Part shown: one piece after another, positions 1 to 64,000 of the stretch
Layout: each line of letters opens with the position of its first letter
How positions within the stretch are numbered: the first letter of the stretch is position 1
IMG/VR virus record: IMGVR_UViG_641201351_000001
Coordinates: 1-64,000 of that record
DNA length: 64,000 nt
Direction: 5' to 3' (one strand)
DNA from: a virus
Taxonomy: Duplodnaviria > Caudoviricetes
Program-made: the position numbers and the translations under genes
Notes under the pieces: model-generated
Database searches by the model: none
Told to the model about the DNA's origin: nothing
What the model saw: only the letters and a program-made list of their open reading frames with translations

Positions 1-6
1 TTAAAT

Positions 7-1938
7 TTACCCCTTCAAAAATTCCTCAATCTTTTTTATTCTATCTTCTAACTCATCAATTTTCTTTTTCTTTTCTTTTAAGGCTTCAACTAAGAGTGCT
101 ACAACAGCGTTGTAGTTTAACTGTAAATAACCATTCTGATCTACATCAACTGCCTCAGGTAGGACATTCTGAACCTCCTGAGCAATCAACCCGGCCAAAC
201 GCTTACCTCTCATTTCAAAGGTATAACCGGTGATTTGCCCGAGTTTTTCTAAAGCGTCTTGAATTGGTTCAAGGTTGGTCTTAAACCTAGCATCGGAGGT
301 TTGGTACAGAGTGCCTTGTATCCACACATCTCCACTTACTATTAGGATTCCATTAACATATGTAGTTGTAAGTGATGTTGTTCCTAAAACATTCAAGTTT
401 CCTTGCAATTGTGTATTTCCGTTAACTAATAAGTCCTTATGGACTGTCAAATAATCTTCAATAACAAACTGGTCTGCACAAAATGTAAACTTTTTTACGC
501 CGTTTTTGTTGTTTTCTACTTTAAAACATCCGCTGGAAGAGTCAGCTAAAATGTCAACATAAGTAGAGTTTTCTACATGTGTGTTAAAAATTGATTTATA
601 AGAATCTGAAGATAACGTAATGTAGGAAAAAGAACTTTGTCTTTTGGTACCAAAAACTACTGATTGACCTCCACTTAAGGCATTTTTATAAGTAAAATCT
701 GTTCTTTTCAAGGAACCATCTTTATTTCCTCTTAAAAATAGTCCAAACGAGTAATCCTCTAAGCCGGAAGAGGATTTTTGTAAATTTTTAAAGCCCTCCT
801 TTTCCGCATTCAAAATAAGGACATGTTGATAGCTTTCCTTATAAAACTGTTCAAATAATAGTGAAGGATAGGTTGAGATAAAAGTTCTGTTAAATCCTTC
901 ACCTTTTTCTAACAAAATAGATGAACCATCATCGTTTCTTATTCTTAATTGACTTTTATTTTCAAAATTAATTGCTGCAAACTGTTGGTCCTTGCTTGTC
1001 TTTAAAAGTAGGAAAGAGTCATTTTTGCTTATCTTATAAAGACCAATTTTATTTCTTCCTAATTTTATTTCTCTGAACTCTTGCGCATAGAATATATCCT
1101 CTCCAAGATAACCATCTGCTTTTGTATTCAAAATTTCATCATAAGATGTTAGCGCTAAATTTTCGCCAACCTCTTCTTTAGCTTGGAGAAAAGGATATTT
1201 ATCTGTATCAACTTCTGTAAATAGGGTTATTTTTTTGTCTAACTTTAGTAGCTTATCTTGTTTATTTTGGGGCGAATATTCATGTGTAAAGTCAAATACT
1301 AAATCTGGTCTAAAGGGAAAGTTTTCGTCTTTATTTCTGTCTAATAAGTAGTCTTTGTAAGTTGGGTTTTCTGATAAGTGAAAAATATACTTTCTTGAAA
1401 TTTCGTCTTCGTTTTTATCGTTTAATATTTCCCAAAATTTTTCATCGTAGTTAAAGACATCATAACTTGACCTATAAAGGTCATAAGAAGGAAATTCAAC
1501 AAATCTTTTGTAAAGTGCATCTGGTTCTTTTTTTAGGTAAGAACCAGTATAGGTTAGATTTATAAGAGAAGAGTTGTAAGATTGACCAAAAGATTTTTTA
1601 TCAGAAAATTGAGGTATTGTTGGCTTAAATATAAACCTTTCGTTTTCTCTGTTTTCTTCATCAAATTTTTTATTTAATTTTGCAACAAAAATAGAATATC
1701 CAGCGCTTAAACGCTTTACAAGTATGTAATCTCCAGGTTCAACTGGTATTTCGTTTCTAAAAGGATGAAGTATCGTTATTATTTGTTGTGGTAAGTCTGT
1801 TCTTACACCTAATAGATAAAAATCTGGTTTTCCTTCCTCTGCTTCTTTATAATCAACAACCCTAGTAACTAATACTGGAAAATAGTCTTCACTTGAAGTA
1901 TATAGCGATAAAGTTTCTTTCGTGAAGTCTATAAGCAT
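7..1938 (-). CDS. Tail spike/fiber protein with beta-helix and C-terminal intramolecular chaperone (peptidase S74) domain
   Basis: C-terminal SDARFKTNLEPI...AGLIAQEVQNVLPEAV...LNYNAVVALLVEALKE plus coiled coil is a typical S74 autocleavage domain. It is preceded by VNGNTQLQGNLNVLG beta-solenoid repeats. Confidence 0.8.
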   Translation of the reverse strand: MLIDFTKETLSLYTSSEDYFPVLVTRVVDYKEAEEGKPDFYLLGVRTDLPQQIITILHPFRNEIPVEPGDYILVKRLSAGYSIFVAKLNKKFDEENRENERFIFKPTIPQFSDKKSFGQSYNSSLINLTYTGSYLKKEPDALYKRFVEFPSYDLYRSSYDVFNYDEKFWEILNDKNEDEISRKYIFHLSENPTYKDYLLDRNKDENFPFRPDLVFDFTHEYSPQNKQDKLLKLDKKITLFTEVDTDKYPFLQAKEEVGENLALTSYDEILNTKADGYLGEDIFYAQEFREIKLGRNKIGLYKISKNDSFLLLKTSKDQQFAAINFENKSQLRIRNDDGSSILLEKGEGFNRTFISTYPSLLFEQFYKESYQHVLILNAEKEGFKNLQKSSSGLEDYSFGLFLRGNKDGSLKRTDFTYKNALSGGQSVVFGTKRQSSFSYITLSSDSYKSIFNTHVENSTYVDILADSSSGCFKVENNKNGVKKFTFCADQFVIEDYLTVHKDLLVNGNTQLQGNLNVLGTTSLTTTYVNGILIVSGDVWIQGTLYQTSDARFKTNLEPIQDALEKLGQITGYTFEMRGKRLAGLIAQEVQNVLPEAVDVDQNGYLQLNYNAVVALLVEALKEKKKKIDELEDRIKKIEEFLKG

Positions 1939-1940
1939 AT

Positions 1941-4586
1941 TTAGTTAAAGGTTTCCTCGGAAGTAACTACTGAATTTCCTATCAAGGAGAAAGGAGTTAC
2001 TGCTACTCTAGGAGCATAAATTATTATAGCGTCTTTATTTTTGATTTTCACTTTTTTTATGTTTGCGGCAAGATTTTCTCCGTTATTCATATCAACAATA
2101 TAAATATCGCTAGTACCTTGTTTTGCTTTTACGCCAATACCGTAAATATACGGTTTGTAAATTTTGTAGCTTGTAGCTTTTTCATCAAAAGACAAAAGCA
2201 CATCGTGTATTGTTCTATAAAGCTCTTTTGGGGAATTTAGTTGTGGAACTACATACTTATCTCTTGCTTTTAATTCATAAATTATAGGAATTACTTCTTT
2301 CGAAGATTTGTCATAAACAAACATTCTTACATCTCCGATACCTCCATACTCCTCTTTTATGTAAAGAATGTATCTATTAGTACCAACTTCATATGCTTTA
2401 TATCTTATTTCTTGTATTTCTAGTCTTCTTTTTACCGATGAAGTTGAGTATTCTTTGTTATTGTATCTGTCATTCAAGTAGGTTTCTAAAATTTTTAAAA
2501 ATATCTTTTCAAATGCTCCTCCTTTGTATTTCATCCATACACTAATATTTGAAGATATTTGACTTAACTCTTTAATCATTAGCGAAGAAGTGATGTACAA
2601 AGAATGAAGATCTTTATAAAAATTCTTTATTAAACCACTATTTAGCAGCGTATTTATAATATCTCTATCCGTTAACGACCCATCAAAGAACTTATTTGCT
2701 AAAGTAAAGCTCAACTCAGCTATTCTATAAAGATGATCAAAGTCATCCAAATCATTTGGCGCTAAATTATTTGCCTCAGAAAAAATTTCATTTGGACTTT
2801 TTTCTCTTACTGTAAAGTCAAAAACTGGACCACTTTTATTTCTGTTATATTCATAATCAATTAGAGAAAGATACCTTAGGGATGCTGAAAGTAAATTTCT
2901 TCGCAAAATGTAAAAACTATTAGGTCCAGCTTGAAAAATTTCTTCATCTATTAACCTTTGTTCATCTTTAGGAAATAGGAGCTTTAATCCAAATAAATCC
3001 TTAATTAATTTATCTACTTCCTGAAAGGAGTGTTCGCCTTCAAAAACCTTGGGATATAATTGCTTCAAAAACAGGAAATCTAAAAAAGACAATCCAAGCG
3101 TGGGCGGTCTTGATATCATATCGTATAATACTGAATTTATGCTCTCTTTTACTAGAGTTTTGAAGTCTAAAGAATCTACAATGTTTGATATTTTTTTGGC
3201 TCTTTTTCCTGTTTTTTTCAAAAATCTTTTGTATTCCTCAATTTTATCAATTTCGTCCGCATCAAAAACCAAAAAATGTGTAACTACAAACGAAGATTCA
3301 AAGCCGTGAGAAAACGGCATGTAAACAAAAGTCTTTTCTATACTTTTCTTTTCTACTTCCTCATCTGAATATATCCTTGCTTTTATTGAAAACTCATCAG
3401 ATATTTTGTCGTAATTTAAGACTCTCAATATAGGTAAAAAATAGTTTTGTTGACCCTTATACTTATAATCAGTTTTCGGAACATATAAATTCTCCTTTCC
3501 TGGAAAGTATTTGGACACCTCAACAACAACATAGGTTCCATTTTCTAGTTCATAGTTAAAAACTCCGTTTCCAGCATATACAGAACTCTTAATTTTTTCC
3601 TTTATTCCCAAATCCTTTTTAACCAAGTTAAACAAAAATTCGGGATAAGAAACAAAAAACGCAAACATTCCTTTGTCAACAAACTCTTCGTGTATGGGAA
3701 CAGATATAAAATTACCTTTTCTAGAATTTAGAATTTTTTGAATTTGGCTTAGTAAAAGTTCCATTGGTAATTGATATTTCTTCTTTTTTTGCAAATCCTT
3801 TTCTTTTAAGAATTGTTCAGAAATTTCGTATAACTCATAAAACATTGATAACGATCTTCTTGAAAATTCAAATTGTCTTAGCGCATCATATATGTCGTAT
3901 AAAAACTTTCCTACGAAAAAACCTTCAGATTTCCGTTTTCCTAAAGCATCTTTAAATCGCTTATATATAGAATTGCCGTTTATTATTTGTTTTGATAAAT
4001 TTGACAAGCTTACACCAGAAGACAAAGATTTCCTTAAATCTCCTTTTAGAGAAACAAGTGATAAAAGTGTTTTTAAATAATCTGTCAGATCTTGAGCTGA
4101 ATTTAAAAACTTTACTTCTTCTTTGCTCAAATTTGTCTTTCCTCTAATTTCTAAAACTGCTTTCTCTACAAGCTCTCTAAGGTTTTCAGTCGAATGTTCT
4201 AAAAATTCTATACTTGATTCCCATAAATCTTCTATATCTACTTCATCACTACTCTCTAGAAATGAAGAAAGCTTTAACGCTGATTGAATTGTTTTTATCT
4301 CGCTTTTAAGTTGAGTATTTATTTGTCTTTTTGTTTGTGTTTTTTTCGTGTTTTCCTTAACGGAACTCTGTTGCGGCATTGGAGAAAGCAAGACGTTTTG
4401 ATTTGTAAAAGAAACATCTACTAATTCCCAATCTTCATCTAACAAAACACCTTTCCAACCGGGAGAAGATTCTGGGGGAAAAAACATTCCTGTAGGCTTA
4501 TGAAGCAAAATATAGCCTGGTGGAACCTTTTTAACCACCTGTTTTCCATCTTCTCTGATTTTTATAAACTCATTAGAGTTCTCCAT
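1941..4586 (-). CDS. Large hypothetical protein (881 aa), possibly virion-associated
   Basis: Long ORF coupled between the portal and the tail spike; no motif recognised. Confidence 0.6.
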   Translation of the reverse strand: MENSNEFIKIREDGKQVVKKVPPGYILLHKPTGMFFPPESSPGWKGVLLDEDWELVDVSFTNQNVLLSPMPQQSSVKENTKKTQTKRQINTQLKSEIKTIQSALKLSSFLESSDEVDIEDLWESSIEFLEHSTENLRELVEKAVLEIRGKTNLSKEEVKFLNSAQDLTDYLKTLLSLVSLKGDLRKSLSSGVSLSNLSKQIINGNSIYKRFKDALGKRKSEGFFVGKFLYDIYDALRQFEFSRRSLSMFYELYEISEQFLKEKDLQKKKKYQLPMELLLSQIQKILNSRKGNFISVPIHEEFVDKGMFAFFVSYPEFLFNLVKKDLGIKEKIKSSVYAGNGVFNYELENGTYVVVEVSKYFPGKENLYVPKTDYKYKGQQNYFLPILRVLNYDKISDEFSIKARIYSDEEVEKKSIEKTFVYMPFSHGFESSFVVTHFLVFDADEIDKIEEYKRFLKKTGKRAKKISNIVDSLDFKTLVKESINSVLYDMISRPPTLGLSFLDFLFLKQLYPKVFEGEHSFQEVDKLIKDLFGLKLLFPKDEQRLIDEEIFQAGPNSFYILRRNLLSASLRYLSLIDYEYNRNKSGPVFDFTVREKSPNEIFSEANNLAPNDLDDFDHLYRIAELSFTLANKFFDGSLTDRDIINTLLNSGLIKNFYKDLHSLYITSSLMIKELSQISSNISVWMKYKGGAFEKIFLKILETYLNDRYNNKEYSTSSVKRRLEIQEIRYKAYEVGTNRYILYIKEEYGGIGDVRMFVYDKSSKEVIPIIYELKARDKYVVPQLNSPKELYRTIHDVLLSFDEKATSYKIYKPYIYGIGVKAKQGTSDIYIVDMNNGENLAANIKKVKIKNKDAIIIYAPRVAVTPFSLIGNSVVTSEETFN

Positions 4587-7410
4587 ACTTTTTCTTAATA
4601 AACTCTTTTACATAATCTCTTGCTTCTTGCCTTTCTAGTTGTTCACCTAGAAGAGATTTAAAAACAAAGCTCTTCATAAATATATTATCAACTTCTTCAG
4701 ATATACTTTCTACTAAGTTCATATAATCATCAAAGTTTTCTGCTACAAAAACAAAGTTTATATTTTTGTTTTGGCCGAAAGAAGAAATTAATGAGCCGAT
4801 AGTACCAAGCAAACGAATTTTTTCAAATTCGCAATCAATGCTAATTGTTTCGATAAAGTATGACAGCGATGCGATCACTTCTCTGATTTTGTCGTAGCTA
4901 AAACTCAATAACCAATGAACCATATGATTGGTTTCAAAATTTTCTACTTGCACACCCAATAGCATTTCTAAAACGCCTTTGCAAGAGGCAACTAAGCTAT
5001 TAATTTTTTCTACACCAAGTTCTTCTATCAAAGAAAATAGAAGGAACAATGAGTGAGGTGTAGCTTTGTAGCTGTCAACAAGACTAAATAGTTCTCCTTC
5101 TACGAAAAACTTCTTCTTTAGCAAATTAACGAGATTTTCTAACTCTTCATATGGAGCTACTAATAATTTTTCTACATCATCCAAATAATCAAAGCTGTCA
5201 TAGTTTTTCTTCTTTATTGAATCGCCAAGTTGAGAATATTTTAATAGGTCAATATCTTTAAAATTCTTAAACTCCAACCAATCAAAAACAATCTCTAGCT
5301 TGGTTGGCTTTTTCGTAGTACAACTTAATAGTTCATCTAATCTCGTAAATTTTTCTACAGAATTTATCGGAGAACAAACTGAAAGGTTTGCAAAAACATA
5401 TCTTTTGTCTTTATCTGAATAAAACTCAACTTTAGGCACAGTATGACAATCAAAGTGTGTTGCTATTAATCCAAAAGTTTCTCTATGGTCTAATGAATTT
5501 TTCCCCAATAGCCTAAGAACAATGTCTTTTTCTGTTGCGTAGATTGTTTCATCTTCAACTAGAGAATTATACTTAAAACTCAAAATGTCTTTTGCGCTTA
5601 CTTCAACATCTGTTTGGCTGTTATTTTCTATAAACTCACTTACAGAGTCCAAACCTACAGATTTCAAAACTCTTGTAAGAAGTTCTTTTTCTTTTAGATA
5701 ATTATCATCGTTAGTAAGTTCTATTACCTGTTTGAGATTTTCCGAGGCGTTAGCGTCTAAAGATTTAAATAAATTTCTAAGAACTTCTAATCCAGCATTT
5801 TTTTGCTCAGAGGGAACACTACTATTTTCGTCTACTCCTCCTCCTTGTTGGGAAGGCTGATCTGCCATTGCCTGTGCAAGCTGAGGAGGCATAGCGCCTT
5901 GTTGCGCTTTAGCCTGTTCGTCCTCAGGCTTCCAATTTCTTAAACCAGAGAAAGGTACATCTCCCCAAGGTACAGGTTCTAAGCCCTTTTCCATTCTCGC
6001 CTCATTTATTGACCTGAATCCTGTATTTAATTGTCCTTGAATTATATTCCACCAATCTCTTTCTTTTTCTAAATCGTCTTCTTTAAACCACAATTTTATG
6101 TCTTTTTCATTTCTAAACTCACTAACTACCTCATCAAAACCCTTAGAAATAGTAGCCATAAGAGGTTCTAGACCCTTTGCTTTGGTTAGTGAAGCCATTA
6201 CTTCTGCTGTTGCTTTATTTGAACCTTCAAGAATACCAACATCTTGAGGAGATACTTGATATACAGCGCAAATTTTTCTAGCAACAAATTCTGCAAGTTC
6301 TTTAAACTGCATATCTCTTCTTTTTCCTTTAAAGTCTATCCAGGTAAATTTTCCACCAGAGAGAATAGGAACTTGCGTATAATCGCCCATCATTATTGCT
6401 TGAAGCTGTCTTTGTATAGATTCTAGCTGTTCTCTAGATAGTTGTGGATAAATATCTCCTTCTTTATAAGAAGGAGGTTCAATAGCTAAAATACCTTCTG
6501 GTATGCTTCCTCCCTTTCTGTAATAGTCTAGGTTTCCTTTGTCTATAAAAATATCTGAAAGTATTACTTTATAAAGAATTTCAATTGGCGGCAAGGAGTA
6601 GCCATACATGTAAACATCTGGTGTAAGGTTTTGTCTAAATAAAACAACATCTCGCTTATCAAAGTGGGCAACAATAGCTCCATCTACTTCTTGGACATAG
6701 CCAACCACAATTCCTGTGTCTTCACTTAAAATCGGTTTTATTGTCGTGCCATCTACTGGTGTTATAGCAACTAAATTGCCCTGTTCATCCCTAATTTTTA
6801 CTATTGCTCCTCTATCTATTGTCAAGATATCATCTAACACCATTCCAAGAAGGTATTCCCAACTATTTACCTCTGAAAAATAAGGATCTGGTCTTTCTAA
6901 AAATTCCAATATATTTCTAGCATCTCTTATTCTCTTTAAATAATAGTTCACATGTTTATCCTCTATATGTTTGTATATTTCCAGCTCTTTACTAGTAAGT
7001 TTTTTTGGTATTTCACTAACTTTAATAAGCTTGCTATCGTTGTTAAAACGATACTTTCTGAAAAGATTTATTAGAAAGAAAGCATCTGGATCACTAATTG
7101 AAGGAAGATACATCAAACTTTCTGGTGAGTATTCAAACAGGTTAAACTTAAAAGGAGGTTCTTGATGATTATAAGGAACTATGATTTTTTCCTTTTTTAA
7201 TACCTGATTTTTTCTAAAAATAATAATCGAATAAACTACTGTGCTATTCCAAGCTAGCGCTCTATATGTCAGTAAAGGCTTAAATCCTGGATAATCTTTT
7301 CCCCTAGAAAGAGAATCTACATTGGCCTTTATATTTGAACTAAAACTCGGCCTCTTTTGCTCGTTTGCATTTACTATAAATCCCTTGATGATGTTTTCCA
7401 AGCTTTTCAT
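4573..7410 (-). CDS. Portal protein with long C-terminal extension
   Basis: HK97/Twort-like portal motifs: LERPDPY, DDILTIDRG, PVDGTTIK, YGYSLPPIE, RDMQFKEL, ICAVYQVSPQDVG, SINEARMEKGLEPVPWGD. GGGAG RBS. Confidence 0.88.
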   Translation of the reverse strand: MKSLENIIKGFIVNANEQKRPSFSSNIKANVDSLSRGKDYPGFKPLLTYRALAWNSTVVYSIIIFRKNQVLKKEKIIVPYNHQEPPFKFNLFEYSPESLMYLPSISDPDAFFLINLFRKYRFNNDSKLIKVSEIPKKLTSKELEIYKHIEDKHVNYYLKRIRDARNILEFLERPDPYFSEVNSWEYLLGMVLDDILTIDRGAIVKIRDEQGNLVAITPVDGTTIKPILSEDTGIVVGYVQEVDGAIVAHFDKRDVVLFRQNLTPDVYMYGYSLPPIEILYKVILSDIFIDKGNLDYYRKGGSIPEGILAIEPPSYKEGDIYPQLSREQLESIQRQLQAIMMGDYTQVPILSGGKFTWIDFKGKRRDMQFKELAEFVARKICAVYQVSPQDVGILEGSNKATAEVMASLTKAKGLEPLMATISKGFDEVVSEFRNEKDIKLWFKEDDLEKERDWWNIIQGQLNTGFRSINEARMEKGLEPVPWGDVPFSGLRNWKPEDEQAKAQQGAMPPQLAQAMADQPSQQGGGVDENSSVPSEQKNAGLEVLRNLFKSLDANASENLKQVIELTNDDNYLKEKELLTRVLKSVGLDSVSEFIENNSQTDVEVSAKDILSFKYNSLVEDETIYATEKDIVLRLLGKNSLDHRETFGLIATHFDCHTVPKVEFYSDKDKRYVFANLSVCSPINSVEKFTRLDELLSCTTKKPTKLEIVFDWLEFKNFKDIDLLKYSQLGDSIKKKNYDSFDYLDDVEKLLVAPYEELENLVNLLKKKFFVEGELFSLVDSYKATPHSLFLLFSLIEELGVEKINSLVASCKGVLEMLLGVQVENFETNHMVHWLLSFSYDKIREVIASLSYFIETISIDCEFEKIRLLGTIGSLISSFGQNKNINFVFVAENFDDYMNLVESISEEVDNIFMKSFVFKSLLGEQLERQEARDYVKEFIKKKYGEL

Positions 7411-7411
7411 A

Positions 7412-8068
7412 TCAATCTCCCAAAATAGCTATCCCAGATATGTGTATAAAGGGGATCTCGTTTCTAAAAACCTCATTAATATATTTTACGAAAAGTTTAT
7501 CTTCTAGTATCCTTTTTACTTGTGGATTGCTCACTTTGTTTTTTACTGAAACAAAAATTTCCATAGTATTACTTGAGTTTACTATATAATCTTCATTAAA
7601 AATTCCATTTTCCATATCCAAGATATTTATCTCTACATCTGAAAACTTAGAAACGCAAAACTCGTCATCGTAATATTTTTCTAAGCAAAGTTTTAAAAAG
7701 GCATCAAAAAGTATATAATTTACCAACCCACTTCTTGTCGTGTTTTTCTTAAAAAACCCTTCGTAGTAATAAGGAGAAGACACTTTTAGATTAAACGATT
7801 TTGAAATATCTGATAACCTAGTAGAATCAAAATAGTTTCCTGAGTTTGTGTAGTTATTAAATTTTATCTTTTCTTTAAACTTAGAAAAGTTTTCTTCTTT
7901 GACAAAAAAGACCCTTGACCTAAGAAGAATATAAAGCGAAATGTACAAAGAGTATATAGATTGGGCAAATAAAAAAAGTAATTTTCTAAGATTTTTAAAT
8001 CTCTTTGTCCTTGAATAATCTGATTCTTGATAGTTGTTAAAAGTTATTTCTACTTTAAGCTTTTCCAC
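7412..8068 (-). CDS. Hypothetical protein
   Basis: 218-aa ORF; GTG start 7 nt after a TAAAAT hexamer; first gene of the portal operon. Confidence 0.6.
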   Translation of the reverse strand: MEKLKVEITFNNYQESDYSRTKRFKNLRKLLFLFAQSIYSLYISLYILLRSRVFFVKEENFSKFKEKIKFNNYTNSGNYFDSTRLSDISKSFNLKVSSPYYYEGFFKKNTTRSGLVNYILFDAFLKLCLEKYYDDEFCVSKFSDVEINILDMENGIFNEDYIVNSSNTMEIFVSVKNKVSNPQVKRILEDKLFVKYINEVFRNEIPFIHISGIAILGD

Positions 8069-8084
8069 TAAAACTATTTTAACA
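8069..8084 (-). promoter_or_regulatory. Extended -10 promoter, leaderless (TGT-TAAAAT-7nt-GTG)
   Basis: Reverse complement of 8076-8084 is TGTTAAAAT; no SD before the GTG at 8068. Confidence 0.6.
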
Positions 8085-8095
8085 GAACAAACCGT

Positions 8096-8488
8096 TTAAA
8101 TCTCGTCGCTTATCTTTATCTTATACATTCCCCGCTTGTTTATCCCTCTTTTTAGTATTTTTATGTCATCTATAACAAAGTTTTCTTTCAAAATCGACAA
8201 AGCTTTGATATGATTAAAGCTATTTCCGCAAGTGTAAATATCTAAAGAAACATATCCTTCATCTATCCAGTAGTGCCAAGAAAGGTGAGATTCGCCCAAA
8301 AGACAAACTCCAGAAGAAGCTTCGTTAGGAAAAACAAAGTGTTTACAATCTATTATTGTTGCGTTTGATTCTTTTAGCAAATCGTAGAAGAAAAATTTCA
8401 ATTTATCGCCCCTAAAATCTTTACCTTCCATAACTCTTAACTCTAATATGACATGAGTGCCCTCAGTAGGAACCTGCTTATTTTTCAC
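8096..8488 (-). CDS. speD: S-adenosylmethionine decarboxylase proenzyme (pyruvoyl-dependent)
   Basis: GTHVILEL, GVCLLGE/SHLSWHYW autocleavage site, LDIYTCG. Start moved to GTG 8488, which lies 6 nt after TATAAT. Confidence 0.85.
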   Translation of the reverse strand: MKNKQVPTEGTHVILELRVMEGKDFRGDKLKFFFYDLLKESNATIIDCKHFVFPNEASSGVCLLGESHLSWHYWIDEGYVSLDIYTCGNSFNHIKALSILKENFVIDDIKILKRGINKRGMYKIKISDEI

Positions 8489-8510
8489 AAAAAAATTATA
8501 CAATTTTGTT

Positions 8511-8552
8511 AAAAAAATTAACCCCCACACAGGTTTGTGTGGAGGTTAATTT
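8511..8552 (-). terminator. Intrinsic terminator
   Basis: ATTAACCCCCACAC-AGGTTT-GTGTGGAGGTTAAT hairpin, followed by a T7 run on the minus strand downstream of the Hc1-like gene. Confidence 0.7.
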
Positions 8553-8563
8553 GTAAACTTACT

Positions 8564-8788
8564 TTACTCTACAGTATTTACTGGTTCAAATTCAATTTCC
8601 TTGAGAAGCTTTCTAGACTCCTTAAGAAGCTTTTCAAGCGCTAGAGTATTCTTGCGAAGCCTTTGCCTTGCTACCTTCTTGCCCTTCTGGGTAAGCTCTC
8701 TAAAGTTCTTCTGCAGGGCAATAAACTCCTCTTCTACAGCCACCATCAGATCGTCCAGCCTGTCTACTCCTTTTACCCTGTATCGCAT
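8564..8788 (-). CDS. Histone H1-like Hc1-family DNA-binding protein
   Basis: KGKKVARQRLRKNTLALEKLLKESRK matches the Hc1 core (KGNKAAxxRxRKxSLxLEKLLKEFRK). Strong GGGAGGAAG RBS. Confidence 0.65.
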   Translation of the reverse strand: MRYRVKGVDRLDDLMVAVEEEFIALQKNFRELTQKGKKVARQRLRKNTLALEKLLKESRKLLKEIEFEPVNTVE

Positions 8789-8800
8789 GTTTCTTCCTCC

Positions 8801-9412
8801 CTAAATCAGGAACTCATCTCCGAGTTCCTTTGCTTCATCATTATACACCAAATTCTCTTCATCTGAGTTGCTATTTACTGTTTTGCCTTCAGCACCAGCA
8901 AGTTCTACGAAAACATAATCAGCGATTATAGAAAACTTATTTTTGTAATTTTCCAATATGCCGTCAATCATTAGTTTCTTTCCAATCATACTTTTATCTA
9001 CATGTATTCCTCTGCTGTTGAAAAGCGTTACAAAAATTCTAGTAGACTTTTTTCTTGTAGTTTCAATTAGTAGCCTCTTACGATTGCCATTATCATAAAC
9101 TCCAACCAAAGTACCAGAAATTGTAGCAAACCTTTTATCTTTTTGGGGATATGAAGAAAATGAAATTGATGTTGCATAAATATAGTCCTCCTTTTCACCA
9201 TTTGACAACATCCCGTACACTAAAGCGTACAAAGAAGCTTTTTGATTCAAGCTACTTACAACCTTTTCCTTAACTATAGAAAAGTCCATTGGAACTAATA
9301 CTGGAAAAACATTTTTCTCAACTTCAACCATAAGTACATCATTTCTAGCATCTACAAGCTTTCCAGCTAACAAAGTGCTGTTTTTGTCGTACTTAAACTT
9401 AAATGTGTCCAC
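8801..9412 (-). CDS. ssb: Single-stranded DNA-binding protein with two tandem OB folds
   Basis: Two repeats of [L/I]xGxLV...hhhGxL...hhA OB pattern and an acidic tail DEAKELGDEFLI. Start likely GTG 9412 after AAAGGGGG (ORF track: 9451). Confidence 0.6.
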   Translation of the reverse strand: MDTFKFKYDKNSTLLAGKLVDARNDVLMVEVEKNVFPVLVPMDFSIVKEKVVSSLNQKASLYALVYGMLSNGEKEDYIYATSISFSSYPQKDKRFATISGTLVGVYDNGNRKRLLIETTRKKSTRIFVTLFNSRGIHVDKSMIGKKLMIDGILENYKNKFSIIADYVFVELAGAEGKTVNSNSDEENLVYNDEAKELGDEFLI

Positions 9413-9920
9413 TAGAACCAAACCCCCTTTCTCCCCTTTCTGTGTTGGCATATTTATTTAAAAATTCTTCCTCACTTACTTCAACCATTTCAAAAAATGA
9501 CCTACTATCATATCCAATTAACACCAACTGTGCCACAGCAACATCATTCCTAATGTTAAATATTCCTGTACTATAAAATTTTAGTCCAACTTTTATTGGA
9601 CCACGATATGAGCTATCAATCACCCCATGAAACACATCTACTCCAGACTTGAAGAAATTGCCGCTCCTACCAAATATAACTCCGTGAATACCTTTGGGTA
9701 ATGCAATTTTATATGGAGTAGTAACAAAGACATAAGAACCAGGATAAAGAACAAGAAGACTTACCTCATCATTAGAAACCTTTTTAATACGAATTAATTT
9801 TTCGTCTTTAATTTCAACAGTTGAAACATCAGGAAACAAATCAATACCAGCATTTTCCAAAATGTTAACCTTCAAATCCTTGACCGATTTATTTAGCTTA
9901 ATGTAGGGGATTTTGGTCAT
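9399..9920 (-). CDS. dut: dUTPase (trimeric)
   Basis: AGIDL, GRSG, GVIDSSYRGPI, AQLV, RGERGFGSSG. Start ATG 9920 after GGAGGTGGAG. Confidence 0.93.
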   Translation of the reverse strand: MTKIPYIKLNKSVKDLKVNILENAGIDLFPDVSTVEIKDEKLIRIKKVSNDEVSLLVLYPGSYVFVTTPYKIALPKGIHGVIFGRSGNFFKSGVDVFHGVIDSSYRGPIKVGLKFYSTGIFNIRNDVAVAQLVLIGYDSRSFFEMVEVSEEEFLNKYANTERGERGFGSSGHI

Positions 9921-9954
9921 CTCCACCTCCGTTACCAGCATAGCACCAAACGGC

Positions 9955-10782
9955 TCATATGTCAAGCCCCTTAAGCTTCCTCAGCCTCTTTACCTTGCTT
10001 TCAAGCTCCTCTAGCTTGGTTTCACTTAATTCTTCTTTATTAATTATCGTAAAGTTTGTAAAGTCTATGTGTTTAACATCATCTTCAGAAAGCTTTACAG
10101 CGTTAAGTTGGTGTCTTAAAAAGGCTCGCCAAGTGATAGGAACAATCTTAGCAACAAAAGAAGCTATTGCCTTTGCAACTTCTCTAGTTTCTTTTTGCGT
10201 GTGATCGTCTAGTCTAAGTCTTAAAAAGTTCATTAGGTTTCTCAAGTCCTGCTTGAAAAAGAACATTGTGTATGTACCTAAAGGCAAAAGGCTTCTCGCA
10301 ACTTCTCTAGCCAAACCCTCATCTAACATTTCTTGGTAGTTTTTGTAAACATATTTATAAGTTTCATCAAAAACTTTTATTGTCTTAAGTAGTTTTTCTG
10401 TATTGTTTTCTTCAGCGGAGGATTGTTTGTTTGCTTTGGAGTTTGTTCTAAATTCACTAGGAACATAAAACTCATCTTCAAGTTTTACATATCTACCACT
10501 TATTTCATTAAAGCTAGCTGTTCTGTGTCTAAAAATTTGCCTTGCTACAAAGATAGGTACTTTAAGGTGAAAAACAAATTCTACCATTTCAAAGGGCGAC
10601 ATATGTTCATTGCGCATTAGGTAATCTATTAACGCTTCATCCTTAGACTTTCCTTTAAAGTTGTAAGAAACTCTAGCAGCCTGAACAATTAGCTGATCGC
10701 TTCCCATGTAGTCAACAAGACGAACAAAACCCTTATCAAGCACCTTTATTTCTCTTGGGAACTCTCCAAAACCCTCCTGCAT
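9955..10782 (-). CDS. thyX: Flavin-dependent thymidylate synthase
   Basis: HMSPFE, RQIFRHRTASFNEISGRY (RHRx7S motif), LRLDDHTQKE. Confidence 0.95.
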   Translation of the reverse strand: MQEGFGEFPREIKVLDKGFVRLVDYMGSDQLIVQAARVSYNFKGKSKDEALIDYLMRNEHMSPFEMVEFVFHLKVPIFVARQIFRHRTASFNEISGRYVKLEDEFYVPSEFRTNSKANKQSSAEENNTEKLLKTIKVFDETYKYVYKNYQEMLDEGLAREVARSLLPLGTYTMFFFKQDLRNLMNFLRLRLDDHTQKETREVAKAIASFVAKIVPITWRAFLRHQLNAVKLSEDDVKHIDFTNFTIINKEELSETKLEELESKVKRLRKLKGLDI

Positions 10783-10815
10783 CTCTCTCCTCCCAAAGCC
10801 GTTGCTACTAGTGTA

Positions 10816-11331
10816 TCAGAAAATCTTTCTTTCGTTTGAAGCACTTATGGAAATTTTATGTTTTATTGAGTAGTGCAACATTTCTAAAATCTCATAAAGA
10901 CCTGAAAGGTAATTTAAATAAGCCTTATATAAGGCGATTTTTTTCTTTAAGTTTCTATATTCTTCGTTTATCTCAACTAGCTTTTCTACTTCAGTATTTG
11001 TAATTTTCTTTTCTGATGATAAAGAAGTCTTTGTTTGTATAAAAAGATTGGCATACATAGATTCTTCTTCGTTATCTTTTATTGCCAAAATTCCTTCAAT
11101 TAGAGTCTTTTTGTAATTTATATGCTCTAACCAAGAAAGAACAGAAAATAACAACTCATTTAGTTCTTCGGGAGAAAAATCGTTTATAACAGAAAAGTCC
11201 AAAAAATATGTTTCTTCATTAAATGGTATCTTTAATGTTTGTGCAACATCTTTTATGCTGATTTTATAAACATCAGGAATTTCCTTAAAAATTGTTTTGT
11301 AAGGGCTTTCTAGTCTTCTTTGGCTATCCAT
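10816..11331 (-). CDS. UvsY-like recombination mediator
   Basis: C-terminal TNTEVEKLVEINEEY...YLSGLYEILEMLHYSIKHKI resembles T4 UvsY (..CSGALDAIKSRGFAIKHI). Lies in the RecA operon. Confidence 0.5.
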   Translation of the reverse strand: MDSQRRLESPYKTIFKEIPDVYKISIKDVAQTLKIPFNEETYFLDFSVINDFSPEELNELLFSVLSWLEHINYKKTLIEGILAIKDNEEESMYANLFIQTKTSLSSEKKITNTEVEKLVEINEEYRNLKKKIALYKAYLNYLSGLYEILEMLHYSIKHKISISASNERKIF

Positions 11332-11783
11332 ACTAGTAGCCTATCAAAAAGCTTTCTGTTTGTCAATACGTCCTCTAGGGATACGCTCTTTAAAATTTCG
11401 TCTGCAATTTTTTCTCTTCTAAGGTCTTCTTTTTTATTAAAGAATTCTTTGATTAAGTTGAAAACAAGTAAATAAACTATATTTTCGTTGCCAAACCATT
11501 TTTTATATGTCATTGAAAATCCAAAATCGTGTCTTTCTTTGTGATGATAATCACACAATGGTATCGTTGAGAAATCTGTAAATCTTTTATAATTTCTATA
11601 ACAATAGGAAAGGTTTTCATGATGAGCAATTGTTTCCGTTTTTGAAAAACTTCTTTGGCCCAAATAGCACGCAATACATTCAAAATTATGAATATACTCT
11701 AAATATTCCTTTTCTAGTTGCCCAAAAACATCACTATTAAGATATTCTCTCATTGAATTACAGTAATAAGAAAAATCACTCAT
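11310..11783 (-). CDS. Ref/DUF968-like HNH nuclease
   Basis: YLEYIHNFECIAC...IAHH...DFSTIPLCDYHHKERH: Zn-binding CxxC...HH...PLCxxHH signature. Confidence 0.7.
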   Translation of the reverse strand: MSDFSYYCNSMREYLNSDVFGQLEKEYLEYIHNFECIACYLGQRSFSKTETIAHHENLSYCYRNYKRFTDFSTIPLCDYHHKERHDFGFSMTYKKWFGNENIVYLLVFNLIKEFFNKKEDLRREKIADEILKSVSLEDVLTNRKLFDRLLVWIAKED

Positions 11784-12795
11784 CTTCCTCCTCTTCCTCC
11801 TCTTGAGATAAACTTACAGATTTAAGATTTGCAATCTTTTCTCTAATTTTTTGGTCAACAAGCTCTGCAAAGGGTTTGTTATTCTTTATTTCCTCAATTA
11901 ATTGAATTGCGCCGTGAAATGTTTTTTCTTCTCCAGTTATTTGTTCTTTATACCAAGCACCTGATTTCTTAACAAGCCCAAGTTGGCTCAATATTTCTGG
12001 ATAATCTATAGTATAACTTCCATCGTAAAACAACAAGAATTTAGCCTTTCTCATTGGAGGAGCGAACTTGTTTTTCTCGACTTTTACATGAACTTCATCT
12101 CCAATTTCTCCATCTTCGTCTTTTATCGGCTTTTTGCGCATATTAAGTCTAAGAGAGGAGAAAAATTTTAAAGCTCTACCACCTGGAGTGGTTTCTGGAT
12201 TTCCATAAACTCCTATTTTTTCACGAATTTGGTTAATAAACATTATTGTTGCTTTATTTTGCCTTATGATAGGCATTAATTTTGAAAGTGCCATTGAAAG
12301 AATTCTAGCCCTCACACCAACCAGGCTATCTCCGTAATCAGCGTTATTTTGAGATACAGTAGGCGGAGCTACAATTGAATCGTAAACGACATATTTAACT
12401 CCTTGGTTTATTAGAAACTCTAATTTTTCGAGGCTTTCTTCCAAGGAATTTGCCTCAATTAAAAGCAGTTCATCAAGATTTACACCAAGAGTTTCAGCCC
12501 AAATCGGATCAAAAGAGTTTTCGGCATCAATAAAAGCACATATTTTATTCGCTTTTTGCATTTGAGAAATAGTTATTAGGCTAAAAGTAGTTTTACCAGA
12601 AGACTCTTGACCGTATACTTCAATAATTTTTCCCATCGGAATTCCACCAATTCCTAGCGCCAAATCTACTGTCAATATACCTGTAGAAACTATTTCCTCT
12701 TTAGTTTGCTTTAATTCTTGACCTGTATAAATTTCTTCTTTACTAAACTTCTTCGCATAAGAAGAAATGATTTGCTTTATTTTTTCGGTGTTCAC
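11776..12795 (-). CDS. recA: RecA recombinase
   Basis: STGILTVDLALGIGGIPMGKIIEVYGQESSGKTT, FIDAE, INQIREKIGVYGNPETTPGGRALKF, KNKFAPP. Confidence 0.97.
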   Translation of the reverse strand: MNTEKIKQIISSYAKKFSKEEIYTGQELKQTKEEIVSTGILTVDLALGIGGIPMGKIIEVYGQESSGKTTFSLITISQMQKANKICAFIDAENSFDPIWAETLGVNLDELLLIEANSLEESLEKLEFLINQGVKYVVYDSIVAPPTVSQNNADYGDSLVGVRARILSMALSKLMPIIRQNKATIMFINQIREKIGVYGNPETTPGGRALKFFSSLRLNMRKKPIKDEDGEIGDEVHVKVEKNKFAPPMRKAKFLLFYDGSYTIDYPEILSQLGLVKKSGAWYKEQITGEEKTFHGAIQLIEEIKNNKPFAELVDQKIREKIANLKSVSLSQEEEEEEDE

Positions 12796-13367
12796 TCAGC
12801 ACCTCCCCTTTTTCCTAAAGCGTACTCCTTTGCTTGCCTGTAAAGCTTATCGCCGATTATCCTAAGGTTTGCCAAAGCCTCTTGTATCGGTTTGGAGTTG
12901 CGATTCTTTAGTTCTTCTTCCGTTGCAAATATTTGATTTTTGAAAAACCAAATATACAAACCGATCGAATGGTTTGCAGCAGCTCTTCTTATTGCATCTG
13001 TTTCGGCAGACTTAGGATCTGCCTTAATAAATTGTTTTTTTAACTTTTCTAAATCATTATCAAAAACCAAGTAAGAAGAACCAGTTCCTGTCATTGTTTT
13101 ACCCATGATTGTAAGTTCAGCCTTTGCCATATGTCCAACAATTAAAAATCCGCTTTTATCAGTAGTTTCTACAGTTATTGGAGTTATCTCTGTTTTTAGT
13201 TCCCAATCACCAGGAATCATTGTGTTCAAGCGATGAATGATGTATCTAACATCAAGATATGGAACTATCAAATAAGAACCATTTTTTAGCTTTTTATCTA
13301 CACGGAAAAGAATTGCTTGGTCTGGAAAAGGCCTCATTAACTCAATTCTGATCTCCTTTTCAGTCAT
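12792..13367 (-). CDS. Rad52/Sak/DdrA-like single-strand annealing protein
   Basis: LMRPFP...PYLDVRYIIHRLNTMIPGDW...KSAETDAIRRAA..HSIGLYIW is the Rad52_Rad22 pattern. Confidence 0.8.
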   Translation of the reverse strand: MTEKEIRIELMRPFPDQAILFRVDKKLKNGSYLIVPYLDVRYIIHRLNTMIPGDWELKTEITPITVETTDKSGFLIVGHMAKAELTIMGKTMTGTGSSYLVFDNDLEKLKKQFIKADPKSAETDAIRRAAANHSIGLYIWFFKNQIFATEEELKNRNSKPIQEALANLRIIGDKLYRQAKEYALGKRGGAE

Positions 13368-13386
13368 GTCCTACCTCGCTCTTATC

Positions 13387-13416
13387 AGATTACAACAAAC
13401 TCCTGCCCCTTGTCAA
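13387..13416 (-). promoter_or_regulatory. Sigma70-type promoter (TTGACA-18-TAATCT) for the recombination operon
   Basis: TGTCAA at 13411-13416 and AGATTA at 13387-13392 on the + strand; GAGGT SD before ATG 13367. Confidence 0.6.
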
Positions 13417-14756
13417 GACTTGCCTTTTTTGTCATCTGTCTTTTTAGTACTACCAAACTTAATCTCTTCTACATTAAAATCAAAAGTTTTTGTATCGTAT
13501 GAAATGACCGCAGTAAAAAGTGGACCATTTCTTTGTTTTTTAACATAAAAATTGATATACTTTCTTGTTGAAACAATCTTTTCTCCGTTGTTTAGCGTTA
13601 TCGAATCAATCTCTTCCTCTTTTTTGTTAGACATTAATGCGATTAGAGAAGCGGCTTGCTCAATATCTCCACTTTCCTTTAGGTCGTCAATATTAGGTTC
13701 TTCATTTAATCTTCTTGACAACTGAGAAATTTCAACAATTGCAACATCCAATTCAATAGCTAATGTTTTTAGTCTTTGCGCAATTGAGCCAATTTCTAAA
13801 TGTCTATTTCCAGAAAACTTAATGTTTGACATAAGTTGTAAGTAATCAATGAAGACAATTTTTGTGCCATTTTCATATACACTTCTTCTAATAATTGACT
13901 CTATGTTTTCTATAGATCCATCATGAGTAGAAGTAAAATAAAGGGGCCAACTGTTCATTTTTTCAACTGTTATTTGCGCCAATTTCTTTTCCTCATCGGT
14001 TAGTTCTTTTTTGAATATTTTTGACGCAGGTATCTTTGAAATCATTGAAATAAGCCTACCAAAAATCTGAAATTTTGTCATTTCCATTGAAATCAAATGA
14101 ACAGGTATATTTTCTAAAGCTTGCTTGTAAGCGACATGCAGAGATAAAAGCGTTTTTCCGATACCAGGTCTTGCACCTATAACAACAACATTTCCAGGTA
14201 CAAAATCATAAATATAATCGTCAAGGTTCATATTTCCAAACCTAAAGCCAAACCTATAAGTGTCTTTTCTGTTAAGCTCATTAAAAAATTCCCTAGACAT
14301 GTCTTCAACAGATAAAATATCAACATTTTTTATTCCGCTTCTAGAAATTTCTTCCTGGATTTCTTTAAGTTTCGAGTAAACTTCTGAAGTTGATAAAAAT
14401 TTTTTTATTGACAATTCTTTTAACTGAGGAGAAATTTTTCTAAGAACACTTTTTTCTTTTAGCCAATTCGCATATTTAACTGTAAGATTAAGCCCCTTTT
14501 CATCTGGAGTAATTTCATCATAAAGTTCAACATCTTCTGCTTTAACTAGACCAAGTTGCACAATATCAGACAATAAAGATGCTTCTGGTTCTTGATTATG
14601 GTTTTTAACATACTCAAAAGCTTTTCCTAGATACACAAAATCATCTTCTGAAAGAAAGATAACCTTTTGTATGAAATCTTTGTGTTTAATAAGGCTAAAA
14701 ACAATTTCTAACTCAATAAGATAAAGATTTTCGTCAAAAAGTTCATTTTGGTCCAT
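13413..14756 (-). CDS. dnaB: Replicative DNA helicase DnaB-like
   Basis: IGARPGIGKT Walker A, SMEM, IDYLQLM, ISQLSR, LKESGDIEQAA, KQRNGP. Confidence 0.93.
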   Translation of the reverse strand: MDQNELFDENLYLIELEIVFSLIKHKDFIQKVIFLSEDDFVYLGKAFEYVKNHNQEPEASLLSDIVQLGLVKAEDVELYDEITPDEKGLNLTVKYANWLKEKSVLRKISPQLKELSIKKFLSTSEVYSKLKEIQEEISRSGIKNVDILSVEDMSREFFNELNRKDTYRFGFRFGNMNLDDYIYDFVPGNVVVIGARPGIGKTLLSLHVAYKQALENIPVHLISMEMTKFQIFGRLISMISKIPASKIFKKELTDEEKKLAQITVEKMNSWPLYFTSTHDGSIENIESIIRRSVYENGTKIVFIDYLQLMSNIKFSGNRHLEIGSIAQRLKTLAIELDVAIVEISQLSRRLNEEPNIDDLKESGDIEQAASLIALMSNKKEEEIDSITLNNGEKIVSTRKYINFYVKKQRNGPLFTAVISYDTKTFDFNVEEIKFGSTKKTDDKKGKS

Positions 14757-15036
14757 ATTCGTACCTCCCCGTATAGGGGTTCATTTGTAAATCCCAATCA
14801 CAGGGAACTTTTTCGTATTGCATAGTATAGGGATTATATTTTACACACATGTTCTCGTCTTGGCTCATTATGTATGACGATTTGTATTCGTTATAATCTG
14901 TTTCTTCTTTGGCAAAAACATATTTATCTTCGCTTGTATCGTATGGATTTTGAACAATATCTAGGTCTTCTTGCGTTAAATCATATGTTTGCCTATAGGG
15001 ATTCATCTTAATTACTTTTCTTTTTCTTACCACCAT
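14743..15036 (-). CDS. Small acidic protein with four NPY repeats
   Basis: MNPYRQTYD, QNPYDTSED, YNPYTMQYE, MNPYTGRYE. AAGGGAG RBS and own promoter. Confidence 0.7.
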   Translation of the reverse strand: MVVRKRKVIKMNPYRQTYDLTQEDLDIVQNPYDTSEDKYVFAKEETDYNEYKSSYIMSQDENMCVKYNPYTMQYEKVPCDWDLQMNPYTGRYEYGPK

Positions 15037-15059
15037 GGCGCTTCTCCCTTCCTAGGAGG

Positions 15060-15089
15060 AGCTTACCACAACTTTGGGGTGTCTGTCAA
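15060..15089 (-). promoter_or_regulatory. Sigma70-type promoter TTGACA-18-(TGG)TAAGCT
   Basis: TGTCAA at 15084-15089 and AGCTTA at 15060-15065 on the + strand. Confidence 0.6.
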
Positions 15090-15123
15090 CAGGTAGCAGA
15101 ATTGGTGATAAAATAATTCTGCT

Positions 15124-15453
15124 ATGGCTAAGAAGTTTTCAAAAGAACCAACAGTAGCAACACTAAAAAGTGAAATAAGAAAAATACTAGATTCTTATTA
15201 TCCATACAACAATTTTAAAGTTTCTTTAAAAACTGCTAACGACACGCTAATAATAAACATTGATGGGTGCAACTTTGACGAAGAATTTCGAAACATGTTA
15301 AATAGGTTTGTTGATTACAAAATTAAACACATTTACAGAAAAAAGACTATAAAAGAAGAAAACAAGGTTGTTGTAAAAAGGATACCTTACAAAGACTTTT
15401 ACATAAACATAAATGATGATTGCATCATGTTCAGCTACTATCGCTATCTGTAA
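15124..15453 (+). CDS. Hypothetical protein, possibly LPD29-like
   Basis: KSEIRKILDSYYPYNNFKVS...IINIDG loosely resembles LPD29 (IRKxLKxxFPxxKFSV). Confidence 0.5.
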   Translation: MAKKFSKEPTVATLKSEIRKILDSYYPYNNFKVSLKTANDTLIINIDGCNFDEEFRNMLNRFVDYKIKHIYRKKTIKEENKVVVKRIPYKDFYININDDCIMFSYYRYL

Positions 15454-15463
15454 AATATAAAAG

Positions 15464-16576
15464 GTGATGCAGATGTACAACTACACACAAGAAGACATTT
15501 CCTTCATTGAGTTAATAGAGGATGTAAACTTTCACACAGAAAACTTCTACGGTAGCTTTGAGGATTACCTAATACTTCCAACATTTCTTGAAAAGGAAAT
15601 CTCTAGAAAACAGACAAATATAATGCAAGAAATTATTGATATTAAAGGAAGTAAAAGGCTTACAAAACCAGTTATCTCTTCACCAATGAGCTTTTTTGGT
15701 AAGAGGTTTGGTGAAAGATTAGTAGAGAGAAACTTTATTTACTCAATTCCACGAATTAATAAGCCAATAGAGGAGAGAATAGAAATTTACAAAGAACTGA
15801 AATCTAAATATAACTCTACAATTATCTTTTCTGTTGGGGCAAAGGAAGAAATTACAAATGAGATAATAGATAATTCAGACATCTTATTACTTGATATAGC
15901 TCACGGTGCCTCTAAGCATTCTGTAAATTTCTTATACTCTCTAAGCAGACTTGGTATTAATTCTGGTGTGATGGTAGGAAATATTGGGTCAATAAATGGG
16001 ATGTTGTATTTATTGTACTTTGCGGCAAAATTTGGCTTTAAAAACATTTACATCAGAAGTGGAATAGGATCAGGAAGCGCTTGCACAACAAGACTCAATA
16101 CTGGAGTTGGATTTCCACAATTAGACTTAATGAAAGATTTACGAAACTTTTTAAACAACTTAAATTCTTCTAGACTAGGAAAATACATAGAAAATCTTTC
16201 TGACACAAAAGTATATCTTGTTTCTGATGGAGGAATAAAAAATTATGGAGATATAGCAAAGGCTTTGATATTTTCAGATTTAGTAATGGGCGGAAAAATC
16301 TTTGCTTCAAGAGAAGTAGATACTTTTAATAACGAAAAGGTGTTTTATTATGGTATGGCATCACAATACGCAAAACAAAATAAAGAAAATGTTGAAGGTG
16401 AAGGTTTTGAAATTAAAAATCCTCCACATTTAGAAGAAATACTACTAGGAATAGAAGACGGATTGAGGTCTGCTCTTACTTACACTAACTCAACAAACCT
16501 AGAAGAATTTAGAAGAAAGGCCAAACTAATAAGAGTAAGCTCTTCTACACTAAAAGAAACATATGTTGGATTTTAA
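15464..16576 (+). CDS. GMP reductase / IMP dehydrogenase family
   Basis: LDIAHG, GIGSGSACTTR (catalytic Cys), SDGGIKNYGDIAKAL, YYGMAS, VEG. Leaderless TAAAAT-7-GTG. Confidence 0.88.
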   Translation: MMQMYNYTQEDISFIELIEDVNFHTENFYGSFEDYLILPTFLEKEISRKQTNIMQEIIDIKGSKRLTKPVISSPMSFFGKRFGERLVERNFIYSIPRINKPIEERIEIYKELKSKYNSTIIFSVGAKEEITNEIIDNSDILLLDIAHGASKHSVNFLYSLSRLGINSGVMVGNIGSINGMLYLLYFAAKFGFKNIYIRSGIGSGSACTTRLNTGVGFPQLDLMKDLRNFLNNLNSSRLGKYIENLSDTKVYLVSDGGIKNYGDIAKALIFSDLVMGGKIFASREVDTFNNEKVFYYGMASQYAKQNKENVEGEGFEIKNPPHLEEILLGIEDGLRSALTYTNSTNLEEFRRKAKLIRVSSSTLKETYVGF

Positions 16577-16601
16577 TCTTGGTGTTTGCTCTCTAGGGGG
16601 C

Positions 16602-16630
16602 TTGACAATTCTTGTCAATTTGTTTATGCT
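16602..16630 (+). promoter_or_regulatory. Promoter TTGACA-17-TATGCT overlapped by palindrome TTGACAA-TTC-TTGTCAA
   Basis: -35 at 16602-16607, -10 at 16625-16630; perfect 7-bp inverted repeat at 16602-16618. Confidence 0.7.
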
Positions 16631-16639
16631 AGTCATGCT

Positions 16640-17050
16640 ATGACTAGACCATGGACAGAAGCTGAAATAAATGAACTAATTGAATTAGTAAATGCTGGTA
16701 GAAAGCGTAGAGAAATTGCCAAAATACTAGGACGAACACCTAAATCAATAGAATCTAAGCTTAGAGATATTCGTAAAAAGAGTGGAGAGGGCAATGAAAA
16801 AGTTTTAGCAAATAATAAAATCAATGAAAACAACAATTCACAAAAAAATATTGAAAAGACGAATAGCGAAAAAGTCGATGCAATTGTCCTATATAGAAAG
16901 TTTCTCAGGAAATTTTTGCAGAAAGATAGCTTACCAGAAAGAGAGTTTGATAGCTTGGCAAATGCTGTAGAAGAATATTACATAAAAACAAAAAATCTAA
17001 GTGGCGCAATTCTTCTTCTTGAAACAATAATGGAATCTGGTAAGTACTAG
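16640..17050 (+). CDS. HTH DNA-binding protein (GcrA/Myb-like N-terminus)
   Basis: MTRPWTEAEINELIELVNAGRKRREIAKILGRTPKSIESKL. Start ATG 16640, downstream of the promoter. Confidence 0.75.
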   Translation: MTRPWTEAEINELIELVNAGRKRREIAKILGRTPKSIESKLRDIRKKSGEGNEKVLANNKINENNNSQKNIEKTNSEKVDAIVLYRKFLRKFLQKDSLPEREFDSLANAVEEYYIKTKNLSGAILLLETIMESGKY

Positions 17051-17057
17051 CAAAAAT

Positions 17058-17099
17058 AAATAAATAACGACAGCCTGTTTTGGCTGTCGTTATTTATTT
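17058..17099. terminator. Bidirectional intrinsic terminator
   Basis: 18-bp perfect stem AAATAAATAACGACAGCC-TGTTTT-GGCTGTCGTTATTTATTT between convergent genes. Confidence 0.85.
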
Positions 17100-17107
17100 T
17101 TGTTCTG

Positions 17108-18343
17108 TTACTTAGAATAAGCGTCAGAGTACCAACCAATAAGGTTTCCGTTGTCGTCATAAACGGGAATGGCACCGTAAGGACCAGTTACATAGGACTT
17201 TGATGTAGGATAAGCCTTCTGATATTCTAGGGTTGTGTAATCAAATGTATCACCAAATGTTACAGGTACGCTAATAGCTTTTCCATTAAAGTCAAAAAAT
17301 ACAGCGCCGTTAGCTGCACCTTGATAGAGTAGGAATACATTTACTGTTTGATAGATTGGATTTCCATTATTATCGTATGCAACAACAACACGATAAGAAG
17401 AAGGACGGAACCAATCTTTAAGCCCTTCAGAAAGTATCTTTTTAGCCAAATCTTCAAAAGAAGTTTTAACTGTAGTATCGCTAATAAGAGCAGCAACTTT
17501 ACTTACCGCACCTGAAACTACATTATTAAAATCTACAAGTCTTTCTGGTCTGCCAAATACTGTATAGTTTCCATTCATTGGCTTGGGTAGAGTGTCGTAG
17601 AAAGGAATAATCTGATACTTATCGCAGAAAACCTTAGAAAGAACAGAATAGAAGAAGCTACCCCTGTTTAAAGTATTAGACATACCAAAAAGGTGCTCAT
17701 CGTTTTGTAGGGCTACAGAATCATGAGTAATATACCTAGAGAAATCAACATCAAGGTAAATATCATTATCTACAAATCTAACTGTTGGCGCACCAGAACC
17801 AGCGCAAGCAGAAGCTACAGTAATCCACTTATTAAATATTTCTTTGGGGTTGTTGAGATACTTTAAAAAAAGCGTTTCATCTGGAGGAGTCATTCCTGCT
17901 ATTTCACTAGCCAAATCCTCAAAGAAGGTTTCGTAAGGTACGGCAAAAGTATTAAAAGAAGCTAACCTATAATCTCCTACCCTAAAGAGAAGAAGTGGAA
18001 CTACTCTAGCATCTTCATAAACCTTTACAAGTTCAAAATTAGAAAGGTCTGGTGTTGCATCAAATACTGGAGTAGCAGTAGAACCACCAAAAACAAGTCT
18101 AAGCTGTCTGCCTACTGTATACCTATCATCAAGCTCAGAGGGAGTTAATGCCTGAAAAGACAGAGTAGTGCCATCCAAAACTGGAACTACTTCTGTGCTA
18201 ACGCCACCGTAAATTGCGGGGTTTAAATAAATTGAAATTTCCTTTCCATCAGAAGCTCTTACATATTTAGAGTATCTTCCTTCTCCATTTACTAAGACAA
18301 ATTTAGCTCCAATGTATTTAAGTGAATACCCTTGAGATGTCAT
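17108..18343 (-). CDS. Putative abundant structural protein (411 aa)
   Basis: TATAAT-5nt-AAGGAGGT leader like those of capsid and sheath; low-Lys, beta-rich composition; own terminator. Confidence 0.6.
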   Translation of the reverse strand: MTSQGYSLKYIGAKFVLVNGEGRYSKYVRASDGKEISIYLNPAIYGGVSTEVVPVLDGTTLSFQALTPSELDDRYTVGRQLRLVFGGSTATPVFDATPDLSNFELVKVYEDARVVPLLLFRVGDYRLASFNTFAVPYETFFEDLASEIAGMTPPDETLFLKYLNNPKEIFNKWITVASACAGSGAPTVRFVDNDIYLDVDFSRYITHDSVALQNDEHLFGMSNTLNRGSFFYSVLSKVFCDKYQIIPFYDTLPKPMNGNYTVFGRPERLVDFNNVVSGAVSKVAALISDTTVKTSFEDLAKKILSEGLKDWFRPSSYRVVVAYDNNGNPIYQTVNVFLLYQGAANGAVFFDFNGKAISVPVTFGDTFDYTTLEYQKAYPTSKSYVTGPYGAIPVYDDNGNLIGWYSDAYSK

Positions 18344-18399
18344 GTTTATATTACCTCCTTTTTAGATTATATATTTTCCTTTTTGATAAAATCAGCATT

Positions 18400-18837
18400 T
18401 TATGCTACACCAACTTTTTGAGTAATTGAAATCCCTTCTATTATCTTTTCCATCAAATCATCATCCACATCATCCATTTCTCCAGAAAGTAGCAATTCCA
18501 TTACCGCTTCTTCCACATTAAAAACTTTTATCTCTGCTCCTTTATTTATAGCAAAGGTCAAAAGTTCAAAAATTTTATCATTTAGAAATTGAGAAGTGTT
18601 TTTATAAACTTCATTTGGGTTATTCTTCACCATACTAAGGACTTCGTTGCCGAAAATCATTTCTATTGTTTTGTAAACATCTTCTTTTTCGTTTTCCGAT
18701 GCGCTCATTGACTTTCCTACTAACTCAGCCAGCTTTAATGCGGCAAAAACAAATTTTTTTATTTCCTCAAATTTAGCAAAAAAGACTTCTCTATCCGCTT
18801 TTTCTTTGAATTTTACTAAGCTTGTTGTTGCTGTCAA
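18400..18837 (-). CDS. Hypothetical protein
   Basis: 145-aa ORF; TTG start with GGAGGGGGAG RBS. Confidence 0.6.
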   Translation of the reverse strand: MTATTSLVKFKEKADREVFFAKFEEIKKFVFAALKLAELVGKSMSASENEKEDVYKTIEMIFGNEVLSMVKNNPNEVYKNTSQFLNDKIFELLTFAINKGAEIKVFNVEEAVMELLLSGEMDDVDDDLMEKIIEGISITQKVGVA

Positions 18838-19214
18838 CTTGCTCCCCCTCCTTTCAAAATCTTATCAATTCCAAAAGAATACTCTTTATTATACTGCTCT
18901 CTTGCCTTTTCTTTGAGTTCGAAAAATTCATTTACTATTACTTTTATCTCTTCTGTAACAAACTTCAATTCCTCCAAAAGTTCCTTGTGCTCTTTTATTG
19001 TTTTAGCTTGATTTATTTTATCTCTTATTGGTTTTAGGAAAAACAAATCTATATATTCAAACATATCATCCTCTGGGTTGCTTTTAATGTTAATTATGGA
19101 GGTATCAAATTCATAGAAACATGTGGATATTATTTTCTTTTTGCATAAAAACATTATGTGATTAGAAATCGCAACAATCACAGACTTTATATCTGATAAG
19201 GTAACCTCTTGCAT
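18834..19214 (-). CDS. Hypothetical protein
   Basis: 126-aa ORF overlapping both neighbours. Confidence 0.55.
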   Translation of the reverse strand: MQEVTLSDIKSVIVAISNHIMFLCKKKIISTCFYEFDTSIINIKSNPEDDMFEYIDLFFLKPIRDKINQAKTIKEHKELLEELKFVTEEIKVIVNEFFELKEKAREQYNKEYSFGIDKILKGGGAS

Positions 19215-19960
19215 AAACTCCTCACTTTACATTCTACGCAATTCCTTGTTTTTTGCGGATAAATGCCTGTAGTAAGCGATTTCCTAATCATATTAAGCTG
19301 TGAATACAAATATTGTTTGTACTCAAGATTGTAATCGTGTCTATATATTTTCCTTTTCAGGATATCTATAGAAAGAACTATAAACTCTACATTAAACTTT
19401 TCGTTAAGTATTTCTCTGTATATGATGTACGGTATTTTTTGGCTTTCTGAGTTTCTTCTATTTTTTATGTCTATCAAAACATAATTTCCTCTTTTTGTGA
19501 GTGCAACAAAGTCTGGTATTATTTCAAACACAAGCTCTGGAAATTCTCTTATTTTTCCTTCTATTTTCTCCTCCCAAACCAAAACTTTCTCTACTTGTAT
19601 AGAATTTCTTATTTGAAGCAGGAAATCAAAAGAATTTATAAATAAGTTCTTTTCTAGCTCATAAAGGTTGTCTTTTTCTTCAATAATATCCTTTTCGTAC
19701 AACACTTTTACAAAGTCATGTTTTTTGTCTAAAAGAAATTTGAATTCATCTAAATCTTCACTAGAATCAAACTTTCCCAAAATATCTCTGTACATATAGT
19801 AAAAGGATGCGTGAAAAAATCTACCCAAGACAGCACTTCTGGTTGGAATTTTCTTAGGTATATTGTTATCTTTCAAATAAAACTTTGTTATCTGAAAATT
19901 CCTTGGGCAAAAGACATAGGATTTTACTAACGATGGTGATATTTTAAAAGGTAAATTCAC
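19187..19960 (-). CDS. Cas4/AddB-like PD-(D/E)xK nuclease
   Basis: ISPSLVKSYVFCPR, G.FFH, IPDFV...IDIK, CVECKVRSLC (1+3 Cys Fe-S staple). Confidence 0.75.
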   Translation of the reverse strand: MNLPFKISPSLVKSYVFCPRNFQITKFYLKDNNIPKKIPTRSAVLGRFFHASFYYMYRDILGKFDSSEDLDEFKFLLDKKHDFVKVLYEKDIIEEKDNLYELEKNLFINSFDFLLQIRNSIQVEKVLVWEEKIEGKIREFPELVFEIIPDFVALTKRGNYVLIDIKNRRNSESQKIPYIIYREILNEKFNVEFIVLSIDILKRKIYRHDYNLEYKQYLYSQLNMIRKSLTTGIYPQKTRNCVECKVRSLCKRLPYQI

Positions 19961-21620
19961 TTTCTTCTCCCTCCTTTCTGCTTTCCTCTTCTACTGGTTC
20001 TATATTTCCTTCAATCTCTAATGCCCTAGAAACGCTTAAAAAGCCCAATCTTTTCGCTATAGATTTTAATTTTTCTGACCTCTTATCTGTCGTCTGCTCA
20101 GAGATTAAAGAAATTAAATCTACCTCCTCAGGTTCAGTTTCTACGAGCAAAGAATATTCTTCCTCACTAATTTCACTTCTTTCTTCTAAGAAAAATTCAA
20201 CCAAAGATTTTACAGTCTTACTTTTATACTTGTATAAAAGCAACTCTCTCTTTAGCGTCATGAGCTTATCGTGATGTCCATTGACAAGGTATAACACTCC
20301 CCTGAGAAGCTTTCTTTCTTTGGGAGGTATATAATCTATTTCTACAGACTCTATGTCTTTTTTCGCCTTAGACAGACCTTTATTTATCACATAGTCTACC
20401 CTTCTAATAAGCGCATCAAAAGGATATTTTGACCTTTCACATATTCTCAGCATTAAGTTATAAACATGCTCGTTTTCTCTATAGTTGAAAAATAATTTCA
20501 TCAGCCTTTTTATTAGTTCTTCTCTAATTAGCTCCTTATTTTTAATGGGCAAATCCTTGACGATATTTCTCAGGTGAGCGTCTATAAATACATCATAAAC
20601 ATCTTTTGTGTCTGCTGTTTTTATAAATTCCTCAAACGATTTCTTTTTTAAAATTTCGTCTATGTCTTCCTTATCTTTATAAAAAACAAACATTGTAGAA
20701 AAAGAAGGGCGATTGGTTTTTATAATTGTTTTAGCAACATTGAAATAAGCTGAGGTTCCAGCATCATCGTTGTCAAATACAAAATAAACAACGGAAAATG
20801 AGTTTAAAAGGTTAATTTGCTCTACTGTAAAATGTATGCCCAACAATGAGGCGGCAGGTATATCTCTTTCTATTAAAGCAAGCGCATCATATGGTCCTTC
20901 TACTATGTAGATAGTGTTTAAGTTTTTCTTCTTTGCTATCTTTACAGCCTCGTTTAAAAAGGGCAGATGCTCAGTTTTACTGAATTTTGTATTTAAGTAT
21001 TTTGGTAAGTTCATATCATTTAGCGATCTACCAACTAAACCAACAATTCTATTAACTCTGGAGTAGATTGGAATAATAATTCTACTCATGTACCTAAATT
21101 TCAGTTTTCCCTCTTCATCTCTGCTAAAAATTCCAAGTGTTATCAACCTCTCTATGTCTAACTTTTCCTTTACTTCATTCGTAAAATCTAACAATCTTTC
21201 ATTAGGGACATAAAACATCGGATACTTTGGTTTTAATCCTAACTTTTTAATATTAAAATCGTCTACAGTTTCTGTATCGTTATACTTGGACAGCAACTTA
21301 AGAAATTTTGAAAACAGATCATGATCATCTTCATACTTCTTTTCGCCTTTTGTTTTTACATCAATGCCAAATTTTTCCCTAAGAATTTCTCCAACTTGAT
21401 TTATCGGTACATGCTCCACTAAGGAAATAAACTGATAAATGTTTCCGCCTGTATTGCATCCAAAACAGTAAAAAACACCAAGGTTAGTGTCTATATGAAA
21501 AGAAGGTGTATCTTCGGGATGTAGAGGACAAAGGCCATAATACTTTCCTCCTCCTCTATGTCTAAGATTTGTGTACTTACTAGCTATTTCAAAAAAATCC
21601 AGCCTGTGCTCAATGCCCAT
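19944..21620 (-). CDS. dnaG: DNA primase DnaG
   Basis: CPLHPEDTPSF..CFGC zinc finger, PKYLN, VEGPYD, FDND TOPRIM motifs. Confidence 0.93.
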   Translation of the reverse strand: MGIEHRLDFFEIASKYTNLRHRGGGKYYGLCPLHPEDTPSFHIDTNLGVFYCFGCNTGGNIYQFISLVEHVPINQVGEILREKFGIDVKTKGEKKYEDDHDLFSKFLKLLSKYNDTETVDDFNIKKLGLKPKYPMFYVPNERLLDFTNEVKEKLDIERLITLGIFSRDEEGKLKFRYMSRIIIPIYSRVNRIVGLVGRSLNDMNLPKYLNTKFSKTEHLPFLNEAVKIAKKKNLNTIYIVEGPYDALALIERDIPAASLLGIHFTVEQINLLNSFSVVYFVFDNDDAGTSAYFNVAKTIIKTNRPSFSTMFVFYKDKEDIDEILKKKSFEEFIKTADTKDVYDVFIDAHLRNIVKDLPIKNKELIREELIKRLMKLFFNYRENEHVYNLMLRICERSKYPFDALIRRVDYVINKGLSKAKKDIESVEIDYIPPKERKLLRGVLYLVNGHHDKLMTLKRELLLYKYKSKTVKSLVEFFLEERSEISEEEYSLLVETEPEEVDLISLISEQTTDKRSEKLKSIAKRLGFLSVSRALEIEGNIEPVEEESRKEGEESEFTF

Positions 21621-21655
21621 GGCTTCATGCTAGCATAGAGAACTTAGAATGTCAA
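21621..21655 (-). promoter_or_regulatory. Leaderless promoter TTGACA-17-(TGC)TAGCAT-6-ATG
   Basis: -35 at 21650-21655, -10 at 21627-21632, ATG at 21620, no SD. Confidence 0.75.
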
Positions 21656-21668
21656 GACACAAAGGCTT

Positions 21669-22277
21669 TCAGGACTGCTTAAGACTAAAAAATAAATCTG
21701 GTCTTTCTAATATTTCTTTAGAAACTTCCTTAGGATGTATATAACAATCCTCACATCTTGGTTCGTAATTTAAATAAATTAGTGTTTGCTTACTTGGAAT
21801 TATTGGTAAAGGCTCGTCATCATAAACTGCTTGGTTATATTTAGCCCTTCTTCCACAAACAGAACAATAGGATTCTAATTCTTCGCTGATGTCAGCCTCT
21901 TTAATGAGAAATTCAAATTGCTCGTAAACATTAGCTTCGTAATCAAATTTTAAACCTAAGAAGTTTATCATGACATCTTTATATTTAAAGAACTTTATGA
22001 TTTGCTTTAACTCATATTGTTCAATTAGATGGAAATGCTGAACATGTATGACATACCTTTCGTCTTTTTTCACTTTATAGAAAACTTCGTGAGGATAATA
22101 AGAGTGTTGATAATACACCTTTCTATTTTTAAAACGAATTTCTTTTGGATTAGAAATAAAAGTTGGCCTTATTAGTAAATAATTTACATTATACCTTTTT
22201 GATAAAATGGAAGACATGTAGACCATTTCACTTTTTCCTGATCCTACTGTTCCCCAAGAAACTCCAAAGACTGACAT
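21669..22277 (-). CDS. Thymidine kinase-like protein (degenerate active site)
   Basis: GTVGSGKS P-loop, GLKFDY, CSVCG...YEPRCEDCY Zn site. The IDEAQF motif is replaced by HVQHFHL. Start likely ATG 22277. Confidence 0.7.
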   Translation of the reverse strand: MSVFGVSWGTVGSGKSEMVYMSSILSKRYNVNYLLIRPTFISNPKEIRFKNRKVYYQHSYYPHEVFYKVKKDERYVIHVQHFHLIEQYELKQIIKFFKYKDVMINFLGLKFDYEANVYEQFEFLIKEADISEELESYCSVCGRRAKYNQAVYDDEPLPIIPSKQTLIYLNYEPRCEDCYIHPKEVSKEILERPDLFFSLKQS

Positions 22278-22301
22278 AGTTCTTATATAACACAAAAGTC
22301 T

Positions 22302-23015
22302 TCAGTTGTCAATAGTCATTTTAAATTTATAGAACATAGACTTTACCTCATCGTAACTAAGTCCAAAATTCTCAAAAACTTTATGTTTTCCTTTGAAAAA
22401 GTCGCTAGCAATATTGTATTTTATTGCTTCTTCTGGTGTGATGTAAATATCTTTATGCGCTCCTTTTCCAATTACCTTCTTTTTGAGCCCAATCTTCTTT
22501 ATAAACTCGTTTTCAAAGATAGTCTTCAATACTTTGTATTGTTTATCCAAATTTTCAACAATATCTTTTGAACCAATGGGTTGAGGATGATTTACAAGAA
22601 AATCATGCATAATAAAGAACGAGTTAGATGTAACAAACCTATTAGACTCTTTAGCGGAAAGAAAAATGTAAACACCAGCACTTGCAATAATAGAATTAGC
22701 TACAAAAATTACATCTCTTTCAAACCCCTTAATTAAATTGATTACTCTCATAGCTTGCATCACATCTCCGCCAAAGGTTGAAAACTGTACAATAATTGGA
22801 ATCTTATTTAGTCCAATTCCAAACTCATCTCCTTTAACTACTTCAAACTTGGAAAGCTCATGAGAAACAAAATAAATACTATCAACAAACTCATTAACAG
22901 AAAATTCATCTATGTCTGCACTAAAGTTAATCTCAACAAAGTTATCATAAATTACACTTTGAGGCCTTTGGTTTTCAGAACCACAGTTCAGAATCTTTTT
23001 GTGTAGCACTTTCAT
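22302..23015 (-). CDS. clpP: ClpP-like protease
   Basis: STFGGDV, IASAG (Ser), IMHD (His), DIYITPEEAIKYNIA (Asp). Start ATG 23015 after GAGGAGG. Confidence 0.75.
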   Translation of the reverse strand: MKVLHKKILNCGSENQRPQSVIYDNFVEINFSADIDEFSVNEFVDSIYFVSHELSKFEVVKGDEFGIGLNKIPIIVQFSTFGGDVMQAMRVINLIKGFERDVIFVANSIIASAGVYIFLSAKESNRFVTSNSFFIMHDFLVNHPQPIGSKDIVENLDKQYKVLKTIFENEFIKKIGLKKKVIGKGAHKDIYITPEEAIKYNIASDFFKGKHKVFENFGLSYDEVKSMFYKFKMTIDN

Positions 23016-23862
23016 CCTCCTCAACCTTAATATACCTCACCTTGCCCCCGTCTGTCAAGAGTTTGAAATCGGGCCAACAAATTCGTGTAAAAGCGCAATA
23101 AGAACATTGCCAAGGTAAGGTCTTCACTACTAAACCATTTCCAAGGTCTTCAATTCTATATTGATAAGGACGCTCAGGTAGCTCACCTTTAATACCTCTT
23201 ATAGCCTTTCTAAAGTTGTCTATAACTTCTTCTACAACCTTTTCAGAGTACAGAATTGGAACAATCATTCTGTTGCTTGTATTTTTGTTGTAAACCCAAA
23301 GATAAGCTTCTTTTATGCCTGTAGCATACATGTAAGCGTTAAGTTGCTTAACATAATCTTCTCTTGGCTCTTTTTTGAATTCGTTAAAAGTCTTTTCGTT
23401 TACAGTTTTTATGTCTATAATTACATCACGATCCTCTAATTTTAGAACTCCGTCTATATGTCCTGGTATTTTATAATCGTCAACCTCAAGATATACTGTA
23501 TCTTCAACGCTTACAAGTTCATTAATCTCAGAAATAAGTGCACGCTCTAATTCGTGCAAAGCATGGCCCATTTGAAAAATACTTACAGCTCTTGGAGATA
23601 AGTCTTTAATTTCTCCATGTTCTTCAAATTGATATATTACAGAATAAGCTATTGCCCTAGGACACTTACCAGAAGAAGAGAGTCTTAAATAATTTCCTTT
23701 TTCTTTTGAATACTCTAAGGAAAAATTAAAGTTAACCCTTCCTCCATTTTTTGTCATGTAGACTAAGTATTCTTCCACTAATCTAAGAACGTCATAAACA
23801 GATTTTGCTCTTGGCGGCTTGTTGTTTTCTTCCTTAAACTTTAAAACTTCTTCAACGGTCAT
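22975..23862 (-). CDS. Cas4/RecB-like PD-(D/E)xK exonuclease
   Basis: SSSGKCPR, GHALH, GHIDGVL, IDIKT, QLNAY, CSYCAFTRIC. Start ATG 23862 after AGGGAGG. Confidence 0.85.
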   Translation of the reverse strand: MTVEEVLKFKEENNKPPRAKSVYDVLRLVEEYLVYMTKNGGRVNFNFSLEYSKEKGNYLRLSSSGKCPRAIAYSVIYQFEEHGEIKDLSPRAVSIFQMGHALHELERALISEINELVSVEDTVYLEVDDYKIPGHIDGVLKLEDRDVIIDIKTVNEKTFNEFKKEPREDYVKQLNAYMYATGIKEAYLWVYNKNTSNRMIVPILYSEKVVEEVIDNFRKAIRGIKGELPERPYQYRIEDLGNGLVVKTLPWQCSYCAFTRICWPDFKLLTDGGKVRYIKVEEDESATQKDSELWF

Positions 23863-23897
23863 CTGTATCCTCCCTAATGTGCTGTTTTTCAAACATA

Positions 23898-25247
23898 TCA
23901 TGAATATACATCTATCTTAAACTCAAGTTCTCTTTTAATGTCAACATCAAGAATGTTCTCCATTGATTTGTCCACTACAAAAATAGCTTGTGGTTCTTTT
24001 TTGTTTTTGGTTTTTCTTAAAATTCTGCCAACAAGCTGAACAGAAGAAACTTTGCCGTAAATTAAAACAGAAGTTATCAGCGTATCTAAAGAAGGATAAT
24101 CAAATCCTTTAGACACAACGCCATATGTTGCTATAATTAGATTTTCATTTTCATCAAGAGTATCCTTTCTTTTTGATGTAAGTATTTTCGCATTTTTAAA
24201 AACCTTAGCAAGGTAGTCTATGGTTTCCAAGCGAGAAACTACAACAAGTACTCTTCTTCCTTCAGACAACTTCTTGTTAATGATATTAACAAATCGATCC
24301 CTAAATCTTTCTGAGGACTCTAGTTGCGTCTGATATTGAGCTAACAATAATGTTCTATCCATTCCATTCCAAATCTTCAATTTGTTTATAAAGGAATCTT
24401 TCACAACCTCAATTGAAAGTTTGTCTTTTAAGTCGTTTTTGTAACCTAATTTTTCGGCATCTATTATTACACTACCTATCGTGTAAAAGTGTAAAGGAAA
24501 GTTAGAAATATAAGGTGTAGCAGTAACGCCAAATATGTATTCAAATCTTCCAAATAAAGCTACGCTTTTACCGAAAGCAATTGCTGCACTAGTAGTGTGA
24601 GCTTCATCATAAATGACCATATTAAAGTTTGATTTGTCAAAAATATCAAAATACTTTTTGAAATCTTTTTTCATTAGAGAATTAAGAAACTGAACTGTAG
24701 TAACTGCAAAATCATATTCGTTGTCTAAGATATCCTCAACATTTTTTCTATCCAAAACTATAACCTCCGATTTTTCAAAAACTTCATTAATCTTATGTAC
24801 CCATTGGTCAATTAACACCTCTCTGTCAACTACAATTACAGAAGGACTACCTAACCTATTAGCCAAAAGCAAAGCAAAAACAGTCTTACCTGAACCAGTA
24901 GGAGCTTTTATTAATCCATTTCTTTTTCTCTCAGAAATAATTTTTTCTATGGCCCTTCTCTGCCAATAAAAAGGATCTACTTTTTCTATCAAATTAAGCT
25001 TGCGATTCTTTGGTTTAAAACTTTGAGAAAATGTCCTTATTCCCATCAGGTAAGCAACAGATGAAGGAACAACAACAAGTCCCTTATCTCTACCATTTTC
25101 CTCCTTAAACAAAAACATACTTTCTGGAGAAAACCTATTTTCAATCAAGGATTCGTAAATCCACCTCTTAGCAAGAGGTGAGGAATACTCAATAAACACA
25201 CAATTCGGGTGTACTACAAAACTTACAGCCTTAGGTAAAGCGCTCAT
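23898..25247 (-). CDS. Superfamily 2 DEAH helicase (UvsW/ResIII-like)
   Basis: WQRRA, APTGSGKT, DEAH, TATP, KGFDYP, QLVGRILR. Confidence 0.9.
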   Translation of the reverse strand: MSALPKAVSFVVHPNCVFIEYSSPLAKRWIYESLIENRFSPESMFLFKEENGRDKGLVVVPSSVAYLMGIRTFSQSFKPKNRKLNLIEKVDPFYWQRRAIEKIISERKRNGLIKAPTGSGKTVFALLLANRLGSPSVIVVDREVLIDQWVHKINEVFEKSEVIVLDRKNVEDILDNEYDFAVTTVQFLNSLMKKDFKKYFDIFDKSNFNMVIYDEAHTTSAAIAFGKSVALFGRFEYIFGVTATPYISNFPLHFYTIGSVIIDAEKLGYKNDLKDKLSIEVVKDSFINKLKIWNGMDRTLLLAQYQTQLESSERFRDRFVNIINKKLSEGRRVLVVVSRLETIDYLAKVFKNAKILTSKRKDTLDENENLIIATYGVVSKGFDYPSLDTLITSVLIYGKVSSVQLVGRILRKTKNKKEPQAIFVVDKSMENILDVDIKRELEFKIDVYS

Positions 25248-25282
25248 GCTTCAATCGTACCCCAAGAACAAAGAAAAGTCAA
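25248..25282 (-). promoter_or_regulatory. Leaderless promoter TTGACT-17-TACGAT-6-ATG
   Basis: -35 at 25277-25282, -10 at 25254-25259, ATG at 25247. Confidence 0.75.
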
Positions 25283-25437
25283 GACCCTAGAAAAGACACC
25301 TCAAAAAAGACCCTACAGAAGGGTTGGTACACTATTAACAGAGTCTGGAAAGTCTAGTATTGACACACCAAACAGGCTTGTGGTATAGTCCTATTGTGGG
25401 ACTACTAGAGAAGATTACAGAAGACCTTGGGTCTTTT
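25281..25437. repeat. Short direct and inverted repeats (AAGACCCTA / AAAAGACCC) around divergent promoters
   Basis: AAGACCCTA at 25281 and 25307, AAAAGACACC at 25291, AAGACC-TTG-GGTCTT at 25421-25435. Hairpins ACCCT-5-AGGGT and TAGTCC-7-GGACTA. Confidence 0.45.
25360..25395 (+). promoter_or_regulatory. Leaderless promoter TTGACA-18-(TGG)TATAGT-6-GTG
   Basis: -35 at 25360-25365, -10 at 25384-25389, GTG at 25396. Confidence 0.7.
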
Positions 25438-26796
25438 ACTCACCTAGTTGGCGTAGATAAAGTCTACTCTCCTTTGGATACTTTTGGAATTAGTGAAATT
25501 AAGTCTTTCTTATCTGGTAGTAAATTCTACTCATTTAGCTTACTGAGTGGAAACTACTTTAGATTAATCGTTATTGATGTTGATCAAGAATGGGAAGAAA
25601 ATAAAGTATTGCTTTTTCTTAACTACTTGTTTGAGGTTTACAACCTTAAAGCTTACGCTGAAAAAAGTATCGGTGGAAGAATTCATGTTTTGATTCCTTT
25701 CAACTCTGGAATAAAGTTTGATGAGAGTAAAATATTCTTGAAGTTCATAGAGAGTGTAGCTATTGGTTTTTGGAGGGATAGCGTAGAGGTGTTTCCTAAT
25801 GGTCGTTCTATAACGCTGATATTTGATGAGGTTTATGGAAGAAAAGGACTCTTGTTTTCAAATAGCGATTTTAAGAAGAAGTTAAGGTTCTTTTATAGGT
25901 TTTTCAAAAAGCCGTTTTCTAACACCAAGAAAACCTTTGAGGAAATTTTAAAAACACACAAGGACTTTTTTGGCCTAAATTCTTATGTGAAAGAGGCTTT
26001 AAGTTCAAAGAGTGAAGAGATTGATGTTGTTAGCGTTGGAGAGGAGTTAGAAGATGTTTTTAGAGAGATTGTTCAAAAGATAGCAGAAAAGGATTATGTT
26101 AGAGGTAGAAGAAACGATTTGATTTTTGAGTTGTCTGGATTTCTAGCTTTTATGGGCAAAAGTTTTGAGGAAATAAAGAATCTTTTATGGCCTTTGATTG
26201 AAAGAGATGATGAAAGAGATAAAAGAATTGAGCTTATTATTCGTGCTTTAGCTAGAAAGCGTGAAGGAAAAAAGTTGTATTTTAAACAACTTCTTACGAT
26301 GTTTCCTAGTTTGGGCAACTTTGTTGTGAGAAAAAGCATTGAATATGCTGCTTTAGGAGATGTTGTTATGTCAAGGATTTCTAAAGAAACAAACGATAAA
26401 AGAGTTCTAAAGGTTGCCAATTTTATATCTAAACTGACGAGCAAATACGGCAGTCGTGTGGTTCTTGGATACAATTCTCTGTCAAAAAACCTAAATATGA
26501 GCAAAAGAGATGTTTCGTTTGCGCTAAAGATGTTGAGCAATCTAGGAATCATAAGAAGAATTGCAAAAGGCAGATACTTGAATATTGATGGAGAAAAGAT
26601 TTCTATAGGCTCAATTTATGAGGTTTGTATTTTGAGTGCAGCTTCTTTTGTCTACAAGATATCTAAAGATATGAAGTTTGCTTTTGAAGCAATTAAGAAC
26701 AAAATTCGTGAAGTGGGAGAATTTTACTTTTCTAGGGCGAACTTTGAATATTTAAGAGAAAATAAGTTTCTTCTGTTGAATTTGAATAGCGTTTAA
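25396..26796 (+). CDS. AEP primase-polymerase/Rep-like protein with PriCT-1 and C-terminal wHTH
   Basis: LIVIDVD (motif I), SIGGRIHV (motif II), VEVFPN, GRRNDLIFELSGFL (PriCT-1), YNSLSKNLNMSKRDVSFALKMLSNLGII (wHTH). Confidence 0.65.
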   Translation: MGLLEKITEDLGSFTHLVGVDKVYSPLDTFGISEIKSFLSGSKFYSFSLLSGNYFRLIVIDVDQEWEENKVLLFLNYLFEVYNLKAYAEKSIGGRIHVLIPFNSGIKFDESKIFLKFIESVAIGFWRDSVEVFPNGRSITLIFDEVYGRKGLLFSNSDFKKKLRFFYRFFKKPFSNTKKTFEEILKTHKDFFGLNSYVKEALSSKSEEIDVVSVGEELEDVFREIVQKIAEKDYVRGRRNDLIFELSGFLAFMGKSFEEIKNLLWPLIERDDERDKRIELIIRALARKREGKKLYFKQLLTMFPSLGNFVVRKSIEYAALGDVVMSRISKETNDKRVLKVANFISKLTSKYGSRVVLGYNSLSKNLNMSKRDVSFALKMLSNLGIIRRIAKGRYLNIDGEKISIGSIYEVCILSAASFVYKISKDMKFAFEAIKNKIREVGEFYFSRANFEYLRENKFLLLNLNSV

Positions 26797-26821
26797 GACA
26801 GCAGGGTAGGGAGGAAGGCAC

Positions 26822-27331
26822 ATGAAAAAGGCGCTTGTAGAGCATGTAAAGAAAGAAAAAGATGATGAATTTCACACTCCTCGCTTTGCAGTTGAACCGC
26901 TTTTAAAATACATACCAAAAGATAAAGTTATATGGTGTCCTTTTGATACTGAAGAATCAAATTATGTTAAAGTTTTTATGGAGAACGGTTATAAGGTTGT
27001 TTATTCGCATATAAGTATGGGACAAGATTTCTTTTTCTACGAACCAGAGAATTATGATGTTATCGTTTCTAATCCACCGTTTAGTGTAAAAACTGAAATT
27101 TTGAAGAGGGCTTATAGTCTTGGAAAACCCTTTGCGTTTTTACTGCCAATAACTTCGCTAGAAGGAAAGAAAAGAGGAGAATTGTTTAGAAAATATGGAC
27201 TTCAGCTTATTGTTTTTGATAGGAGAATAGAATTTATGTCGACAACAAAAACTGGCGTTTGGTTTAACACCAGCTATTTCTGTTATAAATTGCTTCCTAG
27301 GGATTTAATTTTTGAACAGCTAGAAGTTTAA
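26822..27331 (+). CDS. Small orphan N6-adenine DNA methyltransferase
   Basis: DEFHTP, IWCPFD, DFF, YDVIVSNPPFS, FAFLLP. GGAGG RBS. Confidence 0.8.
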   Translation: MKKALVEHVKKEKDDEFHTPRFAVEPLLKYIPKDKVIWCPFDTEESNYVKVFMENGYKVVYSHISMGQDFFFYEPENYDVIVSNPPFSVKTEILKRAYSLGKPFAFLLPITSLEGKKRGELFRKYGLQLIVFDRRIEFMSTTKTGVWFNTSYFCYKLLPRDLIFEQLEV

Positions 27332-29085
27332 TACCAGAAAGACTCTAGGTTGTGGTAATACAAGTAGTAGAAGAACAAGAACCAACTTATTGAGGCTATG
27401 CTAGGATACTCACCTATTTCATATATATCGTCATAACCAACTGCATAAGGAAGTAATTCTTTTAAAATAAAATTTTGGATTTTGTTTTTATCTTCCCTTA
27501 ACTCAAGTTCATTTTTAAAGACTAAATACTTTGCGTAAAGCGCTTGAAAATAGCCTTCAAACCAGAGGAGGTTTTTTGCGCCTGGATAACCAAATTCATT
27601 GGAGTAAGGTTTGTATAAATTTGGTATGAAGGAAGTGTTTGTTGGCCTTATTTTAAAGAATTGGTCTAAATATTGGTAGTTTTTAAATACTTTGTTTATA
27701 TCAAACTCTATTTTATAAAGAAATATCGTGCCCCAGGTATAAATATCTAATGCTCCCGCTGTATCTTGATATCCTTGTGTTAATTTTTCGCCGTCATAAA
27801 TGTTGTTTATGATAGAGTTTTTTATCTGTTCTGCCTTTGTGTTGTAAATAGACTCGTTTGTTATATCATATACGCTTTTTAACGCAAAGTAGCTGTCTAT
27901 GTTGTGTTCTGTACTGTACCATGGTACGACATAGGAAGCGTCAAAGTTATATTGAGCGTCATAAATTCCGTAACCTCCTCTTACTAAACCGTTAGATTGT
28001 ATTTCTCCTATCAAATAATCTGCTATGGATTTTATAAAGTTTTTATTTTCTAATGTTTGAAGTTCAGGAATATATTTGTATGCCTTTGCAAGCGCTTCTA
28101 GAAGCCAAGCTACACTACCGTTTCTTATGTATTCGTCAGAAAAGAATCCGTACGATGGATAACTAAAATTGAAAGAATTTTTTGAGTTAAGAAGGTTTTT
28201 GGAGGAATTAAACATCTTTACAATTAGACTTTTTATATAATCCTTTGAGCTTAACCTAAACTCTGAAACAAATGTTAGTATAGAAAGTGCTAAATCGTAA
28301 ATATATGTTCTTAAAAACGGAAAATCTTTATAGCTTACAGGAAGATAAGTTTTCCAGTATATAAAATCTTCTTCATCGTCTATTTTTATTTTTATCGCTA
28401 ATACTTCTTTTTCGTTTGTTTTACTTATCGAGCCGGAGTAAACGAAGAAATTGTTTTCTAAAGAGAAAGAAGGATATATAGTGTCTACTAGGTATGGTAT
28501 ATCAGTTATTTTGTAAATTTCAACTTTATAATCTACACCAAACGGATAGTAAAGATTGTAATTTACTGGTAAATTCACAAAAAGCTTTGAACCATTGGTT
28601 AGTAAAAATTTGATTACTACATAATTCTCAGAGGGATTTCCGTATATTGGCCCTTCAAATTTCCATGTGTTATAATCATTTATTCCTTCACTTTTAAGTT
28701 TTTCGAATTGAAGATATTCAATATCTGTTCTCACAAATACCTGAACTTTATCTAGGTAGTTATATAAACTATTACTTATCCAGATTTTTACTTGGTTTCC
28801 CAAAAACTGGTAGTCTAGTACTAAGTTGCCTACTTTTACAAGTTTTTTAAATTTCTTATCTACATATATCGTGTAGTTCCAATCGTTTCCAATGCTATTT
28901 ATTTCTATATCGAATGTTGTTTTTTCCTTTGTAAACAAATAGGCGTTCTTATTTTCGGTTAATTTTATTAGTGAATTCAGAAAATAATCTTTTAGCTGTT
29001 CTATAGAAAACGCTCTCTTTTTTAGGATTAATTGAGGGTCTAATTGAGAATTGTCGATTTCTTTAATTAGTTTCTTTAGTTCCAT
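27328..29085 (-). CDS. Beta-rich N-terminus plus (alpha/alpha)6 glycosidase-like domain
   Basis: YIYDLAL, GSVAWL, GLVRGG, YSTEHNIDSY, ALDIYTWG, WFEG, PSIASISW motifs, as in six-hairpin glycosidase-like proteins. Confidence 0.55.
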   Translation of the reverse strand: MELKKLIKEIDNSQLDPQLILKKRAFSIEQLKDYFLNSLIKLTENKNAYLFTKEKTTFDIEINSIGNDWNYTIYVDKKFKKLVKVGNLVLDYQFLGNQVKIWISNSLYNYLDKVQVFVRTDIEYLQFEKLKSEGINDYNTWKFEGPIYGNPSENYVVIKFLLTNGSKLFVNLPVNYNLYYPFGVDYKVEIYKITDIPYLVDTIYPSFSLENNFFVYSGSISKTNEKEVLAIKIKIDDEEDFIYWKTYLPVSYKDFPFLRTYIYDLALSILTFVSEFRLSSKDYIKSLIVKMFNSSKNLLNSKNSFNFSYPSYGFFSDEYIRNGSVAWLLEALAKAYKYIPELQTLENKNFIKSIADYLIGEIQSNGLVRGGYGIYDAQYNFDASYVVPWYSTEHNIDSYFALKSVYDITNESIYNTKAEQIKNSIINNIYDGEKLTQGYQDTAGALDIYTWGTIFLYKIEFDINKVFKNYQYLDQFFKIRPTNTSFIPNLYKPYSNEFGYPGAKNLLWFEGYFQALYAKYLVFKNELELREDKNKIQNFILKELLPYAVGYDDIYEIGEYPSIASISWFLFFYYLYYHNLESFWY

Positions 29086-29089
29086 AATA

Positions 29090-29803
29090 TCAGCTTACAT
29101 ATTTGTTAATGCGATATACATATGGCGTGTGATACTCTGGTTCTTCTGAGATAGCAAATTTAAACTTTGAATTATCGAAATTACTTAGAGTCTTTAGCTC
29201 TCCAACAATCTCTACTTCTCCACTTTCATCTATTGGTTTATGGCGGGAAAAAAGAATCTTAACTATTGGTTCAATTACTTGCAAGCCAGGAAACTCAATT
29301 ATCGTAAACAAAAATTCTTCTAAGCCATTGCCTCCACTTATAAAATTTGCCCCCTCAAAATATTCGGGTTGCAAAAACAAATCTGAAAGTTTTTTGCTCA
29401 ATGAAGGAACTTTTGGGTACTTTATAACTGAATTTTTTATAGAAAAGCTTACATTCCCTATTTTCTTTTTGTTTAAGTATATGTCTATATTTACAGCTTC
29501 TATATACTGTGGTTCAAACTGTAAATATAAAGTTAAAAATTTTTTATTCAAATCGGAAGCTGTAATATTCATTTTTTCTTTAAAAAATAAAGAATTTTCG
29601 CTTATAACCTTGCTTTCAAAGCTTTGGCTAATGTCTTTAAGCGAAGATGCCGAAGGGATATTAAAAAATCTGATATCCTTTGTTCCTAAACTTTTTAAAT
29701 TTGAAACCATCTTTTTTACATTCTCAATAAAGTCCTTATTGAAACCCTGGAAAACCTCTTCCCAATTTATTTTGGTGTTTACTTTTAATATTTTAAGCTC
29801 CAT
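29090..29803 (-). CDS. Hypothetical protein
   Basis: ORF coupled in the operon. ATG 29803 after AAGGGGG is more likely than the ORF-track start at 29845. Confidence 0.55.
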   Translation of the reverse strand: MELKILKVNTKINWEEVFQGFNKDFIENVKKMVSNLKSLGTKDIRFFNIPSASSLKDISQSFESKVISENSLFFKEKMNITASDLNKKFLTLYLQFEPQYIEAVNIDIYLNKKKIGNVSFSIKNSVIKYPKVPSLSKKLSDLFLQPEYFEGANFISGGNGLEEFLFTIIEFPGLQVIEPIVKILFSRHKPIDESGEVEIVGELKTLSNFDNSKFKFAISEEPEYHTPYVYRINKYVS

Positions 29804-29817
29804 ATGCCCCCTTAAAG

Positions 29818-30315
29818 TTATTGTTGCATTTTTACACAGAAGCAATTAATGTTGAAAACAGAATAGGTGTCTTCAAAGGACGTGGATACTGGAACCTGAT
29901 TTCCTTTAATGAATACTTTTAATGAAACATCATCTCCAGATAAAAAGCACAAAGCACCAACACCAGATTTTGTAGGAGTAAAAGTTAGAACCTTTGTTTG
30001 TTCATCAAATACCATAGTGCAGTCATCAGTTTTTTCGTATATTGCAAAAATTACATCATCTACACCAGGCACAGGAAAAAAGGACAAAGATTCTTCATTA
30101 GCTTGTATGCTTACACTTTTTGCTAAGTATTTTTGTGTTGAGATTAGATAAGCTTCGATAACTAAATTTAAAACGCTGGAAGTTTGGTTTTTTATCTTTA
30201 CCGAAATACCCTTTTTGTTTTGTTCGAAGGTTACCTTAAATAGTTCTGATGAACAGGTGCAATTAGAAAAGTCTATAGTAAATTGTGTCATTGTGTTGGC
30301 AAGTGTTACAGGCAC
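29818..30315 (-). CDS. Hypothetical beta-rich, Cys-containing protein (possibly structural)
   Basis: 165 aa; leaderless TACAAT-6-GTG. Confidence 0.6.
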   Translation of the reverse strand: MPVTLANTMTQFTIDFSNCTCSSELFKVTFEQNKKGISVKIKNQTSSVLNLVIEAYLISTQKYLAKSVSIQANEESLSFFPVPGVDDVIFAIYEKTDDCTMVFDEQTKVLTFTPTKSGVGALCFLSGDDVSLKVFIKGNQVPVSTSFEDTYSVFNINCFCVKMQQ

Positions 30316-30350
30316 GGTTTAATTGTATACAATGGAAAAGGCTTTTTCAC

Positions 30351-30386
30351 TTGACACGAAAGAGCTGAGGTGCTACCATGAGTAGC
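30351..30386 (+). promoter_or_regulatory. Leaderless promoter TTGACA-17-(TGC)TACCAT-7-ATG
   Basis: -35 at 30351-30356, -10 at 30374-30379, ATG at 30387. Confidence 0.75.
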
Positions 30387-32498
30387 ATGGACAAAGACCT
30401 TTTGGGATACAAAAAAATTGTTGGAATTGATATAGAAACTTGGGATGGAAAAAAAGGAGGTTCACTTGATCCTTACTCAGGAAAAATAGCGTTAGTTCAG
30501 ATTGCCTATGACAGAAATAACATTGTTTTATACAGACCTTGGGAAAAGAATTTTGAGGAAGCATTGAAGGTACTTAGCGATAAAGATGTTTTAAAAGTTG
30601 GACACAACTTAAAATTTGATTTAAAGTTTTTCTACATGAACAACATATATCCAGAACCAATATTTGATACGATGATTGCATCACAAATGATTTATGCTGG
30701 GTTAGATGAACCAGATGAAATTTCTGAAGTTTTAGAAGCACTTAAAGACGATTTGACTACAGAAGAAGTAGCTATATTTGATGTGTTTGGCAAGAAAAGA
30801 ACAAAAGCTACCAAGTTTTCTCACAGTCTGCAGGCTGTCTTAAAGAGAGAACTAAACATTTTCTTACCAAAAGATGTTCAAAACAGCAATTGGGGAGGTG
30901 AGCTTAGTGAAGCCCAAAAGGAATATGCAATTAACGATGTTAAATATCTTAAAGATTTGTCAATAGAGTTATGGAAAAAAATAAAGGCATTGAACATTGA
31001 AAATGTGTTTATGTTAGAAATGAAGTTTTTGCCTGTGTTAGTAATGTTAGAGTTAACAGGGGTGAAAATTGATAAAGAAGGTTGGAAGAAAAAAATGGAA
31101 AAAGAAAATCAAGAGCTTTTAGAGCTAGAAAAAGAACTTAAAAAGGAAATATATGAAAAATTTGTTTCTAAACAAAGTGAAAAAATGATGGTCGGATTGT
31201 TTGAAGATGCAGAATATGAAAAAATAAATCTAAACTCACCTTTACAAATGGCAAAAATTTTTGGATTGCCAAATGTTTCTAAGCTAACCCTTGAGAAAAT
31301 TGAAGATCCGACAATAAAAAAGTATGTGGAATACAAAAAGAAAGCAAAGTTAGTAACAACCTACTCAAAAGAATACTTAGAAAAACTAACAGAAAACAAT
31401 AGGTTAATGTCCGATTACTCACAAACGAAGACTGCAACTGGAAGAATTAGTTCTAGTAACCCCAACCTCCAAAATGTTCCCTCTTGGTTTAAGAGATACA
31501 TAACAGCAGAAGAAGGATATGTTCCTGTTTTTGCTGATTATTCTCAAGTTGAGCTGAGAATCTTAGCTTATCTATCTGGAGATGAGGCCATGATTGACAG
31601 CTGTAATTCTAAAGACATGCACAGCGAAAATGCTAGAAAGATTTACAAAATTCCCCCAGATCAACCTGTTCCACCAGAACTAAGGAAGAAAGCAAAAACA
31701 GTTTCATTCGCCATTCCTTATGGTTCCTCAGCTTATGGGTTGGTTGTGCGTGGCATGTTCTCTAGTTTGGCGGAAGCAGAGGAAGCTATTGAAGGTTTTT
31801 TCAATAGCTTTCCTAAAGTTAAAGAGTTTCTAGAAAAAAGCGCAAAGAGTGCGCAAAACGGCATTACTAGAGATGCGTTGGGTAGAGTAAGAAACTACAA
31901 GAAAATCTATATTAGCGAAGATGAAAAAGGAGCTTTAAAGATACTTATGTTTAGATTACCTTCTGGAATTTCTAAAGATGAGTTTATAAAGGAGGTTTTA
32001 GAGAAAAATAGCTTTAAAGACGCTGCAAAAATTTTTGGAATGGATGAACAAATGCTACAGCTAGCAATTTCTGCTTACGAAAAAACAAAGAAATTGGCTA
32101 AGATTGCGAGAGAAGGACAAAATCACCCGATTCAAGCTACTTCTGCATCAATTACAAAAACAGCTATGGTTGATCTCTTAGAATACCTGTCAATGACAGG
32201 GTATGGATATATGACTTTAACAGTTCATGACAGCATTTTCTTTGAAATCAAGAAAGAATTTATTTTTGATGCACTTCCAAAAATAAAAGAAATAATGGAA
32301 CAAGCTGGTCCAAAAGTTGTTCCCGGAATTATAACTCCAGTTGATGTTGAGGTAGGAGAGAAAATATCGGTATATTGCAATTCTTGCGGTAAAGAAAACG
32401 AGATTAATAGATACATGGTAAATCTAAATGAGAAGATAATTGTTGATTTTACTAAGGATCCTTATATTTGCGATGAATGCTTTAACAGGGTTATTTAA
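30387..32498 (+). CDS. polA: Family A DNA polymerase with 3'-5' exonuclease, no 5' nuclease
   Basis: DIET, GHNLKFD, YAINDV; TATGRISSSNPNLQN, ADYSQVELR, KAKTVSFAIPYG, NHPIQ, VHDS. Confidence 0.95.
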   Translation: MDKDLLGYKKIVGIDIETWDGKKGGSLDPYSGKIALVQIAYDRNNIVLYRPWEKNFEEALKVLSDKDVLKVGHNLKFDLKFFYMNNIYPEPIFDTMIASQMIYAGLDEPDEISEVLEALKDDLTTEEVAIFDVFGKKRTKATKFSHSLQAVLKRELNIFLPKDVQNSNWGGELSEAQKEYAINDVKYLKDLSIELWKKIKALNIENVFMLEMKFLPVLVMLELTGVKIDKEGWKKKMEKENQELLELEKELKKEIYEKFVSKQSEKMMVGLFEDAEYEKINLNSPLQMAKIFGLPNVSKLTLEKIEDPTIKKYVEYKKKAKLVTTYSKEYLEKLTENNRLMSDYSQTKTATGRISSSNPNLQNVPSWFKRYITAEEGYVPVFADYSQVELRILAYLSGDEAMIDSCNSKDMHSENARKIYKIPPDQPVPPELRKKAKTVSFAIPYGSSAYGLVVRGMFSSLAEAEEAIEGFFNSFPKVKEFLEKSAKSAQNGITRDALGRVRNYKKIYISEDEKGALKILMFRLPSGISKDEFIKEVLEKNSFKDAAKIFGMDEQMLQLAISAYEKTKKLAKIAREGQNHPIQATSASITKTAMVDLLEYLSMTGYGYMTLTVHDSIFFEIKKEFIFDALPKIKEIMEQAGPKVVPGIITPVDVEVGEKISVYCNSCGKENEINRYMVNLNEKIIVDFTKDPYICDECFNRVI

Positions 32499-32781
32499 AA
32501 TAGTTTCTTAACCAAAAATTCCAGAAGGGCATTAGGGATATTTCAAACGATGCTACTATAAAAACTTCTAACAAATCCAATTTTCTGCCAATCAAGTCTT
32601 CAAATAGATTAGATATAATCCACAGAAATCCAGCTACTCCCCAAGAAATATCACGAAAACTCGGCTTTTGTTTAATTATGAAGCTTCCTATTAACACTAC
32701 TAGTGAAAATGTAGCCCAGGAAGTTATTATCATTCCCAAGAAATTAACAAAGAGCCTCACTATGTCGCTATTTAGTTCCAT
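32491..32781 (-). CDS. Membrane protein (about 3 TM), possible lysis accessory
   Basis: Three hydrophobic segments; coupled to holin-like genes. Confidence 0.55.
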   Translation of the reverse strand: MELNSDIVRLFVNFLGMIITSWATFSLVVLIGSFIIKQKPSFRDISWGVAGFLWIISNLFEDLIGRKLDLLEVFIVASFEISLMPFWNFWLRNYFK

Positions 32782-33034
32782 TGTCGTTCTTTACCCCCGT
32801 CCTATCTTTTTTATCATCATCGTTCTCTTTTTCGTTGACATTATAGGAATTTCCTTTTAATCTGTGTGCGAGTTCACCTATACCTAATAGGGCACCCCAG
32901 GCTGAGCCTATTAAAAATGCCCAACCTTGAGGTATATCCTCTCCCGTTAATAAACTGCGTATTAAGAGTGCTAGTGCAGTAACGGAGGTAATTGTTAATA
33001 AAGTTATTCTTATTATAGTGTTTTCTTGATTCAT
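32768..33034 (-). CDS. Holin-like membrane protein (2 TM, charged C-tail)
   Basis: Two TM helices followed by a hydrophilic tail. Confidence 0.5.
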   Translation of the reverse strand: MNQENTIIRITLLTITSVTALALLIRSLLTGEDIPQGWAFLIGSAWGALLGIGELAHRLKGNSYNVNEKENDDDKKDRTGVKNDNGTK

Positions 33035-33318
33035 TTTTGCTTTTCATTTTCCCACGCATTCTTAAGGTTCAAGAAGGAAACTACAGCATCAATAAGACCA
33101 GAAACAAAATTAACAATTTCCTTTTGCTTTTCCTCGCTTAATGAAGTTATGTTTAGCGCTTCATCAAGAAGATCCATTGCAATTCTCTTCTTTTCTTTCC
33201 CGTCTTTTTCTTTATATAGACTTTCTACCTTTTGGACCACTTTTATAACTGTAGGGAGGTATTGAACAACTAGGTTTAGGAATGAGATTATTTTTAATAT
33301 AGCTACCATGATTACCAC
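33031..33318 (-). CDS. Holin-like protein (LL-H-like)
   Basis: N-terminal hydrophobic segment, DGKEKKRIA..., LIDAVVSFLN pattern. Confidence 0.45.
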   Translation of the reverse strand: MVIMVAILKIISFLNLVVQYLPTVIKVVQKVESLYKEKDGKEKKRIAMDLLDEALNITSLSEEKQKEIVNFVSGLIDAVVSFLNLKNAWENEKQK

Positions 33319-33371
33319 CTTTATTTATTTTATTTAAATGTAGAGAAGAGTTTTATTTTTCCCGGTGCGTA

Positions 33372-33400
33372 TTGACAGCTATGCTGTTTTATGGTAATAT
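33372..33400 (+). promoter_or_regulatory. Promoter TTGACA-17-(TGG)TAATAT
   Basis: -35 at 33372-33377, -10 at 33395-33400; AAGGGAG SD precedes ATG 33417. Confidence 0.7.
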
Positions 33401-33416
33401 TGAACAAGGGAGAAAC

Positions 33417-33746
33417 ATGCTAGGAGCAGTTTACATACTAGAAAAGAGGGGAAGGGGTTTTTACAAGGTTATAGAGAAGGTGGTTAATGAGTTTGTCAAT
33501 GATTCTGATTTAGAGAGTTTAACAATTAGTTTGGCGAATGATGTTTTTGCAAAAAATGGAGCAATTGGTAAAGTTGAACCAACAAATGAATTTTTTATGA
33601 GCGGTTCTGTAGAAATCGATGGAAAAAAATTTAAAACGAGAAGAGTAAAAACTTATAGAGTAAAGATAAATCACTCAAAACTGACAAAAGATGCGGAATT
33701 TTTTGTTGAATCTGTTATTTTAAGTGAGAATGGACAAGTGGCATAA
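33417..33746 (+). CDS. Hypothetical protein
   Basis: Start corrected to ATG 33417 using the SD and promoter. Confidence 0.6.
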   Translation: MLGAVYILEKRGRGFYKVIEKVVNEFVNDSDLESLTISLANDVFAKNGAIGKVEPTNEFFMSGSVEIDGKKFKTRRVKTYRVKINHSKLTKDAEFFVESVILSENGQVA

Positions 33747-34158
33747 AAGATTCATTGAATTAGCAAAAACAATTGCTCAATATTCGAAGGATCCAAGAAC
33801 AAAAGTAGGTGCTGTAATTGTTGATAATGAAAGAAGAATTGTTTCTATGGGATATAATGGCTTCCCAAGAAAAGTTTTGGATTTAGAAGAAAGATTAAAT
33901 AACAGAAAAGAAAAACTCAAATATGTTGTTCATGCAGAGTTGAATGCTATTTTAAATGCTAAAAGAGATATAGAGGGAACAACAATTTATGTTTATCCTT
34001 ATTTTCCTTGCAATGAGTGTGCCAAAGCAATAATTCAGTCTGGTATAAAGAAGGTAATAACTACGGGAATAGTAGATGATAATTGGAAAGAATCAGTTGA
34101 AGCCTCAAAAAACATGTTTAATGAAGCTGGTATAATTGTGGAAATCTTTCAAGAATAA
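33724..34158 (+). CDS. dCMP deaminase
   Basis: SKDPRTKVGAVIV, GYNG, HAELNA, PCNEC. Confidence 0.93.
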   Translation: MRMDKWHKRFIELAKTIAQYSKDPRTKVGAVIVDNERRIVSMGYNGFPRKVLDLEERLNNRKEKLKYVVHAELNAILNAKRDIEGTTIYVYPYFPCNECAKAIIQSGIKKVITTGIVDDNWKESVEASKNMFNEAGIIVEIFQE

Positions 34159-34187
34159 GATTTATTTTGTTTATTTAAAATAAGTGT

Positions 34188-34616
34188 ATGTATATTGATG
34201 TTATAAAATTAATCTTGCTTATAGTTTCTTTTACAAATGGTAAACCAGCTACAGAGGATATCGCTTGGCAAGTAGCTTTTAAATTTACACTACCAGAAAA
34301 TACGCCAATAGTTGAAGTTTCATTTGATTATGTGCCTATTTACTTTTCTTCTTTAAACGGAAATCTTTGCGGAATATCTTATGGAGCGTTTGTGATTATT
34401 GATCCAAACAATAAAGAAAAAGGTTGTGAAAATACATTGGAACACGAATTGGCGCATATTTGGCAATATAGGTCTTATGGGTTTATATTACCCATAACAT
34501 ATCCATTTATGAAAGACTTTTGGGAAACTGATGAACCATGGCACAAAATACCAGAAACACACAGAGTTTTAAACTTTCCCCTTATAAGATTTTATATACC
34601 GTTAACTTTTCCGTGA
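34188..34616 (+). CDS. HExxH metallopeptidase-like protein with N-terminal hydrophobic segment
   Basis: TLEHELAHIWQY; leaderless TAAAAT-6-ATG. Confidence 0.55.
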   Translation: MYIDVIKLILLIVSFTNGKPATEDIAWQVAFKFTLPENTPIVEVSFDYVPIYFSSLNGNLCGISYGAFVIIDPNNKEKGCENTLEHELAHIWQYRSYGFILPITYPFMKDFWETDEPWHKIPETHRVLNFPLIRFYIPLTFP

Positions 34617-34630
34617 TAACATAAAAACAA

Positions 34631-35155
34631 ATGAAGGATACTTTCAACATCTACATAGACGTAGCCTTAAGAAAATCTGGTGTTTTAATAACAAAAGGCA
34701 AACAACCGATAGAGCATTTTTTAATTAAGTATGACAAAGAATTTAATGTAGAAAACTTTGAAGCTATTGTTGCACACAAAAAATTTATAAAAAAGACATT
34801 TCAAAAAATAAAAGAAAAGTATAAAAAGTTTGATAAGGCATTTTTAGAAGCAGATGTTCTTGGTTATAGAAAAGGGGGTTTTAAGAATAAGGAATTAATG
34901 ACAATAGTAAGAATGAATTATAGCTTTTCTTTAAGTGAAGTTTTAGTTAAACCAAAAAATATTCACTTTATAACAGCGTCTGTATGGAAAAGAAAACTAC
35001 TAGGAAATGCCGCTTTAAAAAAAGCAGAGTACAAAGAAAGGTTGGTAAAATTGATTGAAAAGGAATTGCACATAGAAATTAGTGATATCAAAAGTATGGA
35101 TATATTGGATGCATACGGCATTTTCCTGTATTTCTTTAAATCAAATGTTGTGTAG
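34631..35155 (+). CDS. RuvC-like Holliday junction resolvase
   Basis: IDVALRKSGV, FLEAD, ASVWKRKLLG..KK, DILDAYGI. Confidence 0.75.
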   Translation: MKDTFNIYIDVALRKSGVLITKGKQPIEHFLIKYDKEFNVENFEAIVAHKKFIKKTFQKIKEKYKKFDKAFLEADVLGYRKGGFKNKELMTIVRMNYSFSLSEVLVKPKNIHFITASVWKRKLLGNAALKKAEYKERLVKLIEKELHIEISDIKSMDILDAYGIFLYFFKSNVV

Positions 35156-35164
35156 ACTCAAGCG

Positions 35165-35200
35165 TTGACTTCTTTCTCTTCTTGTGTTATCATAGAAGCC
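35165..35200 (+). promoter_or_regulatory. Leaderless promoter TTGACT-17-(TGT)TATCAT-7-ATG
   Basis: -35 at 35165-35170, -10 at 35188-35193, ATG at 35201. Confidence 0.75.
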
Positions 35201-37594
35201 ATGACTGACCTAGCAAGATACAAGGAAGAGCTTTACGGATCTGAAGCCTTAAGGGTTCTTTTTGATAAGATAAAGAGTAATTTTGAAGAGGATGTTGATA
35301 CTTTTGAGAAATTTTTGGAATATGGAGAACCAGAAAATGCGCTAACAAAAGAAGAAATTAACAATGTATTTACTGAACTTGAAAAACTAGGATTAATTGA
35401 AGAAATTAAAGATGAGCTTTCTTCTTTCTACAAAGTAAAGAAAGAAGATTTGATTGACGGGTTTTTTGTTCAAAACATTTCTAGCGAAATCTACAAACAA
35501 AAATACCAACTGAAGGATGGAAAAAACAAAAATGAGCTAGTTGATTTAACGCCATACCACACATTTGTTCGTGTAGCACTAGCTGTAGCATTAGTTAATG
35601 CTAGATACTCAAAAAGATTAGAAAAGTATGGTTTAGATGCATTTAAGACTTTTGTTGACGATTTTCTTTCCTTCTTTTACATTTTGGCAACTGGAAGATC
35701 TACTGGTGCGGGTAGAGTAATGTCAAACGCTGGTTCTAAGTTATATAAGACTTACACGACACTAATAAACTGTACAGTAATGAGGCAAATTCCTGATAGC
35801 ATGCATGGAATAATGGAAACACTAACTGAAGCTAGTCTTACCTTAAAGGCTGGTGCGGGAACAGGATACGATTTTTCCTCTATTCGTCCTAAGGGCGCTT
35901 TTGTTCACGGTGCTGGTGCAGAAACTTCTGGTGTAGTTTCATTTGCTGAAATTTTTGACAAAATGTGTTCAACTATTATGTCTGCTGGTGGAAGAAGAGG
36001 AGCACAAATGCTTGTTATTGATGTAAGACATCCAGAAAGCATTGATCTATTTATGGCAAAAAGAAATGATGGGGTTCTTAGATATTTCAACATTTCTCTT
36101 CTTTTCCCCAATTCACTAATGGAAAAAGTTAAAAATGACGAAGAATTTGAGCAATGGTTCTGGACTTTTGAGATGACATTTACTCCTAGTGAGGTTATTG
36201 AAAAAAATGGTAACAATGTTTTCTTTATTGGAGATAAAGAAGTAGTAATTGTTGAAAATGGCAAACTTCCTTATGAGTACGAAGAATACGACTATTTTGC
36301 TTTTGGTGAAGATCATCAAGTAATGAAATATGAAAATTTTGGTAAAGATAAGTATAGAATTTACAAAAAAGAAGTATTTAAGAGAGTAAGAGCTAGGGAA
36401 ATTTATGATATCGTAATGCAATCTACCTACGACTATGCAGAACCAGGAATTATTTTTATTGATAATGTAAACAACAAAAATGTTTTGAAGGGAAAGGAAT
36501 ACATTAGGGCAACAAATCCATGTGGAGAACAGCCTTTGCCACCATACGGTTCTTGCAATTTAGGTTCTATTTTCCTTCACAGGTTTGTTAAGGAGCCCTT
36601 TAATTATGATTTGAAACCAGAAGAAAATTTTGATTTTGACAAACTTTTTGAGGTTTCCAGGTTAATGAATAGATTTCTTGATTTTGTTAATGACATAACA
36701 AATCTTCCGCTAGTTCAATTAAAAGAGGCCGCTTTTACTAAGAGAAGGCATGGGCTTGGAATTTCTGGTATTGCAGACACATTAATAATGGTTGGACTTA
36801 GATACGGTTCTGAGGAAGCTGCAAAGTTTTTAGAAAAAATAATGTATACGATACAACTTGCTTCTGCAGTAGAAAATGTTAGAATGGCCGATATTTATGG
36901 TCCTGCTCCCGTTGGCGTTACACTAAAAGAATGGGTAGATGTGTTTGGTCATTTAAAAGAGAAGCTTGAAGAGATTTACGGAGAAGACTTTTATAAACTA
37001 CCACTTAGATATTCTCACGCAATCTCTATTGCTCCAACTGGAACAATTTCTTTAACATTCGGAAACAATGTAGCTAACGGAATTGAGCCTACTTTTGCTT
37101 TGTCTTACATGAGGAACATTAGATTGCCTGGCAAAAAAACAAAAACTCAAGAAGAGGTCTATTCATTTGCTGCAATCCTTTTTAAGAATTACTTTGGACA
37201 CACAAATTACAATGAATATTTTGTTACTACAAACGATATTACTGTAGATGAACATATAAGGATGCAAGCTAGCGCACAGAAATATGTTGATAGCGCAATT
37301 TCAAAGACCTGCAATGTTCCTACTGATTATCCATTTGAGATGTTTAAAGAAGCTTATATTAAGGCATATGAATTGGGCCTTAAAGGATTTACCACATTCA
37401 GATTTAACCCCAAGTTTTCTGTAGGCGTTCTTGTAAAGAAAGATGACTTAGAGAACCTGTTAATTGAATTTGAAACAGATACTGGGGAGAAATATGTTGT
37501 AAAAGGTTCAGATATTGTTGTTTATGATGGTGAAGAACATGTGGCAGCCAATCTTTACGAGGCATTAAAAGAAGGCATTTACGGGCGCATGTAA
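35201..37594 (+). CDS. nrdJ: Class II (B12-dependent) ribonucleotide reductase, large part
   Basis: TLINC, GGRRGAQM, FNIS, AEPG, ATNPCGEQPL, CNLGS, IAPTGTIS, SAISKT. No NrdB in the window. Confidence 0.92.
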   Translation: MTDLARYKEELYGSEALRVLFDKIKSNFEEDVDTFEKFLEYGEPENALTKEEINNVFTELEKLGLIEEIKDELSSFYKVKKEDLIDGFFVQNISSEIYKQKYQLKDGKNKNELVDLTPYHTFVRVALAVALVNARYSKRLEKYGLDAFKTFVDDFLSFFYILATGRSTGAGRVMSNAGSKLYKTYTTLINCTVMRQIPDSMHGIMETLTEASLTLKAGAGTGYDFSSIRPKGAFVHGAGAETSGVVSFAEIFDKMCSTIMSAGGRRGAQMLVIDVRHPESIDLFMAKRNDGVLRYFNISLLFPNSLMEKVKNDEEFEQWFWTFEMTFTPSEVIEKNGNNVFFIGDKEVVIVENGKLPYEYEEYDYFAFGEDHQVMKYENFGKDKYRIYKKEVFKRVRAREIYDIVMQSTYDYAEPGIIFIDNVNNKNVLKGKEYIRATNPCGEQPLPPYGSCNLGSIFLHRFVKEPFNYDLKPEENFDFDKLFEVSRLMNRFLDFVNDITNLPLVQLKEAAFTKRRHGLGISGIADTLIMVGLRYGSEEAAKFLEKIMYTIQLASAVENVRMADIYGPAPVGVTLKEWVDVFGHLKEKLEEIYGEDFYKLPLRYSHAISIAPTGTISLTFGNNVANGIEPTFALSYMRNIRLPGKKTKTQEEVYSFAAILFKNYFGHTNYNEYFVTTNDITVDEHIRMQASAQKYVDSAISKTCNVPTDYPFEMFKEAYIKAYELGLKGFTTFRFNPKFSVGVLVKKDDLENLLIEFETDTGEKYVVKGSDIVVYDGEEHVAANLYEALKEGIYGRM

Positions 37595-37606
37595 AAGGAG
37601 GCCTAC

Positions 37607-38206
37607 ATGGTAGAGATAAAGGGAAAGATAATCGGATTTCGTCTTCTAGAAAACAAAGAAGATGATAAACAAAAACCCCTTATTAGAAATCAAGTGGTTC
37701 ATGGTTATACAATAAAAATTTCATACAACGATCACTCTCTCTATTTCACCTTAAATTTTGATGAGCAAGGAAATCTTTTAGAGCTTTTTGTTAACAGCTC
37801 CTCAACATCGTCTTCAACTAATGCTTATATACAAGCGATCGCTAGAATGGTAAGCAATCAATTAAAATATAGAATTCCAATAGAAAAGATTATCAAGCAC
37901 TTAGATAACCTTGATTCTGGAGAAACTTATTTGGTAAAGTTTCCTGGAATGAAGAAATCTAAATTCATTAAAAGTATTCCTGATTTAATAGCAAAAGTTT
38001 TGACATACTACAAAGATGAAGAAACGCTTAAAAAAATTTCCCAAGGAAATAATTTAGATGAAAAACCAGAAGAAAAATATAATGATGAAACAAAAATTGA
38101 AGTTAAGACCTCTTCTATAACTTGTCCCTCATGTGGAAGCAATAGCGTAAAAGTTGAAGAAGGATGCTTTACATGCTTGTCTTGCGGGTATTCTAAGTGT
38201 GGCTGA
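37607..38206 (+). CDS. NrdJb / TSCPD-domain RNR C-terminal subunit
   Basis: LYFTLN..ELF..AIARMVS..SIPDLIA; C-terminal CPSC..EEGCFTCLSCGYSKCG. Confidence 0.85.
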   Translation: MVEIKGKIIGFRLLENKEDDKQKPLIRNQVVHGYTIKISYNDHSLYFTLNFDEQGNLLELFVNSSSTSSSTNAYIQAIARMVSNQLKYRIPIEKIIKHLDNLDSGETYLVKFPGMKKSKFIKSIPDLIAKVLTYYKDEETLKKISQGNNLDEKPEEKYNDETKIEVKTSSITCPSCGSNSVKVEEGCFTCLSCGYSKCG

Positions 38207-38239
38207 GGCTTTTGTGGTATATTTAGGTTGGAGGTGTAC

Positions 38240-38446
38240 ATGAACCTTTCCTGGGTGGAAGAACTTAGAAAGGAAAGAGAAATGATCGAAAGCGAATATG
38301 CCTCTCTTGGACAAAAGATACAAGAACTAGAAGCTAGAAGGAAAATGTTAAGAGAACGGGCAATTTATTTGGAGGGTGTTTTAGATGCTGTAAAGAAGAT
38401 TCAAGAAGAAACACAAGCCAACGAAACAAGCCAAGAAGGTAACTAA
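38240..38446 (+). CDS. Small coiled-coil protein
   Basis: ATG 38240 after GGAGGTG; heptad pattern. Confidence 0.6.
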   Translation: MNLSWVEELRKEREMIESEYASLGQKIQELEARRKMLRERAIYLEGVLDAVKKIQEETQANETSQEGN

Positions 38447-38458
38447 AGGAGAGAAAAC

Positions 38459-38911
38459 ATGTTAGTAGATCAGGATGGAAAGCCACTAAGCAAGAAGGAG
38501 CTTAAGTATCTTCCTAATTTTTTGGGAATTGTTTCTGTTGTTACAAAGAAAAGCGTTGTGGAAACAAATGAACCACTTGAACCATACTTTATAATGTTTA
38601 TGCTTGTTACGCCTCAAAAAATGGAGCTTTATTCTCAGGCTGGTTCGTTGTTGCAGGAGGTAATACTTCACAATCTTCTTGACTCATATGTTAAGAAGGA
38701 ATACGGGAAAGAATTAAAGGAAATGGACGAAAAAGAAGCACAAAAAATGCTTTCCGAATTTTTGAGGAAATATCAAGTAAACATTCAGCCACAACCAATT
38801 CCTCTGGATTTTGTTGTTTTAGAAAACATTGACGAAGAAGAATTAAAGAAGCTAGTAGAGCAGGAAAAACTAAAGAGCGGCTTTTTGGTAAGCGGCAATG
38901 AACAAGGATAA
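38459..38911 (+). CDS. Hypothetical protein
   Basis: AAGGAG RBS; 150 aa. Confidence 0.6.
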   Translation: MLVDQDGKPLSKKELKYLPNFLGIVSVVTKKSVVETNEPLEPYFIMFMLVTPQKMELYSQAGSLLQEVILHNLLDSYVKKEYGKELKEMDEKEAQKMLSEFLRKYQVNIQPQPIPLDFVVLENIDEEELKKLVEQEKLKSGFLVSGNEQG

Positions 38912-39227
38912 AGTTCTTACAGTCAACTCGCTAATTGTTAGGGTTCAAAAGAGTGGAGAGAAGTATACTGATACTGGATTAGTTGTTGTGGAAGAAGAAA
39001 AGGCTGTAAATTTTGGAGAAGTTGTATCTTTACCCTTTCTAATTACAGAATCTCATAAAGAATACGAAGAACTTGTAAAACATATTTCGGTAGGAGATAC
39101 TGTAATATTTAATGCAAAAATGACATACAATATCATTAAGCTTGAAAATCAAAAACCAAACGAAGAATTTTTAATAATATCACTTGATAACATACACGCA
39201 ATTGTAAAGAAGAAGGAGGTGCAATGA
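38898..39227 (+). CDS. groES: GroES/Cpn10-like co-chaperonin
   Basis: LIVRV..EKYTDTGLVV (mobile loop)..GEVVS..ISVGDTVIF..EEFLIISLDNIHAIV. Confidence 0.7.
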   Translation: MNKDKVLTVNSLIVRVQKSGEKYTDTGLVVVEEEKAVNFGEVVSLPFLITESHKEYEELVKHISVGDTVIFNAKMTYNIIKLENQKPNEEFLIISLDNIHAIVKKKEVQ

Positions 39228-39439
39228 CAACAACCTTCTCTTTTAAAACGAAAAAAACATGTTCTTGTAAATTTTCTGACGAATATACACTTGTTTGCGA
39301 AAATGATAGCTGCAAATTGTATTCCAACGGTATTTTAGTAACAAAAGATAAAAATTACGCAAGAACACTAATAGAAAGTGTTAAGGATTCTTTAGAAGAA
39401 GAGGACTATAGAAAGGCATTGGAGCTTTTGGGGGGTTAG
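39224..39439 (+). CDS. Small Cys-containing hypothetical protein
   Basis: AAGGAGGT RBS; four Cys in 71 aa. Confidence 0.55.
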   Translation: MTTTFSFKTKKTCSCKFSDEYTLVCENDSCKLYSNGILVTKDKNYARTLIESVKDSLEEEDYRKALELLGG

Positions 39440-39440
39440 T

Positions 39441-39884
39441 ATGGACATTGTTTTGTTTTTCAAAACCTCTTTACTAACCTTCTTAATTTCTCATGTTTAT
39501 ATACGATACCTAAAGTATATACCCAAATTTCGTATCTTTAAGGGCATTTTTCAAGAATATTACTATTGTTATGCGTGTGTAGGTTTTTGGGTAGCGGCGC
39601 TTATTGTTGTGATTGTTCGTCCTGAAATAACTGATAAGCTTTTGTTTGCAATTTTAGGAACAATTGGATTTTTGTATAATTTTGATACAAGCGTCCTTTT
39701 TTCAAGAATTAGAGAAAATGGACTTTTTTCTTTTACCCCTGTTGTAAGTGCTGTAATCCTTGCTGCTTTTGTCTTTTTAATTTCCTTGAAAATTTCTGCA
39801 ATTTCTTTGCTATTAACAATATCGCTAACAAATGTTATTTACAAAGAACTCTATGAACGCTTTTTAGGAGGCTCCGATGCCTAA
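39441..39884 (+). CDS. Membrane protein with CxxC (DUF1360-like)
   Basis: Multiple TM helices; YCYACVGFWVA motif. Confidence 0.55.
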   Translation: MDIVLFFKTSLLTFLISHVYIRYLKYIPKFRIFKGIFQEYYYCYACVGFWVAALIVVIVRPEITDKLLFAILGTIGFLYNFDTSVLFSRIRENGLFSFTPVVSAVILAAFVFLISLKISAISLLLTISLTNVIYKELYERFLGGSDA

Positions 39885-40185
39885 AAAGGTAAAAACAGAA
39901 GATATTTTGTCTTCTTTAATACAAACAAACTTTACACTTTCCAACAAAAAGGATTTTTTTCCAACAACCAAGAAGGAATTTTTAAAACTGAAAAAGTTTT
40001 TGGGAAAGTCATTAAACCTAGAAGGAAGATATGATTTTGATGCTATATATTTGCCTATAAATGAAATTATATCTTTAGTTTCACAGAAGGATTATTGGAC
40101 AACCAAAGAACTGAAACTACTTGATGAGCAGATTAAAGAGTATTCTCTTAGATATTTAGTAAAGACTGTAGCAAATATGATATAA
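39877..40185 (+). CDS. Hypothetical protein
   Basis: AGGAGG RBS; 102 aa. Confidence 0.55.
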   Translation: MPKKVKTEDILSSLIQTNFTLSNKKDFFPTTKKEFLKLKKFLGKSLNLEGRYDFDAIYLPINEIISLVSQKDYWTTKELKLLDEQIKEYSLRYLVKTVANMI

Positions 40186-40200
40186 TCTTTTTGAGGATAT

Positions 40201-40548
40201 ATGGACAGAAACAACACAAGACAAAAATTTCAAGAGGTAAGACAGGCAAAAATGCTTGCATTTTTGTCTAATACATGTAGTTTTTGTCAACAACTGTTAA
40301 ATGAATATGGTAATGTTTTAGATACTTTAGGTGTCGTAAGACTGTTTGTTGAAGAAGATAGAATTCTTTTCAACAAAGAGTATGTATATGTAAGAGAATG
40401 GCTAAAAAACAACAATCAAGAACTAGCAAAGTATCCATATATAACTCCGGTTCTTTTAGTTAGGGATGATAATTTGAACACAGTCGGAGTTTATCTTGGA
40501 TATATGAGTATAAAAACCTTTTTAGATCAATTAACAAATACGCAATAA
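40201..40548 (+). CDS. Thioredoxin/glutaredoxin-like protein
   Basis: AFLSNTCSFCQQL (CxxC) and ITPVLL cis-Pro loop. Confidence 0.7.
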   Translation: MDRNNTRQKFQEVRQAKMLAFLSNTCSFCQQLLNEYGNVLDTLGVVRLFVEEDRILFNKEYVYVREWLKNNNQELAKYPYITPVLLVRDDNLNTVGVYLGYMSIKTFLDQLTNTQ

Positions 40549-40557
40549 AATGAAAGA

Positions 40558-41013
40558 ATGAGAGAAGTTATTTTACCTGAAATAAAAATTACCTATATAC
40601 CTGATAGAAAGGTCAGGTTTTATATTGATTTTGAAAAGCTTTTTAATCTTGGCCTTCATAAGTCAAACCTTGTTGTAAGTTTCCAAAACAAAAACTTTGA
40701 GTTTTCTGAAGAAAATATCTTTGAAAGACTACTTTTTAACCCCCCTCCTGAGGATAATATTGTTGAGGAATTTCAACTAATAGTTATAACTTTAGCAATA
40801 AAAGTCGTAGAAAAATTAATTGTTAGATTTCTGGAATCAAAAAGTGAATACGATGTTAACTATGAAGAATTAGAATCTAAATTTAACGAAATAAAATCAA
40901 AATATGAAAACCTTGGATTTATACTTGAATTTGAAACGACAGCATTAGTTCCCTTTTATCTGTTCGTGTTGGATGTTTTATTAGATGTATTTAAAATTGG
41001 GGAGGAGCAATGA
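40558..41013 (+). CDS. Hypothetical protein
   Basis: Leaderless TAAAAT-6-ATG; the -10 overlaps the upstream stop codon. Confidence 0.55.
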   Translation: MREVILPEIKITYIPDRKVRFYIDFEKLFNLGLHKSNLVVSFQNKNFEFSEENIFERLLFNPPPEDNIVEEFQLIVITLAIKVVEKLIVRFLESKSEYDVNYEELESKFNEIKSKYENLGFILEFETTALVPFYLFVLDVLLDVFKIGEEQ

Positions 41014-42482
41014 AATATCTAACTATAGCAAGTTCTGGGGCGGAAGATTTTATTTGTATTTCTGATTCTCCAGTAGATCAAACAACGAATAATCTCCCTG
41101 TTAATTCTAAATGTATAAGACTAAGAACAAAAGCATCTTCAATTGAAGGATTTTGCCCTCCATTAGGACAAAAAATACCAAAAGAAAATTATGTTGTGTA
41201 TAACGAATCGTCAAATTCAATTGATTATTACGAAGCAAGTGCGAATACAAATTGTTCTGTTGGATACACGAAAAAAACAATAGCTTTATATCAAAAACCC
41301 AAATTCAGATATTTCAGAGCTTTAATTTTATACGGATGGAGCATGAAGAATTATTCGTGTTGCGGATGGGACACTAGTGTAGCTCCAAATAGGTCCAAGC
41401 GTGGTTTAGTGCCGTTTAGATATGAAGTTTGGTATTTTGAGTTTGATTCCATAGAAGACGCATATGCCTGGAGGAATCCAAAGCCCTATAATCTGACACC
41501 AATGCACTTATCTACTGAGTCAAGTATATCTTCTACAACAAACTACCAAAGAGGGGTTGGTTATGCATCATCTGCAGATTATTCCTTTCTTGGTAGTTAC
41601 CTACATGGAACATATGGTCTTCAAAATATAGATGATGAAAATGGAACAAAAACAATTTTTATAACCACCGGAGGATCCACAAATTCTGTACATATATTGT
41701 CTGGCAACTACACAAAAGTAAGAATGTATGAAGGGGATTTTTACAATTACCTTTATAATCAAGCATACAATTCTTCCGGTTATCAAAACATACCACTTTG
41801 GCCTTTAAGACGGCAATTCACAACCAGCTATAATGACTATACAGATGAAGAAAAGGAATCTATAGAAACTTTTTCAAATCTTTATATTGCAGGAATAGAA
41901 TATGTTCTTCCAGATAGATATTTTAGACAAAATCCAATATACACAGGTGGAGGCGGATATTGGGTATATCATTATTCTCTTACTCCAAGCTTAGAAAAAT
42001 TAGATTCAACTAATACTATTGGTACAGATATAATGGGTTTTGCTGATTTAGAGATAAATTGGTATTTTGGTAGTAAAACATTTTTTACAAAGACAGACGG
42101 CGTTTACTTCTCCGGAGCTACTTCTTCATGTTCATTTCCTTTTGATCCTATTTTTGCCAATATTATGCAATATTATATGTCTAGAACCCTATATTATAAC
42201 CCATCGGGAGCTTCACTTTATGCGACAAAGAATAGCATTTCTGGATATACAACATCTCCACCAGATTCCAAACCACCAGTAATGTTTCCAATAATTGTAA
42301 CTATGAGAGGAGATATAGGAGGAGATAGGGTAAGACATGCAGCAATAAAACTTGGCATAAGTATCGTTTATGCTGTGCAATATGGTCAAAATGAAGATAA
42401 ACAAAACTTGCCTTCATATCAATTTCCTGACGTTTGTCCGCCAAACACCATACCTAATGCAAACTGGATTCTTAATCTGTAA
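41010..42482 (+). CDS. Tyr/Gly/Cys-rich protein, probable virion/receptor-binding component
   Basis: Low-Lys, Y/S/G/N-rich, several Cys; GGAGGAG RBS. Confidence 0.5.
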   Translation: MKYLTIASSGAEDFICISDSPVDQTTNNLPVNSKCIRLRTKASSIEGFCPPLGQKIPKENYVVYNESSNSIDYYEASANTNCSVGYTKKTIALYQKPKFRYFRALILYGWSMKNYSCCGWDTSVAPNRSKRGLVPFRYEVWYFEFDSIEDAYAWRNPKPYNLTPMHLSTESSISSTTNYQRGVGYASSADYSFLGSYLHGTYGLQNIDDENGTKTIFITTGGSTNSVHILSGNYTKVRMYEGDFYNYLYNQAYNSSGYQNIPLWPLRRQFTTSYNDYTDEEKESIETFSNLYIAGIEYVLPDRYFRQNPIYTGGGGYWVYHYSLTPSLEKLDSTNTIGTDIMGFADLEINWYFGSKTFFTKTDGVYFSGATSSCSFPFDPIFANIMQYYMSRTLYYNPSGASLYATKNSISGYTTSPPDSKPPVMFPIIVTMRGDIGGDRVRHAAIKLGISIVYAVQYGQNEDKQNLPSYQFPDVCPPNTIPNANWILNL

Positions 42483-42535
42483 GATAGTTGATAAACTGTA
42501 AACGGTTTTCTTAATTTTTCTGATAATATAAAACT

Positions 42536-43408
42536 ATGGCAATATGTTATATAGGACAAGAAGAAGTTTATAGTACACCAAGCCATAATGACAGACTTGC
42601 TATTCTTGATGCAGAAAATGCTACATCATTAAAGGATGATTTAAACTTTATTAGAAGTGTAATTTTTAATATTTTGGGGTTAGATTTTGGAAATGCGGAT
42701 AATAAATGGTATAAAGTTCCTTTTTATAATTTGACTTTTCTTTTTGAAAAATATTCTTCACTAGAATCAGATTTTTCTGTAGAACACTACACATCTTCCG
42801 AAAATCCAAATTTAGCTGGGAAGCATAAAAATATCACAGCAACAGGAAACTTAAATGTTTCTGGATATGGTTTAATAGGACAAAATTTATCGGTTGGAAG
42901 CTATTTAGATGTTGGTACGACTTTAACGACAGGTTCTGACGCTACTATAGGTGGAAATCTAACAGTAAATCTTAGTGGTTCAATATTAATTGATTTGAGT
43001 GTAGGAAGAGATTTAAGTGTTGGACGAAATACCCAAATAGGAAATAATTTGTCTGTTAATAACAATGCAACTATTGTTAACAATACGAATATTGGTGGAA
43101 ATTTAACTGTAGGAGGGTTTGGAACATTTGGCAGCTATATAAATGTACAAGGTAATGCAACAATTCAAGGAGCCGCATCTATAGGACAAACTTTAACTGT
43201 AACTGGTGCTACAACTCTTCAAAGCACGCTTAGTGTTTATAACAACACAAGTATATCTGGAACTTTATCTGTTTTAGGTAATGCAACTTTTTCTGCTAAC
43301 GCAACAATATCAGGAAACCTTACTGTAAATGGACATACATCTACAGGTTCTTTGTATGTTGGAAAGCAGTATATAGCGTTATTAGGAACAGCAAATGTAA
43401 CCAATTAA
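42536..43408 (+). CDS. Beta-helix repeat tail fiber/spike-like protein
   Basis: Long run of 6-residue repeats (GNLNVS/GQNLSV/GGNLTV/GRDLSV). Leaderless TAATAT-6-ATG. Confidence 0.65.
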   Translation: MAICYIGQEEVYSTPSHNDRLAILDAENATSLKDDLNFIRSVIFNILGLDFGNADNKWYKVPFYNLTFLFEKYSSLESDFSVEHYTSSENPNLAGKHKNITATGNLNVSGYGLIGQNLSVGSYLDVGTTLTTGSDATIGGNLTVNLSGSILIDLSVGRDLSVGRNTQIGNNLSVNNNATIVNNTNIGGNLTVGGFGTFGSYINVQGNATIQGAASIGQTLTVTGATTLQSTLSVYNNTSISGTLSVLGNATFSANATISGNLTVNGHTSTGSLYVGKQYIALLGTANVTN

Positions 43409-43410
43409 CC

Positions 43411-43938
43411 ATGAGAGTCATTATAGTTAATAAAAAATTAGAACAATACCTCTCAAAATCGTTTAAGTTGAGAGAAGATTTAATATTTGAGTATTATAGG
43501 GGAAGGTGGATTTACTATAACGACATTATTATTCCTCATATCTCTAATGACGATTTTGAAGGATTTTTCTTTTCTGGAGAAAATATTATAACGACAGACA
43601 AAGAACTTGAGGAGAATAAAATTTATTTTGTAAATGATTTTGAGGGTATTTTTACAAAGGAGGAGGCAGCTTTAACAAAGCTAAGGGTTGCCTACGAACT
43701 ATCTCCAACAGAGTACTTTGTTGTGTTGAGGAACAACAAATTTCTCGGCGTTCTGTACAAAAACAACCTCCCTTTAAGTTTGGTAGATTACATAATGTTA
43801 GAAACGAATAAAAGACCGAAATTTAAAGTTAATGTAGATAGATTTGAAATGAAAAAGAAGTTTGTACACATACTAAAAATGTCTAATATTGAAATTGATG
43901 AAGAAATGTTCTTTAGATTAGATGAAATTATAGAATGA
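43411..43938 (+). CDS. Hypothetical protein
   Basis: 175-aa ORF in the operon. Confidence 0.55.
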   Translation: MRVIIVNKKLEQYLSKSFKLREDLIFEYYRGRWIYYNDIIIPHISNDDFEGFFFSGENIITTDKELEENKIYFVNDFEGIFTKEEAALTKLRVAYELSPTEYFVVLRNNKFLGVLYKNNLPLSLVDYIMLETNKRPKFKVNVDRFEMKKKFVHILKMSNIEIDEEMFFRLDEIIE

Positions 43939-43939
43939 T

Positions 43940-44425
43940 ATGCCACGCTGGAATACATTGGCAATAAAAAATTTTGGTTTTATTGAAGATAATGTATTAT
44001 CTGTTTTTCAGGACTATAAAAATCAATTTAACTTCAAAAATCAAGAACAAACCATACCAAATGACATTAAACTAAATTATGAAGGGGACATAGATTTTTA
44101 CAACGATGATGTTGTTCTAGTATACAATCTAGAGGCATTTATTCAAAGACTTTATTTTTTCCTTATAACGAAAAAGGGAACCTTACCTGGAAACAATGAA
44201 TTTGGCGCATCGTTAGAAGATTACATCGGAACAGGAAGACCTAATCTTAACCTTCTTTTAAGAACCCTAGAGGAAGATTTAAAGACTTTTGATGAAATAG
44301 AGTTTATTAATGATATAAAGGCATCTTTAGTTTCAAATGAACAGACAGAAACTATAGAAATAAATCTGGACTTAAAAGTTAGGGGATTTAAATACAGGGC
44401 GTTTTTAGACTTGGAGCTTATTTAA
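43940..44425 (+). CDS. Baseplate wedge gp25/GPW-like protein
   Basis: GDIDF..EAFIQRLYFFLITKKGTLPGNNEFGASLEDYIG. Confidence 0.7.
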   Translation: MPRWNTLAIKNFGFIEDNVLSVFQDYKNQFNFKNQEQTIPNDIKLNYEGDIDFYNDDVVLVYNLEAFIQRLYFFLITKKGTLPGNNEFGASLEDYIGTGRPNLNLLLRTLEEDLKTFDEIEFINDIKASLVSNEQTETIEINLDLKVRGFKYRAFLDLELI

Positions 44426-45127
44426 TTAATCCTCGTACCACTTTCTGTTGTAGTCTATATCAAAGTCTTTCTTTAGGTTAAACTTGTGTCCATGAACAAC
44501 ACCTTCACCTATTGCAATAGAAAGCTTTCTACTTAAAACATCATTTCTCCATCTGGGATTAGCTAAATCTGCAACAACATAAGCCAAAACTTTTAGTTTT
44601 TCCCATTCATATTTTGGGTTTAGTTCTTTTATTCTCTTGTTGTATTCGTTTATGTGATCCTTTCTAGGAGCGCCGTTTTGAACAGCCACATCAAAACACA
44701 AGGCTAAGGCTCTTTCGCTTTCAAAATTTAATGCTTCACAAAGAAGTTGCGCCCTCCTAAAGTAGTTGTTTGCAGCCTTTTTAAAGGCTTCTACAGTTTC
44801 TTTTTCCTTAGCTAGGTTTTCAAACTTTATTGACCACTCTCTTTTTACTCCTTTTCCAACGAGAACATTTTTAAGAATGAAGTCTTTGAGTGTTCCGTTG
44901 TATAAAGCCTCTACAAACCCTTTTCCTAGGTATTTTTCTAAGGTTTCTTTGCTTATCATTTTCAATAGTCTTTGAAGTGTTCCTTGTCCTATGTTCCATT
45001 GAAGGGGGCCATATGAAAGTATTTGACCGTCAAAATTTCCTGCTACTCTACCCCAATCCCCACTTACTTCAAATAGGGAAACAAGTCTGAGTAGCTTTTC
45101 TTTTAGATCTTCTTTTATTTTCTTCAT
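44426..45127 (-). CDS. Lysozyme/chitosanase-superfamily hydrolase (putative endolysin)
   Basis: LFE..GNFDGQILSYGPLQWNIGQGTLQ..SERALALCFDVAVQNG. Confidence 0.7.
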   Translation of the reverse strand: MKKIKEDLKEKLLRLVSLFEVSGDWGRVAGNFDGQILSYGPLQWNIGQGTLQRLLKMISKETLEKYLGKGFVEALYNGTLKDFILKNVLVGKGVKREWSIKFENLAKEKETVEAFKKAANNYFRRAQLLCEALNFESERALALCFDVAVQNGAPRKDHINEYNKRIKELNPKYEWEKLKVLAYVVADLANPRWRNDVLSRKLSIAIGEGVVHGHKFNLKKDFDIDYNRKWYED

Positions 45128-45186
45128 ATAATATTAGTTTACAGTCTTTAATTGAACGAAAATTTTGTGATAATATAAAGTCAGCA

Positions 45187-46209
45187 ATGAAGACTAGAAC
45201 AATTGACGAAATTAGATATCTAAAAAGACTAGAAAACATCATAAAAGCTAGAATGCAAGATATTGTTAATAGCAATGATATCATTGAGTCTACCCCAGAA
45301 GATAAAGTAAGAATACGGATACCTATAATGGACGAACCGTATTTTAAACCTGTGTTTCCTGGTAGTGGTGCTGGGGCAGGATCTGGATCGGGGAGTGAAC
45401 CTGGAGAGGGTAGCGAGGAAGGTGATCACGAAATTGAAATTGAACTTACTGTTGAAGAACTTTCTGAACTTCTATTTGAATACCTAGGATTGCCCAAAAT
45501 AAAACCAAAAGGCTCTTCTGTAGAGAAAGAAGAATATTTAATTGAAGGAATTTCTAAGACTGGACCAAGATCTAGAATACACAGGAGGAAAACATATTAC
45601 GAAATTATGAAGTATGGTTATAAAGAAGATTCTATAAGGTACAAACACCTTAGGAAAAGAGAAGTACCAATATTTGATGCAATAGTTTATTTTGCAAGAG
45701 ATTACTCTGCATCAGTAGATGACAAGAAAAAATTTAAAATAAAATCAACAGCGTTTTGGATAAATAACTTCATTAAATACAATTACAAGAATGTAACAAC
45801 AAAGTTTGCTGTTCACGACACAAAGGCTAAATTTGTAAGCGAGCAAGATTTTTTTAAGTTGTCTGAAGGTGGAGCTACGCTTTGTTCTTCAGTTTTTGAG
45901 TTAATATATGAAGACTACAGAAGGTATTCAGTAGACGATTATAATTTTTACCTCTTTTACTTCTCTGATGGCGAAAATCTACCAGATGACAATCCTAAAC
46001 TTAGGGAATTAGTAGAAAAGCTATCAGAGGACTTTAACTTAATAGCTTATGGAGAGGTAAAAAGTACAGATGTTTATTACGGATATGGATCTAAAGAAAC
46101 TCTGGTTCCATTATTTATTTCAGTTGGAAAAGATAATGTATTTGCAGAAAAAATCTTTTCAGTAAAGGATTTTATATTGAGGCTTTTTGGTGAGAAAAAT
46201 GAAAGGTAG
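45187..46209 (+). CDS. yeaH: YeaH/YhbH (DUF444) VWA-domain protein
   Basis: VRIPI..EPYF, Gly-rich GSGAGAGSG..GEG..GDH, ELLFEYLGLP, RDYSAS (MIDAS), EGGATLCSS, YFSDGEN, YGEV. Confidence 0.88.
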   Translation: MKTRTIDEIRYLKRLENIIKARMQDIVNSNDIIESTPEDKVRIRIPIMDEPYFKPVFPGSGAGAGSGSGSEPGEGSEEGDHEIEIELTVEELSELLFEYLGLPKIKPKGSSVEKEEYLIEGISKTGPRSRIHRRKTYYEIMKYGYKEDSIRYKHLRKREVPIFDAIVYFARDYSASVDDKKKFKIKSTAFWINNFIKYNYKNVTTKFAVHDTKAKFVSEQDFFKLSEGGATLCSSVFELIYEDYRRYSVDDYNFYLFYFSDGENLPDDNPKLRELVEKLSEDFNLIAYGEVKSTDVYYGYGSKETLVPLFISVGKDNVFAEKIFSVKDFILRLFGEKNER

Positions 46210-47536
46210 AAATTACGAAAAAGAAACCTTAGAAATTCTTGAATGGGTAAAAGATTTGGGTTTAGAACCGAAAGACACAATTTTTGTAGATGTAGATAGA
46301 GATAAGCTAATTTTTGCAATATCAAACCACTTTGTTAATGGAATTCCACATTGGACAAAAGGAAGAAATTTCATAAAATACAAAGAACATGAATTGCAAG
46401 GAGGAAAAGTATTTGAAGTTGTTTTTAATAGTACACCAGCAGTAGCCTATATGAGTCTGGCGTTGACAGAAGCTGATATATTGACGATTATTGCTCATGT
46501 TTACGGTCATACACACATTTTTGCAAATAATATTTTTGAATACAAGGATGACAACATATTAGAAAAACTTAACTATTCTCTCCAAGTTTACGAAGAAATG
46601 CTTTCTTATTATTCTTACGATGAGCTAGATGTAATTTATGACTACGCTTATACTGCTTGGAACCTTTTGGTTCCTGATGAAATTCGTGAGAATAAAATAG
46701 AAAACACAACTAAAGAAGAGTTTACTGAGAATAAAATATTTAACAAATTTTTGGGAAGGAAGCCAAAAGTAGAAGATTTTAGGGAAAAGTACAAAAAAGA
46801 GAAAGAAACGGAGTTTAAAAAGAAATATGGAATAGGTTCTGTGTATATACACGAATACATACTAGAACATTCACCCATTCCTGATTGGATGAAAACGCTT
46901 ATAAACAATGAAATTGATCTGCTTAAAGTAATAATGAGAAAGTCAAAATTAAAAATTCTCCACGAGGGGTTTGCTTCTTGGGTAGATACAAAATATCTGC
47001 TTGAAAAAATGGAGGGAAAAGAGTTTTTTAGTAGCTTAATTTCATCTACTCTTGTTGGTTATCCCAGTTTGAGAAATCCTTACTATATTGGATATAAGTT
47101 GTTAGAATTTGCAGAGAATTTTATGAATAAGAAAATACCAGAATATGTTAAATATGTTGATGATTTTGAGCTTATAGAGGAGGTGTTTAATGAAGACTTT
47201 TTTTATTGGCTTTTAAAGCAGTTTCCTCTAGATGAGGATGAGAAGAAAATTTTGTCTGACAGAGAATTGTTTGAAGAAGTTTTTGAGAATCAGAAACAAA
47301 AACTTTTATCAGAATGTCTAAATTATTATCCAATCATTTATATAGATGACTACCCAGATAACATTGAGGAGCCGTCATATGATTATCTAAAAGTATCTTC
47401 GTATTCGCAAAACAGAAAATTAAAGCTTACTTCACAAACCCCGTTGGACACTAGGTATGCTTACGAAACACTAAAAGTTTTAGAAAAAATTTGGATGGGA
47501 CCAATTGTGTTAAGATACAAAACGCTAAAAAAATAG
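46200..47536 (+). CDS. spoVR: SpoVR/YcgB family protein
   Basis: PHWTKG, FEVVFNSTPAVAY, IAHVYGHTHIFANN, KILHEGFASW, NPYYIG. The start is uncertain (ORF track: 46187). Confidence 0.85.
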
Positions 47537-47563
47537 GCGAAAGTGCCGGGATATAATTAGATT

Positions 47564-49414
47564 ATGAACCTTGTGGATATTATAAGTTTCTTTGGAACTA
47601 CAGGATCACAACTTCCGTTTAACATAAAAGAAGAGGAAGGAAAATATTACCTAATAAACAACCCCAATAACAAAGTAAACAATATTCCGCTTTCAGATGG
47701 AATTTATTTTGAAGTAATTCAAGGTACGCTAGACAATCAAAACGGGCTAACTCAAAATTTGGTTGTTAAGCTAAGAAATCCAAACAATATACAAATAGCT
47801 TCCTCGTATGTTGTTAGACTTTACAACGCCCAAAACGGTGCTCTACTATTTGAAACTTATGTACCCACTTCCTTCGATGGTTTAGAAGTTTCTTTTTCAA
47901 CTAATGTAAATGTTCCACTTATTACGATTGAAGCAAACGGGTTAGTCCTCTACACAAGTTATGAATACTTAAATGGCTATATTCCTTTAGACCAAAGAAT
48001 TTATGCTTCTTTTAGAGATCCTAATAACATTGAAGTTTTTAGGGCTTTTTTTGTTAGAAAGGTAAACAACAAAAGATATTTCACTTCAACCTTCAGATCT
48101 GTTTACAACAAGTTTTTGAATTCGTCGGCAATTCCTTTTAGATTTTTAGACGCTTACCTAAACAATACAATAATAGGAAATTTCAATTATCAAATAATCA
48201 CAGAATTTAAATTTCCACAGCAGTATAGATTTATTTCAGAACAAGAGTCGCTTTCTATAAGCGCTTATTCAATAATGCTTTTAGCTTTCTATAAAGATTT
48301 TGTTGAAAAACTATCTGGATTTTTAGTAGATGAAGTAGACTTTTCACAACTAGATAAAGATTCAAGAAACTTTCCTTACAAAAAGTATTTTTACAACAAA
48401 AACACTTTGTCTTACGAAAAAGTATCCTCCTATGTGGACATAACAGAGCTTTTGCTTGCAATACTACTAGGAATAAAAATATATGGAATGCTAGATTCCA
48501 GCAAACAAATAATTGATAATTTGGTTAATGCGCTAAACACTTTTTCACCAACTGTTTATTATCCAGACGCATCAGTTGGTTCAAAGGCTTTAATACCTGA
48601 TATCATAAATTCAAATGTAGAAGAACAGTATTCTTTGTTTACAAATGTTTTATTTGCGCATATATTAAATCTTTTAGGAATTGATAATTCGACATTAATC
48701 GATGAAATAAACAGAGTATTTGTCAATAATAGCAAAAAAACAGAAAATAGGTCTTTAGGCACTATAAACTCTTTTACTCCTCTTGAAGCGGCAGTTATTT
48801 TAAAATTTGCACCCCAATATCTTGATACAAGTAACAATTATGTTTCTTCACTAATTTCTTCAGCAACCTCTCATCTCTATTCTGTAGAATATGTAAACTC
48901 TATAGCTTTAAATTCTGATGCAAATTCAGATTCTTACAACCCAATATATAGTGAAAATCTGTCTTCAGCTTTGCCATTTTACGACAAAAGAACTTATGTA
49001 AATCTAATTATAAATAGTCTGTTAGATAATCCGATAAACAACTTTAGAGCTTTTTCTTCTGACGAAGCAATATTGGATAGCTACAAATATTCTATTTACG
49101 AAGGTTTTTATATATTGCCTTCACTTAGAGCAAACCTGACATATTTCTTTTTGAGTATGGAGAATGCATTTGAAGGTAGGGTAGAAGAAAAATCTGAAGT
49201 TGTGCTTATAGATAGTGTTATAAGTGTTGGAACAAATCAGTTGATTGTGGAATTAATTTTTAATAAACCAGTAAAAATTTTGTCAATAATTTCTAATCAA
49301 GGAGTACCTACAGCTTACGCATCGTCAATGTCTGAAAGCGCTCACCATGTATTAACATTTTCTGTTATTAACACCTACTTAAATGGGGTTTTAGAAATTT
49401 ACGTTCTAAGTTAA
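47564..49414 (+). CDS. Hypothetical protein; degenerate paralog of 27328..29085
   Basis: Leaderless TATAAT-6-ATG; colinear degenerate motifs (see findings). Confidence 0.55.
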   Translation: MNLVDIISFFGTTGSQLPFNIKEEEGKYYLINNPNNKVNNIPLSDGIYFEVIQGTLDNQNGLTQNLVVKLRNPNNIQIASSYVVRLYNAQNGALLFETYVPTSFDGLEVSFSTNVNVPLITIEANGLVLYTSYEYLNGYIPLDQRIYASFRDPNNIEVFRAFFVRKVNNKRYFTSTFRSVYNKFLNSSAIPFRFLDAYLNNTIIGNFNYQIITEFKFPQQYRFISEQESLSISAYSIMLLAFYKDFVEKLSGFLVDEVDFSQLDKDSRNFPYKKYFYNKNTLSYEKVSSYVDITELLLAILLGIKIYGMLDSSKQIIDNLVNALNTFSPTVYYPDASVGSKALIPDIINSNVEEQYSLFTNVLFAHILNLLGIDNSTLIDEINRVFVNNSKKTENRSLGTINSFTPLEAAVILKFAPQYLDTSNNYVSSLISSATSHLYSVEYVNSIALNSDANSDSYNPIYSENLSSALPFYDKRTYVNLIINSLLDNPINNFRAFSSDEAILDSYKYSIYEGFYILPSLRANLTYFFLSMENAFEGRVEEKSEVVLIDSVISVGTNQLIVELIFNKPVKILSIISNQGVPTAYASSMSESAHHVLTFSVINTYLNGVLEIYVLS

Positions 49415-49452
49415 CCTAAAGAACGGGAAGAAAGTGCTATAATATACTCAAG

Positions 49453-51312
49453 ATGAAGTTAAACAGGTTTTTCAAGGGTAAAACAGCGGAGAGCAGAAAA
49501 CTTTCATTTAAAGAATTTCTTGAGGAAAAATTTGTAAGAAACCCCGCAAAGTATTCTAGAAGTGCACATAAATACCTTTTTGATGCAATTACATATTTTG
49601 GGTTCGATGAGGAAAGAAAAATTCCAAAAATCTTTGCAGATGAGCTTTTTGGTGTTGACGATAAAATAAGAGAATTCATGACTATTTTAGAAGCGGGCGC
49701 AAATGGTCATGATGTAAGAAGAAGAATAATCCTTTTTGTTGGTCCAGTAGGAACGGCAAAAAGTACCTTTGTAAGCATTATTAAGAAGGCACTAGAAAGA
49801 TACTCCAAAACAGAAGAAGGAGAAATTTATGCTATAGAATTTTGTCCGATACATGAAGATCCACTAAATTTGATTCCAGAAGATACAAGAGATGATTTTT
49901 ATAAGGAGTTTGGAGTAAAAATAGATCAAGAACTTTGCCCAGTTTGCAGGCATAAATTAAAGGAACTGAAATATGAAGATGTTAGTACAGTACCAGTAGT
50001 TAGGTTTACTTTTTCTGAAGCCGAAAGAAGAGGAATTGCTACATTTGTTCCTGCAGATTGGACCTCACAAGATGTTTCTGTACTTGTTGGCTCAGAAAAT
50101 TTCAGAGCTGTGCAAGAGTTAGGTGATCCTTCACATCCTTTGGGTTGGAATTTTAATGGTTCATTATTTGTTGCAAACAGAGGAATTCATGAATTTATTG
50201 AGCTTCACAAAGCAAAACCAGACCTTCTTTTTCCTTTAATTACTGTTGCACAAGAAAGAAAAGTAAAAGTTGATAGGTTTGGTTTAATCGATGTTGATGA
50301 GGTCTTGATTGCGCATACAAACTATGCAGAATACAATAAATTCGTTAACAAAAAAGAAAATGAAGCGTTAAAAGATAGAACAAGAGAAATAAATTGGATT
50401 TACAATTTAAGATGGGACGATGAAGAAAAAATTTATAAAAAAATGTTGGGAGAAACTACATATCATTTGGCTCCTTGGACATTAAAGTTCATTTCGGGTA
50501 TTGCAATTATGTCTAGATTATCACCAGATAGAGATAAGAAGTATGACTTGTTAACTTCATTAAAACTTTACAACGGTGATTATGGTGCAATGTACTCTGA
50601 ATACCATGTAGACGAAATGAAACATCCTGACGATGGTAAGTTCGGCATTTCGCCAAGGGTAGCAGTAGATGCGCTAAGCTTTGCTTCAGTAGGAAACACT
50701 TGTGTTACTCCAATTAGAGCCTACGAAAAACTAGAAGAAATAATTAAATCTGGAAATGTTGACATACCTCATAAAGAATTTTTGGCGCTAAAAGATATGA
50801 TTTTAACAGAATACAACAAATTTATCAAAGATGCAGTCTTCAGAGCTTTCATCGGTTCTTCCTTTGCCACCGAAGCGCAAAAGTATGTGGATCGTTATAT
50901 TGAAAACGCCCAGGCGTTTATTAATGGAGAAAAAATAAAAGATCCATTTACAGGAAATTATGTAGAACCTGATGAAAAATTTTTAAGGTCAATTGAAGAG
51001 CTAGTTGGAATTTCTAAAGAAGCCGCAAAAGATTTTAGAATGAAAATTCTTGTTAAAGCAACAAATTTACTGAGAATGGGCAAAAAGATTACTTACGATA
51101 TTCATCCTCTGCTAAAAGAAGCGATTGAAAATAAAATCTTTGGCGATAGAGCAACATTTATAAGGGGCTCAATAACTTCTGTAGTAAAAACTGAAGAACA
51201 GGAAAAGCACATACAAGAAGCAGTTGAAGAACTTAAAAAGGTTGGATTTTGCGAAGTTTGTGCAAGAGAAGCTATAAGCTATGTAGCATACCTACTTGAT
51301 GTAGCAAGATAA
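49453..51312 (+). CDS. yeaG: PrkA/YeaG AAA+ ATPase (annotated as serine kinase)
   Basis: LFGVDD, LFVGPVGTAKS, CPIHEDPL, LCPVC, SQDVSVLVG, ANRGIHEFIE, IAHTN, NEALKDR, GISPR. Confidence 0.92.
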   Translation: MKLNRFFKGKTAESRKLSFKEFLEEKFVRNPAKYSRSAHKYLFDAITYFGFDEERKIPKIFADELFGVDDKIREFMTILEAGANGHDVRRRIILFVGPVGTAKSTFVSIIKKALERYSKTEEGEIYAIEFCPIHEDPLNLIPEDTRDDFYKEFGVKIDQELCPVCRHKLKELKYEDVSTVPVVRFTFSEAERRGIATFVPADWTSQDVSVLVGSENFRAVQELGDPSHPLGWNFNGSLFVANRGIHEFIELHKAKPDLLFPLITVAQERKVKVDRFGLIDVDEVLIAHTNYAEYNKFVNKKENEALKDRTREINWIYNLRWDDEEKIYKKMLGETTYHLAPWTLKFISGIAIMSRLSPDRDKKYDLLTSLKLYNGDYGAMYSEYHVDEMKHPDDGKFGISPRVAVDALSFASVGNTCVTPIRAYEKLEEIIKSGNVDIPHKEFLALKDMILTEYNKFIKDAVFRAFIGSSFATEAQKYVDRYIENAQAFINGEKIKDPFTGNYVEPDEKFLRSIEELVGISKEAAKDFRMKILVKATNLLRMGKKITYDIHPLLKEAIENKIFGDRATFIRGSITSVVKTEEQEKHIQEAVEELKKVGFCEVCAREAISYVAYLLDVAR

Positions 51313-51371
51313 AAAAGAAGAATTTGAAATTTAAACTAACTTTTCCTTCCCTAACAATGGGAAGGACGACC

Positions 51372-51400
51372 TTGCTTTCCAAAACTTTTTGTGTTAAGAT
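51372..51400 (+). promoter_or_regulatory. Promoter TTGCTT-17-(TGT)TAAGAT
   Basis: -35 at 51372-51377, -10 at 51395-51400, 9 nt before ATG 51410. Confidence 0.5.
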
Positions 51401-51409
51401 AGGTCTAGT

Positions 51410-51997
51410 ATGTACCTACCGAGTTTAATAGGGCTAGTGGGAAAAGCGGGTTCAGGAAAAGACAGATTCTACTATTCGGTTTTAGCGAAATATAATTATG
51501 TGAGAATAGCTTTTGGCGATCCTGTAAAAGTTCTGTCAGTAATTCACTTACTAAAAAGTTATCCTGGAATTCTGGAAAAAGAAGATCAATTGCTAAGAGT
51601 TTTTCCTTCTCTGTATATTGAACTATTTTCTAACCAAAAAACCTCTCTTTCTAGAACACTTCAACAATATATCGGAACTGACTTAGCAAGAAGATTTGAT
51701 GAAAATTATTGGATAAAAATAGCAGAAGAACTTATAAAGGAAAAACTAGAAAAAGGAATTCGAGTAGCAGTTACTGATGTCAGATTTTTGAATGAGGCAG
51801 AAAGCATTAAGAAGCTTGGTGGAATTTTAATTAAGATAGTTGGTAAAGGTTCCTACGATTATGGTAATTTGGAAGCAAAACATCAATCAGAAAGCGAATT
51901 GGAAAAAATAGTTTGCGATTATACAGAAAATGAGTTTACTTCTCTAATTAAAAAACACCAAATCCTCGCTTCGGAGGTAGAAGATACAGGACAGTAG
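51410..51997 (+). CDS. Deoxynucleoside monophosphate kinase
   Basis: IGLVGKAGSGKD, AFGDPVK, RTLQQYIGTD, YWI, TDVRFLNEA, HQSE. Confidence 0.9.
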   Translation: MYLPSLIGLVGKAGSGKDRFYYSVLAKYNYVRIAFGDPVKVLSVIHLLKSYPGILEKEDQLLRVFPSLYIELFSNQKTSLSRTLQQYIGTDLARRFDENYWIKIAEELIKEKLEKGIRVAVTDVRFLNEAESIKKLGGILIKIVGKGSYDYGNLEAKHQSESELEKIVCDYTENEFTSLIKKHQILASEVEDTGQ

Positions 51998-52018
51998 AAT
52001 TACTGTCCCGTATTTTTT
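51984..52018 (+). terminator. Intrinsic terminator
   Basis: ATACAGGACAGTA-GAAT-TACTGTCCCGTAT followed by a T-run. Confidence 0.7.
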
Positions 52019-52022
52019 AGAC

Positions 52023-52051
52023 TTGACTCAAAACATGGAGTGTGGTATGAT
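52023..52051 (+). promoter_or_regulatory. tRNA promoter TTGACT-17-(TGG)TATGAT
   Basis: -35 at 52023-52028, -10 at 52046-52051. Confidence 0.75.
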
Positions 52052-52067
52052 AGCTTTTGAGATGAGT

Positions 52068-52143
52068 GGCCTCGTAGCTCAACAGGAAGAGCACTCGCCT
52101 TGTAAGCGGGGGGTTGTGGGTTCAAATCCCACCGGGGCCTCCA
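52068..52143 (+). tRNA. tRNA-Thr (UGU)
   Basis: Cloverleaf: GGCCTCG/CGGGGCC acceptor, GCTC/GAGC D-arm, CTCGC-CTTGTAA-GCGGG anticodon arm, GTGGG-TTCAAAT-CCCAC T-arm, encoded CCA. Confidence 0.95.
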
Positions 52144-52148
52144 GAAAG

Positions 52149-52484
52149 ATGAAAAAAGTAAAAATAATAACCTCCTCAGAGCCTAATAAAGACTTTGTTA
52201 ATATAAACCTCCTAAATCGTAATGGAATTTTGAGGAAAAGCATTACCTATGGAGTTATGTTGAGAGAAACAAATTATGTATTTTTTGGAGTCAATGGAGA
52301 AACATACTTCAAAAACTATGTTAAAGATGTCTTTATAAGCGGAAAAAATAAACTTTTAGAAGAACTAAAAACAAAGGACACAATAAATCTTGTAACTATT
52401 GATGGAAAAGAAAATTTTTACAGCAAAATCTTAAAAGAAGTTTTATCTGATATCTTAAAAGAAGAAGGTTTTGAAGTCATTTAA
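52149..52484 (+). CDS. Hypothetical protein
   Basis: ATG 52149 after the tRNA; the ORF-track extension overlaps the tRNA and its promoter. Confidence 0.55.
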   Translation: MKKVKIITSSEPNKDFVNINLLNRNGILRKSITYGVMLRETNYVFFGVNGETYFKNYVKDVFISGKNKLLEELKTKDTINLVTIDGKENFYSKILKEVLSDILKEEGFEVI

Positions 52485-54336
52485 GAATCTCATTATCAAC
52501 AATTTCACCAAAAACCCTTTTGGCAAATTTGGCTTCTTCTTCCCTAATAAGTTTATCAAATTTATCTATTATGCTTCTTTTTTTATCAACTTTAAATAAG
52601 TCATTTTCTAAATCTTTCGGAGTGCCAACTATTGAAATAGTCTGTAGAGGAAGGTTTACCAAAAGATAAGTAAGTATCGCAACGGTATCACTCATATCTT
52701 TTGATGTATCTGGTTTGTGATCAACTTTCTTTTTTTCTCTGTCTTCAATTAAATTAGACAACTCCCAAAACAAAATTGGATGATAATACAGATGTATGCC
52801 ACCATTGTCTAACCTATCTCCCTTCCCAGAAGATGGGGGCGCTTCACCAAAAATTCTTTCTCTTAACAATGCATAGTGTTCGTAGGTAACATATTTGTTG
52901 TAGGTAACTTTCATGTGTGGATATCGTCTTTTTAGCCATTGCGCTGTTGAAGCTGAGTTATATATGTCAAAAAATGTGTGTGTAATGTTAAACTTCCTTT
53001 CTTCTATAAGTTTTTCAATTAGATTGTGCACGGCGTTTATTTGAACCTCCTCTTCATCAAACATATATCCAGTAAATCTAAATACAAGGTCAACGACTGG
53101 CCTGGGAATTAATTTTCCTTCCTTTGAATAATAGAATTCTCTATGTCCGAGAGCTATTGCGTAAGCATCTCCCTCTGTAGAAACTCTACCTAAACCAGGA
53201 TCGGCTACAAGAACATATTCAACACCTTCTTTTCCATAAAACCAGTCTTTAAATTCTAGATTGTAGGGATCTATTTTTTCATATGAGCCATCTTCTTTTA
53301 GGGTGAAAGCTTCAAGTTTAGGATTATTGTAAAAATCTTCTGGTGGCAAAGGAAACTTTAGTGGATGAAGTTCCGAAGGTTTCATTGCGTTTTTTAATCT
53401 TTCCAAATCCGTAAACCAAGCGTCTATTGGCTGTTCTGGTGGATTACAAGCATAAATTGTTTCTGCTTCTACGGGATTTTTTTCAAACTCAGAGGCAAAG
53501 GTTTCTCTTGTTATCATTGGATTTGGATTAAATTCCCAAGTAGGATATTTTGCCACAAAAGAATGAGGTAGCCCCAAATGTTCCTTATATAGTTTCTGTA
53601 TCATTCCGTTTGATTCGCTGTAACGCATGTATGAAATAGCAAAAATTTTTTCTTTCCCATTAAATCTTGACCTAGAAGAAGACCTTAACATTGTCCACAT
53701 TTTTTCTGGATTTCTAAAAGACTTAGCATCTATTTCGTCTGCTACTGCTACAAGAATGTTTTTTCCTTCCAGAGAATCGCTTTCTGAGTGGCCGCTGACT
53801 AGATGAATATTTTTGGGAAAGATAATGTGTTTTTCCTTTATATCTGTGTCTGGATTAAAACCAAACTGTCTAAAGGCTTTTGGACCAGCGTTTCTTATGT
53901 AGTTCTTTAGTGGATCAAAAAATACACTTGTAGCTTGGTCAGCTGATGCTGCAACATTAAGAAAAGTGATAATTTCTGAACTTGGTATCCCAAAGTATTT
54001 ATGTGGAGAATACATGCAAAGTAGACGATAAACAAGCCTCATAAAAATTATTCTTGTAATAAAGTCCTTTCCGCCACCCTTTCCAACCCATAAGATTATA
54101 TAATTGATGCCGTTTTCAAAATCGTCTGCTATTTCTAAAACCTTCTTTTGAGGTTCAGAAAGACCATAAAGATTTATGCCTAAATAATCGTTACTCGTTA
54201 CAAAGGTAATAATGTCTACTGGTTCTATTTCATAAATATCTTTTGGATTAAGTTCTGCCTTAGCTTCGTAAGTTTTTTTCTCTATGAGAGAGTTTATGTC
54301 TTTAATTATTGAGAAACTTTCACTCTTCTTCGGCAT
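52477..54336 (-). CDS. terL: Terminase large subunit
   Basis: VGKGGGKD Walker A, NVAASADQA, LEGKNILVAVADEID, PTWEFNP, ADPG, KVDHK..SKDMSD nuclease. Start 54336 or 54345. Confidence 0.9.
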   Translation of the reverse strand: MPKKSESFSIIKDINSLIEKKTYEAKAELNPKDIYEIEPVDIITFVTSNDYLGINLYGLSEPQKKVLEIADDFENGINYIILWVGKGGGKDFITRIIFMRLVYRLLCMYSPHKYFGIPSSEIITFLNVAASADQATSVFFDPLKNYIRNAGPKAFRQFGFNPDTDIKEKHIIFPKNIHLVSGHSESDSLEGKNILVAVADEIDAKSFRNPEKMWTMLRSSSRSRFNGKEKIFAISYMRYSESNGMIQKLYKEHLGLPHSFVAKYPTWEFNPNPMITRETFASEFEKNPVEAETIYACNPPEQPIDAWFTDLERLKNAMKPSELHPLKFPLPPEDFYNNPKLEAFTLKEDGSYEKIDPYNLEFKDWFYGKEGVEYVLVADPGLGRVSTEGDAYAIALGHREFYYSKEGKLIPRPVVDLVFRFTGYMFDEEEVQINAVHNLIEKLIEERKFNITHTFFDIYNSASTAQWLKRRYPHMKVTYNKYVTYEHYALLRERIFGEAPPSSGKGDRLDNGGIHLYYHPILFWELSNLIEDREKKKVDHKPDTSKDMSDTVAILTYLLVNLPLQTISIVGTPKDLENDLFKVDKKRSIIDKFDKLIREEEAKFAKRVFGEIVDNEILK

Positions 54337-55108
54337 AATCCACATCTAGTGCGTTTTTTTCGTTTAATTCTTTAATTCTGTTTCTTACGGCAGTTGTGTT
54401 AACAATGAGTGTAATAAAGTCTTCTAAAGAGTTGGCCTCTATTAATGCCCTAGCATACTCGTCTTGATAAAGCCTTTCTTGAAGCTTTATTGCTGTTTGA
54501 GGATCTAATTCTGATAAGATTTCGTACATTGCCTTTACAAAAGCAACTTCCCTTTGTCTATCAAGCACTTTTTCTATTAGGTTTAGATAAGTATTTGTTT
54601 GATCAACAGAAAGTTTCAATAGAACCTCAAATCTCCTTATGCTATCTTTCCAAGCGTTTAGGAGCTTTCTATTTTCAAGAACACCATCAATTCCTTTTTC
54701 TGCTAACAGGGAAGATATTTTTTCTCTTAATTTTTTAGAGATTATTGTATTGAATGTTATTTCCTTTGATAGTGCGCTTACTGAATTAAAAAAAGAATAT
54801 AAAACGCCAAAATGTGAGCTTGGATCTACAAAGCTGAGTTCCTGCAACTTCTTATCGTCAAAGTAGAAAAGATAAAAGTCTTGAAGAAGTTTGTGTATTA
54901 AGCTTGTGGATACGCCATAGCGGTTTGATATTTCATTTATGCTCAGTTTGTTTATGGAATAATCTTCTAAAACTTTGGCGATTAAATCTCTTCTTGATAG
55001 AGTTTTGTGGTTTTTGTGTGTTTCTTCTAAAGATTCAAACAAAGCAATTGCTTCTTGTAAATCCTTCTTTTCTGCTTCTTTTAATAGTTTAATGTTTATG
55101 TCCCTCAT
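54320..55108 (-). CDS. HTH protein, candidate terminase small subunit
   Basis: LSINEISNRYGVSTSLIHKLL HTH plus coiled coil, immediately upstream of TerL. Confidence 0.5.
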   Translation of the reverse strand: MRDINIKLLKEAEKKDLQEAIALFESLEETHKNHKTLSRRDLIAKVLEDYSINKLSINEISNRYGVSTSLIHKLLQDFYLFYFDDKKLQELSFVDPSSHFGVLYSFFNSVSALSKEITFNTIISKKLREKISSLLAEKGIDGVLENRKLLNAWKDSIRRFEVLLKLSVDQTNTYLNLIEKVLDRQREVAFVKAMYEILSELDPQTAIKLQERLYQDEYARALIEANSLEDFITLIVNTTAVRNRIKELNEKNALDVDYAEEE

Positions 55109-55485
55109 GGTTCCTTGCAGCTATCCAAAGTTTCTGGCACAAAATGTCTTTCAGATTTTTTGTTTGCTTTCACAAAAAGCCAAACTATTTCACCAGCGAT
55201 TCTTGTTTTCTTTACTGCCTTGAAAATCGTTTCAGAGCTTTCACTCCAAGAAAAAGTATCTCCTTCCTTTAAACACTCAAATCCTTCGTAAGGAAATTCT
55301 ACATAATCTTTCTCACTTTCTATGTCATCTTCTTTTAGTCGTTGAAGTATGTATCTCCTCAAAGTGGAATAGGGAATATTGTATTTAACTGAAAGATCAT
55401 AATAACCAGCTTCTTTATCTCTAAGATACTCTTTATAGACCTCCTCTAATAGCTTTCGTTTTTCCTCAGAAATTTTTCTTGGCAT
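55105..55485 (-). CDS. HTH DNA-binding protein
   Basis: GYYDLSVKYNIPYSTLRRYI. Confidence 0.6.
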   Translation of the reverse strand: MPRKISEEKRKLLEEVYKEYLRDKEAGYYDLSVKYNIPYSTLRRYILQRLKEDDIESEKDYVEFPYEGFECLKEGDTFSWSESSETIFKAVKKTRIAGEIVWLFVKANKKSERHFVPETLDSCKEP

Positions 55486-56017
55486 ATTCTTTAAAATCCT
55501 CTGGATCTAATTCTTTTATTTCTTGAGGTAACATATCAAAGTCTTTTGATAAACCGTATTTGTTTAGAATAAAGTAGATTTTGTTAATTAAAACATTTTT
55601 TTGTTTTGTTATTGATTCTATATCTTCTGTTAATTCGCTTTTTGTTTCTGGTGTATCAATTGAACCTTTTTCACAAAAATCCAAATATTTTTCCTTAAAT
55701 ATTTCTGGTGGAAGCTTTCTTAAAGACTCATCAAGACTGTAAAAATTGTTTTTGCATCTAATGACAAAAAAAGACCTATTTTCTAACTCTATTAAATTTT
55801 CTTGATTAATTACAGAATTTTTGTCGTAATCTTTTTCTTCCTGAACCAGAGATGTTTTTCCTTCTGGAGTGTCTGTATCCTCCTTTCTCTGTTTAACATC
55901 TTCAAAATTTTTTTGATTGCTTAATTCCCCTATCGCTTTTAACAAATTTGCTAATAGTGATAAAATTTGAATAAGTGTTGGAAAGATTAAAAATAAAGAC
56001 TTTATAAGCCCAAACAT
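55466..56017 (-). CDS. Hypothetical protein with hydrophobic N-terminus
   Basis: 183-aa ORF. Confidence 0.5.
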   Translation of the reverse strand: MFGLIKSLFLIFPTLIQILSLLANLLKAIGELSNQKNFEDVKQRKEDTDTPEGKTSLVQEEKDYDKNSVINQENLIELENRSFFVIRCKNNFYSLDESLRKLPPEIFKEKYLDFCEKGSIDTPETKSELTEDIESITKQKNVLINKIYFILNKYGLSKDFDMLPQEIKELDPEDFKEYAKKNF

Positions 56018-56048
56018 AGTTCACTCACAAAAATGATAAAATGTATGT

Positions 56049-56315
56049 GTGGAAAAGCTCATTCATATTTATTATATCAAATCTGCAATTTCTGAAGACA
56101 AGAAAATAAAATTTCTCAGATTAAAAGATTTATGCGTTCAACTAGACGACATTTCTATAAAATCTTGTAATAAAGATGTATTAAATAAAATGTTTATCAA
56201 AGAACATATAGTGAACTCGCCTTACTCTGATGAAATGACTTTGATAAAATTTGCAGAAAAATTAACTGCTTTAAGAAAAATTTATGGCGACAACAAGATA
56301 CTTGAAATAATTTAA
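56049..56315 (+). CDS. Hypothetical protein
   Basis: Leaderless TGA-TAAAAT-6-GTG. Confidence 0.55.
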   Translation: MEKLIHIYYIKSAISEDKKIKFLRLKDLCVQLDDISIKSCNKDVLNKMFIKEHIVNSPYSDEMTLIKFAEKLTALRKIYGDNKILEII

Positions 56316-56358
56316 CCCCCCCCACGAAAAATAAGCTTTTAATTGCGTGGGGGGTTTT
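56314..56358. terminator. Probable bidirectional terminator
   Basis: CCCCCCACG...CGTGGGGGG stem with a large loop between convergent genes. Confidence 0.55.
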
Positions 56359-56361
56359 CGT

Positions 56362-57102
56362 TTATAGCTTGTGCGGATCAGAATATATGTAACCGAAGGA
56401 AGCACCTGTGTTGAATGTATCTGCAAGAACTTGATACCAACCGCTATTGTATAGCGGCCTTGCCAAGGCAGTAATATTTTCTAGAATAATAGCGTTCTCA
56501 GAAGAATACGAAACAGAAAAATCTCTTAACATTGCAAGGTAAAGACCAGCATTTCTACTAACTTCATTTAAAACCTTATCTTTCAATGCAACAACAAAAA
56601 GAAACCCAGGAATGTATTTTTCATTATATTCAAATTCTCTTCCGCTTACATAATAAAAAGTAGTGTTTGAGGAAAGAAAATCATTAGGTAAGGGAGTACC
56701 ATTTACATCACTAGGAAGTTCAACTCTCTTAATTCCTCTAGCTTCGGGCATATATATTTCGGAACTGTAAGCGAGGAGAGGGTTTATATTTACTCCGTTT
56801 TTAAAGGATTGCAAAAGTATTGTAGCTCTTTCCATTGTTATTGAACCATCATAGAAGCCTGGAACAAAAATAGGTATTGGCGTTCCTATAACAGTTCTCG
56901 TTCTTGATCCCATTGACTCGTTGATTCTTAAGTTAGTTGCTAAACCAATTTTTTCTACACCAACAGAAAATTTTTGTTCATCTTCACTAACTAGAGTTAC
57001 TTTGTCGTTATTTAGTAAGTCATTTGTTTCATTGGTACCTGTTGTTTTTACTCCAATTAAATAAATTTCGGCAAATTGAGAAGTTTTAATAGGTACTCCC
57101 AT
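56362..57102 (-). CDS. Tail tube-like protein 2
   Basis: KIGLATNLRINES..VIGTPIP..VPGFYDGSITMER; downstream of the sheath. Confidence 0.6.
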   Translation of the reverse strand: MGVPIKTSQFAEIYLIGVKTTGTNETNDLLNNDKVTLVSEDEQKFSVGVEKIGLATNLRINESMGSRTRTVIGTPIPIFVPGFYDGSITMERATILLQSFKNGVNINPLLAYSSEIYMPEARGIKRVELPSDVNGTPLPNDFLSSNTTFYYVSGREFEYNEKYIPGFLFVVALKDKVLNEVSRNAGLYLAMLRDFSVSYSSENAIILENITALARPLYNSGWYQVLADTFNTGASFGYIYSDPHKL

Positions 57103-57103
57103 T

Positions 57104-57754
57104 TTATCCTCCTAATAAAGCATTTGCGAGGTTTTCTATTAGTCCTCTGAGGTTAACGAGTTTTCCTGTTCCCCTTACATCAGTCATTATAATTGTGTCA
57201 TCGCCGCTAATTCTTGTTGAATACTCAGAGGGCATGAAAACATATAAAGATCTATTAAGAAAAGGTTGTACTATGTCAGAAAAACCAATATCAGGTGTTT
57301 CAACAGAAGTTATAGATATGAAAGTATAGAATGGATAATCTAAGAAATCCCTACCAGTAACTGGTCCTAAAAATTCTTCAACCCGTCTTTGAAGTGTAGG
57401 TACATACCAGTAATCTGGTAGTGTTGTGAAATCTCTTACAGAAAGAGTATCTAATGTCATTCTAGAGATAGAGATTGTAGCAGAATAGTTATTGGGAACA
57501 ACAATTGGGTTTGTAGGCTCACCAATTCCCCAAACTGGTCTAGAGTTATAAGATTCATCTATAGAAACATTGTTTGCGATACCGATTGGTTTAAACAAGG
57601 CGAAATTTCCTTCTAGTGCGCCCCAAATATTATTTGAATTGTTAAGAATGTTTAGCAGCGCTAAACCTAAATCAGCAGGTGATTGCCCTGCTTGAAGTAA
57701 TGTGTTGAAGGATAGTGTTTTTATTATTGCGTAAGGACTAAATCTTGGTGTCAT
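57104..57754 (-). CDS. Tail tube-like protein 1
   Basis: PIGIANNVSIDES..VWGIGEP..VPNNYSATISISR; directly after the sheath. Confidence 0.65.
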   Translation of the reverse strand: MTPRFSPYAIIKTLSFNTLLQAGQSPADLGLALLNILNNSNNIWGALEGNFALFKPIGIANNVSIDESYNSRPVWGIGEPTNPIVVPNNYSATISISRMTLDTLSVRDFTTLPDYWYVPTLQRRVEEFLGPVTGRDFLDYPFYTFISITSVETPDIGFSDIVQPFLNRSLYVFMPSEYSTRISGDDTIIMTDVRGTGKLVNLRGLIENLANALLGG

Positions 57755-57774
57755 TTTTTATCCTCCAACTTAGT

Positions 57775-59721
57775 TTACTCCAAATCGAATGTTACTTTCA
57801 TTGTAACTAGGATAAACTTAATTTCGGTTACTGGTTGATAGAAGAATTCTACATAGTAAACAGTTTTGTCTTCATTAGAAGTAACTTTTACATCTTTATA
57901 GGCAACGATTTGTTTGCCAACAAGATTAGATAGAAGTGCTTCTGTGTATACCTTGATGTCGTTTTCAGTTTTGCGCCCGTAGCTTTTTCTTCCAATGAAT
58001 TGTTCTTGTAGGTTTTTGTAAACATACGATTGTAGGAAATCATCAATTCTTCTAAGAACAAATTCTTGGAAGCCTTGAGTTACAGGACCAAGCCAAGTTG
58101 TTGGATTGTGATGAATACGATAAACGATGCCACCAAAAGAAGTTTTTACTTTTTCTACAAATAAAACTCTGTTAGAAATAAGATCGTCCTTTTGAGTATA
58201 GGTCCAATTGTAGAGAGGTTCAGCACCAATGCCGCTTATTGGTAGGAATGTAATAGAATCCTGGGGTTCTCTGTTGGCGTGCATGCCTGCAACATAAGAT
58301 GCAAAGAATTCTCCACCAAGAAGTTCAACCTTTCCTTCATCGTTAAATACGTTGCTGTAGAAAGGAAATACGACAGCTTGTGCTCTATCTGTGCCACCAA
58401 ACATTGCAGAAATTGTATTTAAAATATTTCTGTTATAAAGGTACTCAGATGCAGTTACAGATTCATTTGGAGAAGGCGCTGGTAAACCAAACACGCCAAC
58501 TCTAGCCTTTCGTCTGTTAACTTGGGACATTGTTTGTACGTGAGAAAGGAAAGTAGAAGCAATTCCCTTAAATATTGTTAAACGATCGTTAAGTTGTGTT
58601 ACATTTGTAAACTTGTAAGCTGGAATGACAAAGTTAACTTCTTCCTCTTCTAAAGTTGCCAATCCTTGGGACCAAATGTTTATGTAGTTAGATACAGCAG
58701 TTTGATAATATCCTGTGCCATCGTCGCCGTTTGTTCCACCAGAAAGGCTAAAGATTCTTGTGGCTAGTATGTGTGGGTTTATTGTTGTATCTACAAGGTG
58801 ATTGATTGTGTAAGCGTCTTTAGCGAACCAGTTTGCGGGATCAGAAAGAGATGTATAGTCTTGATAATCACTCCCATCAAAGAATGGTGTTGCTGAAAGG
58901 TTGAATAGTAGCGGGTTAGAGAGAAGATCATCAACTGTTCCAAAGCTAGTTTTTACTAGCCTAGACTTTGTAAAACCAAAGAGTCCACCATAAAGCACCT
59001 CATATACAAAAAGTCCAAGAGGTATATCTACTGGATTTGTATCACTAGCATCAAAAATTTGAACAACATCAGTAGGTTGAAGTTGTTCCTTAAGCAGATT
59101 AATTAGTGCAGTTTGGAAAGCTGGTCCTGCTGCTAGCGCTGCGTTTACTATAGATCTATCCACAAAAAATAGAGTGCTTCCTCTTTTTACTAAAACAGTA
59201 GGTGTTGTAAACTTTCTTGGAAAAGTAAAAGTTTCTCTGGTTACTGAAAAATCTGGATGCTTTTGGTAAATGGTAAAGATTATAGTATCATCAGCTTCAT
59301 TTGCAGAAGTGAAGTTTTCATCTAAATCAAAAGAAACATAAATCTGATTGGAACGTGTAGAAGCTTCATAAGAAACAAAATTTAAGTTTGCTGGTGATGT
59401 ATCAGAAGTATTTTGTGCTACAGGAATAGAAACACTAGCGGTTGTTGGGTTGCCTATTCTTACAGCAACAACCTCACCAGCACCACCAATAAAAGCGGCC
59501 TTAATATGTTCAAGAAGTGGCCCACCCTTAAAGATGCTGACAGCTTCAGCAAAGGAAGTCAGTCTATAGGGTTTATAAGTTTCGCCTCCCTCAGCTAAAC
59601 CTAGTAGAGCAACAATTCCTGTTCCTACTCCGTTGATTTGCTTAACAGCGCTTAGGTCAGTTTTTACATATGCGCCAAGTTGCTTTATTAACTTTCCATC
59701 AAAATATACGGAAATAGCCAT
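57775..59721 (-). CDS. Contractile tail sheath protein
   Basis: FDGKLIKQLGAYVKTD, ALLGLAEGG, LSGGTNG, YVAG, YQPVTEIKFILVT (Twort/SPO1-like). Confidence 0.9.
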   Translation of the reverse strand: MAISVYFDGKLIKQLGAYVKTDLSAVKQINGVGTGIVALLGLAEGGETYKPYRLTSFAEAVSIFKGGPLLEHIKAAFIGGAGEVVAVRIGNPTTASVSIPVAQNTSDTSPANLNFVSYEASTRSNQIYVSFDLDENFTSANEADDTIIFTIYQKHPDFSVTRETFTFPRKFTTPTVLVKRGSTLFFVDRSIVNAALAAGPAFQTALINLLKEQLQPTDVVQIFDASDTNPVDIPLGLFVYEVLYGGLFGFTKSRLVKTSFGTVDDLLSNPLLFNLSATPFFDGSDYQDYTSLSDPANWFAKDAYTINHLVDTTINPHILATRIFSLSGGTNGDDGTGYYQTAVSNYINIWSQGLATLEEEEVNFVIPAYKFTNVTQLNDRLTIFKGIASTFLSHVQTMSQVNRRKARVGVFGLPAPSPNESVTASEYLYNRNILNTISAMFGGTDRAQAVVFPFYSNVFNDEGKVELLGGEFFASYVAGMHANREPQDSITFLPISGIGAEPLYNWTYTQKDDLISNRVLFVEKVKTSFGGIVYRIHHNPTTWLGPVTQGFQEFVLRRIDDFLQSYVYKNLQEQFIGRKSYGRKTENDIKVYTEALLSNLVGKQIVAYKDVKVTSNEDKTVYYVEFFYQPVTEIKFILVTMKVTFDLE

Positions 59722-59781
59722 GTTTTTTACCTCCTTCCCCCATTTTACAGAAGCTATTTTGTTTTTTTAGGAACTAAAAAT

Positions 59782-60492
59782 TTATGTTTCTACGGGCATT
59801 TTTATACAAACCTTTTTAAAGGAGCCGTCCTCATTGATTATTATTGCTTCGTAATCTTCGCAATCTTCGTTAGGAAGAACATCTCTTATTATGCCAAAAT
59901 AAGCTTCTTCTCTTGGAATTTTTTTACCAAATATCAACCTTTTTCCGCTTGCATATACCTCTCTGTAAAAAAGTGGATGATTAGCTATGATTTTTTCGTC
60001 TTGGCTATCGTTATATCTTTCAATTACAAAATCTGGAATTCCTCTTTTTAAGAGGTAAAAAGATTCTTGCGCTTCAAGCAAAAGGCGCAAAACAAAATCC
60101 CCTAACACATCTCTGTCAATAGGATCAAAAGACCAAATGAAGAAAGAAACTTTGAATTCTTCTATGAAACCATAAATGTCTTTTTTCAAAACATTACCTA
60201 TAAATCTTTTACTTCCTTGATTATCTAAGGCGATGTTTATGCCTCTTTTAAATAAAAATTCATTATCAGTATTGGCATTTTTTAAGGTTGTGAAGTATGT
60301 AGCAGATGGAAAAGAAGTTGTTATACTAAGTGGGTTTCTTAAGTTTAGCTGATTAAAAATGTTCTTAAAATAATCTACAAAAACTAATTTTGGATTAGGA
60401 TAAGAAGGTATAGGTAAATCGCTATTTGGAACATAGTTTTGAGCAATGCTCAAAAACTCTAAATCATTTGTCAAATCGCTAAAGGTTGACAT
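59782..60492 (-). CDS. Neck/tail completion protein (putative)
   Basis: Lies between head and sheath genes; FFIWSFDPIDRD. Confidence 0.5.
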   Translation of the reverse strand: MSTFSDLTNDLEFLSIAQNYVPNSDLPIPSYPNPKLVFVDYFKNIFNQLNLRNPLSITTSFPSATYFTTLKNANTDNEFLFKRGINIALDNQGSKRFIGNVLKKDIYGFIEEFKVSFFIWSFDPIDRDVLGDFVLRLLLEAQESFYLLKRGIPDFVIERYNDSQDEKIIANHPLFYREVYASGKRLIFGKKIPREEAYFGIIRDVLPNEDCEDYEAIIINEDGSFKKVCIKMPVET

Positions 60493-60494
60493 AA

Positions 60495-61157
60495 TTAGTT
60501 CTCCTTGTTAATTGCGTCAATAAAAATGTTCTTTAAAATATCTTCTATTTCCTCGTTTTTTGCGCCTACAAAATTAACTGATTCTACGACTTCTGTGTAA
60601 TTTGAATTTTCAAAATTAGCGTTTTCTTTGCCAAGAGCAATTCTTTCAGATAGATAATGAGTTGCTACTTTAAAAGATTTGTATAGCATTCCAGCTAACC
60701 AAATATCTTTAGGCTCAGAATCAACATAAACGCTTGTGTAGAGCGTTCCATCGGAAGAATAAATATCAAACCTATCTCTTATAAAAAACAATCCCCCTTC
60801 TTCTTGAAGTTTTAGAAGTTTTACTGGAACTTCTGGTTTAGTTACCATTCTAAAAGTATCTGTAAAAAATACGCCTTCACGCCTTCTTTGTGGAGTGTCA
60901 GAATTGTCTATAACTATGGCTATAGTTTCTATTGGGTTCTTATAAACAACACCGCTACCGCCACAAACAGGACAATTTATTGAAGGATTTAGCGTTCTTT
61001 TATCAAAACAAGTTTTGCCATCTGGAAAACGATAATTGCAAAGTTCAGCTTCGTAATATAAAACTTTATATCCGCCCATAAAAAAGGCTTTCTCTACTAT
61101 GTTTTTCGCTATAGAATATAGCCTTGTTGAAGGATATTCGTTAAATTTGAATTTCAT
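60495..61157 (-). CDS. Head-closure/neck protein with Zn ribbon (putative)
   Basis: ELC..TC..CPVCGGSG..Y as in Twort-like neck proteins. Confidence 0.55.
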   Translation of the reverse strand: MKFKFNEYPSTRLYSIAKNIVEKAFFMGGYKVLYYEAELCNYRFPDGKTCFDKRTLNPSINCPVCGGSGVVYKNPIETIAIVIDNSDTPQRRREGVFFTDTFRMVTKPEVPVKLLKLQEEGGLFFIRDRFDIYSSDGTLYTSVYVDSEPKDIWLAGMLYKSFKVATHYLSERIALGKENANFENSNYTEVVESVNFVGAKNEEIEDILKNIFIDAINKEN

Positions 61158-61166
61158 TTTCTTTAT

Positions 61167-61682
61167 TCAGAATACATCAATTTTTTCAAGATTTCTTATG
61201 TAAGAAATTTGCTGAAGCTCACCTAAAATCTTTTCCTCAAAAATGCCATTTCCCATCTTAGATATATAGAGTTCGTTTTTCCTGAAATTTAACAAATCCT
61301 CTCTTTTAAAGAAAATTATTGTTTGCGAAAAAGAATAGCTTCCTTTGGGAAATAAGTTGTAATTGTATATTCTGTATACATTCGTTAGGTAAATTGTTTT
61401 TTCATGTATTAGCTGTTTTAGTGTTTCCATTGATATATTAAATGATTTTTTGCTATACCTAAATAAAGAAATTTTTATCATAGAATTTTCACCAGCAAAG
61501 ATAATTTCATCAGCGTCCAAAAACTTTAAAAAATCATTAGTACTTACATAGAAGACATTTGTTGAAATCTTTTTTCTTCCCAAATTAATGGAACACTTCA
61601 AGTTAAACTCTCTGAAGTTGAAGTTTTTTTGGAGATATTCTTCATAACGCTTTACAGTTTTTACTTTATTCAAATGGCTCAT
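61167..61682 (-). CDS. Hypothetical protein
   Basis: Preceded by TGTTATAAT with no SD. Confidence 0.5.
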   Translation of the reverse strand: MSHLNKVKTVKRYEEYLQKNFNFREFNLKCSINLGRKKISTNVFYVSTNDFLKFLDADEIIFAGENSMIKISLFRYSKKSFNISMETLKQLIHEKTIYLTNVYRIYNYNLFPKGSYSFSQTIIFFKREDLLNFRKNELYISKMGNGIFEEKILGELQQISYIRNLEKIDVF

Positions 61683-61706
61683 GCTAGCTACATTATAACA
61701 AAAAAG

Positions 61707-61740
61707 AAAATGCCCCCCAACAAATGGGAGGCATTTTTTT
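61707..61740 (-). terminator. Intrinsic terminator after major capsid gene
   Basis: AAAATGCCCCCCA-ACAAA-TGGGAGGCATTTT flanked by A/T runs. Confidence 0.7.
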
Positions 61741-61755
61741 AGCTTACTTCAATCT

Positions 61756-63168
61756 TTATACAATTGGTTCTTGACCAACGTTGACGATGAGGAAGTTAAA
61801 TTCTGGGGCTCTAGAGAATACAGAAGCTACCTTCCATATGACGTAATCATGAGTAAGTGCAGGAGGTAGTCTGTAAAGTTCCATACCAATCCAGACAGCC
61901 ATAGTAGTTACATTAGGATCTATTCCTACAACTACACCAGTTCCAGGAATTTTCTTCCATCTATAAACGCCGGAAGGAGTAGTTACTGTTTCATGACCAT
62001 CATCTATCCAAGTAAAGTCGCCGTTTACAGTAGACACCTTAACACGCTTATAGAACTTGTATTCTTGAGAACCAGGATCCTTTCTGTAAACATCAAGCCA
62101 CTTTACATTGACAAGACCATGGAATTGGAACCGAACACCTTTACCAGCTTCAGTAGAGTCGATATAGACATCTATATACTTGGCAGCACTTTCTCCATAG
62201 AAGTTGGCTGCCTTGAAAGCATAGCTGTAAACTGTTGTATTAGCAGGATCGCCAAGACCGCTGTTGTAAGGCAGAGTTACGAAATTATCTGTAGTGCTAA
62301 CAGTCCAAGAGTTAGAAGGAGCAGCGAAATCACCTACCTCAGCACCGAAACGAGCAGGGTTAAACTTGTGGAAATCACCGAGGAACTGAGAAGGATAGAG
62401 AGAATGTTCGCCACGAACGCCGATATAGGACTGAGCATCTGCACCAAGCAGACCAGCCCTTCTATCGGCAGTAGTCATTACTCTAGAGATTTGGTAGAAA
62501 GAAGCTTGTAAGTTAAGCTTATCAACATAGCTAATGAATACAGCAGTAGGATTAGCGAAAGCTTGTGTAGATACTACACGGCTTTCAGCTTCCCAAAGCA
62601 GGTCAATGGAAAGAGGTCTACCTCCAGCATCAAGAACATTTTGAGGAGCGCCCCTCTTAATTATATTGATGATGCCATCCTGTTGAAGATTATTTGGGCT
62701 ACCAGGAACATCATCGCCAAGAAGGTTATCTCCATAGAAAGCCAAATACTCAAATTCGTTGGCAACAGCGATCATCTTTTCACGCTTAACCAACTCGTCA
62801 ATCTGCATAACGCCATTTTGGGTAGTCCTGGTAGCTAGCTCGGTAACTGTAATCCTGTGTCCAACTAGCATTGGCCTAATGCGTCTACGGACAACATTGA
62901 CCTCTACAGTCCTAGGAAGACCGCCTTCTCTGAAAGCAGCATAACCAATCTTATCGTGCCTAGCAGTTACAACATTGTATTCGTGTTCATAAGCTTTTGC
63001 CTTTACAGCGTTCTTTGAAAGAAGATCAGTAAGCGGAGTGTCAAGAACATTGAGTTGAGTTACTTCAGGTTCTAGGTCTTCTCTTTCTAAAGACTCTGCA
63101 ACTTGACCAGCTGCATTAAGCGCTTTTAGTGTTGCTTCATCCAAGTGCTTTAAATGTTCGTATGGCAT
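61756..63168 (-). CDS. Major capsid protein (HK97 fold, Twort/SPO1-like)
   Basis: SLEREDLEPEV, HEYNVV, FREGGLP, FEYLAFYGD, QQDGI, NVLDAGGRPLS. Strong AGGAGGT SD. Confidence 0.9.
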   Translation of the reverse strand: MPYEHLKHLDEATLKALNAAGQVAESLEREDLEPEVTQLNVLDTPLTDLLSKNAVKAKAYEHEYNVVTARHDKIGYAAFREGGLPRTVEVNVVRRRIRPMLVGHRITVTELATRTTQNGVMQIDELVKREKMIAVANEFEYLAFYGDNLLGDDVPGSPNNLQQDGIINIIKRGAPQNVLDAGGRPLSIDLLWEAESRVVSTQAFANPTAVFISYVDKLNLQASFYQISRVMTTADRRAGLLGADAQSYIGVRGEHSLYPSQFLGDFHKFNPARFGAEVGDFAAPSNSWTVSTTDNFVTLPYNSGLGDPANTTVYSYAFKAANFYGESAAKYIDVYIDSTEAGKGVRFQFHGLVNVKWLDVYRKDPGSQEYKFYKRVKVSTVNGDFTWIDDGHETVTTPSGVYRWKKIPGTGVVVGIDPNVTTMAVWIGMELYRLPPALTHDYVIWKVASVFSRAPEFNFLIVNVGQEPIV

Positions 63169-63203
63169 ATTTGTTTTACCTCCTCTTCAAATCATATAAT
63201 AGC

Positions 63204-64000
63204 TTATTGGCTAATTTTGCGATTATTCTTATATTGTCTGTAAATAAGCTCAAATTCCTCTGGTTCTAAACCAAATTCTTCTTTTGCAAAGTTATAAAGC
63301 TCCATTTTCTTCTCATTAAGCTGAATTGGTGTTCCCTTATAAGTTAGGTATTCTTTTATTTTTTCTTCTAAGCTTTTCAGCTTAGCCTTGTTAGCTAGAA
63401 CAGACTTTAGCTTTTCTTGAAAGTTGCTTTCAAATGTTCCTGCTTGAGGGTGAACTTCAGTATTTACGCCAAGCCTAGGAGCGATATTGACACTATTTAA
63501 AGACTTGGTTGTAGATTCTAGTTTTTCATTAACTTCCTTGTAAAGGTCTTCAAACGAAGAAAGAGATTTTTCTACGCTTTCAATTTTTTCGTTATAAGAT
63601 TCAAGCTTGCTAATAACAGACTTTAGCTCTGCGAATTTTTCAAGGCTAGCTTCAACAATGTCAACAACATAATTAACTCTGTTTTCTAAGGAAGCCAATT
63701 TAGATTCAACAAAAGATTTTAGCTCTGCTAGAGAACTAGAAACAACTGCATCTTCGCTTTCTTCTTGCGGCGCTTTAGAAGAAAGCATAGAAAGAACCCC
63801 AGAAAGCTTTTCTTCTAGAAAGTCTAGCTTATCAAGGATGTAATTGAAAGTTTCTTCATCTTCCTTTTCGTGTTCTTCTACTTCTTCTTGAACCAAAGCA
63901 ACTTTGTCCTGTGTTTCTTCATTTTGACCTTCTAAAGCGCCCTCTTCTTTATCTTCTTCAGAAGGTTCTTCAGAAGCTTCTCCTTGTAGATCGCCTAAGT
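63204..64000 (-). CDS. Acidic coiled-coil scaffold / prohead protein, 5'-truncated by the window edge
   Basis: The frame stays open upstream of 63896 to the window end. Glu-rich coiled coil directly upstream of the capsid gene. Confidence 0.6.
   Translation of the reverse strand, partial: LGDLQGEASEEPSEEDKEEGALEGQNEETQDKVALVQEEVEEHEKEDEETFNYILDKLDFLEEKLSGVLSMLSSKAPQEESEDAVVSSSLAELKSFVESKLASLENRVNYVVDIVEASLEKFAELKSVISKLESYNEKIESVEKSLSSFEDLYKEVNEKLESTTKSLNSVNIAPRLGVNTEVHPQAGTFESNFQEKLKSVLANKAKLKSLEEKIKEYLTYKGTPIQLNEKKMELYNFAKEEFGLEPEEFELIYRQYKNNRKISQ

Follow-up and report, generated by a model that had tools for sequence, protein, structure and literature searches.

The window, by which we mean the whole 64-kb stretch of DNA that was analysed, is the initial 64 kb of the 152,372-base virus record of a giant Thermus myophage of the phiYS40/TMA type, Thermus being a hot-spring bacterium. 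Its DNA was 96% identical to that of Thermus phage TMA. The identity between the Thermus phage Tt72 region and the whole stretch was 89%, and that of the Tt72 recA record was 90.8%. An earlier reading made from the letters of this DNA (hereafter, the sequence-only reading) had described four overlapping open reading frames (ORFs), and these were indeed found, all on the minus strand. In the order of transcription, they are predicted to encode a Rad52-family single-strand annealing protein of 191 aa (12792–13367), a bacterial-type RecA of 339 aa with an acidic C-terminal tail (11776–12795), a DUF968/RecA_dep_nuc (P1 Ref-type) zinc-finger HNH nuclease of 157 aa (11310–11783) and a UvsY-family helical protein of 171 aa (10816–11331). 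As read at the junctions in the sequence, neighbouring ORFs overlap by 4, 8 and 22 nt, and recA starts with a GTG inside a GTGA overlap with the upstream stop codon. A gene for a DnaB-like replicative helicase lies directly upstream of the rad52-like gene (13413–14756, minus strand; Pfam DnaB_C, 189.5 bits), and a gene for ThyX thymidylate synthase lies directly downstream of the UvsY-like gene (9955–10782, minus strand; Pfam Thy1, 198 bits). The putative recombination module is thereby placed within a replication and nucleotide-metabolism block, between dnaB and thyX/dut. Among the replication genes of the phage are dnaB and one for a DNA polymerase that has been reported to belong to family A.

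The four proteins were kept at 34–58% protein identity in distant metagenomic relatives. The gene order Rad52, RecA, HNH, UvsY, ThyX, dUTPase was common to two distant metagenomic lineages (L013 and L009–L012), whose identities to the window proteins were, respectively, 49% and 40% for Rad52, 58% and 55% for RecA, 40% and 34% for HNH, and 40% and 39% for the UvsY-like protein. Because all four are conserved in this way, we regard the ORFs, on sequence grounds, as real genes. The same conservation of the cassette as a block, among relatives of such low protein identity, marks it as old and leaves unsupported the suggestion that it is a recent chimera assembled from several lineages. Among eight further distant viral loci with HNH genes, two (L019 and L020) had a recA that overlaps an HNH gene from the PHROG family of the window nuclease, and no recombinase adjoining the HNH nuclease was recognised in the other six. 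In isolated phages, the relatives of the HNH gene were YdfU/DUF968 genes, carried by lambdoid and other phages, and no recA lay under these matches.

A promoter-like site, TTGACA-N18-TAATCT (13387–13416, minus strand), lies 19 nt upstream of the ATG of the Rad52-family gene, its TTGACA (13411–13416) overlapping the dnaB stop codon. The -10 partner TAATCT agrees with TATAAT at only three of six positions, and the site was not listed by a consensus promoter scan. TTGACA by itself was not enriched (54 matches versus 46.8 ± 6.1 in shuffles); the composite TTGACA-N16-19-TAANCT occurred three times versus 0.5 expected, a count reached in one of 100 shuffles. A comparable site, TTGACA-N17-TACTAT, was present at the same dnaB/rad52 junction in L013. 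No intergenic terminator was seen after the fourth gene, and thyX starts 33 nt past it with its own ribosome-binding site (GGGAGGAG), which suggests that the transcription unit probably extends beyond the fourth gene and takes in thyX. The proposal of one TTGACA promoter for the four ORFs thus held for the presence of the hexamer, but not for a unit limited to four genes.

The 191-aa protein, which had been read as a Rad52/DdrA-like annealase, matched Pfam Rad52_Rad22 (PF04098) above cut-off (23.8 versus 20.3 bits). Its orthologue in L013 scored 32.5 bits with this profile; the orthologue in L010 gave no Pfam Rad52 match at E ≤ 0.05, though its identity to the window protein is 40%. The PHROG label for the family was Erf-like, and an NCBIfam search with the 191-aa protein returned nothing at E ≤ 0.1. 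The assignment of the 339-aa protein as RecA was confirmed by a full-length match of the bacterial type: Pfam RecA (PF00154) was matched with 266 bits at profile positions 3–258 of 262, the 22 PDB sequences that it matched at E ≤ 1e-20 all bear the name RecA, and the translation contains the Walker A motif GQESSGKT. Judged by its sequence, the protein is a divergent RecA, so called because its TIGR02012 score (284.3) was under the equivalog cut-off (325.3).

Part of this set has been described before. YS40 was listed as one of four phages that combine a Rad51-like and a Rad52-like gene (Lopes et al. 2010); UvsY is not mentioned in the main text of that study, and a Ref nuclease is absent from its available passages. 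The RecA of phage Tt72 is orthologous to the window RecA. The gene is annotated as recA in the Tt72 record, where its neighbours are given as 'similar to hypothetical protein'. The purified Tt72 protein was described as moderately thermostable (PMC9324360, citing Stefanska et al. 2014, J Biotechnol), and according to a title cited in the same source it was put to use for better PCR specificity. No more than moderate thermostability was reported for the Tt72 proteins studied to date (PMC9324360). The presence of RecA and a Rad52-like gene in YS40 is therefore already published, and Tt72 RecA is already characterised.

The 157-aa protein is composed of an HNH core (approximately residues 24–88) and a C-terminal helical domain (residues 89–157). 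The CxxC..HH..PLCxxHH pattern of the DUF968/P1 Ref type, pointed out in the sequence-only reading, was located at C36-x2-C39, H54-H55 and P75-L76-C77-x2-H80-H81. In a 31-sequence family alignment, C36, H54, H55, C77, H81 and H85 were invariant, and C39 and H80 were at least 90% conserved. The protein itself stayed below the Pfam cut-offs for both RecA_dep_nuc (PF16786; E 6e-4, 20.4 bits, cut-off 26.9) and DUF968 (E 0.006, 17.1 bits, cut-off 27.8), and its syntenic orthologue in L013 scored above the former (29.6 bits). It matched phrog_1588 with an E-value of 6e-9, and an all-against-library phmmer search retrieved 29 homologues. DUF968 was matched by 22 of the 31 aligned family members and RecA_dep_nuc by 20 (E ≤ 0.01), with HNHc_6 matched by 11. 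All of the 30 nearest clusters in the ESM Atlas carry DUF968 and/or RecA_dep_nuc.

Comparisons with proteins of known structure led to P1 Ref (3plw), the sole PDB match of the family profile below E 1 (E 0.0043). BLASTP against P1 Ref, run as a single comparison, aligned CIAC, HH and PLCxxHH (E 2e-4). Both the BLASTP and the profile alignment place H81 opposite Ref H134, a reported Zn ligand, and neither gives a sequence-aligned counterpart of Ref His153. The AF2 model (pLDDT 91.7) contains beta-beta-alpha elements (E52-55, E73-76 and H78-87). When it was searched with Foldseek, P1 Ref took rank 1, with an E-value (0.67) that is not significant alone; VIA-align of the model with 3plw gave a Z of 6.5 (rmsd 3.5 Å, 88 of the 110 ordered residues; next row 4.2). 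The spacing CxxC...H...CxxHHxxxH is also that of the residues mutated in Gp16 of the S. aureus phage PhiNM1 (C145, C148, C181, H184; H157, H185, H189; 2026 Gp16 paper). These results support the classification of the 157-aa protein, as predicted from its sequence, as a P1 Ref/DUF968-type zinc-finger HNH nuclease.

The window nuclease shares the zinc-finger His-Me (HNH) core with P1 Ref, and, as with the P1 Ref/DUF968/HNHc_6 nucleases including PhiNM1 Gp16, its gene is associated with recombination functions. It differs from Ref in lacking the basic, disordered N-terminal DNA-binding arm, which in Ref was described as 76 residues, 25 of them basic, required for DNA binding. No basic segment was found in the 157-aa protein (net charge −3, pI 6.1), whose N-terminal 23 residues are acidic and helical, and no extra DNA-binding module was recognised by profile search or in the AF2 model. 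Unlike Ref, it has a C-terminal helical domain of ~70 residues with a conserved R143/F146/D147/L150 motif. Gp16 and the DUF968 proteins have a NinB/Orf-like domain, the latter being described as an HNH domain joined to an Orf/NinB mediator domain, whereas the window nuclease has no such domain. Finally, P1 and PhiNM1 use the RecA of the host, whereas here the nuclease gene overlaps a phage-encoded recA.

P1 Ref is reported to cleave only DNA bound by RecA, and PhiNM1 Gp16 to bind RecA, which enhances its cleavage; the physiological role of such RecA-dependent nucleases is still called poorly characterised (2026 Gp16 paper). By analogy, the window nuclease may be stimulated by or dependent on RecA, a proposition to which we give serious weight while leaning slightly against it. 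In the manner of P1 Ref, the HNH enzyme would then nick or cut DNA held by RecA filaments or in D-loops, and its cutting would yield new invading ends or 3' primers, or process joint molecules. Since it lacks the basic arm, it would be expected to need a partner to reach DNA, namely the RecA filament or the UvsY-like protein.

Two further recombination functions had been placed elsewhere in the window. One was recovered: the minus-strand SF2 helicase (ResIII/DEAD) at 23898–25247 is distantly UvsW-like, with 22% identity to T4 UvsW over 371 columns (E 2e-9, single comparison). The other, a RuvC-like resolvase, was not: the PF02075 profile had no match at E ≤ 1 anywhere in the 152,372 bases of the record (a control with known genomes was positive for 11 of 14), and the TMA annotation lists no resolvase at the corresponding positions 1–66 kb. 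The role of resolvase thus appears unfilled, and the HNH protein could fill it as a RecA-independent, structure-specific nuclease that resolves or debranches Holliday junctions and D-loops in the way of T4 endonuclease VII or lambda Rap/NinG and would adjoin RecA only because it finishes RecA's work. We consider this unlikely. It is true that T4 endonuclease VII likewise belongs to the His-Me finger enzymes and appeared as a weak row in Foldseek (rank 24, E 5.1), that DUF968 domains have been reported fused to, or beside, RusA and annealases, and that the protein lacks Ref's arm. However, its best match by sequence profile and by fold is P1 Ref rather than endonuclease VII or NinG, and the overlapping recA–HNH pair in three separate lineages suggests more than pathway neighbourhood. 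Moreover, the window contains two PD-(D/E)XK nucleases that could serve the resolvase or processing role.

The HNH enzyme could also be aimed at the host, acting at RecA filaments on damaged host DNA so that the chromosome breaks and host replication is shut down. There are precedents in P1 Ref, which reportedly cleaves RecA-bound host DNA and raises SOS, and in PhiNM1 Gp16, which was found to inhibit host growth and replication via RecA and whose motif spacing is the same. The translational coupling of the nuclease gene to a phage recA, followed by a mediator-like gene, points instead to the recombination machinery of the phage, and we consider a host target quite improbable.

The AF2 model of the 171-aa protein (pLDDT 88.4) consists of a long helical hairpin (H54-105, H123-170) with an extra N-terminal region ahead of it. 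The protein had been said to end like T4 UvsY, which agrees with the match of its C-terminal part to phrog_231 (E 1.7e-6), a PHROG matched by all nine members of the family. Its match to Pfam UvsY (PF11056) was below cut-off (E 0.0067, 17.3 bits; cut-off 22.8), as was that of the orthologue in L010 (17.3 bits). The orthologue in L013 was above it (23.5 bits, profile positions 27–121 of 128), and a relative at 65% identity carries a precomputed PF11056 match. Of the 30 nearest ESM Atlas clusters, nine belonged to a set whose representative is a cluster with a UvsY name and with PF11056 in 19% of its members. In a Foldseek search with the model, the top rows were all T4 UvsY chains, with probability 1.00, TM by target of 0.62–0.75 and E-values from 0.016 (not significant); the first non-UvsY entry shown was at rank 19. 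VIA-align with T4 UvsY gave a Z of 11.0 (124 of 125 residues, 3.0 Å), which was tied with unrelated helical proteins such as AhlC (10.9), and the fold alone therefore does not discriminate UvsY. T4 UvsY was the single PDB sequence match of the family profile (E 0.24). The expected register was not found by pairwise BLASTP with T4 UvsY; in a MAFFT alignment, the two proteins were collinear, with W67, H70, K74, K75, K85, L139, G144, K157 and H158 in common.

The window protein and T4 UvsY (4zwq–4zwt) thus share a long helical hairpin, conserved residues that span the whole length of UvsY, and a place in a recombination gene set. They differ in the extra N-terminal region of the window protein (the structural alignment starts at model residue 18), and their identity is about 10% in structural alignments and 18% by MAFFT. 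T4 UvsY, characterised by an oligomeric ring, ssDNA binding and loading of its recombinase on SSB-coated ssDNA, works with UvsX in a T4-type replication system, whereas the window recombinase is a bacterial-type RecA and the replication genes are dnaB and that of the polymerase reported as family A. In a jumbo-phage survey, UvsY was reported only from the T4-like group, and RecA homologues were widespread. The tied scores of unrelated helical hairpins, the Pfam score below cut-off and the E-value in the PDB search would all be consistent with a generic long-helix protein that resembles UvsY in coiled-coil composition and not in function. We consider this improbable, as UvsY was nonetheless the only protein singled out in the PDB by sequence and at the top of Foldseek, the whole family matches the UvsY PHROG, the L013 orthologue exceeds the Pfam cut-off across most of the profile, seven of the conserved residues common to T4 UvsY (W67, H70, K74, K75, G144, K157 and H158) are at non-heptad positions, and the gene lies two genes downstream of recA. 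Membership of the predicted protein in the UvsY family is supported, and by analogy with T4 it is somewhat more likely than not to act as a RecA mediator.

HNH homing endonuclease genes often occur in or beside the recombination and nucleotide-metabolism genes of large phages, and the L020 recA, which carries insertions (one 1035-aa ORF with three separate RecA segments), indicates that selfish elements do target recA, but it is very improbable that the HNH gene is such an element inserted between recA and the UvsY-like gene without a role in recombination, since it keeps its position in all the relatives compared, including those with protein identity as low as 34%, overlaps both neighbours, encodes no recognised extra DNA-binding module and belongs to the DUF968/RecA_dep_nuc group.

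Independent evidence from profiles, folds and orthologues supports the four family assignments, with language-model searches in agreement for the HNH and UvsY-like proteins, and we hold the assignments, together with a role of the four genes in recombination, with high confidence. The four genes probably constitute the homologous-recombination module of a phiYS40-type Thermus myophage. In such a module, the UvsY-like protein would aid nucleation of the phage RecA on SSB-coated single-stranded DNA. RecA, by strand invasion, would initiate the recombination-dependent replication of the 152-kb genome, and its repair, at the temperature at which the host grows, and the Rad52-family protein would anneal complementary strands in second-end capture or single-strand annealing. 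RecA-guided cleavage, RecA loading and thermostability are putative properties of the set. More tentatively, and as a possibility on which we would not insist, the HNH and UvsY-like proteins may form a split 'mediator plus nuclease' unit docked on the filament of the phage-encoded RecA; such a unit would correspond, with its two genes, to the NinB/Orf-HNH fusions seen in the DUF968 family. The UvsY-like protein would load RecA and recruit the arm-less nuclease, and the resulting D-loop nick would prime recombination-dependent replication.

In the annotated relatives examined, the HNH and UvsY-like genes were labelled only as hypothetical, and their Ref-like and UvsY-like assignments seem not to have been made before. 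The known Ref-type cases use host RecA, whereas in this phage the gene of a Ref-type nuclease shows translational coupling to a phage-encoded recA. This pairing has persisted through deep divergence and was seen again in two viral contigs that are unrelated, and it offers a clean genetic system for the role of such nucleases in phage recombination and replication. The mediator and the RecA-targeted nuclease, coming from the same thermophilic phage, would be natural candidates for use in isothermal amplification and in RecA-guided cleavage at elevated temperature; if the two do form a split unit, the YS40 set would be a self-contained, heat-tolerant, oligonucleotide-programmable cutting system. 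The presence of a UvsY-family protein near a bacterial-type RecA in a phage outside the T4-like group suggests that this family reaches beyond T4-type phages. Were the split unit real, Ref-type nucleases would be integral, co-evolving parts of phage RecA systems, not accessories that hijack host RecA.

The four ORFs proposed in the sequence-only reading were found on the minus strand at exactly the positions claimed and encode, in order, a Rad52-family annealase (12792–13367, 191 aa), RecA (11776–12795, 339 aa), an HNH nuclease (11310–11783, 157 aa), and a UvsY-like protein (10816–11331, 171 aa). Successive ORFs overlapped by 4 nt (GTGA), 8 nt (ATGAGTGA), and 22 nt, and purine runs resembling ribosome-binding sites preceded the second and third starts. 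In the RefSeq annotation of the Thermus phage TMA, the genes correspond to TMA_013 to TMA_010, labelled "Erf-like ssDNA annealing protein", "UvsX-like recombinase", "hypothetical protein", and "hypothetical protein", respectively. The HNH and UvsY-like genes are labelled "similar to hypothetical protein" in the record of phage Tt72.

The DNA of the stretch 10816–13416 was 96% identical to that of TMA and 89% identical to those of YS40_Isch and the partial Tt72 genome. The virus record, of which the window is the first 64 kb, comprises 152,372 bases, and with a G+C content of about 32% the phage is AT-rich among Thermus viruses. DNA contigs 90–99% alike to parts of the stretch were detected in sequencing runs from four different studies (X1, X3, X7, and X9). 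One 18-kb contig from X9 covered all four genes with approximately 246 differences, and its indels were exclusively in-frame or compensating. Intact-cassette relatives of the phage thus exist in other public data sets. None of the sequencing runs contained at least half of the words of the stretch, and entries labelled as RNA reached only 0.06–0.07. In the partial Tt72 genome (L002), an IS605 OrfB-type transposase gene (7716–8858) lies between homologues of YS40 genes 16 and 17; neither the window nor TMA has anything at this position.

As had been proposed, the 339-aa protein is a RecA; judged by its sequence, it is full-length and of the bacterial type. It matched nearly the full Pfam RecA model (266 bits), ended in an acidic tail, and all 22 of its matches to PDB sequences at E ≤ 1e-20 were named RecA. 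The TIGR02012 score of 284 bits was below the equivalog cut-off of 325, indicating a divergent RecA. The proposed Rad52-type annealase was likewise recovered: the 191-aa protein scored 23.8 bits against Rad52_Rad22 (cut-off 20.3), and its orthologue in the distant metagenomic lineage L013 also exceeded the cut-off (32.5 bits). The presence of both genes in a phage of the YS40 type is already known. Lopes et al. (2010) describe YS40 as one of four phages combining a Rad51-like and a Rad52-like gene, and the Tt72 RecA has been purified and called moderately thermostable (PMC9324360).

Single-sequence phmmer searches of PDB sequences returned nothing meaningful for the annealase, the HNH protein, or the UvsY-like protein, and NCBIfam gave zero matches for these three and for a 216-aa neighbour. 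A tblastn search of 50,697 phage records with the HNH and UvsY-like proteins found the YS40/TMA/T72 group only. A word-based protein search returned close relatives only (two for the HNH protein, five for the UvsY-like protein, and eight with the alignment as query).

The 171-aa protein was assigned to the UvsY family, although it scored below the Pfam UvsY cut-off by itself (17.3 vs. 22.8 bits). It matched the UvsY PHROG (phrog_231) with an E-value of 1.7e-6; this PHROG was matched by all nine members of a family comprising the query and eight relatives, and the L013 orthologue passed the Pfam cut-off (23.5 bits, profile positions 27–121 of 128). A precomputed PF11056 match was present on one relative 65% identical to the query, and 9 of the 30 nearest ESM Atlas clusters fell in a set represented by a UvsY-named cluster, with PF11056 on 19% of members. 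The only PDB sequence matched by the family profile was T4 UvsY, weakly (E = 0.24), and pairwise BLASTP against T4 UvsY did not find the right register. The sequence-only reading had the protein ending like T4 UvsY. The resemblance does exist but spans the entire UvsY chain: a MAFFT alignment was collinear throughout, with W67, H70, K74, K75, K85, L139, G144, K157, and H158 in common. The structural model (pLDDT 88.4) showed a long helical hairpin after a small extra N-terminal region. In Foldseek, T4 UvsY chains occupied all of the top rows (E from 0.016, probability 1.00, TM by target 0.62–0.75), the first non-UvsY entry shown ranking 19th. VIA-align superposed 124 of 125 residues on UvsY at 3.0 Å (Z = 11.0) and gave Z = 10.9 for the unrelated AhlC; since unrelated helical proteins score equally, the fold match is consistent with UvsY and not decisive by itself.

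The CxxC..HH..PLCxxHH pattern reported for the 157-aa protein was present as C36, C39, H54, H55, P75-L76-C77, H80, and H81. On its own, the protein scored below the Pfam cut-offs for both RecA_dep_nuc (20.4 vs. 26.9 bits) and DUF968 (17.1 vs. 27.8 bits); its best named PHROG was phrog_1588, of unknown function (E = 6e-9), and the Ref-like phrog_2321 gave only E = 0.087. Its assignment as a Ref/DUF968-type HNH nuclease comes from agreement among family profile, ESM Atlas, fold, and the L013 orthologue, which passed the RecA_dep_nuc cut-off with 29.6 bits. All 30 of the nearest ESM Atlas clusters carried DUF968 and/or RecA_dep_nuc. HMMER, run in full over 1.84 billion representatives, yielded 29 matches, and the family was aligned from the query, two close relatives, and 28 matches (n = 31; P0029, 738 aa with nine matched stretches, was left out). 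C36, H54, H55, C77, H81, and H85 were invariant across the 31 sequences, and C39, E56, D70, P75, L76, H80, R84, and G88 were conserved in at least 90%. Scanned individually, 22 of the 31 members matched DUF968, 20 matched RecA_dep_nuc, and 11 matched HNHc_6. P1 Ref (3plw), the RecA-dependent nuclease of phage P1, was the sole PDB match of the family profile under E = 1 (E = 0.0043), and BLASTP aligned the zinc-finger and HH motifs of the two proteins (E = 2e-4, single comparison). With the confident AlphaFold model (pLDDT 91.7), Foldseek ranked P1 Ref first at a non-significant E-value of 0.67, and VIA-align gave Z = 6.5 (3.5 Å, 88 of 110 ordered Ref residues) against 4.2 for the row that followed.

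The 157-aa protein looks catalytically competent on two grounds, motif spacing and alignment to Ref. Its C-x2-C ... H ... C-x2-H-H-x3-H spacing is that of the zinc-finger and nuclease-centre residues reported as mutated in Gp16 of the S. aureus phage PhiNM1, and its H81 aligns with Ref H134, a reported zinc ligand; Ref is disabled when H134 and H153 are both lost. The proteins differ outside this core. Residues 1–76 of P1 Ref are described as disordered, basic (25 of 76), and needed for DNA binding, whereas the 157-aa protein has no such N-terminal arm, is slightly acidic (net charge −3, pI 6.1), and instead carries a helical C-terminal domain (residues 89–157) with a motif R143, F146, D147, and L150 conserved in part of the family. 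The NinB/Orf-like domain reported for Gp16 and classic DUF968 proteins is also missing. A role as a terminase-associated HNH was rejected because, going by the TMA annotation, about 40 kb separate the gene from that of the terminase, and it sits within the replication block.

The T4 and P1 paradigms suggest how the four proteins might act together. The UvsY-like protein would assist loading of the phage RecA on ssDNA covered by SSB, and invasion of a homologous duplex by RecA would initiate recombination-dependent replication and repair. Annealing of the second end would fall to the Rad52-family protein, and nicking or cutting of DNA within RecA filaments or D-loops to the HNH enzyme. The main rival is that the HNH protein is a RecA-independent, branch-specific nuclease filling a missing resolvase role. 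That role does seem vacant: a RuvC-like resolvase had been claimed elsewhere in the window, but a RuvC-family search of the whole 152,372-base record gave zero matches, and the TMA annotation of the corresponding 66 kb lists no gene as a resolvase. Partner dependence is the best reading of the nuclease, as it lacks a DNA-binding arm of its own and, in DUF968 relatives, a mediator domain is reported to be fused to this HNH domain. Candidate partners are RecA and the UvsY-like protein; the gene of the latter overlaps the nuclease gene by 22 nt.

Other genes of the window may contribute. Two PD-(D/E)XK nuclease-family proteins are encoded on the minus strand of the replication block (22975–23901 and 19187–19960), either of which could act in end processing or resolution; the TMA label of the former, "CRISPR/Cas system associated", suggests a Cas4-like protein. 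The UvsW-like SF2 helicase of the sequence-only reading was confirmed at 23898–25247, with ResIII/DEAD domains and 22% identity to T4 UvsW across the helicase core (E = 2e-9, single comparison). The 216-aa neighbour (8801–9451, minus strand) had no match in Pfam, NCBIfam, or named PHROGs. It has an acidic tail (8 acidic among the last 25 residues), and L010 and L013 both keep it downstream of their cassettes (29–33% identity). Candidate roles are that of a phage SSB and that of another partner for the recombination proteins.

We assessed conservation of the block by a metagenome scan, which recovered two more distant lineages (L013 and L009–L012) with the same gene order: Rad52-family, RecA, HNH, UvsY-like, ThyX, dUTPase, and a 200-aa protein. 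Compared with the window proteins, identities were 49% and 40% (Rad52-family), 58% and 55% (RecA), 40% and 34% (HNH), and 40% and 39% (UvsY-like), respectively. The L010 orthologues scored weakly (DUF968 24.0 bits, UvsY 17.3 bits), and no Pfam Rad52 match was found for the orthologue of the annealase. Such conservation counts against the HNH gene being a selfish homing gene. It also counts against a recent chimera, an idea that was set aside, and the claimed assembly from several lineages was not supported.

Eight still more distant HNH loci (L014–L021) were identified in IMG/VR. The end of recA overlapped the start of the HNH gene in two of them (L019 and L020), whose HNH proteins match phrog_1588, as does that of the window. 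PHROG scans of neighbouring genes recognised no recombinase in the other six; the recA–HNH pair is thus recurrent, not universal. The L020 recA (1670–4777, plus strand) is a single 1035-aa ORF in which RecA similarity is divided among three separate segments, a pattern that two inteins or other in-frame insertions would give. UvsY-like and Rad52-like family HMMs found no such gene at any of the eight loci. The relatives of the HNH gene in isolated phages, lambdoid ones among them, are YdfU/DUF968 genes. Two genes past the recA–HNH pair, on a contig unrelated to the window, L019 encodes a 356-aa "dehydrogenase" (5547–6617, plus strand; phrog_9582). The window itself has a 370-aa ORF (15464–16576, plus strand) called "dehydrogenase" in TMA and similar to IMP dehydrogenase/GMP reductase in the Tt72 record.

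The TTGACA hexamer proposed as the one promoter of the four overlapping ORFs was confirmed at 13411–13416 (minus strand), overlapping the dnaB stop codon, with TAATCT after 18 bases and the ATG 19 nt further. The hexamer by itself was not commoner than by chance (54 matches vs. 46.8 ± 6.1), TAATCT agrees with TATAAT at only three of six positions, and the consensus promoter scan did not return the site. However, the composite TTGACA-N16-19-TAANCT occurred three times against 0.5 expected (three were reached in one of 100 shuffles), and TTGACA-N17-TACTAT occupies the same dnaB/rad52 junction in L013 despite diverged surrounding DNA; together, these favour a real promoter. A second composite copy, TTGACA-N18-TAAGCT, lies at 15060–15089 (minus strand), in the divergent intergenic region heading the minus-strand block (15036 downwards). 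This copy is similar to the site preceding the Rad52-family gene and is possibly the main promoter of the block. A transcription unit restricted to the four genes is unlikely, as thyX starts 33 nt past the fourth gene, with its own GGGAGGAG site, and no intergenic terminator-like hairpin was seen after that gene on the minus strand.

In the literature searched, we found no paper joining YS40 to UvsY, Ref-like, DUF968, or RecA_dep_nuc, although supplements (e.g., Table S3 of Lopes et al. 2010) may list the genes, and none among papers on YS40, Thermus, and RecA that deals with the HNH and UvsY-like genes. A jumbo-phage survey reports UvsY as confined to its T4-like group and RecA homologues as widespread. 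All four proteins come from known families. What appears to be new is the family assignment of two "hypothetical" genes, encoding the HNH and UvsY-like proteins, and the conserved coupling of both to a phage-encoded bacterial-type RecA.

Follow-up and report, generated by a model that had tools for sequence, protein, structure and literature searches.

The 64,000-nucleotide stretch of viral DNA analyzed here (the window) is from the Thermus phage phiYS40 or a near-identical relative, and sequence comparisons indicate that this hot-spring phage has its own intact and long-resident version of a bacterial three-gene module associated with starvation and sporulation, encoding homologs of YeaH/YhbH, SpoVR/YcgB and PrkA/YeaG. 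The presence of the triad is not in itself new, since the GenBank records of sister phages already name yeaH, spoVR and prkA. What these comparisons add is the assignment of the genes to a divergent subfamily (type A), a deep clade of phage PrkAs, and the evidence of selection and of GC spread; structural models add a predicted likeness of PrkA to MoxR-type ATPases and LonB, and of SpoVR to zinc metallopeptidases. A further addition is that the first module gene of the phage Lalka27a has its own middle-class promoter. During infection the module probably acts on proteins in the cell, by remodeling or degradation, and we would put at roughly 45% the probability of our best reading, which draws on analogy, namely that the phage uses it in mid-infection to turn over host proteins. 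The genes and their putative regulatory elements are laid out in the window as follows:

45166..45176, + strand: extended -10-like box TGTGATAATAT without a -35 element, upstream of yeaH; no SD before the ATG at 45187
45187..46209, + strand: yeaH/yhbH-like gene, 340 aa; DUF444 region, Gly/Ser/Glu-rich linker and C-terminal VWA domain with intact MIDAS
46199..47536, + strand: spoVR/ycgB-like gene, 445 aa from ATG 46199; zincin-like fold in the model, HxxxH and a later invariant Glu
47540..47557, + strand: promoter-like box AAAGTGC...TATAAT; its end lies 6 nt ahead of the 616-aa ORF's ATG, a leaderless spacing
47564..49414, + strand: 616-aa orphan ORF between spoVR and prkA, without a family match
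49431..49443, + strand: promoter-like extended -10 box AAAGTGCTATAAT, 9 nt before the prkA ATG; no SD
49453..51312, + strand: prkA/yeaG-like gene, 619 aa; N-terminal AAA+ ATPase and all-helical C-terminal PrkA domain

An earlier note on this DNA had named and positioned the three genes, and the ORFs lie where it placed them and match the Pfam DUF444, PF04293 and AAA_PrkA profiles. Its description of a complete triad holds in that all three members are intact, but it overlooked the inserted 616-aa ORF, which separates spoVR from prkA, so that the module is not contiguous. The overlap that it reported between yeaH and spoVR amounts to 11 nt when spoVR is taken from ATG 46199, the start annotated in the GenBank record of TMA, with an SD-like GGTGAG box just upstream; an alternative TTG start at 46187 would give 449 aa. 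The two genes are probably translationally coupled. The 616-aa ORF has no Pfam, NCBIfam or PADLOC match and matches only its own PHROG. Its relatives number three phage records and eight sequences among 1.84 billion representatives; it is found only in the phiYS40/TMA subgroup, and is absent between spoVR and prkA in locus L088, MN1, Lalka and phiLo. The PADLOC anti-phage defence models yielded no family for any of the four proteins at E<=0.01.

The yeaH and prkA genes had also been described as each preceded by an SD-less -10 hexamer in the phage's own style. Judging from the counts this style is real in the phiYS40-type phage: TANNNT stands exactly 6 nt before the start codon of 13 of the 71 ORFs, as against about 2 at other offsets, and no SD sequence was seen before yeaH, the 616-aa ORF or prkA. 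The exact 6-nt spacing, however, is found within the module only at the 616-aa ORF and not at yeaH or prkA. Upstream of yeaH lie TGTGATAAT with TAATAT at 10 nt, and TAAAGT at 5 nt; upstream of prkA lie TGCTATAAT at 9 nt and TAATAT at 7 nt. The yeaH box is kept in TMA and in a related IMG/VR record (L087), with the sequence farther upstream diverging, and the promoter-like box of prkA is identical in L087. We infer that the TGTGATAATAT box acts as the yeaH promoter. The AAAGTGC...TATAAT motif occurs twice in the window against an expectation of 0.11, the second copy preceding prkA. A generic promoter and terminator scan gave no excess of -35/-10 promoter-like sites (23, as against 25.5 in shuffles) and found no + strand terminator. 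For Lalka27a, a preprint describes a promoter, P12-M, lying "in front of middle gene 12", and its transcription start site was determined by sRNA-seq; gene 12 is the VWA/YeaH gene, and by the same account sits inside the late structural genes.

YeaH matches DUF444 (PF04285) with 164.8 bits against a gathering cut-off of 27 (E=4.5e-48) and lies below the sporulation YhbH equivalog TIGR02877 (178.5 bits, cut-off 467.95). PrkA matches both AAA_PrkA (PF08298; 278 bits, E=1.4e-82) and the PrkA C-domain (PF06798; 179.5 bits, E=1.3e-52), each with a gathering cut-off of 25. Since it reaches 209.9 bits against the cut-off of 576 for the E. coli YeaG equivalog (NCBIfam NF011999), it is a divergent subfamily member and not an equivalog. 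SpoVR matches PF04293 with 81.8 bits (gathering cut-off 27, E=5.3e-23) over only positions 9-327 of the 407 in the profile; SpoVR_C (PF24755) has no match in the phage SpoVR or in a type A Alicyclobacillus protein, and two type B proteins match it. The motifs that the earlier note had listed as intact are conserved across the alignments: the YeaH MIDAS (D172/S174/S176, T231, D261/G262) in 77/77 sequences; both His of AHVYGH, along with Glu-Gly in HEGFASW, in 69/69, SpoVR keeping all of its invariant His, His, Glu, NPY and Asp residues; and, in PrkA, which has the Walker A GPVGTAKS and the conserved EFIE acidic pair, G97, K103, S104 and E250 in 99/99 aligned sequences and E247 in 97/99. The possible loss of catalytic residues that had been raised is thus not seen, all invariant residues being kept.

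The type A subfamily is recognized by three traits: its genes run in the order yeaH-spoVR-prkA, its YeaH is short, and its SpoVR aligns to only the initial ~80% of the Pfam profile. This order is common to all four Thermus-phage lineages and to second, paralogous copies in thermoacidophilic Bacillota. A PrkA tree of 80 rows recovered type A as one clade of 41 rows (SH-aLRT 97), with one A-labeled row (L064) placed among type B instead, its label stemming from a merged ORF call. All sequences from Thermus phages and related metagenome sequences group in a single clade of 22 rows (SH-aLRT 100), whose sister group is the Alicyclobacillus type A copies (SH-aLRT 99) and which is nested among the bacterial type A; the SpoVR tree agrees with this picture (7 phage rows, support 100) and the YeaH tree does so broadly. 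The best bacterial match of PrkA, from A. mengziensis (Alicyclobacillus), has 45% identity. Measured against L087, which has ~88% nucleotide identity in prkA, dN/dS is 0.034 for yeaH, 0.088 for the 616-aa ORF and 0.029 for prkA, the four genes spanning 0.029-0.088. Given the deep phage clade, the occurrence of module loci at 30 to 71% GC and the dN/dS of 0.03-0.09, the module appears on sequence grounds to be old and under selection, not a passenger. This agrees with the previous description of it as domesticated, as does the retention of the promoter boxes at the identity just given.

A search for co-occurrence in phage genomes, which had been proposed along with the phylogeny, found PrkA in 14 of 50,697 phage records, 11 of them with all three genes by tblastn, and jackhmmer pointed to the Ralstonia jumbo phage RsoM2USA as one further carrier of the triad. 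A separate 7-row clade of the PrkA tree, made up of IMG/VR contigs of 66-395 kb, also has it. The bacterial gene order is seen in RsoM2USA, in the huge phages LR756511 and LR745206 and in ten IMG/VR contigs (95-395 kb); since all of these also branch elsewhere in the tree, their triads represent separate acquisitions. The three Pfam families are inherited together, each matching the same 4 of 14 control genomes, including Thermus thermophilus, and the host species has its own homologs of the triad; the reason for a second, phage copy in such a host is unexplained.

PrkA has a relative in the PDB, 9xip (E=7e-97). Foldseek matched the PrkA model (pLDDT 91.1) to NorQ of the NorQD complex (1.6e-6), then to LonB (2.3e-6), BchI (9.8e-6) and CbbQ (1.7e-5), the matches to NorQ, BchI and CbbQ having a probability of 1.00 and TM scores of 0.64-0.72, normalized to the target; FtsH is also among the matches listed. 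The modeled AAA+ fold therefore falls by these matches in the MoxR/Mg-chelatase group, closest to the MoxR-type ATPases (NorQ, CbbQ, BchI) and archaeal LonB. The NorQ structure concerned was solved together with its partner NorD, which contains a VWA domain, and these matches support the AAA+/VWA logic of the earlier note. Residues 366-617 of the model are nearly all helical. For the SpoVR model (pLDDT 80.5) Foldseek alone returned nothing at E<=0.001, and no sequence-profile link to any peptidase was found. With VIA-align named zinc metallopeptidases make up 39 of the best 50 rows, over residues 1 to ~340, at Z 5.5-8.8 (the highest values reaching 8.8-9.1), of which even 8-9 is only middling by the tool's own caveat. 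The motif reads H-V-x-G-H, with a nearly invariant Val in place of the catalytic Glu found in the HExxH motif of zincins, and the invariant E256 (numbered from ATG 46199) is predicted on a later helix. Hence, the modeled fold resembles that of thermolysin-like zinc metallopeptidases without the usual catalytic Glu, in keeping with the suggestion of a putative metalloenzyme.

In the reading that we prefer, turnover of host proteins in mid-infection, the three genes would be transcribed from their -35-less -10 boxes as non-structural (middle-type) genes and the PrkA ring would consume ATP in the infected cytoplasm. The VWA domain of YeaH would couple this ring to client proteins and/or to SpoVR, which may supply or receive a metal-dependent hydrolytic activity. 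As with E. coli YeaG (SpdA), the phage copy would set off bulk turnover of host proteins irrespective of the growth state of the host, and so supply virion synthesis with amino acids and energy in hot springs poor in nutrients. Deletion of yeaG in E. coli is reported to abolish a starvation-induced, largely non-specific cytoplasmic proteolysis (PNAS 2026, PMC13684143), the main text of that paper containing 0 occurrences of YeaH or YcgB. B. subtilis PrkA is described as degrading casein in an ATP-dependent manner (PMC9512850), and B. anthracis PrkA alone as having almost no protease or kinase activity in vitro (PMC13001217). According to the E. coli paper SPD goes on for tens of hours and consumes just a few % of the proteome in each of them (PMC13684143), and the preprint gives ~70 min for Lalka27a lysis; therefore a single infection cycle could yield little. 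The Val for Glu in SpoVR, its middling Z scores and missing profile link to peptidases, the host's own triad and the position of the module among structural and packaging genes are counted against the turnover reading, as are the B. anthracis result and the silence of the E. coli paper on YeaH and YcgB.

A bolder form of this proposal, which we regard as conceivable but doubtful, would have the triad form a three-part ATP-dependent protease, with PrkA as its MoxR/LonB-like motor, YeaH as its VWA adaptor and SpoVR as a zincin-like hydrolase whose active site is unorthodox. It would be the missing machinery of the YeaG-dependent bulk starvation proteolysis, and with copies of their own, Thermus phages, and independently of them a number of jumbo phages, would in mid-infection break the host cytoplasmic proteome into amino acids and energy. 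If true, phage proteome breakdown would be the protein-level counterpart of phage-driven degradation of host DNA. No Ser-Lys Lon protease domain was recognized in the module.

The structural matches also bear on a different role, in which PrkA and YeaH would act like MoxR-type maturation systems, remodeling or metal-loading one client (SpoVR or a phage or host metalloenzyme), so that the outcome is enzyme activation and not bulk proteolysis. The ranking of NorQ, CbbQ and BchI among the best solved matches, the full MIDAS of YeaH, a SpoVR that is metalloenzyme-like yet lacks the usual catalytic Glu, and the probable coupling of the overlapping yeaH and spoVR all fit such a role. We consider it unlikely, as the proteome-wide effect reported for the E. 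coli yeaG deletion (PMC13684143) is hard to attribute to a single-client chaperone, and the protease LonB matches the PrkA model about as well as NorQ. We give still less credence to a regulatory takeover, in which PrkA, as a signaling kinase or a regulated protease of a few regulators, would reset the stationary-phase or stress state of the host, for instance by keeping starved cells productive or overriding the host triad. Annotations label the family a Ser protein kinase, autophosphorylation of E. coli YeaG and phosphorylation of AceA are cited in PMC9512850, prkA mutants of B. subtilis and B. anthracis are described as having pleiotropic regulatory defects (PMC13001217, PMC9512850), and the host's own triad would be open to interference by the phage copy. 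However, the C-terminal "kinase" domain is all-helical in the model, the 50 listed Foldseek matches of the whole PrkA model include no kinase, and neither Zhang 2022 (PMC9512850) nor the B. anthracis study (PMC13001217) found kinase activity in what they report of PrkA. Moreover, the three genes are kept as a block in every phage lineage, which fits a machine better than a lone regulator.

A role in virion assembly, one of the options of the earlier note, would have the module act on head or tail proteins as a chaperone in their assembly or as a machine that processes them, and draws on the genomic neighborhood. In phiYS40 the module lies between baseplate-like genes (a Sheath_initiator match and tail-fibre-like repeats) and the terminase, and in the Lalka phages between portal/minor head genes and TerL. 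This role is nevertheless improbable, because Lalka27a is described as transcribing gene 12 as a middle gene from its own promoter amid late structural genes, and as having a separate prohead protease (gene 59); the bacterial homologs, too, occur in ordinary chromosomal contexts. Finally, non-functional DNA recently picked up from a host, as might be suggested by the homologs of all three families in the host species and by an Enterobacter LAU1 phage record with a plain host yeaG-yeaH at its edge, is refuted as far as sequence evidence can do so by the low dN/dS, the intact invariant residues, the modest identity to the best bacterial match, the depth of the phage clade and the range in GC.

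Set beside known systems, the phage module shares with NorQ-NorD, CbbQ-CbbO and BchI-BchD an AAA+ fold and a partner gene with a VWA MIDAS, RavA-ViaA being an AAA+/VWA pair likewise named for comparison in the earlier note. Unlike these MoxR-type pairs, PrkA has a large helical C-terminal domain and N-terminal additions, the triad includes a third, zincin-like member, and the contact between PrkA and YeaH is putative. The protease domain of FtsH belongs to the zincin fold class, and in FtsH and LonB an AAA+ ring stands beside a hydrolase, much as PrkA may beside SpoVR; in the phage the motor and the putative hydrolase are separate polypeptides and are joined by a VWA protein, and SpoVR differs from HExxH metallopeptidases in lacking the Glu. 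The E. coli YeaG(SpdA)-YeaH-YcgB and B. subtilis PrkA-YhbH-SpoVR triads comprise the same three Pfam families and share all invariant residues with the phage proteins. They have the order prkA-yeaH-spoVR in place of yeaH-spoVR-prkA and a YeaH longer by ~50 aa; the phage module scores far below the NCBIfam equivalog cut-offs for PrkA and YhbH, is virus-encoded and has phage-type -10 boxes as putative promoters. The type A triads of Alicyclobacillus, Sulfobacillus and related Bacillota MAGs agree with it in gene order, short YeaH and partial SpoVR match, but are chromosomal and lie among transporters, glycosyltransferases and a histidine kinase. Three of the four type-A-bearing genomes searched have a second, higher-scoring PrkA beside type A, and the fourth, a Spirochaetia MAG, has only type A. 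The Thermus phages MN1, Lalka8/27a/27b, phiLo and TMA, along with RsoM2USA and the huge metagenomic phages, have all three genes in a cluster, the 616-aa insert setting the phiYS40/TMA subgroup apart from the other phage triads.

The best-supported account of the phage triad, comprising a YeaH-like (DUF444/VWA) protein, a SpoVR homolog and a PrkA/YeaG-like ATPase, is a predicted AAA+/VWA/zincin-like machine, which the phage would express as a self-contained, non-structural function. Its most likely output is the turnover of host cytoplasmic protein, a reading to which we give a probability of a little under one half. Across 45000-51400 the DNA matches Thermus phage TMA at 98.7% identity and YS40_Isch at 87.8%; the virus genome of the record has 152,372 bases and the window a G+C content of 33%. 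The record of the Thermus phage phiLo labels its triad homologs by reference to 'Thermus phage phiYS40', and we therefore take the window to come from phiYS40, a lytic phage, or from an almost identical isolate. Four co-oriented genes make up the locus:

45187-46209, + strand: YeaH-like ORF, 340 aa, Pfam DUF444 (E=4.5e-48)
46187 or 46199 to 47536, + strand: SpoVR-like ORF, 449 or 445 aa, Pfam SpoVR (E=5.3e-23)
47564-49414, + strand: orphan ORF, 616 aa, no Pfam assignment
49453-51312, + strand: PrkA-like ORF, 619 aa, Pfam AAA_PrkA (1.4e-82) and PrkA (1.3e-52)

The NCBIfam scores of the triad proteins fall far under the equivalog cut-offs. A jackhmmer search of the ORFs in the fetched loci supplied homologs for alignment; D172, S174, S176, T231, D261 and G262 of YeaH are invariant in 77/77 sequences, as are two His, a Glu-Gly, an N-P-Y-x-x-G block and one Asp of SpoVR in 69/69, and G97, K103, S104, G244, E250, E293, R309, E324 and R355 of PrkA in 99/99. 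The motifs of the three proteins that the earlier note had quoted as apparently intact lie in such invariant columns. At the pore-loop position preceding a conserved Gly of PrkA phiYS40 has Leu, where the others have Tyr, Phe, Ile or Trp. The overlap of yeaH and spoVR recognized in the same note amounts to 11 nt if spoVR starts at the ATG at 46199, as in the TMA annotation, with GGTGAG immediately upstream. The three genes it named are indeed at the locus, but the module is interrupted by the 616-aa ORF, which it had passed over. The TMA record labels the four genes, in order, 'conserved bacterial protein', 'SpoVR', 'hypothetical protein' and 'serine kinase', with comparable labels in the MN1, phiLo and Lalka phage records; since sister-phage records already annotate these genes, the presence of the triad in phages is not new. 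A search of sequencing runs for the region listed none of RNA type; runs from hot-spring and compost metagenomes contained no more than small shares (0.06-0.13) of the words sampled.

The 616-aa ORF is restricted to the phiYS40/TMA subgroup, has 8 relatives of 182-648 aa among 1.84 billion representative proteins, and gave no match in Pfam, NCBIfam, PADLOC or Atlas. A reading of the triad locus as a defence system was rejected, PADLOC having returned no match. Two further features lie near the module:

44426-45127, - strand: 233-aa gene, divergent from yeaH, no Pfam match in the window
52068-52143: tRNA-Thr (anticodon TGT), within a 153-aa ORF (52023-52484)

The 153-aa ORF that overlaps the tRNA may be spurious; it is a hypothetical protein in sister-phage records. 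TMA annotates the 233-aa gene as 'peptidoglycan-binding domain containing protein'; MN1 has a gene so annotated and a dNMP kinase gene near its triad, and the Lalka phages have a dNMP kinase gene near theirs. From these common neighbors the phiYS40/TMA, MN1 and Lalka lineages share local synteny.

Across 50,697 phage records a PrkA relative is found in 14, a YeaH relative in 16 and a SpoVR relative in 12. The full triad was recovered by tblastn in 11 of the 14 PrkA-bearing records, namely two of TMA, one each of YS40_Isch, MN1 and phiLo, three of Lalka phages, and those of the huge metagenomic phages LR756511, LR745206 and LR756502, and jackhmmer found all three genes in RsoM2USA as well, where they also appear in a table of its paper, as available. 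LR756504 has PrkA and SpoVR only, and three Bacillus phages have a YeaH-like protein without the other two; the latter are Deep Blue, Kioshi and CM1, in which it is a VWA 'sporulation protein' and neither PrkA nor SpoVR gave a match. IMG/VR adds two phiYS40-like contigs, one 55-kb contig (PrkA identity 56%) and, with the triad, ten that measure 95-395 kb. In at least four lineages of Thermus phages, and in jumbo phages unrelated to them, the three genes have stayed together. The Enterobacter LAU1 record opens (bases 1-3308) with ordinary enterobacterial yeaG-yeaH adjoining tail-fibre genes; this is host DNA at a prophage edge, and such records inflate counts of 'phage-encoded' PrkA. Many prophage-type IMG/VR contigs of 19-85 kb (L096-L113) end in or beside a truncated canonical prkA, often with yeaH next; they look like prophage boundaries inside, or integrations beside, the host prkA locus, and are unlikely to represent phage-owned genes. 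A 38-kb contig of a 'Synergistia' MAG (L015) carries a phiLo-like 628-aa SpoVR and a PrkA within the Thermus-phage clade, and is probably a phage contig binned into the MAG or a prophage.

The reading as host-protein turnover draws on work published in October 2026, the available text of which links the PrkA ATPase of E. coli to a programme of proteolysis that acts globally under starvation: deletion of yeaG, renamed spdA by the authors, abolishes the extended phase of starvation-induced protein degradation, and the yeaG-dependent degradation is described as largely non-specific, cytoplasmic and a source of amino acids and energy (PMC13684143). YeaH and YcgB are absent from the main text of that paper, as available. 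According to the accessible part of another report, B. subtilis PrkA binds and hydrolyzes ATP via the Walker A Lys and slowly degrades casein, kinase activity not being seen (PMC9512850), while in that of a third B. anthracis PrkA on its own had negligible protease and kinase activity and was placed by the authors, from a predicted model, in AAA+ clade III (PMC13001217). Our model of the phage PrkA (56-sequence alignment, pLDDT 91.1, pTM 0.83) has an AAA+ core and a C-terminal half that is nearly all helical. Among solved structures the model best matches the NorQD complex (E=1.6e-6), Thermococcus onnurineus LonB (2.3e-6), BchI and CbbQ, followed by ATPases of the Clp, FtsH and RuvB types. A system of the MoxR type that matures a single client is an unlikely account of the triad. 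A regulatory takeover of the host is a shade more doubtful still; kinases are absent among the 50 structural matches listed. The sole solved sequence relative of PrkA is 9xip/9xiq/9xir, a 692-aa 'Serine protein kinase' (30 chains in 3 entries, E=7e-97); we found no paper describing 9xip in the literature on PrkA, cryo-EM and AAA+.

The zincin-like element of the predicted machine is SpoVR. In the model (50 sequences, pLDDT 80.5, pTM 0.79) a small sheet leads to a long helix bearing H-V-Y-G-H, then to an insert that is poorly predicted (residues 162-214), after which a further helix opens with an invariant Glu. Foldseek returned nothing for this model at E<=0.001. Comparison with 48,161 representative chains by VIA-align placed named zinc metallopeptidases in 39 of the top 50 rows, including M30 lugdulysin, M1 aminopeptidases, LTA4 hydrolase, DPP III, M32, M3, M9, M2, M61, thermolysin, LasB and MATCAP, with DUF885 and two TFIID entries also in the list. 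The alignments cover 156-205 residues, spanning model residues 1 to about 340, at Z of 5.5-9.1; by the tool's own warning a Z of 7-8 is common, and the argument for a zincin lies in the consistency of the list, not in the scores. A nearly invariant Val occupies the position of the Glu in the zincin HExxH, and therefore SpoVR would be a metallohydrolase of unorthodox kind or else a relative without catalytic function. No sequence link to peptidases emerged at E<=10, whether from a profile search of PDB sequences or from Pfam on fragments and three bacterial SpoVRs, and our literature search found no paper tying SpoVR to metallopeptidases, the co-mentions, judged mostly from titles and the openings of abstracts, looking unrelated. 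Against host-protein turnover stand this want of a canonical catalytic residue in SpoVR and the slowness of the E. coli programme relative to a lytic cycle of about one hour. The latent period of RsoM2USA is 270 min according to the abstract of its paper, and together with a nutrient-poor habitat this would make slow recycling by large phages more plausible.

The earlier note had also assigned yeaH and prkA -10 boxes without a Shine-Dalgarno (SD) sequence, in the phage's own style. In the window, 13/71 ORFs have a TANNNT whose end lies exactly 6 nt ahead of the start codon, as against about 2 at each other offset; these 13 ORFs have no SD, which is the leaderless style. The Lalka preprint, in the part available, ascribes this style to phiYS40, and the 6-nt spacing agrees. 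The boxes of the module are:

before the 616-aa ORF: TATAAT 6 nt before the start, no SD
before prkA: TGCTATAAT 9 nt before the start (TAATAT at 7), no SD
before yeaH: TGTGATAAT, TAATAT at 10, TAAAGT at 5, no SD

The lack of an SD before yeaH and prkA stands, but of these three genes only the 616-aa ORF has the 6-nt spacing. AAAGTGC...TATAAT occurs twice in the window against 0.11 expected, preceding the 616-aa ORF and prkA; the box of the former is a near-copy of that of the latter, suggesting that the inserted ORF may have arrived with, or caused, a duplicated promoter. The boxes of the region are kept in L087, an IMG/VR relative of phiYS40, with 83-90% DNA identity across the four genes. 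A second group, GTGnTAnnnT ending 8-10 nt before the start, is seen at yeaH, prkA, the dNMP kinase gene (51410) and genes at 15124 and 34631. For the generic extended -10 pattern GTGNTANNNT the window shows no enrichment (28 copies against 29 expected), a generic -35/-10 scan of the window was at background, and no + strand terminator was found in it. We infer a promoter role for the boxes from sequence patterns. The Lalka27a preprint, as available, places a promoter, P12-M, 'in front of middle gene 12', its transcription start having been located by sRNA-seq; it lacks a -35 element and a TG extension, and the prohead protease is gene 59. Lalka27a_12 is the VWA/YeaH gene, lying between a minor head protein gene and, farther along, TerL; given the middle promoter and the structural-gene surroundings, the triad there is a middle-class island amid late genes. 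A part in virion assembly is improbable.

Two gene orders dominate among 80 kept bacterial loci. The canonical prkA-yeaH-spoVR (type B) occurs in 35/80, with prkA-yeaH only in 4 more, and yeaH-spoVR-prkA (type A), a divergent subfamily with a shorter YeaH of about 330-365 aa, in 15/80, with spoVR-prkA only in 2 more; prkA stands alone in 24/80, several of these being on shortened contigs and one (L064) a type B locus masked by a merged ORF call. Type A comes from Alicyclobacillus, Sulfobacillus, other Bacillota MAGs, one Spirochaetia MAG and one 'Synergistia' MAG, and is the order of all the Thermus phages and three related IMG/VR contigs. In A. mengziensis and S. thermotolerans it is surrounded by transporters, a nitroreductase, glycosyltransferases and a histidine kinase, outside any prophage. 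These two genomes and A. ferrooxydans have two PrkA genes each, so type A is a paralog beside the canonical copy; thermoacidophilic Bacillota (G001-G004, Alicyclobacillus and Sulfobacillus) have two or three PrkA paralogs, canonical and divergent inverted-order type A. Of 14 control genomes, the same four (E. coli, B. subtilis, T. thermophilus and H. volcanii) were positive for each of the three Pfam families, and the host species therefore has its own triad. PrkA was not found on the megaplasmid pTT27, Deinococcota are absent from the 80 loci kept from the genome-contig scan, and of 75 PrkA-bearing plasmid records the 40 listed include none from Thermus or Deinococcus. The best 120 PrkA relatives (weakest listed score 434 bits) include no protein named as from Thermus. 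For the host triad, the T. aquaticus gene numbers (prkA 1649, spoVR 1651) in the accessible part of PMC4605624 suggest the type B order.

The PrkA tree was inferred for 80 of the 119 rows collected, the other 39, each a redundant bacterial locus of type B, being left out for speed; IQ-TREE was run as a short search under LG+G4 with SH-aLRT as the sole support measure, and the root was placed on Enterobacter YeaG. With composition bias and long branches flagged for several rows, type A forms a single clade (41 rows, SH-aLRT 97), the L064 row falling among type B, as its merged ORF call would lead one to expect. A single clade of 22 rows (100) unites the Thermus phages with their relatives from metagenomes; it is nested inside bacterial type A as sister to an Alicyclobacillus group (99) and divided into three deep sub-clades, phiYS40-like, Lalka+MN1 and phiLo-like. 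Seven IMG/VR contigs (66-395 kb) form a separate clade (100), and the PrkAs of RsoM2USA and LR745206 are close to proteobacterial YeaG; these separate positions indicate that phages acquired the triad several times. The SpoVR tree is concordant (7 phage rows at 100, sister to an Alicyclobacillus group at 82), and the YeaH tree unites the phage rows and an Alicyclobacillus group in one clade (93), phage monophyly not being recovered. The G+C content of the locus is 0.33 in phiYS40, 0.30 in the relative L088, 0.52 in phiLo, 0.62 in MN1 and 0.71 in Lalka8. Against L087, at a partly saturated dS of 0.65-1.4, dN/dS is 0.034 for yeaH, 0.039 for spoVR, 0.029 for prkA and 0.088 for the 616-aa ORF, which is thus also under purifying selection. 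Taken together, the trees, G+C spread and dN/dS show an old, selected module inherited as a unit, in keeping with the earlier description of it as domesticated; that it is passenger DNA is scarcely credible.

Few bacterial gene sets that still lack an accepted mechanism are as widely conserved as PrkA, YeaH and SpoVR, and the phage version offers a small, thermostable, crystallization-friendly set for dissecting the three-part mechanism, including whether SpoVR is the hydrolase. Should the function prove to be another, the search would still be narrowed, as the phage shows the triad to be a self-contained unit outside sporulation or RpoS control. If host-protein turnover is correct, it would represent a new class of auxiliary metabolic function in phages of starved cells, and the phage triad makes it possible to test directly whether host protein, like host DNA, is recycled by viruses.
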